DNA of 64,000 nucleotides from Chlorobiota bacterium (GTDB taxonomy: Bacteria > Bacteroidota > Ignavibacteria > OLB7). The position numbers and the translations under genes were made by a program. Below, piece after piece: positions 1 to 64,000 of this stretch; the first letter of the stretch is position 1; each line of letters starts with the position of its first letter. The stretch spans positions 2,462,332 through 2,526,331 of the forward strand of contig CAVQEG010000001.1 of assembly GCA_963711465.1 (NCBI GenBank), in the 5' to 3' direction. The notes under the pieces were generated by a model. It was not told the DNA's origin. It saw only the letters and a program-made list of their open reading frames with translations, and ran no database searches.

Positions 1-422
1 CCGAGGCACTCCAGCCGATCCCGTTCATGCTCCTGTACATCGTGCTCGGCTACTTCCTCTTCGCCTCGTTTTTCATCGGGTTCGGCTCACTGGTCACGAC
101 CGAACAGGAGGCGCAGCTGGTGACGCAGTACATCTCGATGTTCCTGGTTGCGCCGCTGGCGTTTGCCTTCGTGGTGATGCAGAATCCGGACGCGTCGTAC
201 ATCCAGACGCTGAGCTACATCCCGATTCTGACGCCGGCGATGATGATCATCCGCGTGGTGACGAAGATGCCGTCGCCATTGGAGATCATTTCGACGCTGG
301 CGGTAATGCTGGTGACGACGGTCGTGGTGATGTGGGCAGCCAGCCGCGTGTTCCGCACGGCGATTCTGATGTACGGCAAGCGCCCGTCGCTGCGGGAGAT
401 CGTGCGGTGGGTGCGGGCGTAG
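1..422 (+). CDS. 3' end of a membrane-protein gene that starts upstream of the window (ABC-2-type permease-like, partial)
   Basis: The open frame runs from base 3 with no stop until 420-422. The translation is very hydrophobic with several TM-like segments (LLYIVLGYFLFASFFIGFGSLV, LAFAFVVM, VMLVTTVVVMWAA). Confidence 0.5.
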   Translation, partial: EALQPIPFMLLYIVLGYFLFASFFIGFGSLVTTEQEAQLVTQYISMFLVAPLAFAFVVMQNPDASYIQTLSYIPILTPAMMIIRVVTKMPSPLEIISTLAVMLVTTVVVMWAASRVFRTAILMYGKRPSLREIVRWVRA

Positions 423-489
423 GAATCAATGCGAGTCGCTCCATGGGAGGACGAGGTCGTTTCCCTTCTACTCGAGTGGAGCCCTGTCG

Positions 490-2241
490 CTACACCTCCT
501 CGTCGCCTCCGGCGCAGGAGGTGAGGTAGGCGCGGATCTCGTCGGCAGTCGACATGCGGAGCGCTGCCCGGGCTCGATCGTGCGCCTCGCTCGTATTGAT
601 CGAACGAACGCGGTGCTTCAGCGGGCCGAGTTCCTTCGGCGGAACGGAGAACCGTCGCACGCCGAGACCGATGAGCAGTCCGGTGCCGAGAGGATTGGCT
701 CCCATCTCTCCGCACAGCGTCACGGGAATTCCGGCACGCCGTCCGGCCAGCACGGTCGCACGGATCAGGTACAGCACGGCGGGATGGAATTCGTCGTAGT
801 GGCTTGCCATCCAGTCCTCCTCCCGATCGACCGCGAGGGTGTACTGCGCCAGATCGTTCGTGCCGATTGAGAGGAACGAACACTCGGCGGCGAGCGACGA
901 GGCGGTCAACGCTGCGGCCGGCGTCTCGACCATGGTGCCGATCGGCATGAACTCATCGAACGGAATCTTCTGCGCGCGAAGCTTGGCGCGGGTCTCATCG
1001 ATGATGCGTCGGACTTTTCGAATCTCATCGACGGAGGCGACCATCGGAAGCATGTAGCGGATGTTCTTCAGCGACGAGGCGCGCAGCACCGCCTCGACCT
1101 GGCGGCGGAGAATGTCGGGATAGGCAAGCAGCAGGCGGGTACCGCGCAGCCCGAGGGGCGAATGCGAGCGCTCCCACGCCTCACCGCCGAGTTTCTCGCT
1201 GCCGATGTCGAACGCGCGGAGCGTCACATTCAGCGGATAGGCGCGCTCGGCGATGCGGGTGTAGAATTCAGTCTGCTCCTCGACGCTCACCTCCGCATCA
1301 CGTCCCATCACGAGGTACTCGGTCCGCATCAGTCCGATCTCGTCGGCTCCGTTGGCCAGAATCTGGTCCATCTCCTCCATCAGGTCGAGGTTCGCCGCGA
1401 GGATCACGCGCGTACCGTCCTTCGTCTCCGACGGCAGATCGCGCAGGCGTTCGTGGCTCCGGCGCCGCAGTTCGAGCTCCTCGCGACGCTCGCGGTATCG
1501 GCGCAGCGTTTCCTCGCATGGATCGATCACCACCGTGCCCGTGTACCCGTCGACGATGATCAGGTCTGTCCCGGCGGCGCGCCGAACGACGTCGTTGATG
1601 CCCGAGACCATCGGCACGCCGAAGGAGCGGGCAAGGATCGCCGCGTGCGAGTTGATTCCACCAGTCTCGAGCACGAATCCCGCGGCACCGTTGCGCGAGT
1701 GCACGACCGCGTCGCCCGGCGAGAGTGCATGGAACACGAGCACCGAATCGCGGTGGACGCCGCTCGGCGTCTCAGTGGTCGACAGGCTGGAGAGCAGATG
1801 CGACTCGAGCGCGACGATGTCGTCGGCGCGGGAGCTGAACGTGACGTCGTCGGAGGTACGCATCAGATCGGCAAGCCACGTCATCTCCGCAACGATCGCC
1901 GCGTGCGCGGTCGTGTGCCGGGAGCGGATGTGATCGACGATCGCATTGATGAGTACCGGATCGTGCAGCATCATCCTGTGCGCCTCGAAGATGCCGGCCC
2001 GCTCGGCGACCTCGAGCCGCGCCATCGATTCGATCTGTGCCAGCACGTCGTCGGCGCGCTGCACCGCCTGCTGCAGGCGCTCGATCTCGACCGACACCTC
2101 CGCATCGGACAGGTGACGTGTGTCATGATCCGCCTCGCGCTCCGGCGCGATCACATGCACCGGAGCAATCGCGATTCCCGGTGAGGTCGGCGTTCCCTCG
2201 AACGTTCGTTCCTGCGTCTTCATCTCGTTGACTGTGGTCTG
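490..2241 (-). CDS. ptsI: Phosphoenolpyruvate-protein phosphotransferase (PTS enzyme I)
   Basis: ORF 490..2301 (-) translates to a PEP-utilizing enzyme with N-terminal ...TPTSPGIAIAPVHVI, a central PEP-utilizing domain (AAGFVLETGGINSHAAILARSFGVPMVSG) and a C-terminal TIM barrel (RTEY...LSIGTNDLAQY). The start was trimmed to ATG at 2241 (MQTTVNEMK) with GGAG 10 nt upstream. Confidence 0.88.
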   Translation of the reverse strand, partial: QTTVNEMKTQERTFEGTPTSPGIAIAPVHVIAPEREADHDTRHLSDAEVSVEIERLQQAVQRADDVLAQIESMARLEVAERAGIFEAHRMMLHDPVLINAIVDHIRSRHTTAHAAIVAEMTWLADLMRTSDDVTFSSRADDIVALESHLLSSLSTTETPSGVHRDSVLVFHALSPGDAVVHSRNGAAGFVLETGGINSHAAILARSFGVPMVSGINDVVRRAAGTDLIIVDGYTGTVVIDPCEETLRRYRERREELELRRRSHERLRDLPSETKDGTRVILAANLDLMEEMDQILANGADEIGLMRTEYLVMGRDAEVSVEEQTEFYTRIAERAYPLNVTLRAFDIGSEKLGGEAWERSHSPLGLRGTRLLLAYPDILRRQVEAVLRASSLKNIRYMLPMVASVDEIRKVRRIIDETRAKLRAQKIPFDEFMPIGTMVETPAAALTASSLAAECSFLSIGTNDLAQYTLAVDREEDWMASHYDEFHPAVLYLIRATVLAGRRAGIPVTLCGEMGANPLGTGLLIGLGVRRFSVPPKELGPLKHRVRSINTSEAHDRARAALRMSTADEIRAYLTSCAGGDEEV

Positions 2242-2473
2242 CATGGCGGAGTACTCCGTGCGTGTGAATGCCGGCACTGCCGTGGTCGCCTCACGCCCCA
2301 CGTGCGGCGATCGGATCGCGAAACGTCGAGCGCACGACGACGCTGCATCGGCGACGGTAATGAATCACTGTGGACGGACTGACACGGGGTGGCGTCGGTG
2401 AGGTCGCGTGAAACGCAGGCAGGCGCATCAGCACTCCGACGGCAATCAATGTACGTCGCAGGTCGATCTTCCG

Positions 2474-3892
2474 TCAGGTCTTCAGCCGAACACCGGGATC
2501 GCTCTGAAGGCGTTCGGCAAGGCACCGGTGAATTCCACCGAACCCTCCATTGGACATGATCACCACCACGTCGCCCGGCTCGAGGTGCTCGTCGAGATGC
2601 TCCACGATCTGCCCGACCTCCGCCACGTACTGCGCCTCGGTGCCGGTATCGCACAGATCGGCGACCAGTCGCTCGGGATCCAGCCGCTCGGAGGCATCCA
2701 GCTCCTCGAGTCGATTCACCTTGGCCAGCAGCACGCGATCGGCAATCGAAAACGCGTCGACGAACTGCCGCTGAAAGACGTTCCGACGCGTCGTGTTGCT
2801 GCGTGGCTCGAATACCGCCCAGATGGTGTTCGTCCGATGACGCTGCCGAAGCGCCCGCAACGTTTCGCGAATCGCCGTCGGGTGATGGGCAAAGTCGTCG
2901 TAGACGCTCACCCCTCTGAATTCTCCCTTCAATTCCATCCGCCGTCGCGTGTTGCGGAACGAGTCGAGGCCGGACTGAATTTCCCCGTCGCTGAGCCCGA
3001 GCCATCGCGCCATGGCGACAACCGCCAGGACGTTTCGAACGTTGAATTCTCCCGCAAGCGCCGTTCGTACTCTCACTTCGTATCCATCGCGTGCGACGAC
3101 GGTGAACGAGGTCGCCTCTGGCTGGTAGTCGATCCGCTCGGCCCGAAGGTCCGCCGTGCGGCCGAGACCGATCGTCGTCACCGGCGCGAAGGACTGCGAG
3201 ACGACCGCCACGGTGTTCGGATCGTCACCATTGGCGACGACCAGTCCGTTGCGGGGCACGAGGTTGACGAGCCGACGGAAGGAGAGCATGATGTCGGCAA
3301 GGGAACCGAAGATGTCGGCGTGATCGAATTCGACGTTGTTGACCAGCAGGACGCTCGGCAGGTAGTGGAGGAATTTGGAGCGCTTGTCGAAGAAGGCGGT
3401 GTCGTACTCATCGCCCTCGAGCACGACGAGTGCACTGGAGGGACGGTACTGCCAGCCCGCGCGGAAGTTCTCCGGAACGCCGCCGATCATGAAGTTCGGC
3501 TCCCGTCCGGCGTTCTGGAGTACCCAGGCGATCATCGACGAGACGGTCGTCTTTCCGTGGGTACCGCTGATGACGACCGAGGTGCGGCCCTCGATGAGTT
3601 CTCGCTTGAGCAGTTCGGGCAGCGAGGTGTAGGGAATCCTTCGTTCGAGGGTGGCCTCGACTTCCTCATCGCCACGCGACATGCGGTTGCCGATGACGAC
3701 CAGTTCGGGCGTGGGATCGAGGTTCCCGGCGTGGAAACCGCGCATGATCTCGACGCCGGCGTCTTCGAGCAGATCGCTCATCGGCGGATAGACGTTGTCG
3801 TCGCTTCCGGTGACGTCGTGACCCATCGCGCGCATCATGAGCGCGACGTTCCCCATGGCGGTACCGCAGATACCGATGAAGTGAATGTGCAT
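2474..3892 (-). CDS. mpl: UDP-N-acetylmuramate:L-alanyl-gamma-D-glutamyl-meso-diaminopimelate ligase (Mur ligase family, Mpl-like)
   Basis: The N-terminus MHIHFIGICGTAMGNVALMMRAMGHDVTGSD is typical of Mpl. It has a Mur-ligase P-loop (VISGTHGKTTVSSM) and a 472 aa length consistent with Mpl. Confidence 0.85.
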   Translation of the reverse strand: MHIHFIGICGTAMGNVALMMRAMGHDVTGSDDNVYPPMSDLLEDAGVEIMRGFHAGNLDPTPELVVIGNRMSRGDEEVEATLERRIPYTSLPELLKRELIEGRTSVVISGTHGKTTVSSMIAWVLQNAGREPNFMIGGVPENFRAGWQYRPSSALVVLEGDEYDTAFFDKRSKFLHYLPSVLLVNNVEFDHADIFGSLADIMLSFRRLVNLVPRNGLVVANGDDPNTVAVVSQSFAPVTTIGLGRTADLRAERIDYQPEATSFTVVARDGYEVRVRTALAGEFNVRNVLAVVAMARWLGLSDGEIQSGLDSFRNTRRRMELKGEFRGVSVYDDFAHHPTAIRETLRALRQRHRTNTIWAVFEPRSNTTRRNVFQRQFVDAFSIADRVLLAKVNRLEELDASERLDPERLVADLCDTGTEAQYVAEVGQIVEHLDEHLEPGDVVVIMSNGGFGGIHRCLAERLQSDPGVRLKT

Positions 3893-3964
3893 CGCGTGAC
3901 GTAGGTGCGGTGCTGAGTGGATTGGAGGGAATCCGCCTGAGGGCGTGCGCCCCGAGAGCGAAGT

Positions 3965-5866
3965 TCAGAGCTCGATCTGTGCGCCGAGCTCGACGACGCG
4001 TCCGGGCGGCAGGCAGAAGTACTGCGTCGCCGGCGGCGCGTTGCGCGACATCCAGGCGAAGAGTCGCTGGCGCCAGACCATCATGCCGGTGTGCTCGGCC
4101 GGCAGCAGACGTTCGCGACCGAGAAAATAGGTGGTCTCCATCGGTTTGAGCATCGGTCCGATTTGCGGATGCTGCTCGAGCACGTACGGGATGTCGGGCG
4201 ACTCCATGAAGCCGTAGCTGATCAACACGCGGTAGAATCCTTCGCCGATCTCCTCGAGTTCCACACGCCGGTGCCCGCGGACGTGCGGCACGTCTTCGGT
4301 GCGAACGTTGACGATGATCACGCGCTCGTGGATGACCTTGTTGTGCCGCAGATTGTGCAGCAGCGCGGGCGGGGTTCCGTCGGGATTGCTGTACATGAAC
4401 ACGGCCGTTCCGTCGACGCGATGCGGCATCTCGACGCGCACCGACTCGAGCAGCTGAGAGAGCGGCAGCACGCGATCCTGCATTCGCTGTCGGAGAATCT
4501 GTCGCCCCCGTCGCCACGTCGTCATCAATGTCAGCACGATACCACCGATCAGCAGCGGGAACCATCCGCCCTGCACGATCTTCACCACCGTTGCGCTGAA
4601 GAAGCTGAGGTCGACGACGATGAAGACGAGGCACAGAGCCAGGACGGCGAACTGATTCCACTTCCACCGCTGGCGCGCGACGATATAGAAGAGGACGGTG
4701 GTGATGACCATCGTCGTCGTGACGGCCACGCCGTAGGCGGCGGCAAGGTTGCTGGAGGAACCGAAGCCGATCACCAGCGCAACGCATGCGATGAGCAGCA
4801 CCCAGTTGACCATTGGAATGTAGATCTGACCGATCTCGTGGGCCGACGTGTGCTCGATGGCGATTCGTGGAGCGTAGCCGAGCTGAATCGCCTGGCGGGT
4901 GAGCGAGAACGCACCGGAGATCACCGCCTGCGATGCGATCACCGTCGCCATGGTGGCCAGGCCGACCATGGGGAAGAGCGCCCACGACGGCACCATTCGA
5001 TAGAACGGATTCTCCGCGGCCACCGGCGAACTCAGCAGCAGCGCGCCCTGACCGAAGTAGTTGATCAGCAGCGCCGGCAGCACGCAACAGTACCATGTCA
5101 GCCGGATCGGACGGGCACCGAAGTGTCCGAGATCGGCGTAGAGTGCCTCGCCGCCGGTGACCACCAGGAAGACCGATCCAAGTACGAGGAATCCCATCCA
5201 GCCGTTGTGCTCGAAGAACGTGACCGCGTGCACCGGGCTGATGGCGACCAGCACGTGCGGTACACGAACGATGTAGACGATGCCGAGCACGGCAATGGCG
5301 AAGAACCAGACGAGCGTGATCGGACCGAAGATCTTTCCGACGCCGGCGGTGCCGTGGTGCTGGAAGGCGAACAGACCGATGAGGATCGCGACGGTGATCG
5401 GAATGACGTACGGCTGGAAGATCGGCGTGGCGACGTTGAGCCCCTCCACCGCACTGAGCACCGAGATCGCCGGCGTGATCATCCCGTCGCCGTAGAGCAG
5501 GGCCGCACCGAAGAGGCCGAGGAGCATCGTCAGACCGAGCCGTCCGGCCGTGCCCGCATGCACGGGCCGCGCCAGCGCCGTCAGCGCCAGAATTCCTCCT
5601 TCACCGTCATTGTCCGCGCGCAGAATGAACACGAGGTACTTCGTCGAGATCACCAGTACCAGCGCCCAGAACACCAGTGACAGAACGCCGAGCACGTTCG
5701 CGTGCGAGACCGGGACGCCGTGTTCACCATGAAAACATTCGCGCAGGGCATACAGCGGACTCGTGCCGATGTCGCCGTAGACGATGCCGAGAGCAGTGAG
5801 TGAGAGCACCAGCAGGTAGCGGCCGCCGGAACGGCCACCATCGGTGCTTTCGGGAGCTGATTGCAT
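3965..5866 (-). CDS. kup: KUP/HAK/KT family potassium uptake transporter
   Basis: LVLSLTALGIVYGDIGTSPLYA is the Kup signature and the protein has about 12 TM segments. The start was trimmed to ATG at 5866 (MQSAPES...). The original ORF extends to 6019 through an Arg-rich, non-protein-like N-terminus. Confidence 0.88.
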   Translation of the reverse strand: MQSAPESTDGGRSGGRYLLVLSLTALGIVYGDIGTSPLYALRECFHGEHGVPVSHANVLGVLSLVFWALVLVISTKYLVFILRADNDGEGGILALTALARPVHAGTAGRLGLTMLLGLFGAALLYGDGMITPAISVLSAVEGLNVATPIFQPYVIPITVAILIGLFAFQHHGTAGVGKIFGPITLVWFFAIAVLGIVYIVRVPHVLVAISPVHAVTFFEHNGWMGFLVLGSVFLVVTGGEALYADLGHFGARPIRLTWYCCVLPALLINYFGQGALLLSSPVAAENPFYRMVPSWALFPMVGLATMATVIASQAVISGAFSLTRQAIQLGYAPRIAIEHTSAHEIGQIYIPMVNWVLLIACVALVIGFGSSSNLAAAYGVAVTTTMVITTVLFYIVARQRWKWNQFAVLALCLVFIVVDLSFFSATVVKIVQGGWFPLLIGGIVLTLMTTWRRGRQILRQRMQDRVLPLSQLLESVRVEMPHRVDGTAVFMYSNPDGTPPALLHNLRHNKVIHERVIIVNVRTEDVPHVRGHRRVELEEIGEGFYRVLISYGFMESPDIPYVLEQHPQIGPMLKPMETTYFLGRERLLPAEHTGMMVWRQRLFAWMSRNAPPATQYFCLPPGRVVELGAQIEL

Positions 5867-6079
5867 GCCTTGCCAATTGGTGTGTTGACGGGGTTCGGCG
5901 GCGATACAGTCGATCGTGCGATGCCGGCTGCGCGCCCAACGGCGCCGCCGGGGGTCGTCGACACAAATCATGGTCCAACCGCACGAGGTCCGACCGCGCG
6001 TGCGGCCGGACGTCCGCACCCTCGGATGCGGTCGCGATAACGGGCGGCAAGGTAACCGAATCGTGGGAGATGGCGTGGA

Positions 6080-6676
6080 TCAGACGCGGTAGTACTGCTC
6101 CAGTTCGCTGCGAAGCACCTGCCGCGCGCGATGCAGTCTCGACTTCACCGCCGAGATGGAGATATCGAGCTTCTCGGAGGTCTCCTCGGACGACCGCTGC
6201 TCGAGGTCGCGGAGCACGAAGACCGCTCTCTGCGACGGCGTCAGACGCTCCATGGCCCGCTCCAGTACCGAATACAGCTCCGCGTTGAGCAGACCGCTGT
6301 CGGGGGATTCGTTGTGATTCGTCGCAACGTCGGGTACCGCTTCGTATTCCGGACCACCGTCGAGCGGCACCATCGCCTGATCGATCTTCCGGCGACGTCG
6401 CTTCATCTTGCAGTTGTTGACGATCACCGTGTAGAGCCATGTGGTGAATTTCGAGGCGCCGTCGAACTGGTCGAGCTTGCGGTAGATGCTCACGAACGTG
6501 TCCTGCGCGTTCTCGTGCGCCACGGCACGGTCCCGGCACACTTTCATCGAAACGCTGAAGATATACGGCTCGACCTGTTGGACGAGTCTGGTGAACGCGC
6601 GGCCGTCGCCGGAGCGCACATCCTGCAGCAATGCTTCGATCGGCGCGTCGCCGGCCAGAATTTCCCGATTGTTCAT
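6080..6676 (-). CDS. RNA polymerase ECF-type sigma factor (sigma-70 regions 2 and 4)
   Basis: 198 aa. The region-2 motif is LVQQVEPYIFSVSMKVCRDRAVAHENAQDTFVSIYRKL. Region 4 is LTPSQRAVFVLRDLEQRSSEETSEKLDISISAVKSRLHRARQVL. Confidence 0.85.
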   Translation of the reverse strand: MNNREILAGDAPIEALLQDVRSGDGRAFTRLVQQVEPYIFSVSMKVCRDRAVAHENAQDTFVSIYRKLDQFDGASKFTTWLYTVIVNNCKMKRRRRKIDQAMVPLDGGPEYEAVPDVATNHNESPDSGLLNAELYSVLERAMERLTPSQRAVFVLRDLEQRSSEETSEKLDISISAVKSRLHRARQVLRSELEQYYRV

Positions 6677-6735
6677 GCGTATTGATTCCTCGATGGTACC
6701 ATGCGCAATGGTAGACGGATTCCGTCGCCCGAACC

Positions 6736-7755
6736 ATGTCCTCGGTCATGGTTTCGCATGGGAAGAATTCCGATCCAACGCCCGCCTCGACCTTCTGCAC
6801 AGGTCCGCGGCATACCTCTTCCGCTCGATTGGCGAACGCTCTGAACACACCGGACACAGCACCCTCGGCCCGGATCGAGGCCGCCTACGCGCACTGCCTG
6901 CGCCTGGCACGCGAGCACTATGAGAATTTTCCCGTCGCTTCCCTCCTGCTGCCCCGGGTGCTTCGGCGGGAGGTAGCCAGCATCTACGCCTTTGCCCGCC
7001 ACGCCGACGACATCGCCGACGAGGGGACCATCGAGAGCGCAGTTCGGCTGCAACGGCTGGACGCGTGGGAGTCACAACTCGACGCCGCACTTGCCGGAAA
7101 CGCCGACGATCCGGTTCTCCTGGCGGTCGCGCATACGATCCACCGGCGGAATCTTCCGACCGAACCGCTGCGCGCCCTGTTGCGCGCCTTCCGTTTCGAC
7201 GTCCGTAACGAGGGCTTCGCAACACCCGAAGAGCTCCTGGCGTACTGCCGCTGCTCAGCCAATCCGGTAGGGCGCATCGTGCTGCATCTCTGGGGGTTGG
7301 CGACCGAGGATCGGCTCGAACTCTCGGATGCCGTCTGCACGGGTCTGCAGCTGACGAATTTCTGGCAGGACGTGTCGCTCGACGTACCGCGTGGACGGGT
7401 GAACGTTCCTCGCTCGGTACTGCGCGCGCACGGCTGGAGCGTCGAGCGGCTGGCCCGCGATGTCGCCGATGAGCACTTCAGACAGATGATGGCGGAGCTC
7501 GTGGCCGGCGCGGCCCGCCATCTCGCGATCGGTCGTGGCCTGCTGCAACGCCTTCCCGACCGCCGGCTGCGCATCGAGATCGCTGCGACGATCGGCGGCG
7601 CCGAATGGATTCTGAACCGGATCGTGGAGGCCGACTTCGACGTTCTGCGCATTCGTCCGACGCTTTCGAGGTTCCGGGGGGCGCTGGTGGGACTCAGGGC
7701 GATCGCAGCGGCCGTCGGCGACGACCGCGAGCCACCCGCGATCACGGTTCGATAG
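6736..7755 (+). CDS. Squalene/phytoene synthase family protein, HpnC-like (hydroxysqualene synthase-like)
   Basis: YENFPVASLLLP and FARHADDIADEG are isoprenoid-synthase Asp-rich motifs. It carries the trans-IPPS head-to-head fold signature QLTNFWQDVSLD. The exact start is uncertain (ATG at 6736 or a downstream start). Confidence 0.75.
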   Translation: MSSVMVSHGKNSDPTPASTFCTGPRHTSSARLANALNTPDTAPSARIEAAYAHCLRLAREHYENFPVASLLLPRVLRREVASIYAFARHADDIADEGTIESAVRLQRLDAWESQLDAALAGNADDPVLLAVAHTIHRRNLPTEPLRALLRAFRFDVRNEGFATPEELLAYCRCSANPVGRIVLHLWGLATEDRLELSDAVCTGLQLTNFWQDVSLDVPRGRVNVPRSVLRAHGWSVERLARDVADEHFRQMMAELVAGAARHLAIGRGLLQRLPDRRLRIEIAATIGGAEWILNRIVEADFDVLRIRPTLSRFRGALVGLRAIAAAVGDDREPPAITVR

Positions 7756-7860
7756 CTTTCGACCGGACGGTTTTTTCGTTAGAATTGATGCTTCACTCAA
7801 CGCGCAGGCACCGGATCGAGGGGGCTGGTTGAGGCCATCGATCCGATCGCAGCGACTGAC

Positions 7861-8784
7861 ATGCCGAACCTGATCGTATCCGACATCGAAGATCCCGCGC
7901 TGGCGCTGCAGCAGCCGAGGACGAGCTTCTACTACTCGTTCTCACTGTTGCCCCGTGACGAGCGCAACGCGATGCATTCGGTCTACGCATTCTGTCGGTA
8001 TGCCGACGACATCATCGACGAGGAGAGTCTCTACGATACCGAGCCAGGTATCGTGGAGCCGAACGACCGAATCGCGCGGAAGCGGGAGCGACTCAACTGG
8101 CTGCGCCGGGAAGTGGAGCGGTGCTACCGGGGAGAGTCGCGCCACCCGATCCTCGCGCCGCTGTCGGCGGTGGTCAAGCGATTCCGCATTCCCCGGCAGT
8201 ACTTCCTGACGCTGCTCGACGGTATGGAGATGGACCTCGTGCGCAACCGCTACCAGAGGTTCGAGGACCTGCGCGAGTACTGCTACAGTGTCGCCTCGGT
8301 GGTCGGTCTGATCTGCGTCGAGATTTTCGGCTATCAGTACGAGGAGACCAAGGAGTACGCGGTGAATCTGGGGATCGCGCTGCAGTTGACGAACATCCTG
8401 CGGGACATCGAGGCCGACGCGCGCCGCGGTCGCATCTATCTGCCGCTCGAGGATCTGCGCGCCTTCGGCTACACCGAGTCGGACCTGCTTGCATCGCGCT
8501 ACAATCTCCCGTTCATCGAGCTGATGCGCTACGAGACCCGTCGCGCCCGCGAGTACTACGGCCGCGCACGCGCCGCGCTGCGTCCCGACGAGCGCAAGAC
8601 GATGTTCGCCGCGGAAATCATGGACGCCATCTACTATCGGATGCTCGAGAAGATCGAGCTGAACGAGTTCAACGTCTTCGGGCGTCGCAAGATCAGCGTC
8701 AGCACGCCACACAAGCTCTGGATCGCCGTGAAGCTCTGGCTCGTCACACGGGTGCTGGTCAACAGACGCAGCGCGGACGAGTAG
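7861..8784 (+). CDS. Squalene/phytoene synthase family protein, HpnD/CrtB-like
   Basis: Motifs are SFYYSFSLLPRDERNAMHSVYAFCRYADDIIDE (first Asp-rich motif), ALQLTNILRDIEADARRGRIYLP and YY..M. The length is 307 aa. Confidence 0.78.
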   Translation: MPNLIVSDIEDPALALQQPRTSFYYSFSLLPRDERNAMHSVYAFCRYADDIIDEESLYDTEPGIVEPNDRIARKRERLNWLRREVERCYRGESRHPILAPLSAVVKRFRIPRQYFLTLLDGMEMDLVRNRYQRFEDLREYCYSVASVVGLICVEIFGYQYEETKEYAVNLGIALQLTNILRDIEADARRGRIYLPLEDLRAFGYTESDLLASRYNLPFIELMRYETRRAREYYGRARAALRPDERKTMFAAEIMDAIYYRMLEKIELNEFNVFGRRKISVSTPHKLWIAVKLWLVTRVLVNRRSADE

Positions 8785-8802
8785 TGCCTAAGACGTATTG
8801 AA

Positions 8803-9951
8803 TTGAATTGCCCTGAACCTCCAGCCACGACGAGCGTTCCAATGATCACCGATTCGAGTGCATCCAGCCCCCGCCTCTTCGCAGGCATTCCATCCGTGGC
8901 CCTGCTGCTCGGCCTGCTGCTGGTGGGCTGTTCCGGCAAGGGCGACCTCGTGGTCGATCCCAACAGCGGATCGAGCAATGAGACGTCACTGATCGCGGTG
9001 AACCGCGGTCAGACGCCGGAGCTCGTACGGTACAGCGAGCAGAGCGGGATCGTCACGAACTCGGCGTATTCCGACGCGAATCAGGGTGCGGCGCTCGATG
9101 CCGGCGTCGATGCAATCTTCACGTCGTTCGACAAGGTGTACCTGCATCAACGATCGACGGGGTCGATCACGGTGCTCGGTCTGGAGAGTCGCAAGAAGAT
9201 CGGCGAGCTGGACGGATTCGCCGGTAGTGCCGACAGCGGATTGTGTGACATGGCGTTCAGCAACCTCTCTCAGGCGTGGGTGGTTTCATTCGCTGCACGC
9301 AAGCTCTATCTGATCGACGCGGTGAATCTGGCGCCCGGCACGGAGGAGCCGATCGACCTTCCCGGCAATCCCACGAGCGTCGGCGCGGTCGGCACCAGGG
9401 TGTTTGTCGGAATGGTCATGCCGGACGGTAGTGCCCAGGCAGCAATTCTCAGCAGCAATGCCGGCGTCTACTCCGTGGAGGGAATGATTCCGACGGAGAG
9501 TCCGGTGATATACATCGCCGGCAATCCGGACAACGACGAGGTGCTCATGCTCACCTCGGGCACGCCCGGCGGCCAGCCGCAGCTGCATGCCTACGACGCG
9601 ACGACGCTCGAGCAGCTGACCGAGACGGCGATTCCATCGGTCGACATGCGCGCGATGATCGGTCAGGAGCCCAATTTCGCCGCGATTTCCTACGACAACT
9701 ACCTCTACATCGCCGGACCCGAATCACTCGTCCGAGTCGACACCAAGAGCCGTCAGCGCAAGCGGGCGAGCGTCATTCTCCAGCGCGCCTATCCCGTGAT
9801 CGCCGTCGACTACTTCACCGATCTGCTCTATGCCTGGTCACCAGGCAGCGACGGGATCCAGCGCTATACCGTCGACGGCAACGAATTGGAGTCGATCCCT
9901 GTGACCGATCCCGTCACGGCGATCGGATTCGTACGGCAGAACCAGATGTAG
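8803..9951 (+). CDS. Putative lipoprotein of unknown function (secreted, repeat/beta-rich)
   Basis: N-terminal signal with lipobox (ALLLGLLLVGCSGKG). There is no recognisable catalytic motif. The real start may be ATG at 8842 (MITDS...). Confidence 0.55.
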   Translation: MNCPEPPATTSVPMITDSSASSPRLFAGIPSVALLLGLLLVGCSGKGDLVVDPNSGSSNETSLIAVNRGQTPELVRYSEQSGIVTNSAYSDANQGAALDAGVDAIFTSFDKVYLHQRSTGSITVLGLESRKKIGELDGFAGSADSGLCDMAFSNLSQAWVVSFAARKLYLIDAVNLAPGTEEPIDLPGNPTSVGAVGTRVFVGMVMPDGSAQAAILSSNAGVYSVEGMIPTESPVIYIAGNPDNDEVLMLTSGTPGGQPQLHAYDATTLEQLTETAIPSVDMRAMIGQEPNFAAISYDNYLYIAGPESLVRVDTKSRQRKRASVILQRAYPVIAVDYFTDLLYAWSPGSDGIQRYTVDGNELESIPVTDPVTAIGFVRQNQM

Positions 9952-9972
9952 TGCCCGAGCCCACAATTCTTC

Positions 9973-10410
9973 ATGTCCCTGCCATTCCGACTCACCGAGC
10001 GCGTTCGCTGGATCGACTGCGACGCTGCCCGGATCATCTACTACGGCGCGTACATTCGATTCTTCGAGATTGCGGAGACGGAGATGTACCGGGCCGCCAA
10101 CCTGCCGTACGCGGTCGCGTTCGACGAACTCGGATGCTTTCCCATCCGCGGCACCTACCACTGCGAGTATCGTACGCCCGCGCTGCTGGACGACCTGATG
10201 GAGATCTCCATCTGGGTGAGTCGATGGGGTTCGAAATCATTCACCATTTCCTTCCGCTTCGAGCGGGCGAGCGATGGTAGCGGCGCGGGTGATCTGCTTG
10301 CCGAGGGGTACTGCGCGCTGGTGACGGTCGACCTGCAGACGAAGCGACCGATCCCGGTGCCGGATCTGCTGCGTGAGCGCCTTGCGCCGTTCACGATCAC
10401 CGAACCGTAG
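9973..10410 (+). CDS. Acyl-CoA thioesterase, 4HBT/YbgC hot-dog fold family
   Basis: 145 aa. RVRWIDCDAARIIYYGAYIRFFEIAETEMYRA is typical of YbgC-like thioesterases. Confidence 0.75.
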   Translation: MSLPFRLTERVRWIDCDAARIIYYGAYIRFFEIAETEMYRAANLPYAVAFDELGCFPIRGTYHCEYRTPALLDDLMEISIWVSRWGSKSFTISFRFERASDGSGAGDLLAEGYCALVTVDLQTKRPIPVPDLLRERLAPFTITEP

Positions 10411-10546
10411 ACCCGTGGCGAATTCACACTTCGTCATCGCCGATGGCCGACGCAACCGGTAGCTTGAATTCTCCCGACGCTCGGGTTCCGCGCACGAATC
10501 CGACACCAACCCACGAATCGACCTCGAGTCAGACCCGGAGTCCGCA

Positions 10547-11596
10547 ATGAGTCGCTCCCCGCTCGCCATCGCCTATCGCAACGGCCGCATCGACAGTGCC
10601 CACTACGGATCGGTCGCCGTTGCCGATCCGGACGGCACGGTGCTCTTCGCCTACGACGAGCCGCACTACCCGGCCTACCTGCGTTCGTCGGTCAAGATGA
10701 TTCAGACGCTTCCGGTAGTGCTCACCGGCGCTGCGGAGCGGTTCGGTCTGACCGATACGGAGCTTGCGATCTGCTGCGCGAGTCACACCGGAGCCGAGTA
10801 CCACCTGCGGGCGGTCGAGGGAATTCTCGAGAAGCTCGGCGTCGACTCGGAGTCGTTGCGGTGCGGTCCGCACGAACCGGATGACCGGCGCGAGCGCAAT
10901 CGGTTGATTCGGGCCGGCGATGAGCCGTCGCAGCTGCACAACAACTGTTCGGGGAAGCACGCGGGAATGCTGGCGGCCTGCATGGCGATGAACTGGCCTC
11001 TGGAGAACTACCTCGAGGAGCGCCATCCGCTGCAGCAGATGATTCTCGAGCTGCTTGCGGAGTATTCCGACACGCCGCGCCACATGATCGTCACCGGAAC
11101 CGATGGCTGTTCGCTGCCGACGTGTTACCTGCCGCTTTCGTCAACTGCGACCGTCCTGGCGCGATTCGTCGCCAAGGCGATTTCGAACGAAGCGGCACCG
11201 GCGCGGATCATGAGTGCCGTCGGCAGTCATCCGGAAATGATCCATGCGCATGGCGGATTCGACTCCGAGCTCTCGCGGGTGCTGGCGGGCCGCGGAATCG
11301 CCAAACGCGGCGCGATGGCGATTCACGTGGTCGGCATGAACACCGAACGATTCGGTCCCATCGGGATCGCGATCAAGTTGGAGGATGGAAATTCAGATGT
11401 CGTGCCGTTGGCGATGATGCGGACGCTGCGGCAGCTCGACGTACTCGGCGAGGAGGAGCTGGATCATCTCGCCGCCTTCGACTCGATGACACTTCGCAAC
11501 TGGAGGGGAATTCAGATCGGACACGCGACGTCTGAATTCAACATTCCCGGTGCCCCCGTACGGCTGGACGAACCGGAAGCGGGACCGCTTGCGTGA
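10547..11596 (+). CDS. L-asparaginase II family protein (Rhizobium-type asparaginase)
   Basis: Motifs AIAYRNGRIDSAHYGSVAV, CCASHTGAEYHLRAV and NNCSGKHAGMLAAC match the asparaginase_II family. Confidence 0.75.
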   Translation: MSRSPLAIAYRNGRIDSAHYGSVAVADPDGTVLFAYDEPHYPAYLRSSVKMIQTLPVVLTGAAERFGLTDTELAICCASHTGAEYHLRAVEGILEKLGVDSESLRCGPHEPDDRRERNRLIRAGDEPSQLHNNCSGKHAGMLAACMAMNWPLENYLEERHPLQQMILELLAEYSDTPRHMIVTGTDGCSLPTCYLPLSSTATVLARFVAKAISNEAAPARIMSAVGSHPEMIHAHGGFDSELSRVLAGRGIAKRGAMAIHVVGMNTERFGPIGIAIKLEDGNSDVVPLAMMRTLRQLDVLGEEELDHLAAFDSMTLRNWRGIQIGHATSEFNIPGAPVRLDEPEAGPLA

Positions 11597-11614
11597 GGGC
11601 CGAACGACGATGGA

Positions 11615-11998
11615 TCAGTTGTCGTGCGCTCCCTCCTCGATCCACACAGCCACACCGCGACGCTGGTTGTCGGTGACCTCGGTGAAGTAGGGCGTATTGA
11701 CGTGTGGCAGTCGACCGAAGAGCACCTGCACGAGAACGCTCGATGAAGAGTCCTTCGGCAGCACCAGCCCGGGCTGCTGGAAGAGGTCGGTATAGGTCTC
11801 CAGCGCAAACCCACCAGCCATCGTTCCATGATCGTGACAGCCGCTGAATGCGCAGCTTTGCAGGAAGAATGGCTTCACGTGGGCATTGAAGCTGACGTCG
11901 GACTCCGGGAAGGTAAACGACTGGCGTTGGTCGACGCCCGTGCTGTCACAGGCAGCAAGCAGCGTGGCGAACAGGACGATGGGCAGGATTGGCTTCAT
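11615..11998 (-). CDS. Small lipoprotein of unknown function
   Basis: Trimmed from ORF 11615..12289 to ATG at 11998. MKPILPIVLFATLLAACDS is a signal peptide with lipobox Cys. About 127 aa, with no recognisable domain. Confidence 0.5.
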   Translation of the reverse strand: MKPILPIVLFATLLAACDSTGVDQRQSFTFPESDVSFNAHVKPFFLQSCAFSGCHDHGTMAGGFALETYTDLFQQPGLVLPKDSSSSVLVQVLFGRLPHVNTPYFTEVTDNQRRGVAVWIEEGAHDN

Positions 11999-12032
11999 GG
12001 CGGTCGCTCGGAGTCCGTTGTTCACTGGAAGT

Positions 12033-12842
12033 TCAGGGGTAACTCTCGGATTCGTCGGGGAAGGTACCCTTCCGGACGTCCTGACCGTACTGTGTTGCAG
12101 CTGACCGGGCCCGGTCGGCGAACTCCTCGTAGCGGCGTACGAAGCGCGGGTTGAAGTCGATCGTGAGGCCGAGCATGTCGGTAGAGACGAGGATCTGGCC
12201 ATCGCAGTGGGGACCGGCGCCGATACCGATGGTGGGCACCGAGATCGATTCGGTGACGCACTTTGCGAGCCCCATGGGAATTTTTTCAAGCACGATGGCG
12301 AACGCGCCGGCTTCTTCGAGCACGCGGGCGTCCTCGAGGATCTTCTGCGCTTCGTCCTCGGAGGTACCGCGGGGACGGTAGCCGCCGTATCGATGGATCG
12401 ACTGTGGCTGGAGTCCGAGATGTCCCATTACGGGAATTCCCGACGTGGTCATTCGTCGCACTGCTTCGGCCACCTCCTCGCCACCCTCGAGCTTCACCGC
12501 ACTGGCATCGGTTTCCTTCATGATGCGACCGGCGTTGCGAAACGCCTCGTCGACGCGGACCTGGTAGGTCATGAACGGCATGTCGCTGACCACCATGGCT
12601 CGTTCCACGCCACGGAGAACCGCTCGCGTGTGATAGATGATGTCCTCGAGCGTCACGGGCAGCGTCGTCTCGTGGCCCTGCACGACGTTACCGAGCGAGT
12701 CGCCCACCAGGAGAACATCGACACCGGCCTGGTCGAAGACGCGTGCCATGAGTGCGTCGTAGGCCGTCAACGAGACGATGCGCTCGTTCTTCCGCTTCAT
12801 TTCGGCGATCGTCCTGGTGGTTACTCGCTTTGGGTTACTCAT
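12033..12842 (-). CDS. panB: 3-methyl-2-oxobutanoate hydroxymethyltransferase
   Basis: [75 protein letters not shown] is canonical PanB. Trimmed to ATG at 12842 (270 aa). Confidence 0.9.
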
Positions 12843-12876
12843 CGCGCTCGGTGGTCGGATTGCTGGATGGAAATGC

Positions 12877-13686
12877 TCAGATCGCCTCGAGGGAGAAGCG
12901 GTCCGAGGCCGATTCGTCTTCGGCGTTGCCGTACATGTCGGCGAAGGAGGCGGGAATCGGATCGGCGGTGAATCTCTGGGCGAATCCATCCACGATCGCG
13001 TCGGCCAGCCGTTCGTCCTCCGGTGCTTCTCCCGCGAACACATCCGTCAGCGTGGCTGTACGTGCACGGAGGCGACCCCGCAACGCGTTCCGCGACGCCT
13101 CATCGGTCGGCCGCCGGAACAGATCGACGATCTGGAGGTGTGCTTCGCCGAGCAGCAGTGAGCCATGCTGCAGCAGCACGTGCTCGTAGCGGCGCTGTGC
13201 CGAACCGAGGAGCTTGCGTCCCTGCCAGGTCAGCTCGTTGAGCGCGGATACGCTGAAGCAGCTCGCCGAATCGAGTTGTCTGTAGTGACTACGGAAGTCG
13301 GGCTGTGTGCGGCTGAATTCGAGGTCGCGGGCACCGATGGATTCGAGTCCAATTCGAAGTGCATCGGAAATTCTGGCGTATGTGTCGTGAATGCCGCGAC
13401 CGTCGCATCGCATGGCGACGGCGTAGGTAAGCTCTTCTGCATGCAGCACGGCGCGACCGCCGGTCGGACGACGGACCAGATCGACACCTCGAAGCGCGAG
13501 CTCGTCCACATCGATGTCGTCGGTCAACTGACCGTGACCAAGCGATAGTGCCCACGGAGCCCACGAGTACATCCGCAGCCGGGGAATGCCGTCGCGAAGG
13601 CACGCCACAGCCATCGATTCGTCCCGCACCATGTTCTCCACGCCACGCACGCGTGGCTCGACGATGTAGAGCCACCGATCAGCCAT
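12877..13686 (-). CDS. Lipoate-protein ligase / octanoyltransferase family protein (BPL/LPL catalytic domain)
   Basis: [17 protein letters not shown]...[22 protein letters not shown] matches the LplA/LipB-type catalytic domain. Trimmed to ATG at 13686 (MADRWLYIV..., 270 aa). Confidence 0.7.
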
Positions 13687-13744
13687 AGTCGCGGAAGTTA
13701 GGGCCGTCGAAATGATTCGCCAACGGGATGGTGGGAGCGTTCGA

Positions 13745-15985
13745 CTACATCTGCAGGACGAGGATCTCGGTGCGCCGGTTGCGGCGACGTCCCTCCTCGG
13801 TGTCGTTCGAGGCGGCGGGTTCGGACTCACCGTATCCATGCACGGCAAGCCGTGCGCTGTCAATGCCACCGACCTGGGAGAGATACTGCGCCACCGACCG
13901 CGCGCGGCGCAGCGAGAGGTCGCGATTGTAGGAGGTCGAGCCGATGTTGTCAGTGTGTCCGCCGACTTCGATTCGAAGCGTCGGGTTGTCGTGCAGCAGA
14001 TCGATCAGCCGGTCGAGTTCGAGACGGGACCGGGGACTGAGCCGGGCGGCGTTGTACTCGAAGACGATGTTGTTGACCACGAATGCGTGGCCGGGAGTGA
14101 GGCGATCGAGCTTCACATCCCGCATGTGTTCATCGTATCCGGCGTCTTCGGGAACCTCAAAATGGTCGGAGTGAAATACGTAGCCGGGTGCCTCGACCGA
14201 CAGTCCATAGTCGCGACCCGGACGGAGCACGGCGGTGTACCGACCGCTGAGCGAATCGTTTCGCGCGCGATAAACAACCGACTGTTCGGCGAGGTCCTCG
14301 ATGGTGATCGATGCGTTGACCGGCTGCGACGTATTCCTGTCGCTGACCCGCAGGTCCACGAGTACGACGCGAGCCATGCGACGAACCTCGGGCATCGCCG
14401 ACTGAAGGCCCACGGTTCCGAAGTCCGGCGGTGCAAGCGTCGACGAGGCAGCGGCCAGGCGAAGCATGGCGACGTCGGAGACTTCCGGACGGGGCGGCAG
14501 GTGCAACAGCGACTCGACGGTCGGGACGCGATCGATGGGAATAGCAATGGCCCGTGGCGCGGCCATCGGTGTGTTCAGCGGAGCGACGTTCCGCAGATTC
14601 ACTGCCGAAATCACGCCTCCCAACGTCGACGCAGAAGATTCGATCGCGTTCGGAAGCCGCCGCGACAGCACACGGTCGATGTCAGCCGGTGGGCGAACGA
14701 CGAGCTCCGGCCGATCCTCCGGGATGGCGGCACCGACTGCCTCGTGCGCCGCCGGGCCACGGGGCTCGACGACGGGTTGATCCGACGGACGAATGCGCGG
14801 CGGCAGGTCGGCATGGGCGATGACGGTCGGCCCGGTCGCAGGGTCGGAATTCCCGAATCGAAGCGGCGTCTGTCGGCGCGGTCGCAGGTCGGGAACGGCC
14901 ATCGCCGCTCCGTCGGCAAATCCACCGAGCGAACGCGTACGAATCGTCGGTGCAAGCTCGAGCTTCGAGGAGAAGTCGAGCGGATCGGCAAGTACGGGAA
15001 CCGACGAGGCGATCGACTCGTCGTGCGCCCCGCCCGAGACGATTCCGAGAAGCACCGGCTCCTGCCAACCCGACTGTTGTTCGACCGTCACGAACACGGA
15101 CTCGACTCCGGTAGCCGTATCGTACGATGCAAAGAACAGCGTTCTGCCGTCGGGACCGAGATGCGGCGCGTAGCATCCGCCGGGACGGTTGACCGCACCG
15201 CTCAACAGCGTCGGGTATTCCCACGAACCGCTGGAGTCGCGCCGCGAAATCCAGATCTGATGATGATCCGTCGGCGAATGCACCGTCGTGGCAAAATAGA
15301 ATGTTCGCTCGTCGCGACTGATTGCAGCACCATAGACACGGAACTGACGACTGCGATTTCTCGTTCGGAAGAACTCGGCGATTCCGCCACCCATACCGTG
15401 CACCGACGTCCACTCCGCTCCGTGCAGCTCCGCGATGTAGTACGGACCGCCATCGAGCTCCCATCCTCGCTTGAGCGAGGTGAAGTAGACCGTACGGCCG
15501 TCGGGGCCGATAGCGGCGATGGCGTCGTCGCAGTTCGAATTGATCTCCGGCCCCATGTTGACCGGCCGACCCCATGGAGAACCATCACCATCAGAACGAA
15601 GCGCGAAGTAGATATCCTCGTCGAACCGACGGCTGGTCGAGTCGAACCTGGCCCAGGAGCGCGCGCCCTGGCGGGTCGAGTTGAAGAACAGAATGCTGCT
15701 GTCGGAAGTGACGAGAGGGGTGTTGTCGCGAGGAAGGTCGGGGGTGGTGCTGACGGCGCGTGCGGTGGCGACCTCGCCCGGCGGACCGCTCGGTAGCAGT
15801 CCTCGGTGGGTCGCCCCACCGGGAAGCAGCTCACGCTGTGCGTGTGCCGATGGCGCGGTCGCGAGCAGCGTGAGCAGTAGAAGCGCCGCCGCGACACTAT
15901 TATATATAGTGTAGTTCCAGGTCGTCTGAACTGCGCCCATGGCCGTATTGGTGTTTGATTGCCCTACGAGACGGCCGGTGTCCAT
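13745..15985 (-). CDS. OmpA-family outer-membrane protein with TolB-like (PD40) beta-propeller repeats
   Basis: Signal peptide AAALLLLTLLATAPSAHAQ. There are repeated WD40-like propeller blades (YFATT..., FFAS...). The C-terminal OmpA domain is LRIEVGGHTDNIGSTSYNRDLSLRRARSVAQYLSQVGGIDSARLAVHGYGESEP. Confidence 0.82.
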   Translation of the reverse strand: MDTGRLVGQSNTNTAMGAVQTTWNYTIYNSVAAALLLLTLLATAPSAHAQRELLPGGATHRGLLPSGPPGEVATARAVSTTPDLPRDNTPLVTSDSSILFFNSTRQGARSWARFDSTSRRFDEDIYFALRSDGDGSPWGRPVNMGPEINSNCDDAIAAIGPDGRTVYFTSLKRGWELDGGPYYIAELHGAEWTSVHGMGGGIAEFFRTRNRSRQFRVYGAAISRDERTFYFATTVHSPTDHHQIWISRRDSSGSWEYPTLLSGAVNRPGGCYAPHLGPDGRTLFFASYDTATGVESVFVTVEQQSGWQEPVLLGIVSGGAHDESIASSVPVLADPLDFSSKLELAPTIRTRSLGGFADGAAMAVPDLRPRRQTPLRFGNSDPATGPTVIAHADLPPRIRPSDQPVVEPRGPAAHEAVGAAIPEDRPELVVRPPADIDRVLSRRLPNAIESSASTLGGVISAVNLRNVAPLNTPMAAPRAIAIPIDRVPTVESLLHLPPRPEVSDVAMLRLAAASSTLAPPDFGTVGLQSAMPEVRRMARVVLVDLRVSDRNTSQPVNASITIEDLAEQSVVYRARNDSLSGRYTAVLRPGRDYGLSVEAPGYVFHSDHFEVPEDAGYDEHMRDVKLDRLTPGHAFVVNNIVFEYNAARLSPRSRLELDRLIDLLHDNPTLRIEVGGHTDNIGSTSYNRDLSLRRARSVAQYLSQVGGIDSARLAVHGYGESEPAASNDTEEGRRRNRRTEILVLQM

Positions 15986-16181
15986 ACTGTGCCGGGCGCA
16001 ACCTACGAAAGTTTTTCACTGACGCGCATGCGATCGAAGAAAATTGTGTGGGGTGGTTGAGGTTCGTGCCGCCGAGGCAAAAAAATGGGCCGAAGGACCC
16101 GACCAGAGTCCTCCGACCCGTGGAGTGTTGCCACTCCTGTCTACCCCATGCGCATTGTCTTGGCCGTCGGGGCTGGACGGC

Positions 16182-17885
16182 TCACAACTTCAGAACGGTG
16201 AACTCGGTGCGCCGGTTCATCTTCCGTCCATCTTCCGTGTCGTTCGAGGCCGCCGGCTTCTCGAATCCATAGCCGTGCGTCTCGATCCGTGTCGAGTCGA
16301 TTCCTCCGACGTCGACGAGGTACTCCTTGACGGCATCCGCCCGACGTTGCGACAGCCCCTTGTTGTACCAGGCCGACCCAACGTTGTCCGTATGTCCGCC
16401 GACCTCGATGTGCATCTTGTCCTGCTCCTTGAGCAGCTTGATCAACCGATCGAGTTCAGGACGGGATTCGTAGCTGACGGTGTCGACATCGTACCCGAAG
16501 AAGATGTTGTTCACCGTAAAGCTGCTCCCCTGCTGCAGGTGCTCGAGTTCGAAGTTCTGCGCGTACTCCTCGTAGGTCGCATCCTTCGGAATCGTGTAGC
16601 GCTTCGAGTAGAAGACGTAGCCATCGGCATTGACCGAGATTCCGTAGTCACGTCCCGGCTGTAGCACGACCGTATAGCGGCCCGAGGCAGAGTTGCTGTT
16701 GGCGTTGAAAATGGTCTTCCCTTCCTGCAGATCCTCGATCGTCACGTTCGCTTCGATCGGCTTGCCGGATGACTTGTCGAGCACCAGGCCGCTGAGCAGG
16801 ACCACCTGCGACGGACGGAGCACCGACGGAAGTGGAACCCGGTAGATATCGTCGTCGCTGCCATCACGCGAACTCGAGATGTAGGCCCGATCGCCCGAGG
16901 CAGGCACCGAAAGGAAGGAGTCGTCACCAGGGGTGTTCAGCGGCTCGCCGACGTTTGCAGGCTCACTCCACTTGCCGTCCTTGTAGACGGTCACGTAGAT
17001 GTCGTCGCCGCCCAAACCGCCGTCCCGACCGGATGCGAAGAAGAGGGTCTTGCCGTCAGCGGCGAGGAACGGAGCGTAGCTTCCCTTGGCCGAGTTGATC
17101 ATCGGTCCGAGGTTCTCCGGATACCCCCACTGACCGTCGTCCTGCAGGTGCGATACCCAGATCTGGTGCTGTCCGGTCTGCGAATTGACCGTGGTCGCGA
17201 AGTAGAACTGTTTTCCATCGGGGCTGATCGCCGCGCCGTACATGCGAAAGCGCGCGCTCAGATCGCGATTGCGGAAGAACTGCGTGATACCGCCGCCCAT
17301 CCCCTGGATCGACGCCCACTTGGTTCCGCTGAGCTTTGCCGAATAGAACGGACCGCCATCGTGATCCCACCCCGGCTTCAGCGATGAGAAATACGCACGT
17401 TGACCGTCCGGGGCGATCGCTACGATACCGTCGTCCTCGCTGGAATTGACCTCGGGCCCGAGGTTGATCGGATCGTTCCACACCTCGTCGTCGAGGCGCA
17501 CGACCGATCGCGTCGCGTAATAGATATCGTCGTCGTAGCGGTTCCACGCGGAGTTGAACCGCGCCCATTTCCGATCCCCGCGACGTGTCGAGTTGAAGAA
17601 AATGATGCTGCCGTCAGCCGAAATGATCGGGTTGTTGTCACGTGCATCCGAATTGACGCCACGTACCTTCACCGCCTTCAGCTTTGCGACGCCGGACATG
17701 GCGGTACCGGTCGGCATCGCACTGTGCTCATTGATGTGATCGGCGAAGATGCTCGCCAGTCGATCGGTGGAACGTCTGCCGAGCACTGTTGGAACCATTT
17801 GTGCCGGCAGCGACTGCGCTCCGAACGCAGCGAAGAGCGCGATCGGGATGAACCGTGTAGAGCGTATCAGGAAATTTCTGATCAT
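16182..17885 (-). CDS. OmpA-family outer-membrane protein with TolB-like beta-propeller repeats (paralog of 13745..15985)
   Basis: It has the same architecture as its neighbour. The C-terminal OmpA domain is MHIEVGGHTDNVGSAWYNKGLSQRRADAVKEYLVDVGGIDSTRIETHGYGFEKP. Trimmed to ATG at 17885 (MIRNFL...) with GGAGG 6 nt upstream. Confidence 0.82.
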   Translation of the reverse strand: MIRNFLIRSTRFIPIALFAAFGAQSLPAQMVPTVLGRRSTDRLASIFADHINEHSAMPTGTAMSGVAKLKAVKVRGVNSDARDNNPIISADGSIIFFNSTRRGDRKWARFNSAWNRYDDDIYYATRSVVRLDDEVWNDPINLGPEVNSSEDDGIVAIAPDGQRAYFSSLKPGWDHDGGPFYSAKLSGTKWASIQGMGGGITQFFRNRDLSARFRMYGAAISPDGKQFYFATTVNSQTGQHQIWVSHLQDDGQWGYPENLGPMINSAKGSYAPFLAADGKTLFFASGRDGGLGGDDIYVTVYKDGKWSEPANVGEPLNTPGDDSFLSVPASGDRAYISSSRDGSDDDIYRVPLPSVLRPSQVVLLSGLVLDKSSGKPIEANVTIEDLQEGKTIFNANSNSASGRYTVVLQPGRDYGISVNADGYVFYSKRYTIPKDATYEEYAQNFELEHLQQGSSFTVNNIFFGYDVDTVSYESRPELDRLIKLLKEQDKMHIEVGGHTDNVGSAWYNKGLSQRRADAVKEYLVDVGGIDSTRIETHGYGFEKPAASNDTEDGRKMNRRTEFTVLKL

Positions 17886-18067
17886 CTGGACCTCCGACGC
17901 ATCTGGACAATGCGCAAACGTGTAGTGCCCCGTGGGATTGGGCGACATACGCCATGGCCTGGAGGGACCCGTCGCGAGCGGTGTTGGACCTGAAGAACGT
18001 TACGGAGCTGTCGGAGAATCAATCACGGCGGCACTACCATCGGACGTCCGTTAGCGCATGTACTTTT

Positions 18068-18310
18068 CGCACGCCTGGACCGCGTGCGATACGCCGACGG
18101 ATCGGACCCGGATGGTTCGACCACGTGATTTCCGGAAGCTGCGGCTCGTCGTTACTGGACCGTCACCGTACGAACTGGACCGTTCCGTAGGTGTCAAACG
18201 ACACGTAGCGTACGCCGGAACTGAGTTTTTAATGAAAAATCGGGGAATCAGGGAACGATGGTTCTGGACCGTTGGACCTTGGACCGAATCATGACTGGAC
18301 CTGGATACCC
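18068..18310. repeat. Cluster of CTGGACC motifs, at least two in 7-nt hairpin loops
   Basis: 18068-18088 is cgcacgc-CTGGACC-gcgtgcg, a perfect 7-bp stem with the motif as loop. 18168-18189 is tacgaa-CTGGACC(g)-ttc(c)gta. Further CTGGACC/TGGACC copies lie at 18153-18164, 18262-18290 and 18297-18305. About 10 TGGACC copies fall in about 250 bp. Confidence 0.6.
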
Positions 18311-19060
18311 CCTCTGAATGAGGTAGACGGCTGCGAATCTACAACGGCGGGAGTGCAATTGTCAAGAGGTCCGCACGCAAAAAAACTTCGGAGCCCACCC
18401 TGCTCCCTACCCACTAAACGGACAAAACCGTGTAGGACAGGCAAAATTTCCACAAAAGTTGTATTGAGCGGGGCGGCGTCAGCCCGTAGTTTATTTCACC
18501 TTCTCACTGGAGACGGTCGCCATCCCCCCCCGCTGCCTTCATGCGACCCGCCACCAGACCAACACGAATACTTGAGAGGACACGTAGCCAACGACGGGCG
18601 CCGCAACGGCGTCCGGCGACCATTCAGTTTCACCACCACATCGAACCACCGAAGCCCCGACCTGTGCGGTACGGACATCCGGGCGCAGGTCGGGGCGGTC
18701 GGAGGACACGCCCCACCATGATGTCGGGCGGATCGACGGAATCGATCCGTCACCGTTTCTGCTCCGGAGTTCAATCTGCCGGGAGCTGAGGAGACGCCTT
18801 TGGATTACCGGACGTCGCAGGGTCGACGTCCGAAGCACGACGCGTGATTGCTGCGAGCGGACCCTTCCGATCGTTGTACTGCGCGCAACCACCCCCATCC
18901 CTGTTCGGCCGCCCGGCTCTTTCGGAGTGGCCGATAGTGGATGACGATACCGGTCACGGTCAATGATACAGTTGCATTTTCAGTGTCACGTATGGCCGGA
19001 GGCAACTGGTTGCCTCCCGAGCCACGCCCTGTTACACACAGGCTGGGGGAACAAGAAATC

Positions 19061-20287
19061 ATGCCACGCACACGAGCCCGCGTTGTCGAACCCATCGAGA
19101 TGTTGACCAGGCTGGTCAGCGAGTATCCGGAACCGCACAACCAGCGTCCGCTGCGAATGCTGTTGATGCTCAAGCGCGACGAAAAGATGACGCTTCGCAC
19201 CGCTGCGGACAAGCTTGGTGTCTCCGAGCGAACGATTCGCAGGTGGTGGGCGCAGTATCAAGCCGAGGGACCTCTCGTCTTCTGCCAGGCGAAAACGGAC
19301 CGCGAACGCCGGTTGAAGCCCTCGGAGATCGAGGCATTCCGCCAATATGCCCTGAAGCACGGATTCAGCGAACTCAGTGAAGCGCGTGAGTGGATCCTGA
19401 AGGAATTCGGAGCGGAGTACAGCGTCTCGGGAGTCGCCGCGCTGTTGCGCAAGATGGACATCCACTACGACAGCCAGTGGGGCCCCGGCGCAGAAGCACC
19501 CGACTCCACGATCTGCGACGGGATCGACTACGGCCCACTGCTACGATTCATGATGCAGGTGCCGGAGAAGGAGGATATCATTGAGACTTGTCACTCCCTC
19601 CGATCAGCGCTCATGGAGATGTTGCCAGACGTCGACTGGATGATGATCAATATCAACACTAGCCTTGCGCCCCTCAACTCAAGTGAGTACATGTTTGTTC
19701 AGTCAGAAAGTTGCGGCAAGATCGAGTCGTTTCTCTATCACCAACCGGGCAATCTGTCGCCTGACACTCGGCTGCTAGCAACGATCAAACGTCGGAACTT
19801 TCCGGTTGAGCAATACCACCCGATGACCTTTATCCATGTAACCGCCGGTGACTCATATTGCGGCAGCTTCATACTCTGGCGCGATCGTAGCAAGGCCCCG
19901 ATTTCTGAGTCAACACTGAGCACTGTCGATCAGTTGATGCCTCTTTTCCGGTTCATCTTCTCAGACATTGCCCATCGACACGACCGGCGCCAACCGGCGG
20001 GCGTACTCTTCCGATATGTGTTGGGCAGGCTGCACTGTTCCAAGACTCTTACCGAACAGGAGCTCCGAGTAGTCTCATATCGCCTCCTTGGAAACTCATA
20101 CAAGGAGATTGCCGAGCTCCTTCATATCTCAGTTGGCACCGTAAAGAAGCATCTGCACTCTGTTTACACGAAGACCGGCACCAAGAATCATGTCGACCTA
20201 TTTGCACGCCACCTCAGCGGATCCTTGAATGCAGACATAGCGAATCGGCGTCATAACGGGCCATCGTCCAACAATGACGTCGCCTGA
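19061..20287 (+). CDS. Transcriptional regulator with IS630-transposase-like N-terminal HTH module and C-terminal LuxR-type HTH
   Basis: The ORF runs 18941..20287. The likely start is ATG at 19061 (MPRTRARVV...). The N-terminus KMTLRTAADKLGVSERTIRRWWAQYQAEG...RRLKPSEIEAFRQYALKHGFSELSEAREWILKEFGAEYSVSGVAALLRKMDIHY follows the two-HTH pattern of IS630/Tc1 transposase DNA-binding domains. The C-terminus LTEQELRVVSYRLLGNSYKEIAELLHISVGTVKKHLHSVYTKTG is a LuxR/GerE HTH. There is no DDE catalytic domain. The local GC is about 50 % against about 65 % in the flanks. Confidence 0.7.
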   Translation: MPRTRARVVEPIEMLTRLVSEYPEPHNQRPLRMLLMLKRDEKMTLRTAADKLGVSERTIRRWWAQYQAEGPLVFCQAKTDRERRLKPSEIEAFRQYALKHGFSELSEAREWILKEFGAEYSVSGVAALLRKMDIHYDSQWGPGAEAPDSTICDGIDYGPLLRFMMQVPEKEDIIETCHSLRSALMEMLPDVDWMMININTSLAPLNSSEYMFVQSESCGKIESFLYHQPGNLSPDTRLLATIKRRNFPVEQYHPMTFIHVTAGDSYCGSFILWRDRSKAPISESTLSTVDQLMPLFRFIFSDIAHRHDRRQPAGVLFRYVLGRLHCSKTLTEQELRVVSYRLLGNSYKEIAELLHISVGTVKKHLHSVYTKTGTKNHVDLFARHLSGSLNADIANRRHNGPSSNNDVA

Positions 20288-20382
20288 ACGCGTACTCTAG
20301 AGACATGACGCGATCCGATTCGCCAACAATGCATGACATTGTACTATATTAATGGCGTTCTACTTCGGAACGAACCAACGCC

Positions 20383-21633
20383 ATGGGAAACTCGCTAGTC
20401 GTCACTGAAACGGATCAACAGCTTGCAGAACTGGAGCTGGCAAGCGCCGACATGCGTATCCAACAGCGCATTCGCTTCTTACGGCTGCTGAAGAACCGTT
20501 CGAACGGATCTCCCAACGCCGTCGCAATCGAAGTGGGATGTTCGCCTCGTACGGCTCAACGCTGGTGGAATGCGTACCGCGACGGCGGTCTCGATGCGCT
20601 GCTAACCGTGGGGACCCCTGGTCGAAAACGCGATACGAAGCTTCCAGACCAGAAGCTCGATCTTCTGCGGTCCAAACTTGCGTCGGATGGGTTCCACAGC
20701 GTTTCGGAAGCACAGAGCTGGCTCCGCAAAGAGCTTGAGGTCGAGTATAGCCGGACCTCTGTGTGGAATATCCTGCGATCAGAGAGTGGGCGGCCTGCTC
20801 GCTGGACAGCTGCGGCCTCGGGACAGTACTTCATCGATTCACCACTTGCGCCACCACCGAATCAGGCACCGCTGTCACTGGCGTCTGACATGATTTCGTT
20901 TCTCAATGCGCTTCCGACGTCCTCCGACGCCAAGACCTGGGTTGGCGAGTTCCGGGAGGCACTTAGCAGGATGTTGGGCGACGTCGACCGCATATCGATC
21001 AACGTCAATATGAACTGCAATCTGCGAGATCCCGAAAGCTATACGGTTAGCCTCACGGTGCGGCAACACCTTTCGTCAGACGATGAAGGAGACGCCGCTG
21101 TCGACGTACAACCGGGGGCGCGTAACGAAGGCGCGACCGCATCAGAGGAGCTCGTGGCGGACCTTCGCCGGAAGGGCTTTCCCTTGGACGACTTCCATGA
21201 GCCAACCTGCTTTGACTATTACTATGCAGATGTTGCATATCTCGGCACGATGATTCTTTGGCGCGATCGGACGAAGACTCCGATCTCTGAAACAACTATT
21301 CAGACGGTGTCTCAACTACAACCCTTCATCGTGTTCGCCCTGAGCGACCTTGTGGTTCGAAATCAGCTGGAACGGCCGATCGACAGCGTGTTCAACGATT
21401 CGCTTCAGATTCTGAGAGATGAGGCGGGCTTGACGCCGTCAGAGTCCCGGATCGTGGTGCTCCAGTTGTTGGGACATTCATATAAGGACATGGCCGACGT
21501 GCTGGCAGTCTCTGTGGATACCGTGAAGAAGCACGTGAAGCAGATCCACAGGAAGACCAACACCCGCGGTCAGTCCGAGCTTTTCGCAAAGTACTTCACT
21601 TCGCGGATCAGTCTGCGCGAAGAGGAGGGATAG
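20383..21633 (+). CDS. Paralogous transposase-HTH / LuxR-HTH regulator
   Basis: The N-terminus AIEVGCSPRTAQRWWNAYRDGG...PGRKRDTKLPDQKLDLLRSKLASDGFHSVSEAQSWLRKELEVEYSRTSVWNILR is the same IS630-like pattern. The shared middle motif is YLGTMILWRDRTKTPISETTIQTVSQLQPF, against YCGSFILWRDRSKAPISESTLSTVDQLMPLF in the first copy. The C-terminal LuxR HTH is LTPSESRIVVLQLLGHSYKDMADVLAVSVDTVKKHVKQIHRKT. Confidence 0.7.
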   Translation: MGNSLVVTETDQQLAELELASADMRIQQRIRFLRLLKNRSNGSPNAVAIEVGCSPRTAQRWWNAYRDGGLDALLTVGTPGRKRDTKLPDQKLDLLRSKLASDGFHSVSEAQSWLRKELEVEYSRTSVWNILRSESGRPARWTAAASGQYFIDSPLAPPPNQAPLSLASDMISFLNALPTSSDAKTWVGEFREALSRMLGDVDRISINVNMNCNLRDPESYTVSLTVRQHLSSDDEGDAAVDVQPGARNEGATASEELVADLRRKGFPLDDFHEPTCFDYYYADVAYLGTMILWRDRTKTPISETTIQTVSQLQPFIVFALSDLVVRNQLERPIDSVFNDSLQILRDEAGLTPSESRIVVLQLLGHSYKDMADVLAVSVDTVKKHVKQIHRKTNTRGQSELFAKYFTSRISLREEEG

Positions 21634-21865
21634 CCCGAGAAGTTCCTACCACCCTCAATCGTCAGCAATCGCCGCCGAACCTAACGCTCCACCCCCGGCC
21701 CGGAACCGCAATTTCTGCGATTTTGCACAGATTCAGTCGAAAGGTCCACCCCGGAATCAACCTTTCAGTTGACAGATCTCCACCCAACCGCCCTCTACCT
21801 TTGCACCCGTAGTCAACCCGAAGAATTCCCCAAATGTGTACTTGTCGGCCTTGACGTCACGGGGC

Positions 21866-21873
21866 TATGTTTG
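21866..21873 (+). promoter_or_regulatory. Bacteroidetes-type sigma-A -7 element (TAtgTTTG) upstream of 21926 gene
   Basis: TATGTTTG is a perfect match to the Bacteroidetes TAnnTTTG -7 consensus. It sits about 45 nt upstream of the ATG at 21926. TTG-containing candidates for the -33 element lie 16-27 nt upstream. Confidence 0.45.
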
Positions 21874-21925
21874 CTACCGTCAGAAAGGCCGCTAGGTACA
21901 CTCGAACCAAATCGAGTGCCTCACG

Positions 21926-22465
21926 ATGAAAACCCTGAGCAGCCTACTGACGCTGGTGGTTCTGCTGACATTAAGCGCCTGGTCGCCAGCCGCTGCAGCT
22001 CCCCAGCCTCCGAATGCTGACTTGACGTACCAAGGATCGACCAGTGTCACAATCGACGCTTCGGGCCAGTGGCTCGGAACCGCTAGTGACAAGGACAAGG
22101 AGAAGCCGACGGGATCCGTCAGCAGTGAGATCTTTTTCTGGAGGACGGCCACCGGAAACATTCAGATCCAGCTGAACACCTCGTCAATCAGCTCCACGGG
22201 GTCGGCGATCGACAAGTTTAGCAGCGACGAGCTCTTTGAACTGCTTTCGAGGGCAGGAATCCAGAAGGCGATGCAGATGGGCCTGGTCACGTTGAACAGC
22301 AACACGACGGTATACACCGATGGTTGCTACACGCGGACGGGCTCCGGAAGCACAACCTCCTTCACCGTCTGCAGCCCGCGGGTCTACGTGGCCAACTGGT
22401 ATACGATCAAGGCCGATGGCACGATCGTCAAGACGGGCAGCAGCAACGGAGCCAGCCTCAAGTAA
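21926..22465 (+). CDS. Secreted hypothetical protein (signal peptide, Ser/Thr-rich)
   Basis: MKTLSSLLTLVVLLTLSAWSPAAAAPQ is a signal peptide. 179 aa with no recognisable domain. It lies in the lower-GC island. Confidence 0.55.
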   Translation: MKTLSSLLTLVVLLTLSAWSPAAAAPQPPNADLTYQGSTSVTIDASGQWLGTASDKDKEKPTGSVSSEIFFWRTATGNIQIQLNTSSISSTGSAIDKFSSDELFELLSRAGIQKAMQMGLVTLNSNTTVYTDGCYTRTGSGSTTSFTVCSPRVYVANWYTIKADGTIVKTGSSNGASLK

Positions 22466-22507
22466 GCAGTCAGTCAGATTGAAAACCCAACAGATTCAGC
22501 CGATTGA

Positions 22508-22546
22508 GACCCCGCTCGCTGCCTTGTCCGGGCAGTGAGCGGGGTC
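22508..22546 (+). terminator. Stem-loop (intrinsic-terminator-like) downstream of 21926..22465
   Basis: gaccccgctcgctgcc-ttgtccg-ggcagtgagcggggtc, a 16-bp stem with one mismatch. No U-tract follows, which is common in this lineage. Confidence 0.5.
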
Positions 22547-22689
22547 AAAGCGGCACACGGATCGCCTCCACGTCCCGGAGGTGAGGGTTCAGACAGACGA
22601 GAGGTCCCGAGCAATGCCGAGAAGGTCCGCAGGTCCGACCTACTGCGCTAACTCCCGAACCGTTCGTTCCGTTTGAGTCACAAGGTGTG

Positions 22690-23960
22690 CCCAGCACTCG
22701 ATGCGGGGAAGAGGTCACCCCGTCTTGAGACGACGTGCCCGACAGGCATTGGGGTAGTATGAGAAGTCGGCGTCCTGCTCGTACTACCCCAATGGAATCC
22801 GCGGGCAAGTCCAAAGAAAGTTCAAGGGTCCAACGGTCCACGGTCCAGGTCCATTCGCCAATACCTGCCAAATCCCGTTACCCACTGCCTTGACAACCAA
22901 GAAGATGTTTCAGAGTGCCCTCTCTGTAACGAGCTCGAGCGAACGCCATGAGGTAAGATTGCTTCGCTTTTGAGCACCATGCCCGACCGGAGCGAAGGGG
23001 AACAGGTTGCCCCGAGTTGCGCTCCATGCCCATTGAGTTTCAGGGGACGGTATGAAGGGCCAATGCCCACGGCACTTCATACCGCCCCTTCGAGACACGG
23101 GCGAGCAGGGTAGAGATGAGAGGCCTTCTGCTTGAGAGTTTCGAACTGTTCATTGTCTTTGTTTGTGCCCCTTCTGCCGGCCTGATGTGGGAAAGAGGTC
23201 ATCCCATCCAGGCCCACAGTGCCCAGAGTGCCCCTCCCCGGTGCCCACCGGCGACGGGCCGTGCCCAACAGGTTGCGTCTGGTGCCCTTCAGACGAAACC
23301 AGTGCCCAAACGGAGCCGCGGCGGCGATGAGGTCTGCTTCCGCTGGCTCCAGTGCCCAACAACTCTGCGGGACGGTATGAGGTTGGCTCGATCCCACAAT
23401 CGAGTGTCTCATACCGTCCCGAACGGGCCGGGGGGCCGAACAGACAATTCGAGCAAATTCGCAGAACGTGTGTGATGTTCTTTGGTTTTGTGCCCAGACA
23501 GTTCGGGAGCCCGGGATCACGAGGTCCGATTCCGCACTCTCGATTCAGTGCCCAGCACGCTCATCGTGGGAAAGAGGTCATCCCATGTGAGCAATGTGCC
23601 CAACATGGCTCGGCCGGGAATGAGGTCTCCCCGTCGAGTTGTGCTCAACCCGGAATCGCCGGCTTATGAGGTCAAGCCCGTGATTCCATGCCCAGAAGGC
23701 GGGCAATCGAGGTTACCGCCGGTCCCACAGCCGGTTCGTCTCGTACGCTCGTCATGATGCTCGGCAGGACGTTGAGGTCAGTTCCTGCCGGGTGATGTGC
23801 CTATCGGAATGCTCCGGATGAAGGAAGAGGTCACCTTCGTCCCGAGCAGTGTGCCCAGCAACAGCTCGGGGCGGTCGCCAACACCACTGGCAACCGCCCC
23901 ATTTTTTTGCCCTGTTCCGTCGCCGACCGCCAGTCGCCGTGCCCACAGCCGCCGCTTCCT
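22690..23960. repeat. Non-coding region saturated with GTGCCCA (about 19 copies) and GAGGTCA (about 9 copies) motifs, degenerate ~350-bp tandem units with conserved hairpins
   Basis: GTGCCCA[A/G] recurs with about 20-bp spacing in 23218-23352 and occurs elsewhere in the region. The 18-mer GGGAAAGAGGTCATCCCA is repeated exactly at 23187-23204 and 23567-23584. Hairpin stems GGGACGGTATGA[A/G]G...C[T/C]TCATACCG[T/C]CCC occur at 23044-23093 and 23374-23424. There is no credible ORF across about 1.5 kb. Confidence 0.6.
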
Positions 23961-24024
23961 CCGCTTCCCCTATTTTTGTCCTCAGATACGACCCATCTCT
24001 CTCGATACCATCTGAGGTTCTCCT

Positions 24025-25221
24025 ATGCGATTCGCACAGCGAATGTCGCGGCTCGGCACCGAAACCGCCTTCGAAGTGCTCGTCCGAGCCCGAAAACTCG
24101 AAGCCCAGGGACGCGACATCGTCCACCTCGAAATCGGCGAACCCGACTTCGATACGCCGGCGAACATCGTCTCCGCGGCCAAGTCAGCCCTCGACCACGG
24201 ATACACCCATTACGGCCCCTCCGCCGGCCTCCCCGAGGCACGCGAGGCAATCGCCGCCTATATCGAGCGCACCCGCTCCGGCGTCCGCTGTACACCCGAG
24301 CAGATCGTCATCACGCCCGGCGCCAAGCCCATCATGTTCTACGCAATCATGGCGACCGTCGATGAAGGCGACGAGGTGATCTATCCGAATCCGGGCTTCC
24401 CGATCTACGAGTCGGTGATCAATTTCCTCGGCGCCCGCCCGGTTGCCCTTCCGCTTCGCGAAGACAAGGGTTTTCGCTTCGAAATCGACGATCTGGAGTC
24501 CAGGATCACCGACCGCACACGGATGCTGATCATCAACTCCCCGCAGAATCCCACCGGCGGCGTGCTTGAACACAGCGATCTGGCTCGCATTGCGGAACTG
24601 GCCGTCAAACACAATTTCCTCGTGTTTTCCGACGAGATATACTCCCGCATCACCTACGACGGGTTCCAGCACGAGTCGATTCTCCAGTTCGATGGCATGA
24701 CCGAGCGCACCATCATGCTCGATGGATTCTCGAAGACATATGCGATGACCGGGTGGCGCCTCGGCTACGGAATGATGCCCGCGTCACTCGCAGCCGCCGT
24801 GGCGAAACTGCAGACGAACTGCACCAGCTGCACCGCCGGGTTCAGTCAGATCGCAGGAATCGAAGCGCTAGGAGGCGATCAGTCGGCCGCAGATGCCATG
24901 ATCCAGGAATTCGGCCGCCGCCGCGACGTGATCGTCGATGGCCTCAACAGCATTCCCGGCTTCCGCTGCCACAGACCGCATGGCGCCTTCTACGTGTTCC
25001 CCAACATTGAAGGCACTGGATTCTCCTCACAACGCATGGCCGATCACCTGCTCGAGGAAGCGGGGGTGGCGTGTCTCAGTGGAACCTCATTCGGTCAGTT
25101 CGGCGAGGGATTCATCCGGTTCAGCTACGCGAATTCCATCGAAAACATCGAAAAGGCCCTCAATCGTGTCGACGAGGCCGTGCGGAAGCTCCGTTCGTCC
25201 GGATCGCGCGTCGAAGCCTGA
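24025..25221 (+). CDS. Pyridoxal-phosphate-dependent aminotransferase, class I/II (aspartate/aromatic aminotransferase-like)
   Basis: MSRLGTETAFEVLVRARKLEAQGRDIVHLEIGEPDFDTPANIV is class-I aminotransferase. FSKTYAMTGWRLGYG carries the PLP-lysine motif. The length is 398 aa. Confidence 0.85.
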   Translation: MRFAQRMSRLGTETAFEVLVRARKLEAQGRDIVHLEIGEPDFDTPANIVSAAKSALDHGYTHYGPSAGLPEAREAIAAYIERTRSGVRCTPEQIVITPGAKPIMFYAIMATVDEGDEVIYPNPGFPIYESVINFLGARPVALPLREDKGFRFEIDDLESRITDRTRMLIINSPQNPTGGVLEHSDLARIAELAVKHNFLVFSDEIYSRITYDGFQHESILQFDGMTERTIMLDGFSKTYAMTGWRLGYGMMPASLAAAVAKLQTNCTSCTAGFSQIAGIEALGGDQSAADAMIQEFGRRRDVIVDGLNSIPGFRCHRPHGAFYVFPNIEGTGFSSQRMADHLLEEAGVACLSGTSFGQFGEGFIRFSYANSIENIEKALNRVDEAVRKLRSSGSRVEA

Positions 25222-25363
25222 TCCTCCGGAGCATCTCATATGAACGACGCCCCTTCCGAATTCTCGGAAGGGGCGTCTATGTTGAATATCGTTCAGCAAT
25301 TCTGGCGCATCACCTGTCGAATCGGATCCTGCGCCATCGGTCGGTGGCCATGCTGTAGCACGT

Positions 25364-25813
25364 TCAACGCATGGCTGCCTTCGGAACGGCCTCACGGACG
25401 ATGGCCCGCAGCGTCTCGAACCCGACCTGATCGCTCGTCAGATCGATCTTCGTCACGGGCTGATTCCCCTCGCCCCTTCGACGGTTCGACAGATGCAGCA
25501 CGACGTACGGATGCTTGCTCAGTCTGACCTCCTCCTCATAGAAATCGGTGATATCCTCCCATCGGAGCGAACGGACCCGCTGGAACAGATTGCGCATACG
25601 CACGCCCTCGCTGTCGACCCGGACCCAACGAATGGTCCACAGTTGCCAGATGGCGATTCCAGCAATAATTGCCCAGATCACAACAGCACCGTTCAACGAA
25701 CCAGAGGCTATCAGGCCGTAGACCGCAATAACGCACGTACCGATCCAGAGAGCAACGAGCAGCTTCTTCGGCGGAAAAATGCGTGGTATGTCGAGAACCG
25801 AGAGATTGGGCAT
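25364..25813 (-). CDS. Small membrane protein, unknown function
   Basis: Trimmed from ORF 25364..26032 to ATG at 25813 (MPNLSVLDIP...). Two N-terminal TM helices (LLVALWIGTCVIAVYGLIA, AVVIWAIIAGIAIWQLW) precede a soluble tail. It sits 4 nt downstream of the recQ stop. Confidence 0.5.
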   Translation of the reverse strand: MPNLSVLDIPRIFPPKKLLVALWIGTCVIAVYGLIASGSLNGAVVIWAIIAGIAIWQLWTIRWVRVDSEGVRMRNLFQRVRSLRWEDITDFYEEEVRLSKHPYVVLHLSNRRRGEGNQPVTKIDLTSDQVGFETLRAIVREAVPKAAMR

Positions 25814-25817
25814 GTGG

Positions 25818-28310
25818 CTACCCTGTTGGTTTTCCGTCACGATCCGGATTGATCGCCCGCAGCGTCTCGGTCCGCACCCAAGCGGCGGCAATCCGCAGCT
25901 GCGGGTACTCGACAGCCCCGCCCAGCAGCGCGCGGAGCTCGCGCAGCGTCGCCCTCGGCATCCGCTCGAGTTCGTCGCGCACCCGCCGAACGATCCCTCC
26001 GGTGACGAAGTGCTCGATCGGCATCGCCGCACCCGCCTCCAGAAGCTCCTGCACGTGGTTGCTCACCGTCGATGGCTGCAGTGCCGAACGCCCCGCTATT
26101 TCCTCGAGAGAACACCCCTCGCCCCAGAGTTGATACGTCCGAAGCAGCCGAATCGGAAGCTCCCGCTCGAACGGACTTGCCGCCCTCGGCTCGTCCTCGT
26201 CCCGTTGCTCGCCTGCGCCGGAAATACTGAATACTGTTAAAGAAAGATGGCGCACCTTCGCGCGACCAGCAGACGTGGCGCGAACCACCGGCCGCATCGT
26301 CGCGCTGCGTTCGAGCAACCGCCGCTCGAGCAACCACTCCGCCAGTCGTGCCAGTTCCGTTCGCTCAATGTCCGCAAGTGCTCCGAATCGCGGATACCGT
26401 TCCAGTTCGGCCGATGAAGACGTTGCAGGCCGCACACCGCGAAGGATGTCAACGAGGGTCATCTTCCCGAATCGACCGCCAAGTTCGACAGCGGCGGCCA
26501 GCAACAGGTCGGCGGCCCGCCGGTGTCGCGGGGAGAGTTCGGCGTCGAAACGCGCGACCGGCGTCGGATCGACGTCGATTCGCGTGCAGCAATCACAGCG
26601 ACCACAGGTGGAATCGGCGATTTCCGCACAGAAATACTCGAGAATCACGTTTCGCCGACACGTCGTTCCGTTGACATATCGCACCATCGCATCGAGCTTC
26701 CGAAGCGACCGTTCCCGCCCCGATTCAATGGCCGCTTCATCGATCCGAACGTTGCGGGCCGGGAGCCGTTCGGCCAGGAACTGGACTCCACGACCGGGAG
26801 TCGGAGGAGTGAACTCGAGCAGACCCGCCGCCATGAGCGCGCGCAGGTGGCGTTCGAATGCCACCGGTGACAGCGAGTAGCGCCCTGCGACATCGGTGAA
26901 GTTGAAGAACGTCTGCTGGGTGAGCGCCGCGCCGCCCAGCGTCCGTAGCAGAGCGACGATGGCCGACCTGCGCTCCTCATCGCGCGTTCGCTCGAAATAC
27001 CGCTGAATTTCGTCGCTTCCGGCAATGAACCGCACAGCGGCGAGGCGATCGGCCCGTACGAACCGCAGAACACCGTTACGCTCGAGCACGTTGAGCACGC
27101 TCGACAGCGCCGCCACGTGAATTTTCGCACGCGCCGCAATCAAGGTGCGGTCTGGCACGAAGACGCCCTCACAGCGGCTTCCAAGGCCCACCTGGAGCAC
27201 ATCCCAGAGTGCATCGTAGACGGCGTTGACCTGATCCCGGGTCGGGCAGCTGGTTCGAATGAAGAATTCCTGGAGTCGCCGCTCTCCTCCATCGGCCAGC
27301 AACGTGCAGGCAGCGGGATTTCCATCACGGCCGGCACGCCCTGCCTCCTGGTAGTACGCCTCGATCGAGCCCGGCATGTCGTAGTGCACCACCTGCCTGA
27401 CGTCCGGCTTATCGATCCCCATTCCGAAGGCGTTGGTCGCCACGATCACGCGCGCCCTGCCGGAAATAAAGGCCTCCTGCGCCGCTCGGCGGTCTGCATC
27501 CTTCATCCCGGCATGGTAGATCGTGACCGGCAGCCGCTCGGCGTGAAGCATCGTACCGACGCGCTCGACCGACCGTCTGGTGCCACAGTACACGATCACC
27601 GACCCCTGATCTGCTCCCGGCGCCGTGAGCATGCGGCGCAGTGTCGCATCCTTGTCGGACCCCTGAGCAACGGAATAGGCCAGATTCGGCCGATCGAAAC
27701 CGCGAACGAACCGCCGCGGACGTTTCAGGCCCAACTGGCGGACGATGTCTTCCTGGACGGAAGGCGTGGCAGTGGCGGTCAGGGCGATGACGGGAGGACG
27801 GGCAAAGTGCTCCAGCGCTTCGCGAAGCTTGAGGTAGCTCGGGCGGAAGTCATGGCCCCACTCGGAGATGCAGTGTGCCTCGTCAATGGCGAACAGCGCG
27901 ATGCGAACGCCGGCCATCTGCTCGAGGAAGCGGGGGTTCTCGAAACGTTCGGGAGCAACGTAGACGAGCGAGTAGAGTCCGTGGCGGATGTCGTTCAGCC
28001 GCTGGGAGAGTGCGCCGAATTCGAGTGTGGAGTTGATGGTCGTTGCGCGGATGCCCCGTTGCTCAAGTGCATCGACCTGATCCTTCATCAGGGCGATGAG
28101 CGGCGAAACGACGACGGTCACACCCCGAAGCAGCAGAGCCGGCACCTGGTAGCAGAGCGACTTGCCACCGCCGGTCGGCATGACGACCAGCGTGTCATCG
28201 CCGTCGAGGACCGACTGGATGATCTCGCGCTGAGCGGACCGAAAGTCTTCGAAACCAAAGAAGCGCCTCAGCGCCTCGGCTGGCGACGACGGACGAGCTG
28301 CCTCGAGCAT
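25818..28310 (-). CDS. recQ: RecQ-family ATP-dependent DNA helicase with long C-terminal extension (HTH-like)
   Basis: FGFEDFRSAQREIIQSVLDGDDTLVVMPTGGGKSLCYQVPALL carries helicase motif I. A DEAH box is present (FAIDEAHCISEWGHDFRP). The RQC zinc motif is CRRNVILEYFCAEIADSTCGRCDCC. Trimmed to ATG at 28310, giving 831 aa, about 230 aa longer than E. coli RecQ. Confidence 0.85.
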   Translation of the reverse strand: MLEAARPSSPAEALRRFFGFEDFRSAQREIIQSVLDGDDTLVVMPTGGGKSLCYQVPALLLRGVTVVVSPLIALMKDQVDALEQRGIRATTINSTLEFGALSQRLNDIRHGLYSLVYVAPERFENPRFLEQMAGVRIALFAIDEAHCISEWGHDFRPSYLKLREALEHFARPPVIALTATATPSVQEDIVRQLGLKRPRRFVRGFDRPNLAYSVAQGSDKDATLRRMLTAPGADQGSVIVYCGTRRSVERVGTMLHAERLPVTIYHAGMKDADRRAAQEAFISGRARVIVATNAFGMGIDKPDVRQVVHYDMPGSIEAYYQEAGRAGRDGNPAACTLLADGGERRLQEFFIRTSCPTRDQVNAVYDALWDVLQVGLGSRCEGVFVPDRTLIAARAKIHVAALSSVLNVLERNGVLRFVRADRLAAVRFIAGSDEIQRYFERTRDEERRSAIVALLRTLGGAALTQQTFFNFTDVAGRYSLSPVAFERHLRALMAAGLLEFTPPTPGRGVQFLAERLPARNVRIDEAAIESGRERSLRKLDAMVRYVNGTTCRRNVILEYFCAEIADSTCGRCDCCTRIDVDPTPVARFDAELSPRHRRAADLLLAAAVELGGRFGKMTLVDILRGVRPATSSSAELERYPRFGALADIERTELARLAEWLLERRLLERSATMRPVVRATSAGRAKVRHLSLTVFSISGAGEQRDEDEPRAASPFERELPIRLLRTYQLWGEGCSLEEIAGRSALQPSTVSNHVQELLEAGAAMPIEHFVTGGIVRRVRDELERMPRATLRELRALLGGAVEYPQLRIAAAWVRTETLRAINPDRDGKPTG

Positions 28311-28358
28311 GGATTGATGGAGCGATCGTTGGGGACGAAACGTTCCCAATATAAAAAA

Positions 28359-28608
28359 CGGAGGCTGGTGGTCCAGACCAGCCTCCGTGTCCTTGAACAA
28401 TCAGTACTGAAGCATCGAGAGAGAAGGTGAGCCGGTGGTCCAGACCGGCTCACCCATGTTCTCATCGATCGCGCGCCCAGGGTATTCCCCGTGATGATTC
28501 CGACCGCGAATGTAGTGCCTCGAATTCCGGTGGTCCAGACCGGGATATTCGGTGAGCACTACGGACCGGAATCGGGGTCCGTTCGTCGTGGTCCGAACGA
28601 GCGAACGG
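28359..28608. repeat. Tandem hairpins with variable stems and conserved 7-nt loop GGTCCAG (CTGGACC on the other strand)
   Basis: 28359-28385 is ggaggctggT-GGTCCAG-Accagcctcc. 28425-28453 is ggtgagccggT-GGTCCAG-Accggctcacc. 28526-28542 is ccggT-GGTCCAG-Accgg. 28579-28608 is ccgttcgtcgT-GGTCCGA-Acgagcgaacgg. Stems differ in sequence but stay complementary, which is compensatory change. Related aGGTCCAGG copies lie at 28647-28655 and 28752-28760. Confidence 0.65.
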
Positions 28609-28983
28609 CTGTACGCGCATGACTATCAACGGTGTCAGCGAGCGGGAGGTCCAGGCCAGCTCATCTGACGTATCGGGCGACGTGGGCACGGGCCGATCCG
28701 GCAAACCGGAACTCGACCGTTAAGAATGCAGCATACCGGGTTCGAGGTGGGAGGTCCAGGCCCAGCCCGAGCGGTGATCTGCGATGTCACCCTGATAGTC
28801 AAAGAACAACGAACGAGGGTGTCCCCCAGCTGCCTTCTCCCCGTGATACTCGATACGGAAACCGCGTGGTGACTCGTTCCGTATCTCGACCGCGAGGGGC
28901 ACACTGGCCGCTCATTCGTCGCGGTTACGGATGCAAAGCTAGGGTTGCGGGCGGTGGAGATCCGTCAGCCAAAAGGTGGAGAA

Positions 28984-29064
28984 GGGGGGTGGATTAGGGG
29001 TATGAATCCCCCTCGACCCTGCCGAAATTCAGCGAATTTCGCGGAATCAAACGATCCACCCCCC
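28984..29064. other. Nested stem-loop element downstream of the MalT-like gene
   Basis: The outer 10-bp inverted repeat is GGGGGTGGAT...ATCCACCCCC. It encloses hairpins aggggtatgaatcccct and cgaaattc-agc-gaatttcg. It lies in the 3' region of the minus-strand gene that ends at 29127. Confidence 0.4.
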
Positions 29065-29126
29065 GAAGCAGCCGCGCAGTCGGCCGGCCGGGGCCGATGC
29101 GCATTGCCGGGAACGTGGAACGCCCC

Positions 29127-31898
29127 CTACAGCAGGTTCAGCTCGCGCGCCCTGGCAAGCGCCTGGGTGCGGGACTCGACATCGAGCTTGCTGTAGAGGT
29201 TGTTGATGTGGGTCTTGACGGTACTGACCGAGATGTAGAGAGTGTCGGCGATGGTAGCATTTGATTTTCCATCCGCGATCAACTTGAGGACTTCGACCTC
29301 GCGATCGCTCAGTGGGGTCGGAAGATCGGCGGCCAACCGCGCTGCGGTCTCGCCTGCCGGCTCCTCCTTCGCCGACTCCTCACCTGCGCCCGGCTTGATG
29401 CCGAACGCCTCGAGCAGACGATCAAGGTAGTGGAGGGAAACGGTGGCCGGAATGTCCGTCTCCTCGTCCAGTCGCGCCGTGCGCACTACAAGTAAAAGTT
29501 CCTTGAGAGTCTTGCCCTCCGAAATGAATGTGCGAACATAACCCTCCGGCTCTGCCAGAACAAGCGCGCGGGACAATGTTCCGACCGATTGTTCATTTTC
29601 ATCCTGAAGGTTGAGGGCGATCGACTGCAGAACGAGGATGCGAATCATCGCGTCCACCTCCCCCCCGGACTCGGCGGTCTCCAACAGCGGCGCGAGCAGC
29701 TCGAGAGCGTCGACTGTCTGTCCGCGTGCAATCATCAGTCGTGCCAGCGCCATGTCCTCGAGCATGCCGACACCTGCCGGACGATGCCGCGTCGGATCGC
29801 TTACCCGTTCGAGAATCCGCTCGTGCGCCCAGTGCTCCGCTCCCTCGAGATCGCCCTGCGACAGAAGGACCTCCATGCGAAGTGCGACCAGCGGTCCGAT
29901 CAGTTCCCGCGATGCACCGTATCCACGAAGAATTCCTCGGGCCTCGTCGATCGCGTCGAGCGCGCCGCCGAGATCTCCCCTCGTCTGATGGACCCGAGCG
30001 AGCAACACCCGAGAGTCCCGGATGATCTCGACGTCGTCAACCCGCCGAGCGTCCTTGAGCCCCTCGGCCAGATACCGCATCGCGCTCTCCAGATCGTTCC
30101 ACTCGTAGTGGATCTCGCCCAGCCCCACGTTCGCCACCGCGGCGATCTCGACCATATCACCGCCCGCGACCGGCTGTTTCTCAACTGTCTGCAATGCCTC
30201 CTGGAACGTCGCCGATGCCGTGCGCAACTGTCCCATTCGCATCTGCAGTCGCGCCAGTTGCGGCAGCGCATCCAGCGCACCGAATGGTGCCGCCGGTTCT
30301 GCCTGACCGTCCGCAGCCCGAACCGCGCCGGGCAGCGCACCGGAGGTGCCGCCGTTGTCCCGCCGACCGATCGTCGATTCGAGCGCGATGGTTCCGTGAT
30401 GAATCTGCTCCTCCTCGGTCTGCCTGACCGCCTCGTGAGCAAGCTCGCGCGCACGGTTTACGTCCCCCCGAATCCGCGACAGGAACGTGTTTACCGTTGC
30501 GGCCCGATTGAGAATCTCCTCGAGGTCGTCTCCAGCCATCAGCTGCGCGCAATGGCGCGCATACTCCAGGTACTTCTCCACGTTCTGCAGCCGACCCGCC
30601 AGCAGCAACGTCCAGGCGAAGGCGAGCGACAGTCGGGGACGGTATCGAACCTGCTCCTCCGGCAGTGCCGCCATCCATCCGCTCAGCACCTCGAGCTCGC
30701 GTCGGGAGAGTAGCGTCTCCGCATGCCGTTCGATCAGATCCGCTGCCTGCTCGAATTCCTCGCCCCGCAACAGATGATCGGCCGCCTCGCGGACGTACCC
30801 GTTGTCGCGGTACCACCACCCTGCCCTGCGGTGCAGATCGATCGCCCGCGCCCCTCCGCGCTGCCCTAGCCGGGAGCGCAGCACCTCGGCGAACAGATGA
30901 TGGTACCGATACCAGCATCGAGCATCGTCCAGCGGAACGATGAACAGGTTGTCGTCCTCGAGCCGCTCGAGAATACTCTGGGAGTCGTCGCGCCCCGCCA
31001 CCGCGTCGCAGACATCCGCACAGAGCGAATCCAGGACGCAGGTATCCAGCAGGAACTGCCGGACCGTTTCCGGCTGGCGCTCATACACGTCGCCGACGAG
31101 ATAGTCGAGCACGTACCGGGGAATTCGCTCGGAGCCGACTCGGAAATCCGAGCCCGACTGCATCGACAGCGCCATCAGCTGAAGACCGGTCGGCCACCCC
31201 TCCGTCCGCTTCTCGATCTCGGCTACCACCGATGCCGGCAGCTCTTCACCCAGCACACCGTTGAGGAACCCCACCGCCTCTTCGAATGTGAATCGTAGAT
31301 CTCCGGTCCGCAGCTCGGCCAGCTCGCCAGCAGCACGCAGTCGAGTCAGACGAAGCGGAGGTGCGCTGCGGCTGGCGATGTAGAGATGCAGCTGCGCAGG
31401 CATGCGCTCGATGAAGAACGCGAGCGATGCGTGGATGTCCTCGGAGCGGATGTGATGGTAGTCGTCGAGAACGAAGGCGATCGTGCCGGTGACCGAGGCA
31501 AGCTCGTTGATGAGGTCGGTCAACACCCGATTCACATCCAGCGGCGACTGGCCGTAGATGTGCTCCAGAGCTTCCGCTCCGAGCCCCGGCACCTGCAGCG
31601 TCTGCAGTGAACCGATCATGTACGCCCAGAAGCGGTCGAGCCGGTTGTCGCTCTCATCGAACGACACCCACGCGACCTTCTGCTTGCTCTGCTGAACCCA
31701 GGTGCTGAGGAGGGTGGTCTTTCCGTAACCCGATGGTGCCGAAATGGTGGTGAGGCGGCAGTTCAGTCCGTCGCTGAGCCGCATCATCAGTGCTGGTCGC
31801 GCCACGAGGTCGGACCGCGTTCGCGCGATATGGAACTTCGTGCTGAGCAACGGGAACCGCCCCGTCGTGCCTACAGCACGCTCGCCGTCCAAGGCCAT
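29127..31898 (-). CDS. MalT-like LuxR-family transcriptional regulator (STAND NTPase + TPR-like + LuxR HTH)
   Basis: The N-terminal P-loop is TTISAPSGYGKTTLLSTW. There is a long helical-repeat middle. The C-terminus is LSDREVEVLKLIADGKSNATIADTLYISVSTVKTHINNLYSKLDVESRTQALARARELNLL. The length is 923 aa. Confidence 0.85.
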   Translation of the reverse strand: MALDGERAVGTTGRFPLLSTKFHIARTRSDLVARPALMMRLSDGLNCRLTTISAPSGYGKTTLLSTWVQQSKQKVAWVSFDESDNRLDRFWAYMIGSLQTLQVPGLGAEALEHIYGQSPLDVNRVLTDLINELASVTGTIAFVLDDYHHIRSEDIHASLAFFIERMPAQLHLYIASRSAPPLRLTRLRAAGELAELRTGDLRFTFEEAVGFLNGVLGEELPASVVAEIEKRTEGWPTGLQLMALSMQSGSDFRVGSERIPRYVLDYLVGDVYERQPETVRQFLLDTCVLDSLCADVCDAVAGRDDSQSILERLEDDNLFIVPLDDARCWYRYHHLFAEVLRSRLGQRGGARAIDLHRRAGWWYRDNGYVREAADHLLRGEEFEQAADLIERHAETLLSRRELEVLSGWMAALPEEQVRYRPRLSLAFAWTLLLAGRLQNVEKYLEYARHCAQLMAGDDLEEILNRAATVNTFLSRIRGDVNRARELAHEAVRQTEEEQIHHGTIALESTIGRRDNGGTSGALPGAVRAADGQAEPAAPFGALDALPQLARLQMRMGQLRTASATFQEALQTVEKQPVAGGDMVEIAAVANVGLGEIHYEWNDLESAMRYLAEGLKDARRVDDVEIIRDSRVLLARVHQTRGDLGGALDAIDEARGILRGYGASRELIGPLVALRMEVLLSQGDLEGAEHWAHERILERVSDPTRHRPAGVGMLEDMALARLMIARGQTVDALELLAPLLETAESGGEVDAMIRILVLQSIALNLQDENEQSVGTLSRALVLAEPEGYVRTFISEGKTLKELLLVVRTARLDEETDIPATVSLHYLDRLLEAFGIKPGAGEESAKEEPAGETAARLAADLPTPLSDREVEVLKLIADGKSNATIADTLYISVSTVKTHINNLYSKLDVESRTQALARARELNLL

Positions 31899-32137
31899 TG
31901 GATCAAGAACAGGTGGGTCGGAGAGTTTCCCCGCGGTAGAGGTTTCGGCCGTGCCGCGCGAAAGCTATGGACGGGTGTGATGGTTTCCAAAGCCAGGAAC
32001 GACAAAATGTGCGCCGATTCACACATGTAGTGCCGAAGCCCGCCCGCCCCCGCCGCGACCGACCCGGCACCATTTGGCCCGACAGGGTCACCCGCAGTAT
32101 TTTGGCGCCAGTTGTTTTTATAACCATGTGAACCACA

Positions 32138-33889
32138 TTGAAATACCGTTGGATTATTCCGCCTGAAGAAGATGACCCTAACGTTCAGAAGCTAGCACAG
32201 ACCATCAACGTATCGCCGACGATCGCGCGGATCCTGGTTGCCCGAGGTGTCAACACCTTCGAACTCGCAAAACAGTTCTTCCGCCCGAGTCTGAACGATC
32301 TGCACGACCCGTTCCTTATGGACGGGATGGAGGCCGCCGTCGAGCGGTCGATGCGTGCAGTGGCTTCAGGCGAGAAGATTGCGATCTACGGCGACTACGA
32401 CGTTGACGGGACGAATTCGGCCGCGATGCTCCACCTCTATTTCCGAGGACTGGGTGCCGATGTCGACTTCTATATTCCCGATCGCTTCACCGAGGGCTAC
32501 GGCATTTCTACGGTCGGTATCGACCGGCTCCATGCCCGGGGGGTCACGCTCATCATTGCCATCGACTGCGGTATCACCGCCGTCGAACAGGTCGCGTATG
32601 CGAACACGCTCTCGCTGGACGTGATCATCTGTGATCACCACGAGGCGGGCGACGCGATTCCACCCGCGTACGCCGTGCTCGATCCCATCAAGCCCGGCTG
32701 CTCCTATCCCTTCAAGTACCTCTCCGGTTGCGGGGTCGGCTTCAAGCTGATCCAGGCTATCGCCTTGCGCCGAAACGAACCCGAGACCGTCTACCAGTAC
32801 CTCGACTTCGTTGCGATCGCGGCCGCAGCCGATATCGTTCCATTGACCGGTGAGAATCGTTCGCTCGTCGCTCATGGCCTGCGAAAGCTCAACGAGCGCC
32901 CGCGCCCCGGCTTCCGCGGTCTGTTCGAATGCGCCGGTATCAAGTCGGGAGCCATCGGGACCTCGCAGATCGTCTTCGGCGTCGCACCCCGCATCAATGC
33001 CGCCGGTCGACTCGGGGATGCACGGCGCGCCGTCGAAATGCTCATCGAAGAGGATGAGGTTCGAGCGTTTCAGCGTGCGCAGGAACTTGAAAGCGACAAC
33101 CGTAATCGCCGCGCGATCGATGAGGAGACGTTCGCCGAAGCACAGGTGATGGCCGACGCAATGATCGCCGGTCGTGAGACCTGCCGCGCCCTGGTGATTC
33201 ACAACCCGCACTGGCACCCGGGCGTGATCGGCATCGTCGCCTCTCGCCTGGTGGAGCGCTACTACCTGCCCACCGTATTGCTGACCACTGTCGACGGCGT
33301 GGCAAAAGGGTCCGCCCGGTCGATTGCCGGTTTCGATATCTATAGTGCGCTCAAGCACTGCGAGGAACACATCGAACAGTTCGGCGGCCACAAGTACGCC
33401 GCCGGATTGTCGATCCGTGAAGAGAATATCGACGTCCTCCGCTCCGAACTCGAGAAGTTCGCCGACTACCGCGTCAGCGACGCCATGCTGACGCCCGAAC
33501 TGTTCATCGATGCCGAAGTGGAGCTCGAGGAGATCTCTCCCCGGTTCGTCACCATCATTCGGCAGTTTGCTCCCTTCGGCCCGGGAAACGCCCGCCCGCT
33601 GTTCATGCTTCGCAACGCACACGTCGTCGGGTACCCGCGCGTCGTCGGCAAGGATCACCTCAAGTTCCGCGTACGAAACGGACACGGGTATATCGACGCC
33701 ATCAGTTTCGGCAATGGAACGCGGATCGAGGAACTCAACGGGCGTGAGCGCTACGACCTCGTCTTCAACGTTGAAGAGAACGAGTACCGCGGCACCGTCA
33801 CACAGCAGCTTCGTGTGATCGATTTCCGCGTGTCCTCCGATACCGAAGACCACGTCGTGCGTGCCGGTGCCGGCGAGGCAACGCTGTAG
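32138..33889 (+). CDS. recJ: Single-stranded-DNA-specific exonuclease RecJ
   Basis: The DHH-family motifs are IAIYGDYDVDGTNSAAMLH, CDHHEAGD and GGHKYAAG. The length is 583 aa. Confidence 0.9.
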   Translation: MKYRWIIPPEEDDPNVQKLAQTINVSPTIARILVARGVNTFELAKQFFRPSLNDLHDPFLMDGMEAAVERSMRAVASGEKIAIYGDYDVDGTNSAAMLHLYFRGLGADVDFYIPDRFTEGYGISTVGIDRLHARGVTLIIAIDCGITAVEQVAYANTLSLDVIICDHHEAGDAIPPAYAVLDPIKPGCSYPFKYLSGCGVGFKLIQAIALRRNEPETVYQYLDFVAIAAAADIVPLTGENRSLVAHGLRKLNERPRPGFRGLFECAGIKSGAIGTSQIVFGVAPRINAAGRLGDARRAVEMLIEEDEVRAFQRAQELESDNRNRRAIDEETFAEAQVMADAMIAGRETCRALVIHNPHWHPGVIGIVASRLVERYYLPTVLLTTVDGVAKGSARSIAGFDIYSALKHCEEHIEQFGGHKYAAGLSIREENIDVLRSELEKFADYRVSDAMLTPELFIDAEVELEEISPRFVTIIRQFAPFGPGNARPLFMLRNAHVVGYPRVVGKDHLKFRVRNGHGYIDAISFGNGTRIEELNGRERYDLVFNVEENEYRGTVTQQLRVIDFRVSSDTEDHVVRAGAGEATL

Positions 33890-34016
33890 AATCCTCCCGG
33901 TGTCCACGCGGCAATGACCGCGCGCGAACGCCGGACCGATCGAGATCCGCACCGTGCGTCCCCATCAGCAGGTCGAATTCGACAATCCCCTTCATCAATC
34001 CCGAGACAGATCAGAC

Positions 34017-34769
34017 ATGGCAGGCCATAGCAAGTGGGCGAACATCAAGCATCGCAAGAGTGCCGCCGACGCGAAGCGCGGCAAGGTGTTCACCAAAATC
34101 GCCCGGGAACTCACCATCGCCGCCCGCGAAGGCAGCGGTGATCCCGATGCGAATCCGCGCCTGCGCCTGGCAATCCAGCAGGCGCGTGCGGTCAACATGC
34201 CCAACGACAATATCAAGCGCGCCATTCAGCGCGGTACCGGCGAAATCGAGGGTCAGCAGTTCGAGGAAATCACGCTCGAAGGGTACGGTCCCGGCGGAAT
34301 TCAGATCCTCATGGAGTGCGTCACCGATAACCGTAACCGCACCGTCGCCGATATCCGCCACCTGCTCTCACGCGGCAATGGCTCCATGGCCGAAGCCAAC
34401 GCCGTCGCATGGAACTTCACCCGAAAGGGCGTCGTCGCCGTTGAAAAGGGTGGGAATTCCGAGGAGGATGTGCTCATGGCCGTCCTCGATGCCGGTGCCG
34501 AGGATGTGAAAGTGGGCGAGGAGACGTTCGACGTCTACGCGCCCGTCGAATCCTTCGAATCGGTCCGCTCCGCACTCGAATCCGCCGGGTTCGATATCCG
34601 CGAAGCCACCATGCATTTCGTCCCGAACCAGACCGTCGAACTCTCCGGTTCGGAAGCTGCCTCCGCGCTCAAACTGCTCGAATCGCTCGATGACTACGAC
34701 GATCTGCAGAACCTCTATACGAGCCTGGAAGTCGACGACGAGGAACTCGCCCGGATCGAAGGGAACTGA
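34017..34769 (+). CDS. yebC: YebC/PmpR family DNA-binding transcriptional regulator
   Basis: MAGHSKWANIKHRKSAADAKRGKVFTKIARELTIAAREG is the canonical YebC N-terminus. Trimmed to ATG at 34017. Confidence 0.9.
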   Translation: MAGHSKWANIKHRKSAADAKRGKVFTKIARELTIAAREGSGDPDANPRLRLAIQQARAVNMPNDNIKRAIQRGTGEIEGQQFEEITLEGYGPGGIQILMECVTDNRNRTVADIRHLLSRGNGSMAEANAVAWNFTRKGVVAVEKGGNSEEDVLMAVLDAGAEDVKVGEETFDVYAPVESFESVRSALESAGFDIREATMHFVPNQTVELSGSEAASALKLLESLDDYDDLQNLYTSLEVDDEELARIEGN

Positions 34770-34792
34770 TCGGTTCCAATGATGGCTCTATC

Positions 34793-34823
34793 GGCGCCGT
34801 CCCGGCCTGCGCGGGGACGGCGC
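34793..34823 (+). terminator. Perfect stem-loop downstream of yebC
   Basis: ggcgccgtccc-ggcctgcgc-gggacggcgcc. The stem is 11 bp perfect. Confidence 0.5.
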
Positions 34824-34973
34824 CGCTGCGTTCGGGGCGAATTCCCGATGCCCGAAGCGCCGATGCTCGCTCCGCCCGAATTCTCGCCCACCATGATACA
34901 TCCGTTCAATCCCGACGTCTTACTCGCGTCAGGCCGTATCCGAACACCCGCCCCCTGGCGACTTCAGACGGAT

Positions 34974-35007
34974 CCGAACCAGCCGTACCGCGCGTGCCAG
35001 CATCTCC
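34974..35007 (+). promoter_or_regulatory. Putative ECF-type promoter (CCGAACCAGCC ... CATCTCC) upstream of sigma gene
   Basis: The 11-mer CCGAACCAGCC sits at 34974-34984. It is identical to the 11-mer at 40154-40164 upstream of the paralogous sigma gene. It has the ECF-like -35 core GAACC with a -10-like element about 19 nt downstream. Confidence 0.45.
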
Positions 35008-35071
35008 TCGACATATCCCGATCGACACTCCGGCCGAACCCGCCGACGCGGATCTGCTCGAGCGCTTTCTC

Positions 35072-35638
35072 ATGGGCGACGATTCGTCGTTCACCCGGCT
35101 CTACGAGCGCTACGACGCTCGCGTGCTCACCTACCTGCGTACCGTGCTGAAGGACTGTCCGGATGTGGCCGATGATCTCTTTCAGGAAACGTTCGTCCGC
35201 CTCTGGCGGGAACGTGCGCGCAGGTCGTCGGCCGGAGAATACCGTGCGATCGACAACGTGCGGGGCTGGCTCTTCCGCGTGGCACACAACCTCGCGATCA
35301 GCCATCTGCGCAGCCGACGACAGACCGTGACCATCTCCGGCGATGACGAATCCGGCGGCGCGCGCTGGGATGAACGGCTGATGGTGCCGGTCGAGGAATC
35401 GTTCGCACTGCTCTTCGGCGATGAGGACCCCGTCACCGCCGACGGGATGTTCGACAGGTTGCGTGAATGCCTCGAGCTGCTCCCGCCGGCGCTGCGCGAG
35501 GTGTACGTGCTCCGGGAACTCAACGGCCTGGAGTACGAGGAGGTCGCCGAGATCGCCAACTGTTCGCAGGAAGCCGCCCGTATGCGCATCAGTCGAGCCC
35601 GCCGCTCACTGCGCAAGGCGCTGGAGAAGTATCTGTAG
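35072..35638 (+). CDS. ECF RNA polymerase sigma factor
   Basis: Region 2 is RLYERYDARVLTYLRTVLKDCPDVADDLFQETFVRLWRER...GWLFRVAHNLAISHLRSRR. Region 4 is LPPALREVYVLRELNGLEYEEVAEIANCSQEAARMRISRARRSLRKAL. The ORF track begins at GTG 34994. ATG 35072 is preferred because the putative promoter overlaps the earlier start. Confidence 0.75.
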   Translation: MGDDSSFTRLYERYDARVLTYLRTVLKDCPDVADDLFQETFVRLWRERARRSSAGEYRAIDNVRGWLFRVAHNLAISHLRSRRQTVTISGDDESGGARWDERLMVPVEESFALLFGDEDPVTADGMFDRLRECLELLPPALREVYVLRELNGLEYEEVAEIANCSQEAARMRISRARRSLRKALEKYL

Positions 35639-35679
35639 CACCGTTCGTTCGACGCTCGCGTGTCGACGCCGATACCGTG

Positions 35680-37359
35680 ATGAATATCGAAGACCTGATC
35701 TCGCAGTACGTCGATGCGGAGCTCACCTCCGAGCAGGAGGCGGAGCTCCACCATCGGCTCTCGGTTTCGCCCGATGACCGCCGTCGGTTCCGGCAGCACG
35801 TCGCGCTGCATGGGCTGGCGCAGGATCGACGCGTGCTGCAGCAGCCGGGCGCCGCCCTGCGCGCCGCGCTCTTCGAGCGACTGCGCCGGGAGGAAGGGAA
35901 GAATTCGGTCGTGCCCGCCAACGGCACCGCAGCGAAGGCCGCTCCTCTCCCGTTCGCCGCCGACGCCGGTCCCCATGCAGCCGCCGGTCTTCGCGCCCCG
36001 CTTCCCTCCCGGACCGCGCCCGCCGCGCGCCGCCGCCGTCGGCTGTCTGCCATCGTGGTGCCGTTCGTCCTCGGACTGCTCTCCATGGCCGCGGTCTGGA
36101 GAATCACCGACGGCACCAACGTCGATTCGCCGGTAGGAACGATCGCCTCGAACACCGGCCGATCGGCCGCCGCTCCCGCTCCCGAGTCAGAAGCGCCGAT
36201 GCTCGCCGATGCCGCAACACCCCGCACCGCACGCGTCGCGCGACCAGAGCCGCATCGGTCGTTCGCGGCTGAATCGCCCACGGAGCACGGCCTAGCACCC
36301 TCCGCTGCCGGCGCGCGTAGTTCCGATGCGTCGGAGCGGGCGCCGCGTGCGTCCGAACGGGGCCGAATGGCAGTGGGGCCCGATATGAAGTCCGTAGCGC
36401 CATCGGAGATGTTCGCGCATCGCATGCAGGCGACATCGATTGCCCCGATGACGTCGGCCCGGGCGCAGCCGGAGGCACCGATGTCGAGACCCGACGACCG
36501 ACCGGTATCACCGCAGAGTTCCGCTGACGGATCCGGCGCGGCTGCGCCCGAGGTGCGTACGACCGCCGCCGAGCGGTCGTCCTCCTCGGTTAGGGCCGAG
36601 GCGGCACCATCGAACGGTATCGCAATGACGATGGCACCGTCGTCGACGTCGTCGAACGACACCGTCTCTTCGCATGCCGGCGGGTCGACGACGGTCAATC
36701 CGCTTCAGATCTTCACCGGTCGTCCGCCGGCCCTCTTTGCACAGGTACGGCAGTCGTTCACGCTCGGGCTCAGCACCGCCCGCGTTCTGCCGGAGGTCGA
36801 CCTGCGTCTGGGCGGTGTGCTCGGCAACGACCATCAGATCTACGCCATCGTCGGCCGTTCCGGCTATCGCGCGATGGCATCCTCCACCGTCACCGACAAC
36901 CACGTGGCACGAGAAGTGGCCGACATCATCACGACCACCAACAGCTTCGGCCAGACGAAACTGGATACGGTCTATGCCGACCACACGATCACAACCACGA
37001 CGACGGACAACACGGCGGAGGATCGGTATGAATTCTGGGCTGGAGCGGGCTACCGCTATTCCAGGCCGGTCATGAATCACCTCCGTGCCGGGGGCGGCAT
37101 CTGGGCAGGGGTCGGTGCAGCAAATCTCCACTTCGGCGTCGAGCTTCCCATCGATGTCGCAATGACCGATCGCATCCGCTTCGAGGCGGTGCCGGTCGTC
37201 GAGTACCGGCGCGCCCTTCACGCAGCGACGTCGAATGAACACGCCTCGAGCGACGTCGCCTCGCGCTCGAGCAGAATCGAACGAGTCACCTCCGGGAGCG
37301 CCGCTTCCTCGGAGGTTACCGTCGGACTCGGACTCGGCGTGACGGTCCTGATGCGCTAG
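35680..37359 (+). CDS. Putative anti-sigma factor (N-terminal anti-sigma domain, single TM, large Ala/Ser/Pro-rich and beta-rich extracytoplasmic region)
   Basis: The N-terminus MNIEDLISQYVDAELTSEQEAELHHRLSVSPDDRRRFRQHVALHGL resembles the RseA/ChrR-type anti-sigma. The TM helix is LSAIVVPFVLGLLSMAAVW. It lies immediately downstream of the ECF sigma. Trimmed from ORF 35467 to ATG 35680 (560 aa). Confidence 0.6.
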   Translation: MNIEDLISQYVDAELTSEQEAELHHRLSVSPDDRRRFRQHVALHGLAQDRRVLQQPGAALRAALFERLRREEGKNSVVPANGTAAKAAPLPFAADAGPHAAAGLRAPLPSRTAPAARRRRRLSAIVVPFVLGLLSMAAVWRITDGTNVDSPVGTIASNTGRSAAAPAPESEAPMLADAATPRTARVARPEPHRSFAAESPTEHGLAPSAAGARSSDASERAPRASERGRMAVGPDMKSVAPSEMFAHRMQATSIAPMTSARAQPEAPMSRPDDRPVSPQSSADGSGAAAPEVRTTAAERSSSSVRAEAAPSNGIAMTMAPSSTSSNDTVSSHAGGSTTVNPLQIFTGRPPALFAQVRQSFTLGLSTARVLPEVDLRLGGVLGNDHQIYAIVGRSGYRAMASSTVTDNHVAREVADIITTTNSFGQTKLDTVYADHTITTTTTDNTAEDRYEFWAGAGYRYSRPVMNHLRAGGGIWAGVGAANLHFGVELPIDVAMTDRIRFEAVPVVEYRRALHAATSNEHASSDVASRSSRIERVTSGSAASSEVTVGLGLGVTVLMR

Positions 37360-37509
37360 ACCCAGGCGTCCATGTAAACCTTTCCACCGACGTCGTATCA
37401 AACGAACACCACCACCATGGCGTGGCAGGATTCTTGACGAAGTGAGGGATGTGATGGACGTATATATATACAGTCATCACCGTGCCGTAGGAACAGGTTG
37501 TAGCACAAC

Positions 37510-40011
37510 ATGGACAAGCGCATGAAGTACCTCGTCATCGGCGCGCTGGCATCCGGTCTCACCGTTGCCGGTGCGGTTTCGGGCGGCCTGGTGGCTCTGC
37601 CGGGCGCAGCGGCCGTCAATGGCATCGTTGCGAACGGACTCGAGGCGCCGGCACCGGAATTCACTCGATACGCCGAATTCAAACAGATCGACGCGCCGGT
37701 CGCCACCGACTTCGGAACCTATTCGCCCTATCCTGTCCCCCGCTATCAGCCCATGGTCGGACTCGACGAGCCGACCGTCAGCGCAGGCTTCGGCAACGTT
37801 GCCACCGGTGGTGCGGCATTGCAGTGGTCCACGTTCTTCAGTCAGCGGGAGCTGGCGATGCTGCGGGACAACAGCTTCGTCGCGCGCCCCGAGCCGATCG
37901 GTACGTTCGCCCAGGCGTATGTGCTCGATCGGACCGGACTGCCGCCGTTCGTCACGACCGATGCAGTGATGCACGGACTGCGGATCACGCTGGACGAGGC
38001 ATATCGGGAATACGAACACGACCAGATGGTCCCGATGCTGCAGTCGTTGCTGGGTGAGGTGGCGAAGAACATCGAGTCGCAGCTGGACGCAGGTCCGAGG
38101 GCCTCTGTGGCTACCGATCTGTCCCGTGCACTCGCGTACGTGCAGACGGCGCAGACACTCCTCGATCCCTCCAGGGAGATCGATCCGCGAGTCCGAAAGG
38201 CGGTCTCGATCGAGATCGACCGCATCACATCGGGCGCCGGCGTGCAGTCGAGCGTGATCCTTCCGACGCAACGCGTCGACTACGCGGCATTCGTTCCCAC
38301 GGGACATTACACGCTCGACGATACGTTCCGTCGGCTCTACCAGGCGCGTACCTGGCTGCAACGGGTCGGCTTTGCGCTTCGTTCCAACGGCGCCGTCGAC
38401 GTCTCGACCGCCCGCTCGGCAATGCTGCTCGCGCGAACCATGGACGTACTCGCCGAGGACCCGGACTTCGCCGACACCTATCGAGGCATCATTGCGCCGA
38501 TGGGGTTCTTCGAAGGAGTCGCCCGCACCGACATGAGCTGGGACATGCTCGGTGGCGCGGAGCGCAGTTACCTCGGCACGTTCGAATTCTCGAACACCTC
38601 CAGTTTCGCCGACGACGCCACGATCCGGGAATTCGTCCCGTATCTCGAGAACGATCTTCCGTCGGAGGTGGTCGCCGCCGGCTCCACGTTCCGTCTGCTC
38701 GGACGGACATACGATCCCGGCGAATGGCTCGACGATCAGATCCGCGCAAGCGCCGCGAGCGGGTCGCAGCTCCAGGGCGTTCGCCTCATGGCAGCCATGG
38801 GCAGTCAGACCGCTTCGCGAATCGTGAATGAGAAGTCGGACGCGTCGACCACGCTTGCCTCACGCCCGGTGGAGGAACGCGTCCAGAGTCTTGGCGCGGC
38901 AACGCTCTACACGCTCGAGCCGCTGCTGGAGACGCCGACCGGCGCGGACACCTATTCCGCCGGCTATCCCCGGTTCATGCGCTCGGCTGCGTGGCGCCAG
39001 CGGGAGCTCGTCTCGGCACTTGGCGCGTGGGCAGACTACCGTGATCCCATGCAGTCGATTCCCATGTCCGCAACCAACGCGGCGGCGGGTACCGCCGGTC
39101 CGGTCGGGGCCGGATACGTCGAACCGAACCCGGAGGCGTGGGGGCGCATCGCCGCGCTGGCCGGCTACGTGCGCAGCGGCTTCGAATCTGATCGTTTCGG
39201 CGCCTCGATCAGCCGCGATCTGCTCGACAAACTGAAGGATGTGGAGAATTCCGCCGCACGTCTGATGCGCATTGCGGCAGCGGAACTCGAGTCGACACCG
39301 CTCACGGCGGATCAGTCGGAATTCGTCGCAACCATGCCCCAGCGGATCGCTGCCTACGCGACGTTCGCCCATGCCGATCTGAAGGGCGACGGTACGCCGG
39401 CAGTCGTCGACGCCTCGACGGCCGGACCCGCCACCGGTCTGCCGATGGCGATCTACGCCATCGTGCCCCGCAACGATGCCAGTGGTGGACTCATGCTCGT
39501 GCGGGGGGCGATCTACTCGTACTACGAGACTGATGCCGCCGCGCCGAACTGGGTGCAGACGCTCACGTCGGGATCGTCCGGCATCGCACCGGACCGCCGC
39601 CTCATCGGATCGTTCGTCGCCGCGACCGATGGGTTCTCCCAACCCGCATCGCAGCTCCGATCGGTTGCTGCCTCGCTGCCGTCGGTCGCGAACTACCATC
39701 TGACCGAGCGCGAGCGCAAGCAGATCCTTCCGACGGTCGGGCTGTCGCTCGAGTCGAACGTCGCCCGCCGCTCCAGCGGAGAGCTCTGGTTCACCGTCAG
39801 CGCTCCGAACCTCAGCGGCGCCATGGTGGTGATCAACGTCGTCAACAGTGCCGGGCAGACCGTCTATCAGAGCCAGCCGGAGGAACTCGTCAACGGGCAG
39901 CGGCAGGACCTCGTCCAGGTGCACGAATACACGCCGGGACAGTACTTCATCCGCATCTCCGACCTCAGCGACCGGACGCTCGCCTCCGGACGGTTCGTGG
40001 TCGTGCAGTGA
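37510..40011 (+). CDS. Secreted protein with T9SS (Por) C-terminal sorting domain, unknown function
   Basis: The signal peptide is MKYLVIGALASGLTVAGAVSG. The C-terminal approximately 75 aa are VVINVVNSAGQTVYQSQPEELVNGQRQDLVQVHEYTPGQYFIRISDLSDRTLASGRFVVVQ, which fits the T9SS CTD pattern. The length is 833 aa. Confidence 0.7.
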   Translation: MDKRMKYLVIGALASGLTVAGAVSGGLVALPGAAAVNGIVANGLEAPAPEFTRYAEFKQIDAPVATDFGTYSPYPVPRYQPMVGLDEPTVSAGFGNVATGGAALQWSTFFSQRELAMLRDNSFVARPEPIGTFAQAYVLDRTGLPPFVTTDAVMHGLRITLDEAYREYEHDQMVPMLQSLLGEVAKNIESQLDAGPRASVATDLSRALAYVQTAQTLLDPSREIDPRVRKAVSIEIDRITSGAGVQSSVILPTQRVDYAAFVPTGHYTLDDTFRRLYQARTWLQRVGFALRSNGAVDVSTARSAMLLARTMDVLAEDPDFADTYRGIIAPMGFFEGVARTDMSWDMLGGAERSYLGTFEFSNTSSFADDATIREFVPYLENDLPSEVVAAGSTFRLLGRTYDPGEWLDDQIRASAASGSQLQGVRLMAAMGSQTASRIVNEKSDASTTLASRPVEERVQSLGAATLYTLEPLLETPTGADTYSAGYPRFMRSAAWRQRELVSALGAWADYRDPMQSIPMSATNAAAGTAGPVGAGYVEPNPEAWGRIAALAGYVRSGFESDRFGASISRDLLDKLKDVENSAARLMRIAAAELESTPLTADQSEFVATMPQRIAAYATFAHADLKGDGTPAVVDASTAGPATGLPMAIYAIVPRNDASGGLMLVRGAIYSYYETDAAAPNWVQTLTSGSSGIAPDRRLIGSFVAATDGFSQPASQLRSVAASLPSVANYHLTERERKQILPTVGLSLESNVARRSSGELWFTVSAPNLSGAMVVINVVNSAGQTVYQSQPEELVNGQRQDLVQVHEYTPGQYFIRISDLSDRTLASGRFVVVQ

Positions 40012-40153
40012 CGACGCTCCGCAACCCCCGCGCTCCACGCTGAACGCACCCCGCCGGCACCGCACCCCCGAGATCGTCTCGAGCGTCCGGATGCCGGCGG
40101 GGTGTTACTTTGATCCTCCCATGGTGTCATCCTTCGTCGAACGGCAGGAGACA

Positions 40154-40188
40154 CCGAACCAGCCATCGTTCACCGAATGCTCCGTCTA
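40154..40188 (+). promoter_or_regulatory. Putative ECF-type promoter (CCGAACCAGCC ... CCGTCTAC)
   Basis: It has the same 11-mer as at 34974. CCGTCTAC lies about 20 nt downstream and resembles ECF -10 (CGTC) elements. It overlaps the first codons of the ORF-track start (ATG 40177). Confidence 0.45.
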
Positions 40189-40209
40189 CGACGTACCGAT
40201 ACCCGCGCA

Positions 40210-40797
40210 GTGCTCCATACGCTGCGCGACGACGAGTTGTTCTCCCGATTCCTCGCTGGCGACGACGAAGCCTACGATGTACTCTACGAGCGTTACGGCG
40301 CACGCGTCCTCAACTACATCCGCTCGCTGCTTCGCGAGGAAGCCCCCGCTGCCGATGACGTGTTCCAGGAGACGTTCCTTCGCCTGTTCCGCGAACGCGC
40401 ACGGTGTCGCGACGGACGCTCCCGGCCGGTGAAGAACGCCGGCGGCTGGCTCTTCCGCGTCGCACGTAATCTGACGCTCAACCACCTTCGCTCCGCGAGC
40501 TATCTCTCGAACATGGAACCCGGCGAGGAGCTGCTCGCCGTTCCGATCGAAGAGTCCTACGGACCGCTCTTTGGCGATGCCATCGATGAGGACCGTCTGA
40601 TCGAGGAGGTGCATCGTATCGTCGCGACGCTACCGGAGGCCCTGCGGGAAGTGTTCGTGCTGCGCGAAGTCAACGGAATGAGCTATCAGGAAACCGCGGC
40701 GATCGTCGGCTGCAGCGAGGAGGCCGCGCGCATGCGTCTGAGTCGCGCCCGAAGCGCGATCCGCCGCGCGCTGCGCCCCCTGTTCGTCGACGAGTGA
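40210..40797 (+). CDS. ECF RNA polymerase sigma factor (paralog of 35072..35638)
   Basis: FSRFLAGDDEAYDVLYERYGARVLNYIRSLL...DDVFQETFLRLFRER...GWLFRVARNLTLNHLRS...LPEALREVFVLREVNGMSYQETAAIVGCSEEAARMRLSRARSAIRRAL. The ORF track starts at ATG 40177. The start here is tentatively GTG 40210 because the promoter motif overlaps the earlier start. Confidence 0.7.
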   Translation: MLHTLRDDELFSRFLAGDDEAYDVLYERYGARVLNYIRSLLREEAPAADDVFQETFLRLFRERARCRDGRSRPVKNAGGWLFRVARNLTLNHLRSASYLSNMEPGEELLAVPIEESYGPLFGDAIDEDRLIEEVHRIVATLPEALREVFVLREVNGMSYQETAAIVGCSEEAARMRLSRARSAIRRALRPLFVDE

Positions 40798-40873
40798 CGC
40801 CGTTCGTAACGTCCAATTTCCACGGTCACCGTTCTCACGCGTTGCGCTTCGGTGCCTCGCGGGTCCTAACAGC

Positions 40874-42238
40874 GTGTCACACCTCGAGTCGCTCATATCT
40901 CGATACCTCGACGGCGAGCTCGCAACGCCTGAACTCGACGAGCTCCTGCGATTGCTCGATCGCTCGGCCGACGCGCGCGCGCGCTTCGACGCGATGGCGG
41001 CACTCGTGCGCGCCGCGCGGTCGACGCCCGCCGAAGACCGCCCGACGCCGGCGATGGACTCGCGGCTGTTCGATCGCCTTCGCCTCGAGGGCTATCGCAG
41101 TCCGCGAATCGCCGGCACCGGCCGTATCGAATCTCGTGGCCCCGTCGCCTCCCCGCTCGTGCGTCGATCGTTCACCACTGTCCTCCTGCTGCTGCTGTCC
41201 CTGGCCATCGGCGATCGATTCCACGATGCCACCGTCGCCACCATGCCGCACGCCGTCGCTTCGCTCGATCCTCCCTCGATCCCCCCGATTTCCGCTCCGC
41301 TCCCGTCGCCGCACGCCAGTTCCGATTCGCCGGTCCGACTGAATTCCATCCGGTCGAATCCTGGCCTCCGGAATACAGGTCGGGTGAATTCAAACGGCTT
41401 GAATTCAAATCGTCTGAATTCAAACCGGTCGCGTTCGGACGACGGCGCTGCGCTGCCCGCCCGGCTGGCGACCGCGGAGGAACCGAATGCCACCGATTCC
41501 CACGAGTATTCCGCCACTGCGCCCGACGCGCCATCGCGCCGACCGGACGGTGGTGCGAAGCACCTCAACGGCAGACGATCGGCATCCGATGAGTCGATCG
41601 ATCGGTCCGATGCGGACGCACTCGCGGCCAACTCGGCCATCGCCTCCACCGCTCACGGCATCGTGATCGGACTGCGCCCTTCCGCCGGCATTGCACTGCT
41701 CAACGAGGGTAACACGGCCAACGAATTCGCCGTTCGCATCGATGTGGAGGTGGCCGAGCATCACCGCTTCTTCGCCTTCGCCGGTTCCTCTCCCGTCATC
41801 ACTCAGTTTTCGCCCGGTCCATCGATGTCCTCGGCAGCCGTGCAGTCCGGTTCGTCGAATGCTCAGCCGCGTCAGAACCTGCCTTCAGGTGCGGGTGAGA
41901 GTCTGGCCATCGCCTCCGAGGCGTGGGCGGGCGTCGGTTACGAATACACCTACGCCCGGACCGGCCCGCTCGAGTTCGCCCTGGGCGGCAGTGCCGGCGC
42001 CGGTTCACGCACCTGGCGCGCCGGCATCGAAGCTCCCGTCAGCTTCCGAATCACTCCGTCGGTCTCCGTCGAATGTGTTCCGTCGATCACCCGTGTGATA
42101 CCGCATGACCAGTCGCGTGTGCTCAGAACGCGCCAGGGCGACTACCGGACGATGTATCTGGAGTGGGCCGAGCACCCCGCGTTCACGACCGCCGGCGTCC
42201 AGCTGGGAGTCAGCGTCTCGTTCGGGGAGAATCGGTAG
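40874..42238 (+). CDS. Putative anti-sigma factor (paralog of 35680..37359)
   Basis: The N-terminus MSHLESLISRYLDGELATPELDELLRLLDRSADARARFDAMAALVRAA is similar to the first anti-sigma. The TM helix is FTTVLLLLLSLAIG. The C-terminal beta-rich region resembles that of 35680..37359. Confidence 0.6.
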   Translation: MSHLESLISRYLDGELATPELDELLRLLDRSADARARFDAMAALVRAARSTPAEDRPTPAMDSRLFDRLRLEGYRSPRIAGTGRIESRGPVASPLVRRSFTTVLLLLLSLAIGDRFHDATVATMPHAVASLDPPSIPPISAPLPSPHASSDSPVRLNSIRSNPGLRNTGRVNSNGLNSNRLNSNRSRSDDGAALPARLATAEEPNATDSHEYSATAPDAPSRRPDGGAKHLNGRRSASDESIDRSDADALAANSAIASTAHGIVIGLRPSAGIALLNEGNTANEFAVRIDVEVAEHHRFFAFAGSSPVITQFSPGPSMSSAAVQSGSSNAQPRQNLPSGAGESLAIASEAWAGVGYEYTYARTGPLEFALGGSAGAGSRTWRAGIEAPVSFRITPSVSVECVPSITRVIPHDQSRVLRTRQGDYRTMYLEWAEHPAFTTAGVQLGVSVSFGENR

Positions 42239-42296
42239 CTCGGGGACCATCCGCCGTCGCATGCATTTCAACCGTCGAATCTCATCGGAGTCGTCC

Positions 42297-43298
42297 ATGA
42301 CCGAACCGCGTTCCATGCTGCACAGCTGCGTCCGATCCATCTGTCTGCTCGCACTTTTTGCCGCCTGCATCACCGGCCTGAGTCATCGCGCCGTGGCGCA
42401 GCTCCAGACCACGCCGTTCCTGGCGAAGGACGGTCTGTCGAGCGCGACCTCCGCTGCACGTGATTCACTCGGCGACGACGCGACGCTGATGTACATCGGC
42501 ACCTTCGGCGACTACGAAATCGACCTCGGAAGCTTCACGCTCCACACCGTGTTCGACCTCACCAACGGGAAGGCCAACACGTGGGGATACGTGTTCTACT
42601 CGAAGTCGCAGGATCGGACACTCGTCTTTGCGGTGGTCAAGCTCGTCGCCTTCTACCAGGCGTTCGGTCTCGGAGCGCTGCCGTTTCCGGCACGTCTGTC
42701 GGACACGGCGCTGACGCTGTCGGGGACCTACGGCAACAGCGACGCGTTCGTCAACCGGCTGATGGAGGATTCGATCTACAACTCGTTCCGTATCGAATAC
42801 CCCGATGCGACTCCCGACCTCGTGAGTCTCGGGCAGCTGGTGCCCGGCGACTCGCTGCCGATTCCACCCGCGTTCCCCCTCGATGAGCCGACGTGGTCGG
42901 TGTCGTTCCTCGGAGGTGGTGATTCATCGCTCACCTGTTTCGTAACCACCGCAACGGGTGAGACGCTCTGTCGCCAGGGCATCGCCGTCTCCGGCGTCGA
43001 TGCACCGACCGTCCGACAGCGCTCCGCTGGCGCCATCACGCTTACACCCAATCCCGCCTCCGGATACGTCCGCGTGCAGCTGGACACGCCGGTCGGCATG
43101 GCGCTCGACGGCGCGACGCACATGGCCATCTATGACGAAGCCGGACGCGAGGTACTCGACCTCACCGACCGGCTCATCGATGGCGGTGGCCACAGCGCCG
43201 TCATCGACGCACGGGGGCTGCCCGCGGGGACCTACTACGTTCGCGCCCGGGGTACCGACTTCTCGGCGGTCGCGGGACTGATCGTTTCCGGGCGCTGA
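42297..43298 (+). CDS. Secreted protein with T9SS C-terminal sorting domain, unknown function
   Basis: Trimmed to ATG 42297 (MTEPRSMLHSCVRSICLLALFAACITGLSHRAVAQ, a signal peptide). The CTD is TLTPNPASGYVRVQLDTPVGMALDGATHMAIYDEAGREVLDLTD...GLPAGTYYVRARGTDFSAVAGLIVSGR. Confidence 0.7.
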   Translation: MTEPRSMLHSCVRSICLLALFAACITGLSHRAVAQLQTTPFLAKDGLSSATSAARDSLGDDATLMYIGTFGDYEIDLGSFTLHTVFDLTNGKANTWGYVFYSKSQDRTLVFAVVKLVAFYQAFGLGALPFPARLSDTALTLSGTYGNSDAFVNRLMEDSIYNSFRIEYPDATPDLVSLGQLVPGDSLPIPPAFPLDEPTWSVSFLGGGDSSLTCFVTTATGETLCRQGIAVSGVDAPTVRQRSAGAITLTPNPASGYVRVQLDTPVGMALDGATHMAIYDEAGREVLDLTDRLIDGGGHSAVIDARGLPAGTYYVRARGTDFSAVAGLIVSGR

Positions 43299-43308
43299 AG
43301 CCGCCGGC

Positions 43309-45144
43309 TCACGGCTCGAGCCAGATCCTGCGGTTTCGCTTCTGCGCCTCGGTCTGTCGAGGGAGCTCCACGAGCGACAGCGGTCGCATATCGCGTTCGA
43401 TGCTGCGGACGCGGATGGTCATCAGTCGGGAACCCCGGAAGATCGTCAGCTCCAGCGGCGACCCGGGCGACTTCATGCTCATCACCGTCTTCCAGTTGCG
43501 CTTGTCGAGCCGCTCACCGTCGACCGCGATCACGACGTCGCCGGCGCTCAGTCCGGCTTCGGCCGCGGGCGAGCCCTCGATCACGTTGTAGAGCGTGACG
43601 AACTCGCCGGGGAATTTCGGCTTCATGTCGTGGACCATGATGCCGGTGAAGAGCAACTGCTGATTCTCCTCCTCACTGGAGCGCTTCGCCGCATCCCCGC
43701 GCCGCAGCTCGAGTCCCACGTACCGCAGATACCGGCGAGCGTCGATATCCTCGGTACTCTCGATCGCACGACGCAGGAAGGCCCGCAGCGAACGACCGGC
43801 GACCGCGGCGACGGCATCGTAGACGTCCTGCTCGGTGTAACCGCTTCCGGGCAGATAGTATGCGTCGTGATCGGCCTCGAGGTAGGTCGTGCGGTAGAGC
43901 TCGCGTATCACGTCATCGAGCGACCGTGCGTTCTTCGTGATCCGCCGCAGCTCCATGTCGAGCAGGCAGGCGACGACCGCCCCCTTGTTGTAGTAGTTGA
44001 CGTACGTGTTGCGGATGTTGCTCGCGGTTCCAAGGGGACTTCGCGAGCCGCCCGCGATCCACGTGTCGAAACTCGCCTCCCGCAGCGTGCGATGGTGACG
44101 CCCCGGCGAGCGATCAACGGTGGTGAACTCCCCGGCCAGCCGTTTGAAGAACGTCCGGTCGTTCCAGACTCCCGCGCGGCGGACCATCAGATGGCCGTAG
44201 TACTGCGTGAATCCCTCGGCGAACCAGAGCAGCGTCGTATGTCGCTCGCGTGAATAGTCGAAGGGACCGAGCTCCGCCGGCCGCAGCCGCTTGACGTTCC
44301 AGATATGGAAGAATTCGTGCGAGGTGACGTCCAGCAGTCCGTCGTAGACGTCATCATCGGTGATGTAGCCGTTGATCACCAGCCGCGTCGAGGCCAGATG
44401 CTCCATGCCGTCGCCCGACTCGGCATACGGATCGATGTTGACCAGGAAATAGTAGTCACGGAATTCGGGATCGCCGAACGTGTCGACATAGGCACGCACG
44501 ATCTTCTCCGCATCGCTCACGTACCGGTCGATCCGCTCGCGCATTACCGCCGTGCGCACGACAGATGAGCTGGCGGCGATGTCGAGCACGAGGTGGTACT
44601 TCGCATTGCGATACGAGAACGTGCGAACGGTCGGGCGCCCGATCTCCAGCGGCGAATCGATCAGCACGTCGTAATTCTCCGCCGACCAGACCTGTCGTCC
44701 GTCACGCCGACGCTTCTTCAACGACGTGTGGACGCGCCAGTCGTCCGGAGCGTCGATCGTGAGCTCGACCGGCTCGTGCACGCGACCGACGAGGTAGGCG
44801 AACACCGAGGGACCGTTGACCGCGGCATGGCGATCGTCCAGCTGCGAGAACGTGCCGCTGAGCGTGTTGCCGAACATCCGGTAGCGTACGGTGATGCGCT
44901 CGGCGCCATCGGTGCTCACGCGCCATCGCCCCTTGGCGATCTTGTCGACCGCGAGCGGCCGCCCCTGCTCGTCGCTGGCGCCGAGCTCCTGGAGGTTGCG
45001 GGCGAAGTCGTAGATATAGTACCGGCCCGGCGACCATGCCGGCATCTCCAGGTCCACGTGCGTGGCGCCGTCGACAGGTGCGGTGATCTCAATGGAAAAC
45101 AGGTGGGCGGCGGGATCGCCGAGCGACAACGTGTAGGTGATCAT
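43309..45144 (-). CDS. M61-family glycyl aminopeptidase with C-terminal PDZ domain
   Basis: The HEXXH zinc motif is HEFFHIWNVKRLRP. The M61 N-terminal beta domain is present. The C-terminal PDZ-like segment is GSPAAEAGLSAGDVVIAVDGERL. Trimmed to ATG 45144 (MITYTLSLGD...). Confidence 0.75.
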   Translation of the reverse strand: MITYTLSLGDPAAHLFSIEITAPVDGATHVDLEMPAWSPGRYYIYDFARNLQELGASDEQGRPLAVDKIAKGRWRVSTDGAERITVRYRMFGNTLSGTFSQLDDRHAAVNGPSVFAYLVGRVHEPVELTIDAPDDWRVHTSLKKRRRDGRQVWSAENYDVLIDSPLEIGRPTVRTFSYRNAKYHLVLDIAASSSVVRTAVMRERIDRYVSDAEKIVRAYVDTFGDPEFRDYYFLVNIDPYAESGDGMEHLASTRLVINGYITDDDVYDGLLDVTSHEFFHIWNVKRLRPAELGPFDYSRERHTTLLWFAEGFTQYYGHLMVRRAGVWNDRTFFKRLAGEFTTVDRSPGRHHRTLREASFDTWIAGGSRSPLGTASNIRNTYVNYYNKGAVVACLLDMELRRITKNARSLDDVIRELYRTTYLEADHDAYYLPGSGYTEQDVYDAVAAVAGRSLRAFLRRAIESTEDIDARRYLRYVGLELRRGDAAKRSSEEENQQLLFTGIMVHDMKPKFPGEFVTLYNVIEGSPAAEAGLSAGDVVIAVDGERLDKRNWKTVMSMKSPGSPLELTIFRGSRLMTIRVRSIERDMRPLSLVELPRQTEAQKRNRRIWLEP

Positions 45145-45222
45145 CGACACGTGGGGTTGGACAGGCGTACGGTTGAATTTTTCGGCGACAAGTATAGGCA
45201 CATTTTTCCCGTCCCCCACAGC

Positions 45223-46281
45223 ATGGCACTACGAGGAACCCGGCTCGACACCGGCAATCGATTCGTGACGACGTCGAAGGAATCGTTCGACGACGGGTGG
45301 AATTCGTTCGAGGACGCACCCGACCCCCGCACCGAATTCATCGACGACGCATCCCGCTCGGCGTTCGCCACGAACACGAGCCCCGACATTCCGTTCAGCC
45401 ATTCGATCAATCCGTACCGCGGCTGCGAGCACGGCTGCGCCTACTGCTACGCGCGGCCGACGCATGAGTACCTCGGGTACAACGCGGGGATCGATTTCGA
45501 AACGAAGATCGTCGTCAAGCGCGACGCGGCGCGACTGGCACGCGAAGAGATGATGCGACGCCGCTGGAAGCCGACGGTCGTGTCCATCAGCGGCGTGACC
45601 GATCCGTACCAGCCGGCCGAACGGCGGTTCGGCATCACGCGCTCGGTGCTCGAGACGATGCTCGAGTTCCGCAACCCCGTCGGCATCGTCACCAAGAACG
45701 CGTTGGTACTGCGTGATCTCGATGTGCTCGGTGCGCTCGCGTCGTTCCACTGCGTGGCCGTGTTCGTTTCGATCACGACGCTCGATCGGGACCTGGCGCG
45801 ACGTCTGGAGCCCCGCACCTCGACGCCCGAGCGACGCCTCGACGCGGTGCGACGACTGACCGATGCCGGCGTTCCGGTCGGCGTGATGCTCGCGCCGATC
45901 ATCCCCGGTCTGAACGACGAGGAAATTCCGGCGATCCTCGAGGCCGTCGCCGATGCCGGTGCCGTCGAAGCATCCCACGTCATGCTTCGACTCCCGATGG
46001 CCGTGCGGCCCGTCTTCCTCGACTGGCTGCAACGCGAGCATCCGGCGCGCGTCGCAAAGGTGCGGCACGCGCTGGAGGACATGCGCGACGGAAAGCTCAA
46101 CCTCAGCCAGTTCGGCGATCGCTTCTCCGGCAGCGGACCCCGCGCCGAGCTGATCAAGAACCTGTTCCGGCTGAGTGCCGAGCGTGCGGGACTCAACCGG
46201 GAGCGAATTCAACTGACGACCGAGCACTTCCGTCGTCCGGCCGCCGGCGGACAGATCGAACTGTTCGACGCCGAACGGTGA
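45223..46281 (+). CDS. Radical SAM protein, SplB/PA0069-like (DNA-repair photolyase-like family)
   Basis: INPYRGCEHGCAYCYARPTHEY is a CxxxCxxC-type radical SAM cluster motif. Trimmed from ORF 44593 to ATG 45223 (MALRGTRLDTG...). It is divergent from the M61 gene with a 78-bp spacer. Confidence 0.75.
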   Translation: MALRGTRLDTGNRFVTTSKESFDDGWNSFEDAPDPRTEFIDDASRSAFATNTSPDIPFSHSINPYRGCEHGCAYCYARPTHEYLGYNAGIDFETKIVVKRDAARLAREEMMRRRWKPTVVSISGVTDPYQPAERRFGITRSVLETMLEFRNPVGIVTKNALVLRDLDVLGALASFHCVAVFVSITTLDRDLARRLEPRTSTPERRLDAVRRLTDAGVPVGVMLAPIIPGLNDEEIPAILEAVADAGAVEASHVMLRLPMAVRPVFLDWLQREHPARVAKVRHALEDMRDGKLNLSQFGDRFSGSGPRAELIKNLFRLSAERAGLNRERIQLTTEHFRRPAAGGQIELFDAER

Positions 46282-46325
46282 TGTCCACACCTCAATATTT
46301 TTCGCGCGATCGAGTCACTCTACCT

Positions 46326-47084
46326 ATGGCATTCTCCCGGTCCCTCCAACGCCCCATGCTTCGACATCGCACCCTCCTGCTGACGGCCATCGGCCTGCTC
46401 ATGGCCGCCTCCGGACTGCTGGCGCAGCCGAGCACCGGAGACGAGCCGGGTGCCGGATCGACCGGCAAGGCCGCTTCGCGCAGCGCATTCGTCCTCGCCC
46501 GACTGAAGTATGACGGCGGGGGTGACTGGTACAACGACCGGGGAGCCGATGCGAACATGCTCAAGTACCTCCGCGCCCACACCACCATCGACGTCCGCCC
46601 CGAGTTCGAATACGTCGATGTCTCGAGCGACGCGATCTTCGACTACCCGATGCTCTTTCTCACCGGGCATGGCAACGTGGTGTTCAGCGACGGCGACGTG
46701 AAGCGACTGCGCGCGTACCTGGAGAACGGCGGGTTCCTCTACATCGACGACGACTACGGACTCGACACCGCGATCCGGCGGGAGATGCACAAGGTCTTCC
46801 CCGACCAGGAGTTCGAGGAGCTGCCGTTCTCGCACGAGATCTACCACTGCTACTACACCTTTGATCACGGACTGCCGAAGATCCACGAGCATGACGGCAA
46901 GCCGCCGCGCGGCTACGGTCTCTTCGATCGAAAGCACGACAACCGGCTCTGTGTGTTCTACACGGTCGAGACCAATCCCTCCGACGGATGGGCCGATCCC
47001 GAGATCCACGGCGACCCGCCGGCGAAGCGCGAGGAGGCGTTCAAGATCGGGACGAACATCATCGTCTACGCGCTGACGAATTAG
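46326..47084 (+). CDS. DUF4159-like secreted protein
   Basis: A signal peptide is followed by LKYDGGGDWYNDRGADANMLKYL...PMLFLTGHGNVVFSDGDVKRLRAYLENGGFLYIDDDYG...KIGTNIIVYALT, the conserved DUF4159 pattern. The start is ATG 46326 or 46356. Confidence 0.65.
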   Translation: MAFSRSLQRPMLRHRTLLLTAIGLLMAASGLLAQPSTGDEPGAGSTGKAASRSAFVLARLKYDGGGDWYNDRGADANMLKYLRAHTTIDVRPEFEYVDVSSDAIFDYPMLFLTGHGNVVFSDGDVKRLRAYLENGGFLYIDDDYGLDTAIRREMHKVFPDQEFEELPFSHEIYHCYYTFDHGLPKIHEHDGKPPRGYGLFDRKHDNRLCVFYTVETNPSDGWADPEIHGDPPAKREEAFKIGTNIIVYALTN

Positions 47085-47135
47085 GGGCTCATCTGCGACG
47101 ATCGCGCCGTCCGGATTCGCCCGAGGGGCATCGCA

Positions 47136-48797
47136 CTACAGCGCAGCCAGGTGAGCCGCGAGATTCACCTTCGACCCCAGCTCCATCTTCTTTCTGATCC
47201 AGTAGCGGTGGCTTTCGATGTTTCGAATCGAGACCGAGAGCAGGTTGGCGATCTCCTTGTTCGACAGGTTGATCTTCAGCAGTGCGCACACCTTCAGCTC
47301 CGCGGGCGTCAGTTTCGGATAGCGCTGTGAGAGGGTGCGCATGAAATCCTCGTGCACCAGCTGGAACTCCTGTTCGAAGCGCTGCCAGTCATCATCGCCG
47401 CGAAGGTGTTCGTCGATATCGGCGACCACCCGCTTCGGCCCGCCATCACGGGTTGGACGACCATCGGCGGCATCGCGACGAAGCTTCTGCAGGAAGGCAT
47501 TCTTGCGCACCAGATGCATCGCAAGCGAGGTGAGCTCCTTGGAGCGCTGGCGCATCATTTCCTCGAGATGCTCGGTGCGCAGGCGGAAGACCTCCCGTTC
47601 GCGTTCGGCCCGTTCGACATCGAAGCGTGCCTGGGTAATCGCCACCGTCCGTTGTTTCTCCTCACCGATCAGCGCGTCTCTGAGCGACTGGTAGGTCTGC
47701 AGGTGTACGTACGCCTCTTCAAATCGACCGAGCGCGGCGTGGGCATTGGCAAGTCCCAGGCGGACATCGGTGCGGAGCTTCAGCAGACCGAGACGTTCTC
47801 CGAGAGCATCGGCCGCGCGGTAGAGTTCGATCGCCCGCTGGGGTTCCCCCTGCGTCAACATCAGATTTCCGAGTCGCACCTGACCATCGCCGAGCGCCTC
47901 ACCGTTGCCGACCTCTTCTGACAGCTCGATGCCCCTCTGAAGTTCGGCACGGGCACGAGCGAAATCGCCGCGCAGCTCCTGAAGCATTCCGAGCTTCACG
48001 CGGGTGGTGGCTTCGTAGCGTCGCTCACCGATGCGCTGGAAGATCGCGAGCGTCTCCTCGAGCGCGTCGAGCGCGGTATCGTAGTCGCCACGCGCCTTGT
48101 AGATGCCGGAGATGTTCCCCTGCGCGATGGCGATGCTCAGATCGTTCTCAAGCCGTCGGTAGACGAGCAGCGCACGGGAGTGGAATTCAAACGAGGCGTC
48201 GTAGTCCTCGAGGTAGTAGTGGATGTTGCCGATGTTGGACGTGACGATCGCGCCGTTGTGCTCCTGTCCGGTCTCCTCGTAGAGTTTCAACGCCTGCAGG
48301 TAGTAGTCGATCGCCTCGGAGTAGTTGCCGATCGATTCGTGAACGGTGCCGACGTTGTTGAGCGCTGCGGCGGTGCGCACCCTGTCATCGAGTTCGCGAA
48401 AGATTTCCAGTGCCCGGGTGAACGCATCGAGCGACTCGGTGAGCACCGACATGTCGCGGGCGATGATGCCGACGAGATTCAGCAGGTTGGCGGTGTTGAG
48501 CGGATCGTCGAGTTTCTCGAAGATCCGCAGCGATGCGCGGGCGGCCTCCATGGCCTCCGGATACCGGGAGACGGCAACCAACGCCTTCGAGAGCTGCTGC
48601 AGGCAGCGGGCCTGCTGCCGGATCGAGCCCGACCGCTCGGCAAGCGCCCAGGCACGCTCGGCGCGCTCGACGGCCTGAGGCGGATTGCGCTGCCATACCT
48701 CGTCGAACCCCTCCAGGTAGCGCTCGATCCGCTCGCTGTCGTTGGAGGGGTCGGATTCGTCTCGTGCGTCGATATCGTCGGGCCGATCCTGCGACAT
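47136..48797 (-). CDS. TPR-repeat transcriptional regulator with C-terminal LuxR-type HTH
   Basis: There are multiple TPR-like repeats (ALELYRAADALGERLG..., AIDYYLQALKLYEETGQ...). The C-terminus is LTPAELKVCALLKINLSNKEIANLLSVSIRNIESHRYWIRKKMEL. The length is 553 aa. Confidence 0.8.
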   Translation of the reverse strand: MSQDRPDDIDARDESDPSNDSERIERYLEGFDEVWQRNPPQAVERAERAWALAERSGSIRQQARCLQQLSKALVAVSRYPEAMEAARASLRIFEKLDDPLNTANLLNLVGIIARDMSVLTESLDAFTRALEIFRELDDRVRTAAALNNVGTVHESIGNYSEAIDYYLQALKLYEETGQEHNGAIVTSNIGNIHYYLEDYDASFEFHSRALLVYRRLENDLSIAIAQGNISGIYKARGDYDTALDALEETLAIFQRIGERRYEATTRVKLGMLQELRGDFARARAELQRGIELSEEVGNGEALGDGQVRLGNLMLTQGEPQRAIELYRAADALGERLGLLKLRTDVRLGLANAHAALGRFEEAYVHLQTYQSLRDALIGEEKQRTVAITQARFDVERAEREREVFRLRTEHLEEMMRQRSKELTSLAMHLVRKNAFLQKLRRDAADGRPTRDGGPKRVVADIDEHLRGDDDWQRFEQEFQLVHEDFMRTLSQRYPKLTPAELKVCALLKINLSNKEIANLLSVSIRNIESHRYWIRKKMELGSKVNLAAHLAAL

Positions 48798-49126
48798 GAT
48801 GGCCGGGAAAATAGTGAACCTCCCCGCTCGGCTGCCAATTCAGCCGTATCCGCCACCACATCCGCCGCTCCAGTAGTAAACCAGTAGGACACCAATCGCG
48901 GCGAACCCTCATCTTCCATACGTGCCAGACGATCGGTGGGAACGGGGTTAACCGGGATTGGATTCCTCGTGTGATCTTCGGATCACGCTGGGCATGGGGA
49001 TCCTTTCCCGCCCCGTCCCGCCGAACGTCGTTACCTTCCCCGAGCGACCATCACCTCCCGACCTCTCGGCACCCCGCCGCGCGGAGCGATCGCGTACCTC
49101 GCTCACAGCGCCTGTATCACGAACTG

Positions 49127-49158
49127 AATTTCGTCTCGATCAAATTTCGTCTCGATCG
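49127..49158 (+). promoter_or_regulatory. Tandem direct repeat (2 x 16 bp, [G/A]AATTTCGTCTCGATC) 30 bp upstream of the HAF-repeat gene
   Basis: gaatttcgtctcgatc / aaatttcgtctcgatc are adjacent copies. They lie in the divergent region between the TPR-LuxR gene (start 48797) and 49188. Confidence 0.5.
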
Positions 49159-49187
49159 GACTTCATCACGATTTACTGGGTTGCACC

Positions 49188-51080
49188 ATGCGTTCTCTAC
49201 TGCCATCACCGCTCGCCGCCGCGTTCGTGTTCATCACCCTTCTCTGTACGGCTGTCTGTGTCTCCGTGGCGCAGGACATCACGTTCGAGCCGCTCGGAGT
49301 CGGCCCGGGGCCGAACGACCAGAGCACTGCGACGGCCACCAACCGCGACGGGTCGGTCGTCGTCGGCAATCAATTCATCCAGAGCCAGTCCGAATTCGGA
49401 ACCGAGGCGTTTGAGTGGAAAGGCGGCTCGATCACCGGACTCGGCGCGCTCGACGATCCGGATCGGAAGTCGTCGACCGCCTCGGGAGTCTCCGCCGACG
49501 GCACCACGATCGTCGGCAGCTCCAGTTCGGCTGACGGCAATCGCGGCGTTCGCTGGACCAACGGCACACTGGTCGCGTTCGGAACGATTTACTCCGGCGA
49601 CGGCGCGCAGAGCTCCTGCGACGGAATCAGCGACAACGCCGACTGGTTCGTCGGCCAGAGCATCTCGAATATCGAAATCAAAAAAATGGATTCAATCGAG
49701 ATGGAAGTCAGGACCATCGACGCCGTGCTCTGGCACAACGGCTCTCTGACGTCGCTTGGATCGCTCGGAGGGAACGCCAATTACGGCAGTAATGCCACGG
49801 CCACCTGCGTTTCGGACGACGGCTCCGTCGTCGTCGGATCGTCGTCGACGAACGATGGACCGTACACGGGATTCATCTGGAGCGGCGGGTCGATGCAGCC
49901 GCTTCCACCACTTTCCGGTGCCACCGGCAGCTGCGCTGCGAAGGACATGACGCCCGATGGCTCGACGATCGTCGGTTGGTCGAGTCTGCCGGACGACGAT
50001 TCGCACTATACGCTGGTTGCCTGGCGGAATGGTACGGCCGTCGATCTCGGTGTGCCGGGCGGGTTCAACAGCAGTCGTGACGTCCGTGTGTCCGACGACG
50101 GGAACGTCATCGCCGGTGAATACGCCGCCGATCATGGCTCCATGCCGTTCATCTGGACCAGTGCAACCGGTGCCGTGCCGATTCCGACGCTGCTGCAGAG
50201 TCGCGCCACCGATGCCGAAGGGTGGTCGAACCTGACCGTGACCGACATCTCCGGCGACGGTCGCGTCATCGTTGGCCAGGGCACCAATCCCGACGGAAAG
50301 ACCGAGGCGTGGCGCATATCGGTCTCCGTACCCGCGGGCTTCGCCGGCGTCGAAGTTCCAACGGACGGACTGTATGAATTCGGAGGAACCGGTGCCTCGT
50401 TCGCTCTCGCCGGCGTCGGAACGCGCACGCGTCGCGAGCACGACGTCAGGCTCCTGGGCGCCGAGGCCGACACCGTCTACGTGGAGCGTTACGATGCCGC
50501 GCCGACGGCCCACGACGGAATCGCTTCGGATCAGCTTCTTCCGGTCGACTGGGTGGCCAGCGCGACCGACGGCTTCACCTTCACCTCCGCCGAAGCACGT
50601 TTCAACCTCGACTCCGTCGGCATCACCGTCGTCGATCCGGCCGATGTACGCGTCTGGCATCGTGACGTCGCCGGCACCGGCATGTTCGAGCAACTGCAGA
50701 CGAGCGTCGACGACGCCACCGGAGCGATCGTAGCCACTGGAATCACGTCGCTGGGTGAATTCGTGCTCACCGGGTCGATCCCGTCGAAGGTCGCCGCCCG
50801 GAGTCACACCTCCGGGACCGAGCGCCTGAGCGTCACCGGCGCGAATCCCTTTGCCTCAGCCACCACGCTGGAGCTCACGCTTGGCGCCCCGTCGCGAGTG
50901 GTCATCGAGGCACGCGACATCCTCGGTCACCGCGCTGCGCTGCTGCACGACGGACCGATGGCCACAGGCACCCATCGGATCTCCTTCGACGCGGACGGTC
51001 TGCCCTCGGGCGTCTACCTGATCAGTGCCACCGACGGCAAAGGTGTCATCGGCTCCACGACCCTCGCACTTCGGCATTGA
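49188..51080 (+). CDS. HAF-repeat secreted protein with T9SS C-terminal sorting domain
   Basis: Signal peptide MRSLLPSPLAAAFVFITLLCTAVCVSVAQ. The repeated units are GVSADGTTIVGSS, CVSDDGSVVVGSS, DMTPDGSTIVGWS, RVSDDGNVIAGEY and DISGDGRVIVGQG, which fit the HAF extracellular repeat pattern. The CTD is NPFASATTLELTLGAPSRVVIEARDILGHRAALL...GLPSGVYLISATDGKGVIGSTTLALRH. Confidence 0.72.
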   Translation: MRSLLPSPLAAAFVFITLLCTAVCVSVAQDITFEPLGVGPGPNDQSTATATNRDGSVVVGNQFIQSQSEFGTEAFEWKGGSITGLGALDDPDRKSSTASGVSADGTTIVGSSSSADGNRGVRWTNGTLVAFGTIYSGDGAQSSCDGISDNADWFVGQSISNIEIKKMDSIEMEVRTIDAVLWHNGSLTSLGSLGGNANYGSNATATCVSDDGSVVVGSSSTNDGPYTGFIWSGGSMQPLPPLSGATGSCAAKDMTPDGSTIVGWSSLPDDDSHYTLVAWRNGTAVDLGVPGGFNSSRDVRVSDDGNVIAGEYAADHGSMPFIWTSATGAVPIPTLLQSRATDAEGWSNLTVTDISGDGRVIVGQGTNPDGKTEAWRISVSVPAGFAGVEVPTDGLYEFGGTGASFALAGVGTRTRREHDVRLLGAEADTVYVERYDAAPTAHDGIASDQLLPVDWVASATDGFTFTSAEARFNLDSVGITVVDPADVRVWHRDVAGTGMFEQLQTSVDDATGAIVATGITSLGEFVLTGSIPSKVAARSHTSGTERLSVTGANPFASATTLELTLGAPSRVVIEARDILGHRAALLHDGPMATGTHRISFDADGLPSGVYLISATDGKGVIGSTTLALRH

Positions 51081-51124
51081 CGACATCGCTCGTCGGTCGG
51101 TCTCGCGTGCCGGTCGCGATGTTC

Positions 51125-51157
51125 GAGGCCCCGGAGCGTTCACTGCTCCGGGGCCTC
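51125..51157 (+). terminator. Perfect 13-bp stem-loop downstream of 49188..51080
   Basis: gaggccccggagc-gttcact-gctccggggcctc. Confidence 0.55.
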
Positions 51158-51517
51158 GCCGTTCATATCCACTTCAGAACGCAGCCCTCCCAAATTCCAG
51201 TTCGATAATACCCTCGGTCGACCGGCGGTGCATTTCGGATTCAATAACCGATAATGGACCATCGAGCCCGGCTTCAACTATCCGAATCCGCGGACAGGCG
51301 AGTTCGAAAACAACAGCAGTAAGTGTTGCGATTGGTCGTCGCGGGAGATACGTTCGCCGCGCACGAGGCGCCCGCCAATGTGAGATCATCGGCCGGTCAC
51401 GTCACCCCCGCTCTCTGCCGAGATGACGCCACCGACGATGGTGCACGAATTCCTGTTCCCATATCACCGGACGGGGTGATAGAGAAACTGACAGGCAGGA
51501 GATGCAGCAACGATCAG

Positions 51518-53419
51518 ATGAGAATCGACATGAAAATCTCAACGATAATATGGTGGAATCTCTCGGCGCTCGGTCGTGTGCGACGGGCGATGCTCGACTG
51601 CCTGACGGTTGTCGGTGCGGTCCTGCTCGTGCTCACGACCGTGGCCCACGCGCAGTCGACCCGCATCGACCCGCGCTCGCCGTACGTGCGATCGCTGCCG
51701 GAAGTCGGGCGGATGGAGGGGACGATCACGCACGTTGCCGAAGAGACGCATCCGGAGAGCTTCGGAAACCAGATATACCCCGTTGGTGATGTCAACAATG
51801 ATGGTCTACAGGACTTCATTGTAGCACGGGATCGGGCGGATACGGCGATTCCGGTGCTCACGACGGAATACACGCGAACACCGGAGGAACTGCTGCTGTA
51901 CCTCGGGGTACGGGACGGACTGCCGACGGTGGAGTCCGGGGAACGTATCGGGATCACGGAGATCGCGACAGCGACAACGTTTTTGGCCGCCGGAGATTGG
52001 GATGCTGACGGGAATCGGGACATCGCCTGTCGGGTGGAGATCATCAATGATACCGCGGCGGGAAATCCTGCCGCGCCCAACGGACGACGCATCGCAACCG
52101 TTGTCGTGTTCTGGGGAGACGGGACTGGCGCGTACGGCCTCGGTGACACGACGCGACTGGAGGGCTTCGGAATCCGGTGGCTGGGCGTGGACAATGCTGC
52201 CGCCGGCGATCTCGATGGCGACGGCATCGATGATCTGACGTTCCGCGCGTCGTCTGGGCTCACTGCTGGTCAACTCGTCGCGCAACCGACATTGTTCTTC
52301 TATCGGGGCCATCGGCGCACCCGCTGGGGACGAGCAGGCATACCACGGAGCGGCGACATGTTCTGGTGGACGGCGCCGGACTTCCGCCGAGTGCAACTGG
52401 TCGATCAGGACTGCGACGGCGCCAATGACCTGGCGTTCTACTTCGACAGCCAGAGCGTGAGCAATCCCGGCATGATGTGGGTGCTCTACGGCCGGGCCGG
52501 AGGCGGATTTCCCGATACGAACGACTACCAGTACCTCTCCTTCGACACGGCACATGGCCGCTACGGACTGCTGCGAGATGTCACCGGTGACGGTACCGTC
52601 GACCTGATCTTGACCTCAGGCAACCAGGAGCGCATTCAGATCTTCGCCGGCCGGCCCGGCGAACGTCTGGATGCGGTCTATGGCACCGGCAATGAGGCGC
52701 CACGCCCGGGCGAGACGGAGTGGTGGGGCCGGCCGTGGGCCCAGATCCTGATGCCGCGGAGCATGCACGACGGCTGGGCCTACACATTGGAGAAGATCTT
52801 TGATCTGGGTGACAGCAACCTCGACTCGGTGGCGGACCTGTGGATGGTGGGCGGCCCCTACCTGCTCGGCTACCGCTGCGGCCGACTGATCGACTCGCTG
52901 ATCGACGTGATTGAGACGGTGCCGAGAGCGGACTTCACGGGCATGGCGCGCCTGGGTGACATCGACGGCTCCGGCGTCGAGACGATCGCCATCGGCTACG
53001 ATGACATCCCGCAACGTGGATGGAACCTGTTCCCGGGCGGCATCAAGTTCATCAAGCCGGCAGTGTACCCTCCCGTCGGTGCGTGGCCGCGTCCCGTGCC
53101 GCACGTGCCGGGAGAGCACTGCGGCTCGAGCGTCAGCAGTGTCGAACAACCGCCAGCACTACCCACTGCGGTAGCGTTCACCGTCACCCCGAACCCTGCC
53201 GAGGAGGCAATCGAGGTTTCCTGGAGCGTGGCCGCATCGACCACCGATCTTCGCGTCACGCTGTACAGCATCACGGGAACGGAACTCCACGAGTTCGCGG
53301 AGCGCGGCGCCAGCGGCCGCCAGAGGATCGCGACGACGGACCTGCCGGCGGGCACATACCTCGTCGCGCTGTCATCGGGCACGACGCGCCTCGCCACGCG
53401 TGTCGTGATCGTTCACTAA
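51518..53419 (+). CDS. FG-GAP/VCBS-like repeat surface protein with T9SS C-terminal sorting domain (array copy A, divergent)
   Basis: Signal peptide LDCLTVVGAVLLVLTTVAHAQS. The Asp-rich propeller repeats are GDVNNDGLQD, GDWDADGNRDIACRVE, GDLDGDGIDDLTF, DQDCDGANDLAFYFD and DVTGDGTVDLILTSG. The CTD is VTPNPAEEAIEVSW...LYSITGTELHEF...LPAGTYLVALSSGTTRLATRVVIVH. It is about 60 % identical to copies B-E. Confidence 0.78.
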   Translation: MRIDMKISTIIWWNLSALGRVRRAMLDCLTVVGAVLLVLTTVAHAQSTRIDPRSPYVRSLPEVGRMEGTITHVAEETHPESFGNQIYPVGDVNNDGLQDFIVARDRADTAIPVLTTEYTRTPEELLLYLGVRDGLPTVESGERIGITEIATATTFLAAGDWDADGNRDIACRVEIINDTAAGNPAAPNGRRIATVVVFWGDGTGAYGLGDTTRLEGFGIRWLGVDNAAAGDLDGDGIDDLTFRASSGLTAGQLVAQPTLFFYRGHRRTRWGRAGIPRSGDMFWWTAPDFRRVQLVDQDCDGANDLAFYFDSQSVSNPGMMWVLYGRAGGGFPDTNDYQYLSFDTAHGRYGLLRDVTGDGTVDLILTSGNQERIQIFAGRPGERLDAVYGTGNEAPRPGETEWWGRPWAQILMPRSMHDGWAYTLEKIFDLGDSNLDSVADLWMVGGPYLLGYRCGRLIDSLIDVIETVPRADFTGMARLGDIDGSGVETIAIGYDDIPQRGWNLFPGGIKFIKPAVYPPVGAWPRPVPHVPGEHCGSSVSSVEQPPALPTAVAFTVTPNPAEEAIEVSWSVAASTTDLRVTLYSITGTELHEFAERGASGRQRIATTDLPAGTYLVALSSGTTRLATRVVIVH

Positions 53420-53880
53420 TACCCCCTGGAATTACCACAATCCACAACGCCAATGGCGGGGGAACACCATGCGTCCCATCGTTCGAACTACTCCGAACGA
53501 AAATGAGGGATACTGGCTGCCTCGCGGACGCCACTGACAGTTCTATCTGGCGCTTGGACTGATCACTTCTGGGGTAGGACAACACGATTGGAAAACCTGT
53601 GGAATTTCCGCTTGCCATCGATAAGCGGCAGCTATACCTTCATCGCGCACGAGACGCCCGGCGTATCCCCCACACCACGCGCCGCCGTGCATTGAACGCG
53701 GCGCGGGTCGCATAGGCCGCGGAAGCACCGACCGCCCCACCGGACGGCCGCCGCAATCGAAAGATCGATCACGTCGCACTGCTACCTTGCGAGATGGTAA
53801 TGGCAGAGCAGGTATTGAATTCGTCAGTGTGTGGAGAATGGATGGCGGACCCGATCGCGAGCATGGAGTATAGCCGCTGA

Positions 53881-55815
53881 ATGGTGACAGAAATGAGACA
53901 ATTGACGCTGAAACCTCAGGCCACCTCGCATCCGGCGAGGCGACGGCGCCCACGGCTCGAGCGCATGAGCAGAGTGGTGGCGGGTGTACTGGCGCTGACG
54001 GGACTTGCCGTTGCTGCAACCGACTCGGCGCAGGCGCAGCCAAAGCGGATCGACCCACGCGCGCCCGGCGTGGTGACTGGGCTGCCGGAGTTGGGGCGGA
54101 TGTATGGGCTGGTCAATGGGTCGGGCGCCGAGAACTTCGGCGGGTCCTACATCGGCGGCGGAGATGGCATTACCGCCCTGGGGGATATTTCCGGGGACGG
54201 CATCAATGACTTCGCCGTCTGGCACCGGCGGACCGACACGGCTGGCGCCCCGCAGGAGCTGCTGATCTACCACGGGGTGCGCGGCGGCCTTCCGGCCTCG
54301 ACGAGCGGACAGCGGGTTCGCGTCAGCGAGGCGCCGTCGTACATCACGTTGCTCGGAAGCGGGGATTTCGATGGGGACGGCTACGGCGACCTCGTCACAC
54401 AGGTGGAGATTGAGGGCGATACATCTGCCGGTAACGATTCGATGGGCCGCTCGATCTCGCGCCTGGTCATTTTCTGGAACGACGGGCACGGGTACTACTC
54501 GCTCTCGGACACGACGCGACTGGAGTGCGACGCACAAATGTGGCTGGGGATTTTCGCCGGCCTGGGTCAGGATTTCGACGGGGATGGTGTCGACGACCTG
54601 CTCGTGCGGAACTCCGGCGGATTCTCCAATGGCTATGTCGTGGCGCAGCCTGCGCTGCGGATCTACCGCGGTCACCGAGACGGCCGCTGGGGTCGCGACG
54701 GACTCTCGCGACGTGCGGACTGGCGGAAGTGGAATATTCTCCCGAGCGGACCGGATCTCGATGTGGTCCGGATCCTCGACCAGGACTGCGATGGAAACCC
54801 CGATGTGGTGTTCATCGACGATAGCCACGCCGTCGGCGTTGGTGGGCACGTGGGCGTGCTCTATGGCCGCTCCGGTGCCTTCCCCGATACGACACAACTC
54901 GAGGTTATCGATCTGTCCGCTATCGATGGGCTGACCATGCAGTTTGCCGACGTCACCGGCGATGGGACCTTCGATCTGCTTGCCAACTGCCTCAGATTTC
55001 GGGATGACGGCCGCATGGACGGACGCATTCGTATCTACGCCGGAAGACCCGGGCAGAGACTCATCGAGCAGTTCGGCTCCGGTGACGATGATCCGATCCA
55101 GGGGCACGGGTGGTGGCGGCGTCCGTGGGCGGAGGTGCTCTCGCCCGACCAGCTGCACGAGGACGGCTGGGGAGGCAGCGGCGGAGGGCCGCTCTACGAC
55201 ATGGGCGACGCCAACCTCGACGGCGCCGATGAGATCTGGACGGCGTCGTGGCCACTGATCATCGGGTATTCGGGTGGGCGTGGCATCGACTCGCTGATCG
55301 ATGTGGTGATCCACTTCCCCGGCACCGACATCATGAGCATCGCACGACTGGGAGACATCGACGGGTCGGGGGAACCGACGGTGGCGATCGGGTACAACAA
55401 CTATCCGAATGACAATGGCTTTCCGGGTGCCATCGTGTTTCTGAAGCCGGACCAGTCGGTTCCGACGTGGACGCCGCACCCTCGGCTGCTGCCGCACCTG
55501 CCGGGAGAGTTCTGCGGTGCGACCTCGGCAGCGGTGGAGGTGCCAGCACGCACCTCCGCGAATGCTCTGGCAATCCGGGTGATTCCGAATCCGGCTGCTG
55601 AGACGCTGCGCGTGGAATGGACCGCACCAAATAGCGCAGGCACCGCCAGGATCGAACTGGTTGATGAGAACGGAAACGTGGTTCTGGACCAACCGGTCGG
55701 TGCGACTGCGGGTTTGGCCACGGTCAATACAACGCCCATTGCGGCGGGGACGTACTTCCTTCGGGTCGTGTTCGACGACACCACGACCAGAGCCGTATCC
55801 GTTCGGATTCGGTAG
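53881..55815 (+). CDS. FG-GAP-repeat T9SS-sorted surface protein (array copy B)
   Basis: The 644 aa protein has a signal peptide (RMSRVVAGVLALTGLAVAATDSAQAQ; the alternative start is at MSRVV). The Asp-rich repeats are GDISGDGINDFAV, GDFDGDGYGDLV, DFDGDGVDDLLV, DQDCDGNPDVVFIDD, DVTGDGTFDLLAN and DANLDGADEIWT. The CTD is VIPNPAAETLRVEWTAP...IELVDENGNVVLDQ...AAGTYFLRVVFDDTTTRAVSVRIR. Confidence 0.8.
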   Translation: MVTEMRQLTLKPQATSHPARRRRPRLERMSRVVAGVLALTGLAVAATDSAQAQPKRIDPRAPGVVTGLPELGRMYGLVNGSGAENFGGSYIGGGDGITALGDISGDGINDFAVWHRRTDTAGAPQELLIYHGVRGGLPASTSGQRVRVSEAPSYITLLGSGDFDGDGYGDLVTQVEIEGDTSAGNDSMGRSISRLVIFWNDGHGYYSLSDTTRLECDAQMWLGIFAGLGQDFDGDGVDDLLVRNSGGFSNGYVVAQPALRIYRGHRDGRWGRDGLSRRADWRKWNILPSGPDLDVVRILDQDCDGNPDVVFIDDSHAVGVGGHVGVLYGRSGAFPDTTQLEVIDLSAIDGLTMQFADVTGDGTFDLLANCLRFRDDGRMDGRIRIYAGRPGQRLIEQFGSGDDDPIQGHGWWRRPWAEVLSPDQLHEDGWGGSGGGPLYDMGDANLDGADEIWTASWPLIIGYSGGRGIDSLIDVVIHFPGTDIMSIARLGDIDGSGEPTVAIGYNNYPNDNGFPGAIVFLKPDQSVPTWTPHPRLLPHLPGEFCGATSAAVEVPARTSANALAIRVIPNPAAETLRVEWTAPNSAGTARIELVDENGNVVLDQPVGATAGLATVNTTPIAAGTYFLRVVFDDTTTRAVSVRIR

Positions 55816-55950
55816 AGCGGCGGTGCGTCGTCGCCGGCAATGGCTGCGGCGCATGTGGATCACCGTCGGGCCATGAATACTGAGACAACGCGGCGCAATG
55901 GCGGCCGTAATCGGGCAGGACCGTGTGTCGTAGGTCGTAGAATAATACCG

Positions 55951-56045
55951 TTTGCTATTGGTCAGCGGCGGACGTACGTTTTCGCCGCACGAGACGCCCG
56001 GCGTATCCCCCCACACCACGCGCCGCCGTGCATTGAACGCGGCGG
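55951..56045 (+). promoter_or_regulatory. Conserved leader element upstream of array copy C (same element upstream of copies A, B, D, E)
   Basis: TTTG (55951-54) is followed 20 nt later by TAcgTTTT (55975-82), fitting the Bacteroidetes -33/-7 pattern. The conserved box CGCCGCACGAGACGCCCGGCG lies at 55984-56004. The hairpin ccgccg-tgcattgaacg-cggcgg lies at 56023-56045. Homologous positions are copy A 51326-51376, copy B about 53600-53710, copy D 58291-58385 and copy E about 60620-60715. Confidence 0.5.
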
Positions 56046-56223
56046 GGGGTCGCATACGCCGCGGAAGCACCGACCGCCCAACGCCGACGGCCGCAGCTAT
56101 CGAAACCTTGATCGATTCGCAGTGCTACCTTCGGAGATGGTAATGGCATCGCGGGTAATGTGTTCGTCAGTGTGAGGAGAATGGACGCGTGGCCGGATCG
56201 CGAGCATGGAGTACAGTCATTGA

Positions 56224-58155
56224 ATGGTGACGGAAATGAAACAATTGACGCTGAAACGTCAGGACTCGTCGCAGCTGGCGACCCGACGGCGCCCACGGCT
56301 CCAGCGCATGAGCAGAGTGGTGGCGGGTGTACTGGCGCTGGCGGGACTTGCCGTTGCTGCGTCCGACTCGGCCCACGCGCAGCCAAAGCGGATCGATCCC
56401 CGGGCACCGTGGATGGTGACGGGGCTGCCGGAGTTGGGGCGGATGTACGGGTTTATGACCAATCGCCGTGATCTGGAGGAATTCGGGTGCTCAGAGGTCG
56501 GCGGAGGCATTACGGCACTTGGGGATATTTCCGGGGACGGCATCAATGACTTCGCCGTCTGGCACCGGCGGACCGACACGGCTGGCGCCCCGCAGGAGCT
56601 GCTGATCTACCACGGGGTGCGCGGCGGCCTTCCGGCCTCGACGAGCGGACAGCGGGTTCGCGTCAGCGAGGCGCCGTCGTACATCACGTTGCTCGGAAGC
56701 GGGGATTTCGATGGGGACGGCTACGGCGACCTCGTCACACAGGTGGAGATTGAGGGCGATACATCTGCCGGTAACGATTCGATGGGCCGCTCGATCTCGC
56801 GCCTGGTCATTTTCTGGAACGACGGGCACGGGTACTACTCGCTCTCGGACACGACGCGACTGGAGTGCGACGCACAAATGTGGCTGGGGATTTTCGCCGG
56901 CCTGGGTCAGGATTTCGACGGGGATGGTGTCGACGACCTGCTCGTGCGGAACTCCGGCGGATTCTCCAATGGCTATGTCGTGGCGCAGCCTGCGCTGCGG
57001 ATCTACCGCGGTCACCGAGACGGCCGCTGGGGTCGCGACGGACTCTCGCGACGTGCGGACTGGCGGAAGTGGAATATTCTCCCGAGCGGACCGGATCTCG
57101 ATGTGGTCCGGATCCTCGACCAGGACTGCGATGGAAACCCCGATGTGGTGTTCATCGACGATAGCCACGCCGTCGGCGTTGGTGGGCACGTGGGCGTGCT
57201 CTATGGCCGCTCCGGTGCCTTCCCCGATACGACACAACTCGAGGTTATCGATCTGTCCGCTATCGATGGGCTGACCATGCAGTTTGCCGACGTCACCGGC
57301 GATGGGACCTTCGATCTGCTTGCCAACTGCCTCAGATTTCGGGATGACGGCCGCATGGACGGACGCATTCGTATCTACGCCGGAAGACCCGGGCAGAGAC
57401 TCATCGAGCAGTTCGGCTCCGGTGACGATGATCCGATCCAGGGGCACGGGTGGTGGCGGCGTCCGTGGGCGGAGGTGCTCTCGCCCGACCAGCTGCACGA
57501 GGACGGCTGGGGAGGCAGCGGCGGGGGACCGCTCTACGACATGGGCGACGCCAACCTCGACGGCGCCGATGAGATCTGGACGGCGTCGTGGCCACTGATC
57601 ATCGGGTATTCGGGGGGGCGTGGCATCGACTCGCTGATCGATGTGGTGATCCACTTCCCCGGCACCGACATCATGAGCATCGCACGACTGGGAGACATCG
57701 ACGGGTCGGGGGAACCGACGGTGGCGATCGGGTACAACAACTATCCGAATGACAATGGCTTTCCAGGTGCCATCGTGTTTCTGAAGCCGGACCAGTCGGT
57801 TCCGACGTGGACACCGCACCCTCGGCTGCTGCCGCACCTGCCGGGAGAGTTCTGCGGTGCGACCTCGGCAGCGGTGGAGGTGCCAGCACGTACCTGCGCG
57901 AATGCTCTCGCAATCCGGGTGATTCCGAATCCGGCTGCTGAGACGCTGCGCGTGGAATGGACGGCCCCCGATGACGCACGCGCGGCCAGGATCGAACTGG
58001 TTGATGAGAACGGAAACGTGGTTCTGGACCAACCGGTCGGTGCGACTGCTGGTTCGGCCACGGTCAATACAACGCCCATTGCGGCGGGGACGTACTTCCT
58101 TCGGGTCGTATTCGACGACACCACGACGCAATCCATATCCGTTCGGATTCGGTAG
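56224..58155 (+). CDS. FG-GAP-repeat T9SS-sorted surface protein (array copy C)
   Basis: 643 aa. The N-terminal approximately 100 aa are the alternative version shared with copy E. The central and C-terminal blocks are identical to copy B or D at nucleotide level. Confidence 0.8.
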   Translation: MVTEMKQLTLKRQDSSQLATRRRPRLQRMSRVVAGVLALAGLAVAASDSAHAQPKRIDPRAPWMVTGLPELGRMYGFMTNRRDLEEFGCSEVGGGITALGDISGDGINDFAVWHRRTDTAGAPQELLIYHGVRGGLPASTSGQRVRVSEAPSYITLLGSGDFDGDGYGDLVTQVEIEGDTSAGNDSMGRSISRLVIFWNDGHGYYSLSDTTRLECDAQMWLGIFAGLGQDFDGDGVDDLLVRNSGGFSNGYVVAQPALRIYRGHRDGRWGRDGLSRRADWRKWNILPSGPDLDVVRILDQDCDGNPDVVFIDDSHAVGVGGHVGVLYGRSGAFPDTTQLEVIDLSAIDGLTMQFADVTGDGTFDLLANCLRFRDDGRMDGRIRIYAGRPGQRLIEQFGSGDDDPIQGHGWWRRPWAEVLSPDQLHEDGWGGSGGGPLYDMGDANLDGADEIWTASWPLIIGYSGGRGIDSLIDVVIHFPGTDIMSIARLGDIDGSGEPTVAIGYNNYPNDNGFPGAIVFLKPDQSVPTWTPHPRLLPHLPGEFCGATSAAVEVPARTCANALAIRVIPNPAAETLRVEWTAPDDARAARIELVDENGNVVLDQPVGATAGSATVNTTPIAAGTYFLRVVFDDTTTQSISVRIR

Positions 58156-58563
58156 AGCGGCGGTGCGTCGTCGCCGGCAATGGCTGCGGCGGATGTGGAT
58201 CACCGGCGGGCCATGAATACTGAGACAACACGGCGCAATGGCGGCCGTAATCGGGCAGGACCGTGTGTCGTAGGTCGTAGAATAATACCGTTTGCTATTG
58301 GTCAGCGGCGGACGTACGTTTTCGCCGCACGAGACGCCCGGCGTATCCCCCCACACCACGCGCCGCCGTGCATTGAACGCGGCGGGGGGTCGCATACGCC
58401 GCGGAAGCACCGACCGCCCAACGCCGACGGCCGCAGCTATCGAAACCTTGATCGATTCGCAGTGCTACCTTCGGAGATGGTAATGGCATCGCGGGTAATG
58501 TGTTCGTCAGTGTGTGGAGAATGGACGCGTGGCCGGATCGCGAGCATGGAGTACAGTCATTGA

Positions 58564-60486
58564 ATGGTGACAGAAATGAGACAATTGACGCTGAAACCTC
58601 AGGCCACCTCGCATCCGGCGAGGCGACGGCGCCCACGGCTCGAGCGCATGAGCAGAGTGGTGGCGGGTGTACTGGCGCTGACGGGACTTGCCGTTGCTGC
58701 AACCGACTCGGCGCAGGCGCAGCCAAAGCGGATCGACCCACGCGCGCCCGGCGTGGTGACGGGGCTGCCGGAGTTGGGGCGGATGTATGGGCTGGTCAAT
58801 GGGTCGGGCGCCGAGAACTTCGGCGGGTCCTACATCGGCGGCGGAGATGGCATTACCGCCCTGGGGGATATTTCCGGGGACGGCATCAATGACTTCGCCG
58901 TCTGGCACCGGCGGACCGACACGGCTGGCGCCCCGCAGGAGCTGCTGATCTACCACGGGGTGCGCGGCGGCCTTCCGGCCTCGACGAGCGGACAGCGGGT
59001 TCGCGTCAGCGAGGCGCCGTCGTACATCACGTTGCTCGGAAGCGGGGATTTCGATGGGGACGGATTCGGCGACCTCGTCCTGGCTGTCGAGATCAAGGAC
59101 GACACGACTGCGGGAAACGTACCGGGTGGAAAGCCGGTGGCGCGGTTGGTGATTTTCTGGAACGACGGATACGGCTACTACTCGCTGTCAGATACGACGC
59201 GGTTATCGTGTGAGAGCGAGATGTGGCTGGGGATCCAGAACGGTCTGGGGAAGGATTTTGATGGGGATGGCACTGATGACCTGATGGTCCGCGCCTATGC
59301 GGGGTTCAGCCAGGGTGAAGTCGTGGCGCAGCCGCAGTTGCGGATCTACCGTGGCCATCGCGGTGGCCGGTGGGGTCGCGGGGGGCTCTCGCGGCGAGCG
59401 GACTGGCGAATGTGGAACATTCCACCGACGAAGCAGATCCGCATCCTCGACCAGGACTGCGATGGGAACCCCGATGTGGTGTTCATCGACGATAGCCACG
59501 CCGTCGGTGTTGGGGGGCACGTGGGCGTGCTCTATGGCCGCTCCGGCGCCTTCCCCGATACGACACAACTCGAGGTTATCGATCTGTCCGCTATCGATGG
59601 GCTGACCATGCAGTTTGCCGACGTCACCGGCGATGGGACCTTCGATCTGCTTGCCAACTGCCTCAGATTTCGGGATGACGGCCGCATGGACGGACGCATT
59701 CGTATCTACGCCGGAAGACCCGGGCAGAGACTCATCGAGCAGTTCGGCTCCGGTGACGATGATCCGATCCAGGGGCACGGGTGGTGGCGGCGTCCGTGGG
59801 CGGAGGTGCTCTCGCCCGACCAGCTGCACGAGGACGGCTGGGGAGGCAGCGGCGGGGGACCGCTCTACGACATGGGCGACGCCAACCTCGACGGCGCCGA
59901 TGAGATCTGGACGGCGTCGTGGCCACTGATCATCGGGTATTCGGGGGGGCGTGGCATCGACTCGCTGATCGATGTGGTGATCCACTTCCCCGGCACCGAC
60001 ATCATGAGCATCGCACGACTGGGAGACATCGACGGGTCGGGGGAACCGACGGTGGCGATCGGGTACAACAACTATCCGAATGACAATGGCTTTCCAGGTG
60101 CCATCGTGTTTCTGAAGCCGGACCAGTCGGTTCCGACGTGGACACCGCACCCTCGGCTGCTGCCGCACCTGCCGGGAGAGTTCTGCGGTGCGACCTCGGC
60201 AGCGGTGGAGGTGCCAGCACGTACCTGCGCGAATGCTCTCGCAATCCGGGTGATTCCGAATCCGGCTGCTGAGACGCTGCGCGTGGAATGGACGGCCCCC
60301 GATGACGCACGCGCGGCCAGGATCGAACTGGTTGATGAGAACGGAAACGTGGTTCTGGACCAACCGGTCGGTGCGACTGCTGGTTCGGCCACGGTCAATA
60401 CAACGCCCATTGCGGCGGGGACGTACTTCCTTCGGGTCGTATTCGACGACACCACGACGCAATCCATATCCGTTCGGATTCGGTAG
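58564..60486 (+). CDS. FG-GAP-repeat T9SS-sorted surface protein (array copy D)
   Basis: 640 aa. The N-terminus is identical to copy B. The middle block (FGDLVLAVEIKDDTTAGNVPGGKPVARLV...TKQIRILDQDCDG) is unique. The C-terminal half is identical to copy C. Confidence 0.8.
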   Translation: MVTEMRQLTLKPQATSHPARRRRPRLERMSRVVAGVLALTGLAVAATDSAQAQPKRIDPRAPGVVTGLPELGRMYGLVNGSGAENFGGSYIGGGDGITALGDISGDGINDFAVWHRRTDTAGAPQELLIYHGVRGGLPASTSGQRVRVSEAPSYITLLGSGDFDGDGFGDLVLAVEIKDDTTAGNVPGGKPVARLVIFWNDGYGYYSLSDTTRLSCESEMWLGIQNGLGKDFDGDGTDDLMVRAYAGFSQGEVVAQPQLRIYRGHRGGRWGRGGLSRRADWRMWNIPPTKQIRILDQDCDGNPDVVFIDDSHAVGVGGHVGVLYGRSGAFPDTTQLEVIDLSAIDGLTMQFADVTGDGTFDLLANCLRFRDDGRMDGRIRIYAGRPGQRLIEQFGSGDDDPIQGHGWWRRPWAEVLSPDQLHEDGWGGSGGGPLYDMGDANLDGADEIWTASWPLIIGYSGGRGIDSLIDVVIHFPGTDIMSIARLGDIDGSGEPTVAIGYNNYPNDNGFPGAIVFLKPDQSVPTWTPHPRLLPHLPGEFCGATSAAVEVPARTCANALAIRVIPNPAAETLRVEWTAPDDARAARIELVDENGNVVLDQPVGATAGSATVNTTPIAAGTYFLRVVFDDTTTQSISVRIR

Positions 60487-60892
60487 AGCGGCGGTGCGTC
60501 GTCGCCGGCAATGGCTGCGGCGGATGTGGATCACCGGCGGGCCATGAATACTGAGACAACACGGCGCAATGGCGGGCGTAATCGGGCAGGACCGTGTGTC
60601 GTAGGTCCTAGAATAATACCGTTTGCTATTGGTCAGCGGCGGACGTAGGTTTTCGGCGCACGAGACGCCCGGCGTATCCCCCGCACCACGCGCCGCCGTG
60701 CATTGAACGCGGCGGGAGGGCGCATACGCCGCAGAAGCGCCGACCGCCCCACCGGACGGCCGCAGCTATCGAAACGTTGATCGATTCGCAGTGCTACCTT
60801 CGGAGATGGTAATGGCATCGCGGGTAATGTGTTCGTCAGTGTGTGGAGAATGGACGCGTGGCCGGATCGCGAGCATGGAGTACAGTCATTGA

Positions 60893-62797
60893 ATGGTGAC
60901 AGAAATGAGACAATTGACGCTGAAACCTCAGGCCACCTCGCATCCGGCGAGGCGACGGCGCCCACGGCTCCAGCGCATGAGCAGAGTGGTGGCGGGTGTA
61001 CTGGCGCTGGCGGGACTTGCCGTTGCTGCGTCCGACTCGGCCCACGCGCAGCCAAAGCGGATCGATCCCCGGGCACCGTGGATGGTGACGGGGCTGCCGG
61101 AGTTGGGGCGGATGTACGGGTTTATGACCAATCGCCGTGATCTGGAGGAATTCGGGTGCTCAGAGGTCGGCGGAGGCATTACGGCACTTGGGGATATTTC
61201 CGGGGACGGCATCAATGACTTCGCCGTCTGGCACCGGCGGACCGACACGGCTGGCGCCCCGCAGGAGCTGCTGATCTACCACGGGGTGCGCGGCGGCCTT
61301 CCGGCCTCGACGAGCGGACAGCGGGTTCGCGTCAGCGAGGCGCCGTCGTACATCACGTTGCTCGGAAGCGGGGATTTCGATGGGGACGGCTACGGCGACC
61401 TCGTCACACAGGTGGAGATTGAGGGCGATACATCTGCCGGTAACGATTCGATGGGCCGCTCGATCTCGCGCCTGGTCATTTTCTGGAACGACGGGCACGG
61501 GTACTACTCGCTCTCGGACACGACGCGACTGGAGTGCGACGCACAAATGTGGCTGGGGATTTTCGCCGGCCTGGGTCAGGATTTCGACGGGGATGGTGTC
61601 GACGACCTGCTCGTGCGGAACTCCGGCGGATTCTCCAATGGCTATGTCGTGGCGCAGCCTGCGCTGCGGATCTACCGCGGTCACCGAGACGGCCGCTGGG
61701 GTCGCGACGGACTCTCGCGACGTGCGGACTGGCGGAAGTGGAATATTCTCCCGAGCGGACCGGATCTCGATGTGGTCCGGATCCTCGACCAGGACTGCGA
61801 TGGAAACCCCGATGTGGTGTTCATCGACAACGAGACGAGCTCTCTTGGCAGCGTCGGCGTGCTGTACGGGCGCAAAGGAGCTCTGCCAGACACAACGGAA
61901 CTGGAGGTGGTTGACCTCACGGTAGCAAATGGACACTATGCGCTGTTCAGTGACGTAACGGGCGACGGCAGCTACGATCTGCTGGTCAATTGCGGCGGCG
62001 CGGAACGCATTCGGATCTACGCGGGACGGCCCGCTCAGCGTCTGCTGGAGCAATACGGCAGTGGCTACGAAGGCCCGAGCGATGGACACGGCTGGTGGTC
62101 CCGTCCGTGGGCGGAGGTGCTCTCGCCCGACCAACTGCACGAGGACGGCTGGGGAGGCAGCGGCGGAGCCCCGCTCTACGACATGGGCGACGCCAACCTC
62201 GACGGCGCCGATGAGATCTGGACGGCGTCGTGGCCACTGATCATCGGGTATTCGGGGGGGCGTGGCATCGACTCGCTGATCGATGTGGTGATCCACTTCC
62301 CCGGCACCGACATCATGAGCGTCGCACGACTGGGAGACATCGACGGGTCGGGGGAACCGACGGTGGCGATCGGCTACAACAACTATCCGAATGACAATGG
62401 CTTTCCGGGTGCCATCGTGTTTTTGAAGCCGGACCAGTCGGTTCCGACGTGGACACCGCACCCTCGGCTGCTGCCGCACCTGCCGGGAGAGTTCTGCGGT
62501 GCGACCTCGGCAGCGGTGGAGGTGCCAGCACGTACCTGCGCGAATGCTCTCGCAATCCGGGTGATTCCGAATCCGGCAGCCGAAACGCTCCGGGTGGAAT
62601 GGACCGCGGCTGAGGATGCACGCGCGGCCAGACTCGAACTGGTTGATGAGAACGGGAACGTGGTTCTGGACCAACCGGTCAGTGCGACTGCGGGTTTGGC
62701 CACGGTCGATACAACGCCCATTCCGGCAGGGACGTACTTCCTTCGGATGGTTTTCGACGACACCACGACGCACGCCACAACCGTTCGAATCCGATAG
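60893..62797 (+). CDS. FG-GAP-repeat T9SS-sorted surface protein (array copy E)
   Basis: 634 aa. The N-terminus and middle are identical to copy C. The segment NETSSLGSVGVLYGRKGALPDTTELEVVDLTVANGHYALFSDVTGDGSYDLLVNCGGAERIRIYAGRPAQRLLEQYGSGYEGPSDGHGWWSRPW is unique. The CTD variant ends ...TTTHATTVRIR. Confidence 0.8.
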   Translation: MVTEMRQLTLKPQATSHPARRRRPRLQRMSRVVAGVLALAGLAVAASDSAHAQPKRIDPRAPWMVTGLPELGRMYGFMTNRRDLEEFGCSEVGGGITALGDISGDGINDFAVWHRRTDTAGAPQELLIYHGVRGGLPASTSGQRVRVSEAPSYITLLGSGDFDGDGYGDLVTQVEIEGDTSAGNDSMGRSISRLVIFWNDGHGYYSLSDTTRLECDAQMWLGIFAGLGQDFDGDGVDDLLVRNSGGFSNGYVVAQPALRIYRGHRDGRWGRDGLSRRADWRKWNILPSGPDLDVVRILDQDCDGNPDVVFIDNETSSLGSVGVLYGRKGALPDTTELEVVDLTVANGHYALFSDVTGDGSYDLLVNCGGAERIRIYAGRPAQRLLEQYGSGYEGPSDGHGWWSRPWAEVLSPDQLHEDGWGGSGGAPLYDMGDANLDGADEIWTASWPLIIGYSGGRGIDSLIDVVIHFPGTDIMSVARLGDIDGSGEPTVAIGYNNYPNDNGFPGAIVFLKPDQSVPTWTPHPRLLPHLPGEFCGATSAAVEVPARTCANALAIRVIPNPAAETLRVEWTAAEDARAARLELVDENGNVVLDQPVSATAGLATVDTTPIPAGTYFLRMVFDDTTTHATTVRIR

Positions 62798-62902
62798 GAC
62801 TCACCTGCGGCACCGGCTCACACCGCAAGCGCCGCAACCGACCGGAAACGAACGCTCCTCATAGACCCTTCAAATTCCTTCCACCACGACCGGAGGACCA
62901 CT

Positions 62903-64000
62903 ATGGTCACGTCACTCCGACTTCTCCTGCTCGCCTGCCTGGCGAGCACGGTGCTGCTCGTACCCTCTGCGCACGCGCAATCGACGGGCGACTACCACGG
63001 GTACACCTACGACAGCACGTTCTTCATCGGCGGTATGACCGTCAACCGCACGGCACTGCTGCCGGTGGTGCACGACTCGCTGCACATGTCGGTGATCCAC
63101 TTCTACGGGATTCCGTCATACAGCGATTCGGCGCACGCCTTTCAGCACCTGGCGACGGGCGATTCGGGCGTCTACAATCTGAAGCAGCTGATTCCGGTGC
63201 TGTCGAGTCTGGGAATGGGAATTTCCGCACCGACGGGCCGGACGGACGGACTCATTCGAGCCTCGCACGTGCGCGAGAGCTACCTCGATCGGGATACCGT
63301 CTACGCCCACTGGAGTTGGAATTCTCCGGTCGATACGACGTTGACCACGCGTGATACCAATGCAGTACTGCACGACAAGCTGTTCGCATGGGGCCGCACC
63401 CTACCGCGCGATCCGACAGGCAACGACACCGCGCACCTCGTCGCAGCGAATCCCAACTACTTCAATGACGCCCTCGTTCCCGACGGCCCCTCGTACTACG
63501 CCATGCTCGACAGCATCAGCGGTCCGTCCGGCTATGCGGATAGCTCGCACTACTTCCGGCTCTCATTCGCGGTGAAGATCGATGAGACGAGCACATACTT
63601 CCGCGATTCCGTGGGCGACGCTGACACACTTGCCTACGCCATTCTCTACCGTCGGGACACGACCGGTCAGTCGGACACCTCCTGCTGGTGTAACATCTGG
63701 GTTCCGTGGCGCGTGGTCGGGCTGACGAAGCGCGACTACCTCGACTCCAGGCACGCCGGCGATGGTTACCGTGCGTTCGGCACGACGTTCACCGATACGG
63801 AGTACGGGGGGCTTCCGGCCGCGTGGTTTCAATGGCCGAACAACCGTTCCGATACGGTGTTTGTCGACACCACTCACCCCACGGTCGGGCAGTACTGTGA
63901 CTCGATCGCCGGGACGCTCCCAGGCGCGTACAACATGGGGACGATCCCTGCTCCCGAAAACACGAATCTCACCTACCGCCTGTTCTCCACCCGACGCGTC
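62903..64000 (+). CDS. Secreted hypothetical protein, 5' part (runs off the end of the window)
   Basis: ATG 62903 is preceded by GGAGGA. The signal peptide is MVTSLRLLLLACLASTVLLVPSAHAQ. The frame is open through 64000 (366 codons, no stop). Confidence 0.65.
   Translation, partial: MVTSLRLLLLACLASTVLLVPSAHAQSTGDYHGYTYDSTFFIGGMTVNRTALLPVVHDSLHMSVIHFYGIPSYSDSAHAFQHLATGDSGVYNLKQLIPVLSSLGMGISAPTGRTDGLIRASHVRESYLDRDTVYAHWSWNSPVDTTLTTRDTNAVLHDKLFAWGRTLPRDPTGNDTAHLVAANPNYFNDALVPDGPSYYAMLDSISGPSGYADSSHYFRLSFAVKIDETSTYFRDSVGDADTLAYAILYRRDTTGQSDTSCWCNIWVPWRVVGLTKRDYLDSRHAGDGYRAFGTTFTDTEYGGLPAAWFQWPNNRSDTVFVDTTHPTVGQYCDSIAGTLPGAYNMGTIPAPENTNLTYRLFSTRRV

Follow-up and report, generated by a model that had tools for sequence, protein, structure and literature searches.

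Mosaic identity in a tandem array of genes for FG-GAP propeller proteins with type IX secretion sorting domains

Four consecutive genes of a five-gene tandem array (B to E), located in the 64,000-nucleotide stretch of DNA analysed here (the window), form a nucleotide-level mosaic in which identical tracts lie beside anciently diverged islands. This mosaic has very probably arisen by homologous recombination, comprising both gene conversion and unequal crossover, among full-length paralogs. All features of the array lie on the + strand, where the head gene A (51518..53419, 633 aa, product identical to P0005) is followed by B (53881..55815, 644 aa), C (56224..58155, 643 aa, identical to P0059), D (58564..60486, 640 aa, identical to P0060 from 58576) and E (60893..62797, 634 aa, identical to P0058 from 60977). 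The true start of gene B is probably at 53965, where a signal peptide beginning MSRVV is predicted, and from this position its product is 100% identical to the public protein P0001 (616 aa). As assembled, the five open reading frames are intact, with no frameshifts or Ns. Spacings from A to E amount to 2363, 2343, 2340 and 2329 nt from start to start and to 2396, 2340, 2331 and 2311 nt from end to end. The spacers between B and C (55816..56223, 408 nt), C and D (58156..58563, 408 nt) and D and E (60487..60892, 406 nt) are of similar length, the first being part of a 2.34-kb repeat unit, with its proximal 244 nt matching the C-D spacer at 99.6% and the D-E spacer at 95% identity. A proximal leader of about 230 nt upstream of B (53646..53880) is conserved with those of C, D and E in the alignment (86% over 231 nt by blastn against related leaders), whereas the distal A-B spacer (53420-53645) is unrelated to the remaining spacers. 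Searches of the B leader region for an Rfam family, a sigma-70 site, a terminator and a TAnnTTTG motif yielded none of these.

All five products match the FG-GAP_3/FG-GAP and Por_Secre_tail (PF18962, TIGR04183) profiles above curated cut-offs, with each gene encoding a Sec signal peptide, a seven-bladed FG-GAP propeller and a type A sorting domain of the type IX secretion system (T9SS). Open reading frames and profile matches thus agree with a preliminary description of the region, which had reported five + strand paralogs of 633-644 aa carrying these elements. The encoded proteins are expected to be exported through the T9SS, either onto the cell surface or into the medium. An AF2 model of the gene B product (pLDDT 83.6) has integrin alpha chains as its top Foldseek matches in the PDB (E 4e-11). 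As in integrin alpha-type FG-GAP propellers (PF01839/PF13517), seven blades and DxDxDG calcium loops are present; nonetheless, sequence identity is only 11-14%, and the array products are bacterial, secreted, equipped with a T9SS sorting domain and devoid of thigh or calf domains. Among 46 aligned family members 22 residues are invariant, and these are kept in all copies, which, together with the intact reading frames, makes all array copies look functional. Changes between block versions showed no enrichment in loops over strands on the structure model, and the islands are therefore not marked as a binding surface.

A nucleotide alignment of the array, a check proposed in the preliminary description, mapped sharp boundaries between identical and diverged blocks and reproduced with small refinements the block scheme given there, in which the N-terminal part groups B with D and C with E, the middle sets D apart, the part after VVFID sets E apart and the tails occur in three variants. 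The N-block island (53959..54180 in B) begins with the signal peptide, stops shortly ahead of the first DxDxDG loop and holds 50 variable sites of the abab pattern, with version 1 in B and D (58642-58863) and version 2 in C (56302-56520) and E (60971-61189). By string comparison, the following 200 nt are identical in all four copies (54181..54380 = 56521-56720, 58864-59063 and 61190-61389). A D-only mid island (version 2, 59064..59547, 131 D-only sites) spans the second to fourth DxDxDG loops, roughly blades 3-4, while an E-only island after VVFID, here termed post (version 2, 61829..62134, about 125 E-only sites), covers roughly blades 5-6. Tail blocks are identical in C and D, with B and E each having their own version. 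The resulting compositions are N1-mid1-post1-tail b for B, N2-mid1-post1-tail c for C, N1-mid2-post1-tail c for D and N2-mid1-post2-tail e for E, the last preceded by a type 1 5' leader. The first 60 nt or so of the long open reading frames group otherwise than the N block, only C being different, and three block borders fall at the DNA for conserved DxDxDG calcium loops. The longest exact tracts measure 1004 nt between B and C (54181..55184 = 56521-57524) and 1028 nt between C and D (57217..58244 = 59548-60575), the latter continuing beyond the stop codon into spacer sequence; C and E, two repeat units apart, share 876 nt (56284..57159 = 60953-61828), and B and E share 639 nt by string comparison. 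Of three identities between out-of-frame reading frames previously cited for shared blocks, 54371..54934 = 56711..57274 and 59615..59929 = 57284..57598 are exact. The third, 55194-55400 = 57534-57740 = 59865-60071, is exact between C and D, with a single-base difference in B at 55275. Likewise, the mosaic had been described for five paralogs and stands for B to E; gene A, an old paralog with about 41-44% protein identity to these, lies outside the in-window mosaic. When A is compared with the out-of-window copy P0006, residues 1-183 and 381-633 are identical and residues 184-380 divergent, a span overlapping the mid and post islands of B to E.

Across the 369 variable coding columns of B to E, the site pattern switches 38 times, compared with 252.6±8.2 when columns are permuted (10,000 permutations, minimum 222 switches), and for each of the six pairs none of 2000 simulations yields an identical run as long as the longest one observed. 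Incompatible site patterns occur, with 50 abab against 6 abba sites. Exact tracts are free of substitutions, synonymous ones included, and adjoin islands of 62-77% nucleotide identity. For the N island, identity is 77% over its full length and 54% within the core, which contains no exact match longer than 8 nt (mature part: dS 0.70, dN/dS 0.33); the core of the mid island shows 69% identity and a longest exact match of 23 nt (dS 1.17, dN/dS 0.20), and the post island 62% identity (dS 1.97, dN/dS 0.17), with no exact core match above 9 nt apart from one of 32 nt. With dS of 0.7-2.0 the islands are old, and dN/dS of 0.17-0.33 indicates purifying selection on them. Their substitution spectrum is unbiased, and hypermutation as their source is ruled out by the lack of adenine bias. 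Constraint as the cause of identity was likewise rejected, since the identical blocks vary family-wide as much as the islands or more (2.03 and 2.49 bits of entropy against 1.87-2.05). Taken with the recombined block versions among paralogs, this exclusion, the incompatible site patterns and the abutment of substitution-free tracts on islands of such age bear out the recurrent gene conversion or cassette shuffling suggested earlier. The first shared block, at 1.57 bits, is the sole identical block more conserved than the islands.

At the protein level, the same block versions recur in P0061, P0057 and P0003, encoded outside the window on the same 3,201,621-bp contig. Version 2 of the mid block is 100% identical in D, P0061 and P0002, the last from another assembly; version 2 of the post block is 100% identical in E, P0061 and P0002, with a 91% version in P0003, and N2 is found in C, E and P0061. 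Written as N/mid/post codes, one genome thus holds 111 (B), 211 (C), 121 (D), 212 (E) and 222 (P0061), so that its paralogs cover the full set of four combinations for both N/mid and mid/post. The four in-window copies alone supply three of four combinations for each pair of large blocks, and the four-gamete argument needs P0061. P0002 combines N1-mid2-post2, absent from the 3.2-Mb contig, and with it six of the eight possible combinations have been found. Being from a short-read assembly, P0002 may be a collapsed chimera.

In the mechanism proposed, B to E and at least three or four paralogs elsewhere on the chromosome would exchange DNA by ordinary homologous recombination, presumably of the RecA type. 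Non-reciprocal gene conversion would copy patches from paralog to paralog, while unequal crossover between misaligned 2.3-kb units would yield hybrid genes and altered copy numbers. The family may descend from two or three old lineages, with 55-74% protein identity across the islands, and recent exchange would have homogenised the upstream leader and the greater part of the gene. The three islands would stay diverged and be carried only as whole blocks between identical flanks, as they offer almost no exact matches long enough for an exchange to begin or end inside them; such flank-limited cassette behaviour would result in intact propellers with differing combinations of blade versions.

An assembly artefact, in which strain variants of a shorter array were strung in tandem or repeats mis-joined into combinations absent from any one cell, is very unlikely. 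Exact repeats of about 1 kb are difficult to place, the source is apparently an uncultured lineage, given that the homologs carry the names of Kapabacteria, Chlorobi and Bacteroidetes MAGs, contigs of related short-read MAGs end at propeller-family genes (L001, L002, L006), and the out-of-window paralog P0057 is truncated (357 aa). Nonetheless, the array lies within a single 3.2-Mb contig, which points to long reads, and reads of a few kb would span repeats of 1004-1028 nt. The intact reading frames and the A-B and E-downstream junctions, each unique, also speak against misassembly, as do independent assemblies of other Kapabacteria, in which two to three or more tandem family copies show the same patchy identity, with exact runs of 653, 132 and 74 nt in L005, L006 and L003, respectively, none of them reached in any of 5000 simulations. 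Even with a wrong copy number, recombination between alleles or paralogs would be needed to produce discrete blocks of both kinds, shared and alternative.

The import of blocks from other strains or species by transformation or horizontal transfer, followed by homologous replacement, would account for the combination seen in P0002 and missing on the 3.2-Mb contig, and a route of this type is on record for surface proteins of P. gingivalis (PMC5266723). Allelic exchange is very unlikely here, as for every alternative version in the window a counterpart with 100% protein identity exists in one of the genome's other paralogs, making internal donors available and the more economical explanation, and as identical tracts continue through the spacers with the array period. 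A programmed system that shuffles blade cassettes at high frequency and so varies a surface receptor or antigen, whether through a diversity-generating retroelement, a shufflon or other site-specific recombinase, or conversion of an expression site from silent cassettes, might be suspected from the T9SS surface or secreted nature of the products, the six of eight combinations, the sharp and recurrent borders at conserved motifs and the two loci of the one genome as possible donor pools. It is very unlikely, however, since none of the copies is shortened and each has a conserved leader and a signal peptide, substitutions are not specific to adenine, and the islands are old alleles rather than fresh diversity. 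No truncated or promoterless donor cassettes or fragments turned up in either the spacers or the remainder of the window, no inverted repeats of note were found, and neither a reverse transcriptase nor a recombinase or invertase appeared among the roughly 32 largest window reading frames scanned against Pfam; nothing therefore points to programmed variation. The genes surrounding the array are housekeeping genes.

The array bears a clear footprint of gene conversion among duplicated genes for bacterial surface proteins, of a kind that is already familiar. In Neisseria pilE/pilS, Borrelia vlsE, Anaplasma msp2 and Treponema tprK, segments of a surface gene are overwritten with alternative versions taken from paralogs within the genome, through unidirectional transfer from truncated, promoterless donors into one expression site, often with dedicated cis elements. 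Genes B to E would likewise draw alternative segments from same-genome paralogs, but their donors would be complete genes, and none of those features was found, neither an architecture of expression site and silent cassettes nor dedicated cis elements. Kgp, RgpA and HagA of P. gingivalis are T9SS cargo. For these surface virulence factors gene conversion has been invoked (Dashper et al., 2017, PMC5266723), and recombination mosaics in T9SS cargo are thus already documented in their adhesin domains (Kgp/HagA). As in B to E, these paralogs share domain blocks whose discrete versions occur in many combinations, in P. gingivalis unrelated to strain phylogeny; there, however, the genes are dispersed, variation is between strains with natural competence contributing, and the domains are cleaved adhesin modules (PMC5266723), in contrast to a tandem array of propeller blades. 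In Flavobacterium psychrophilum, up to 19 tandem genes encode putative LRR surface proteins (Duchaud, 2007; Altae-Tran et al., 2020, PMC10392669). This locus resembles B to E as a tandem Bacteroidota array with conserved intergenic units, no mobile-element genes and extensive recombination signatures, yet repeat number varies within its genes and its spacers consist of broken gene fragments with 1-5 bp microhomologies, attributed to illegitimate recombination (PMC10392669). By contrast, B to E are full length and collinear with fragment-free spacers, exchange presumably taking place between long identical flanks, as in homologous recombination, and their fold is a seven-bladed propeller rather than an LRR solenoid.

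Duplicated genes such as bacterial tufA/tufB undergo interlocus gene conversion and concerted evolution. Concerted evolution with islands of retained divergence is described in a preprint on 'mosaic divergence in tandem paralogues' (bioRxiv 10.1101/2025.10.29.685298). In this process, as in B to E, conversion keeps long tracts of tandem or dispersed paralogs identical while diverged islands persist, giving a mosaic identity profile; concerted evolution is a general process, acting here on a nine-member secreted propeller family at two loci with a near-complete combinatorial set of blocks. The pattern also fits a concerted evolution that fails to erase old divergence. Of the earlier proposal of surface-antigen or adhesin diversification, the conversion mosaic stands, but the adhesin or antigen role is an analogy, and the islands are under purifying selection; any benefit of the block combinations, and with it an adaptive diversifying role, is putative.

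The gene 3' of the array (62903..64000, + strand), cut by the window end, is not in the repeat, and no Pfam or NCBIfam domain was matched by its window fragment. It is a conserved synteny partner of the propeller family, being homologous to genes lying downstream of family members in L003 (875 aa, E 2e-9) and L004 (1786 aa, E 8e-9), of which the L004 homolog itself carries a T9SS sorting domain.

The ORF listing has returned five consecutive genes on the + strand, each with propeller and sorting-domain matches, in line with the tandem array of surface-protein paralogs given in the preliminary description: gene A (51518-53419, 633 aa), gene B (53881-55815, 644 aa), gene C (56224-58155, 643 aa), gene D (58564-60486, 640 aa) and gene E (60893-62797, 634 aa). 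Start-to-start distances from A to E are 2363, 2343, 2340 and 2329 nt. A GC3 of ~0.76 in these ORFs indicates that their frame is the true coding frame, and the long antisense ORFs over the array are high-GC artefacts. The genes B-E are collinear, with lengths of 634-644 aa, and form direct repeats throughout. Although the five-copy array stands, the mosaic attributed to it is restricted to B-E. Protein identity between gene A and these copies is only ~41-44%; gene A is an old paralog heading the array, outside the mosaic.

Within B-E, the four repeat units, each a spacer with its gene, were aligned with MAFFT and reduced to runs of site patterns; this, together with string comparison, has revealed exact tracts lying beside diverged islands, which bears out the previously described structure of identical and alternative blocks. 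Exact tracts of 1004 nt are shared by B and C (54181-55184 = 56521-57524), of 1028 nt by C and D (57217-58244 = 59548-60575, running past the stop codon into the spacer), of 876 nt by C and E (56284-57159 = 60953-61828) and of 639 nt by B and E (54181-54819 = 61190-61828). Two of the three out-of-frame ORF identities reported earlier are exact, and the other fails at one base (55275). The 369 variable CDS columns contain 38 pattern switches, compared to 252.6±8.2 (minimum 222) when column order was permuted 10,000 times, and every one of the six pairs has a longest identical run beyond those of all 2000 simulations with an equal difference count. Among parsimony-informative sites, 50 support the grouping (B,D)(C,E) (abab) against 6 for (B,E)(C,D) (abba). 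In B-E, identity is long, takes in synonymous sites and the non-coding spacer, stops sharply at diverged sequence and exceeds chance, as expected of gene conversion or unequal crossover among paralogs; the groupings found along the sequence are incompatible by the four-gamete test. The proposed mechanism, gene conversion or cassette shuffling among tandem paralogs, thus holds for B-E on the basis of the exact tracts and the pattern conflict.

The blocks follow one another in a regular order. A distal spacer is common to C, D and E, that of B being unrelated, and a proximal leader of ~230 nt is kept in all four copies, with 86% identity for B versus the rest and 95-99.6% among C, D and E. In the next ~60 nt, C alone is divergent (10 sites), with a dN/dS of 1.2 for the codons; this stretch is probably 5'UTR. 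Public gene calls start B and E at MSRVV (53965 and 60977), and C and D have been called further upstream. The N block (in B, 53959-54180, + strand) is the same in B and D and the same in C and E, with 50 variable sites, and is followed by a 200 nt block on the + strand shared by all four copies. A mid island found only in D (59064-59547, +) comprises 131 sites and encodes the copy-specific peptide ...EIKDDTTAGNVPGGKPVAR..., and an island found only in E after the VVFID motif (61829-62134, +), referred to as the post island, comprises ~125 sites and encodes ...NETSSLGSVGVLYGRK.... The copies are near-identical after the E-only island, and in the tail over the sorting domain C and D are exactly the same, with B and E each 5-10% different. 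Within the sorting domain, a hypervariable patch occurs at 55623-55644 in B (equivalents 57963-57984, 60294-60315 and 62605-62626), with TAPNSAGTARIE in B and TAAEDARAARLE in E, while C and D share TAPDDARAARIE; here three site patterns are interleaved within ~20 nt, in contrast to the clean blocks elsewhere.

Several searches have been directed at the leaders and spacers. No Rfam match was obtained for the leaders at E ≤ 1, promoter and terminator scans gave nothing over shuffled expectation, the Bacteroidota-type TAnnTTTG motif is absent from every spacer, and neither the region upstream of A nor other loci showed leader conservation. Each B-E leader carries a GC-rich hairpin (CCCCCC...GCGCCGCCGTGCATTGAACGCGGCGGGGGG), likewise without an Rfam match and without conservation upstream of A or elsewhere in the family loci (~56005-56050, 58345-58390, 60676-60720 and, more weakly, ~53670-53712), with C/G run lengths that vary slightly among copies and no T-run after it.

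Profile and structural comparisons are consistent in the fold assigned to these proteins. FG-GAP_3 (PF13517) was matched in A-E at 28.9-39.9 bits (HMM cut-off 26.9) and FG-GAP (PF01839) at 26.8-29.7 bits in A-D and 21.3 in E (cut-off 22.1). An AF2 model of gene B, built with 46 homologs, reached a pLDDT of 83.6 and a pTM of 0.78, and a Foldseek search of this model against the PDB placed integrin alpha chains on top (E 4e-11, probability 1.0). A strict motif scan of P0001, the public protein of gene B, detected five DxDxDG-type loops (residues 134, 203, 272, 415 and 464), and two more near residues 73 and 328 were recognised by eye in the sequence, giving seven calcium loops. The model thus points to a seven-bladed integrin-alpha-like propeller with Asp-rich calcium loops, followed by a disordered linker and a beta-sandwich sorting domain. 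The latter was matched by PF18962 in all five genes (27.1-33.6 bits, cut-off 27) and by TIGR04183 in each of the four copies that the NCBIfam scan covered (A, B, D and E; 24.8-29.2 bits, cut-off 23), with every match stopping at most ~10 residues from the C terminus. At the other end, a Sec signal peptide (MSRVVAGVLALTGLAVAATDSAQA|Q) is predicted, having been recognised directly in the sequence, and the model of B has an N-terminal helix at residues 2-22. With both a C-terminal sorting domain and an N-terminal signal peptide, the proteins are predicted to be T9SS type A cargo. No core T9SS genes were identified within the 64-kb window; further CTD-bearing genes lie nearby, at 49188-51080, with a CTD-like match at 42978-43241. 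The 22 residues invariant across 46 aligned family members are all kept in every copy.

When placed on this fold, the N island corresponds to the signal peptide and first strands, the mid island spans loop 2 to loop 4 (approximately blades 3-4) and the post island starts after loop 4 (approximately blades 5-6), while DxDxDG-coding DNA coincides with three block borders. Substitutions between versions showed no enrichment in loops versus strands of the model (Fisher p 0.16-0.54), and so no binding face is implicated.

The same block versions extend beyond the window. A protein search and cluster listing identified A, B, C, D and E as P0005, P0001, P0059, P0060 and P0058 on one 3,201,621-bp contig, which carries four more paralogs outside the window: P0006 (90% identity to A), P0003 (~70% identity to B-E), P0061 and P0057. 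A further protein, P0002, is encoded on a 356,103-bp contig that belongs to another assembly. In this comparison, which rests on protein sequences, block versions are discrete, being either 100% identical or plainly different. Written in the order N/mid/post, the combinations are 111 in B, 211 in C, 121 in D, 212 in E, 222 in P0061 and 122 in P0002, so that of eight possible combinations six are seen; with P0061 counted in, a single genome holds all four N/mid pairings and all four mid/post pairings. P0003 has E's island in a 91% version and a first shared block 99% identical to all copies, with 56-76% identity elsewhere, and has likewise exchanged a patch. Gene A matches P0006 exactly over residues 1-183 and 381-633; the two diverge over 184-380, a segment overlapping the mid and post islands of B-E. 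The genome thus has at least four family members beyond those of the window, presumably arranged as a second array with an A-like gene at its head. P0057 is a truncated copy of 357 aa with a fourth tail variant and an in-frame glycine deletion (GGSGGPLYD), B-E carrying an extra residue at this position (GGSGGGPLYD or GGSGGAPLYD).

The age of the alternative blocks was estimated from dS and dN/dS (Nei-Gojobori). The mature part of the N block gave a dS of 0.70 and a dN/dS of 0.33, the D-only mid island 1.17 and 0.20, and the E-only post island 1.97 and 0.17; the exact shared tracts have a dS of 0 and no substitutions, so that dN/dS does not apply. Taken together with version differences that fall mostly at third codon positions and represent all 12 substitution classes, these values indicate that the islands are old functional alleles under purifying selection, and they are not the product of recent hypermutation or a retroelement. 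Stronger protein constraint on the shared blocks might be considered as the source of their identity, yet synonymous sites are identical too, and entropy over 37 distant family members is 2.03 bits (residues 387-530) and 2.49 bits (tail) in identical blocks, compared to 2.01 bits (mid) and 1.87 bits (post) in islands, the exception being the first shared block (residues 69-139, 1.57 bits). Since the identical blocks otherwise vary as much family-wide as the islands, identity among B-E reflects recent copying and not constraint.

General homologous recombination offers the most economical model: gene conversion and unequal crossover would act between full-length paralogs, within the array and also between the two loci, with diverged islands transferred only whole by exchanges that would start and end in identical flanks. 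In E. coli, RecA-type recombination needs ~25-30 nt of identity. In the island cores, exact matches between versions reach no more than 8 nt in N, 23 nt in mid and, one 32-nt match apart, 9 nt in post, which would place them at or below this requirement. There is no sign of a dedicated variation system. In variation of the pilE/pilS or vlsE type, a single expressed copy is accompanied by truncated, promoterless donor cassettes; here all copies are full length with leader and signal peptide, and neither family gene fragments nor silent cassettes were found in the spacers or the rest of the window (blastx of spacers against family proteins, E > 0.2), a difference from classical antigenic variation. 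Diversity-generating retroelements combine a reverse transcriptase with a template/variable repeat pair differing at adenines, and are not compatible with a 12-class spectrum that is not adenine-specific. Shufflons and other invertible segments are flanked by inverted repeats and served by a site-specific recombinase, and only direct repeats are found in the array: between 48 and 64 kb there are just four weak inverted pairs (21-28 nt, 75-81%), none flanking any block. Neither a reverse transcriptase nor a recombinase occurs among the window ORFs scanned against Pfam, about 32 of the largest.

Recombination mosaics are familiar in tandem or paralogous surface-protein genes, and the locus is a well-supported instance of this known kind. 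The nearest Bacteroidota cases are the Kgp/RgpA/HagA adhesin domains of P. gingivalis (PMC5266723) and the LRR array of F. psychrophilum, in which illegitimate recombination has produced spacers built of fragments joined at microhomologies and a variable internal repeat number (PMC10392669). An array of the latter type is not supported by spacers unlike the family proteins or by collinear genes of near-constant length; in contrast to F. psychrophilum, recombination here would be homologous and the spacers are free of gene fragments. As to why several combinations coexist, two readings are available: they may be upheld by selection, as in diversification, or homogenisation may merely be incomplete, with concerted evolution stalled by divergence. 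An adaptive purpose of the block combinations is unproven. It is rather improbable that the two arrays form a standing combinatorial repertoire of blade cassettes, where exchange anchored in calcium-loop DNA reassorts, over ecological time, the versions found in blade 1, in blades 3-4 and in blades 5-6, and cells of a population differ in the propeller combination displayed on a T9SS surface protein. Were this so, such combinations could, for example, escape receptor-using phage or match variable ligands, and the propeller repeat architecture would itself be a recombination scaffold; we know of no description of either for beta-propellers or Kapabacteria.

Patchy tandem copies recur in independent Kapabacteria-like assemblies. 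One locus (L003) has three tandem family copies and another (L005) two, with an insertion sequence in between; these two are exactly identical over 653 nt beside a region of 72-80% identity. In a third (L006), at least three copies lie where the contig ends, and identity along them goes from 100% to 57% to 97%. In each of the three, the longest run exceeds all 5000 simulations. The insertion sequence in L005, from the Kapabacteria MAG GCA_019695125.1, carries HTH_Tnp_4 and DDE_Tnp_1 at 11740-12566. A single family copy is present in L004. A scan of genome contigs matched only a distant Ca. Kapaibacterium MAG, a profile scan of metagenome contigs returned generic FG-GAP proteins only (22-31% identity), and an exact 51-mer of the shared block had no match in metagenome contigs.

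The underlying recombination mechanism is well known. The locus is a clean, quantifiable case of a secreted family that gene conversion and unequal crossover have shaped in an uncultured Kapabacteria-like Bacteroidota lineage, and in which old divergence would persist as discrete cassettes because exchange requires identical flanks. Should the combinations vary within populations, the locus would be a candidate for surface variation of T9SS cargo outside pathogens. Family genes also break short-read assemblies, with MAG contigs frequently ending within them (L001, L002 and L006), and can collapse into chimeras; MAG copy number, orthology calls and dN/dS for this propeller family therefore need care. 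For the present array too, the assembly itself is the chief risk to the picture given here.

The surroundings of the array are mostly housekeeping genes (RecJ, RecQ, Mur ligase, Kup, PanB and others). The gene immediately downstream (62903-64000, +) is homologous to genes following family members in L003 (11879-14506, 875 aa, E 2e-9) and L004 (11909-17269, 1786 aa, E 8e-9), in which no Pfam or NCBIfam domain was found apart from a T9SS CTD in the L004 homolog. This gene looks like a conserved synteny partner of the propeller family, and a functional pairing of the family with a large T9SS protein may be conserved. Directly upstream of A, a HAF-repeat gene (49188-51080, +), whose product carries a weak T9SS sorting domain, is divergent from a TPR and LuxR/GerE regulator (47136-48797, -); the region is a secreted-protein gene cluster with a possible local regulator. 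A 16-nt sequence (AATTTCGTCTCGATCA) repeated perfectly in tandem (1.9 copies, 49127-49157) precedes the start of the HAF-repeat gene by ~30 nt. At ~18000-24000, G+C is 0.55-0.60 against ~0.63-0.65 elsewhere, and two adjacent paralogs (18941-20287 and 20383-21633) have transposase-like HTH_23/HTH_28 N-termini and sigma-70 region 4/GerE C-termini; this stretch may be foreign or mobile DNA. A tandem pair of the squalene/phytoene synthase family (hpnC/hpnD-like) is located at 6736-8784 (+) among housekeeping genes.
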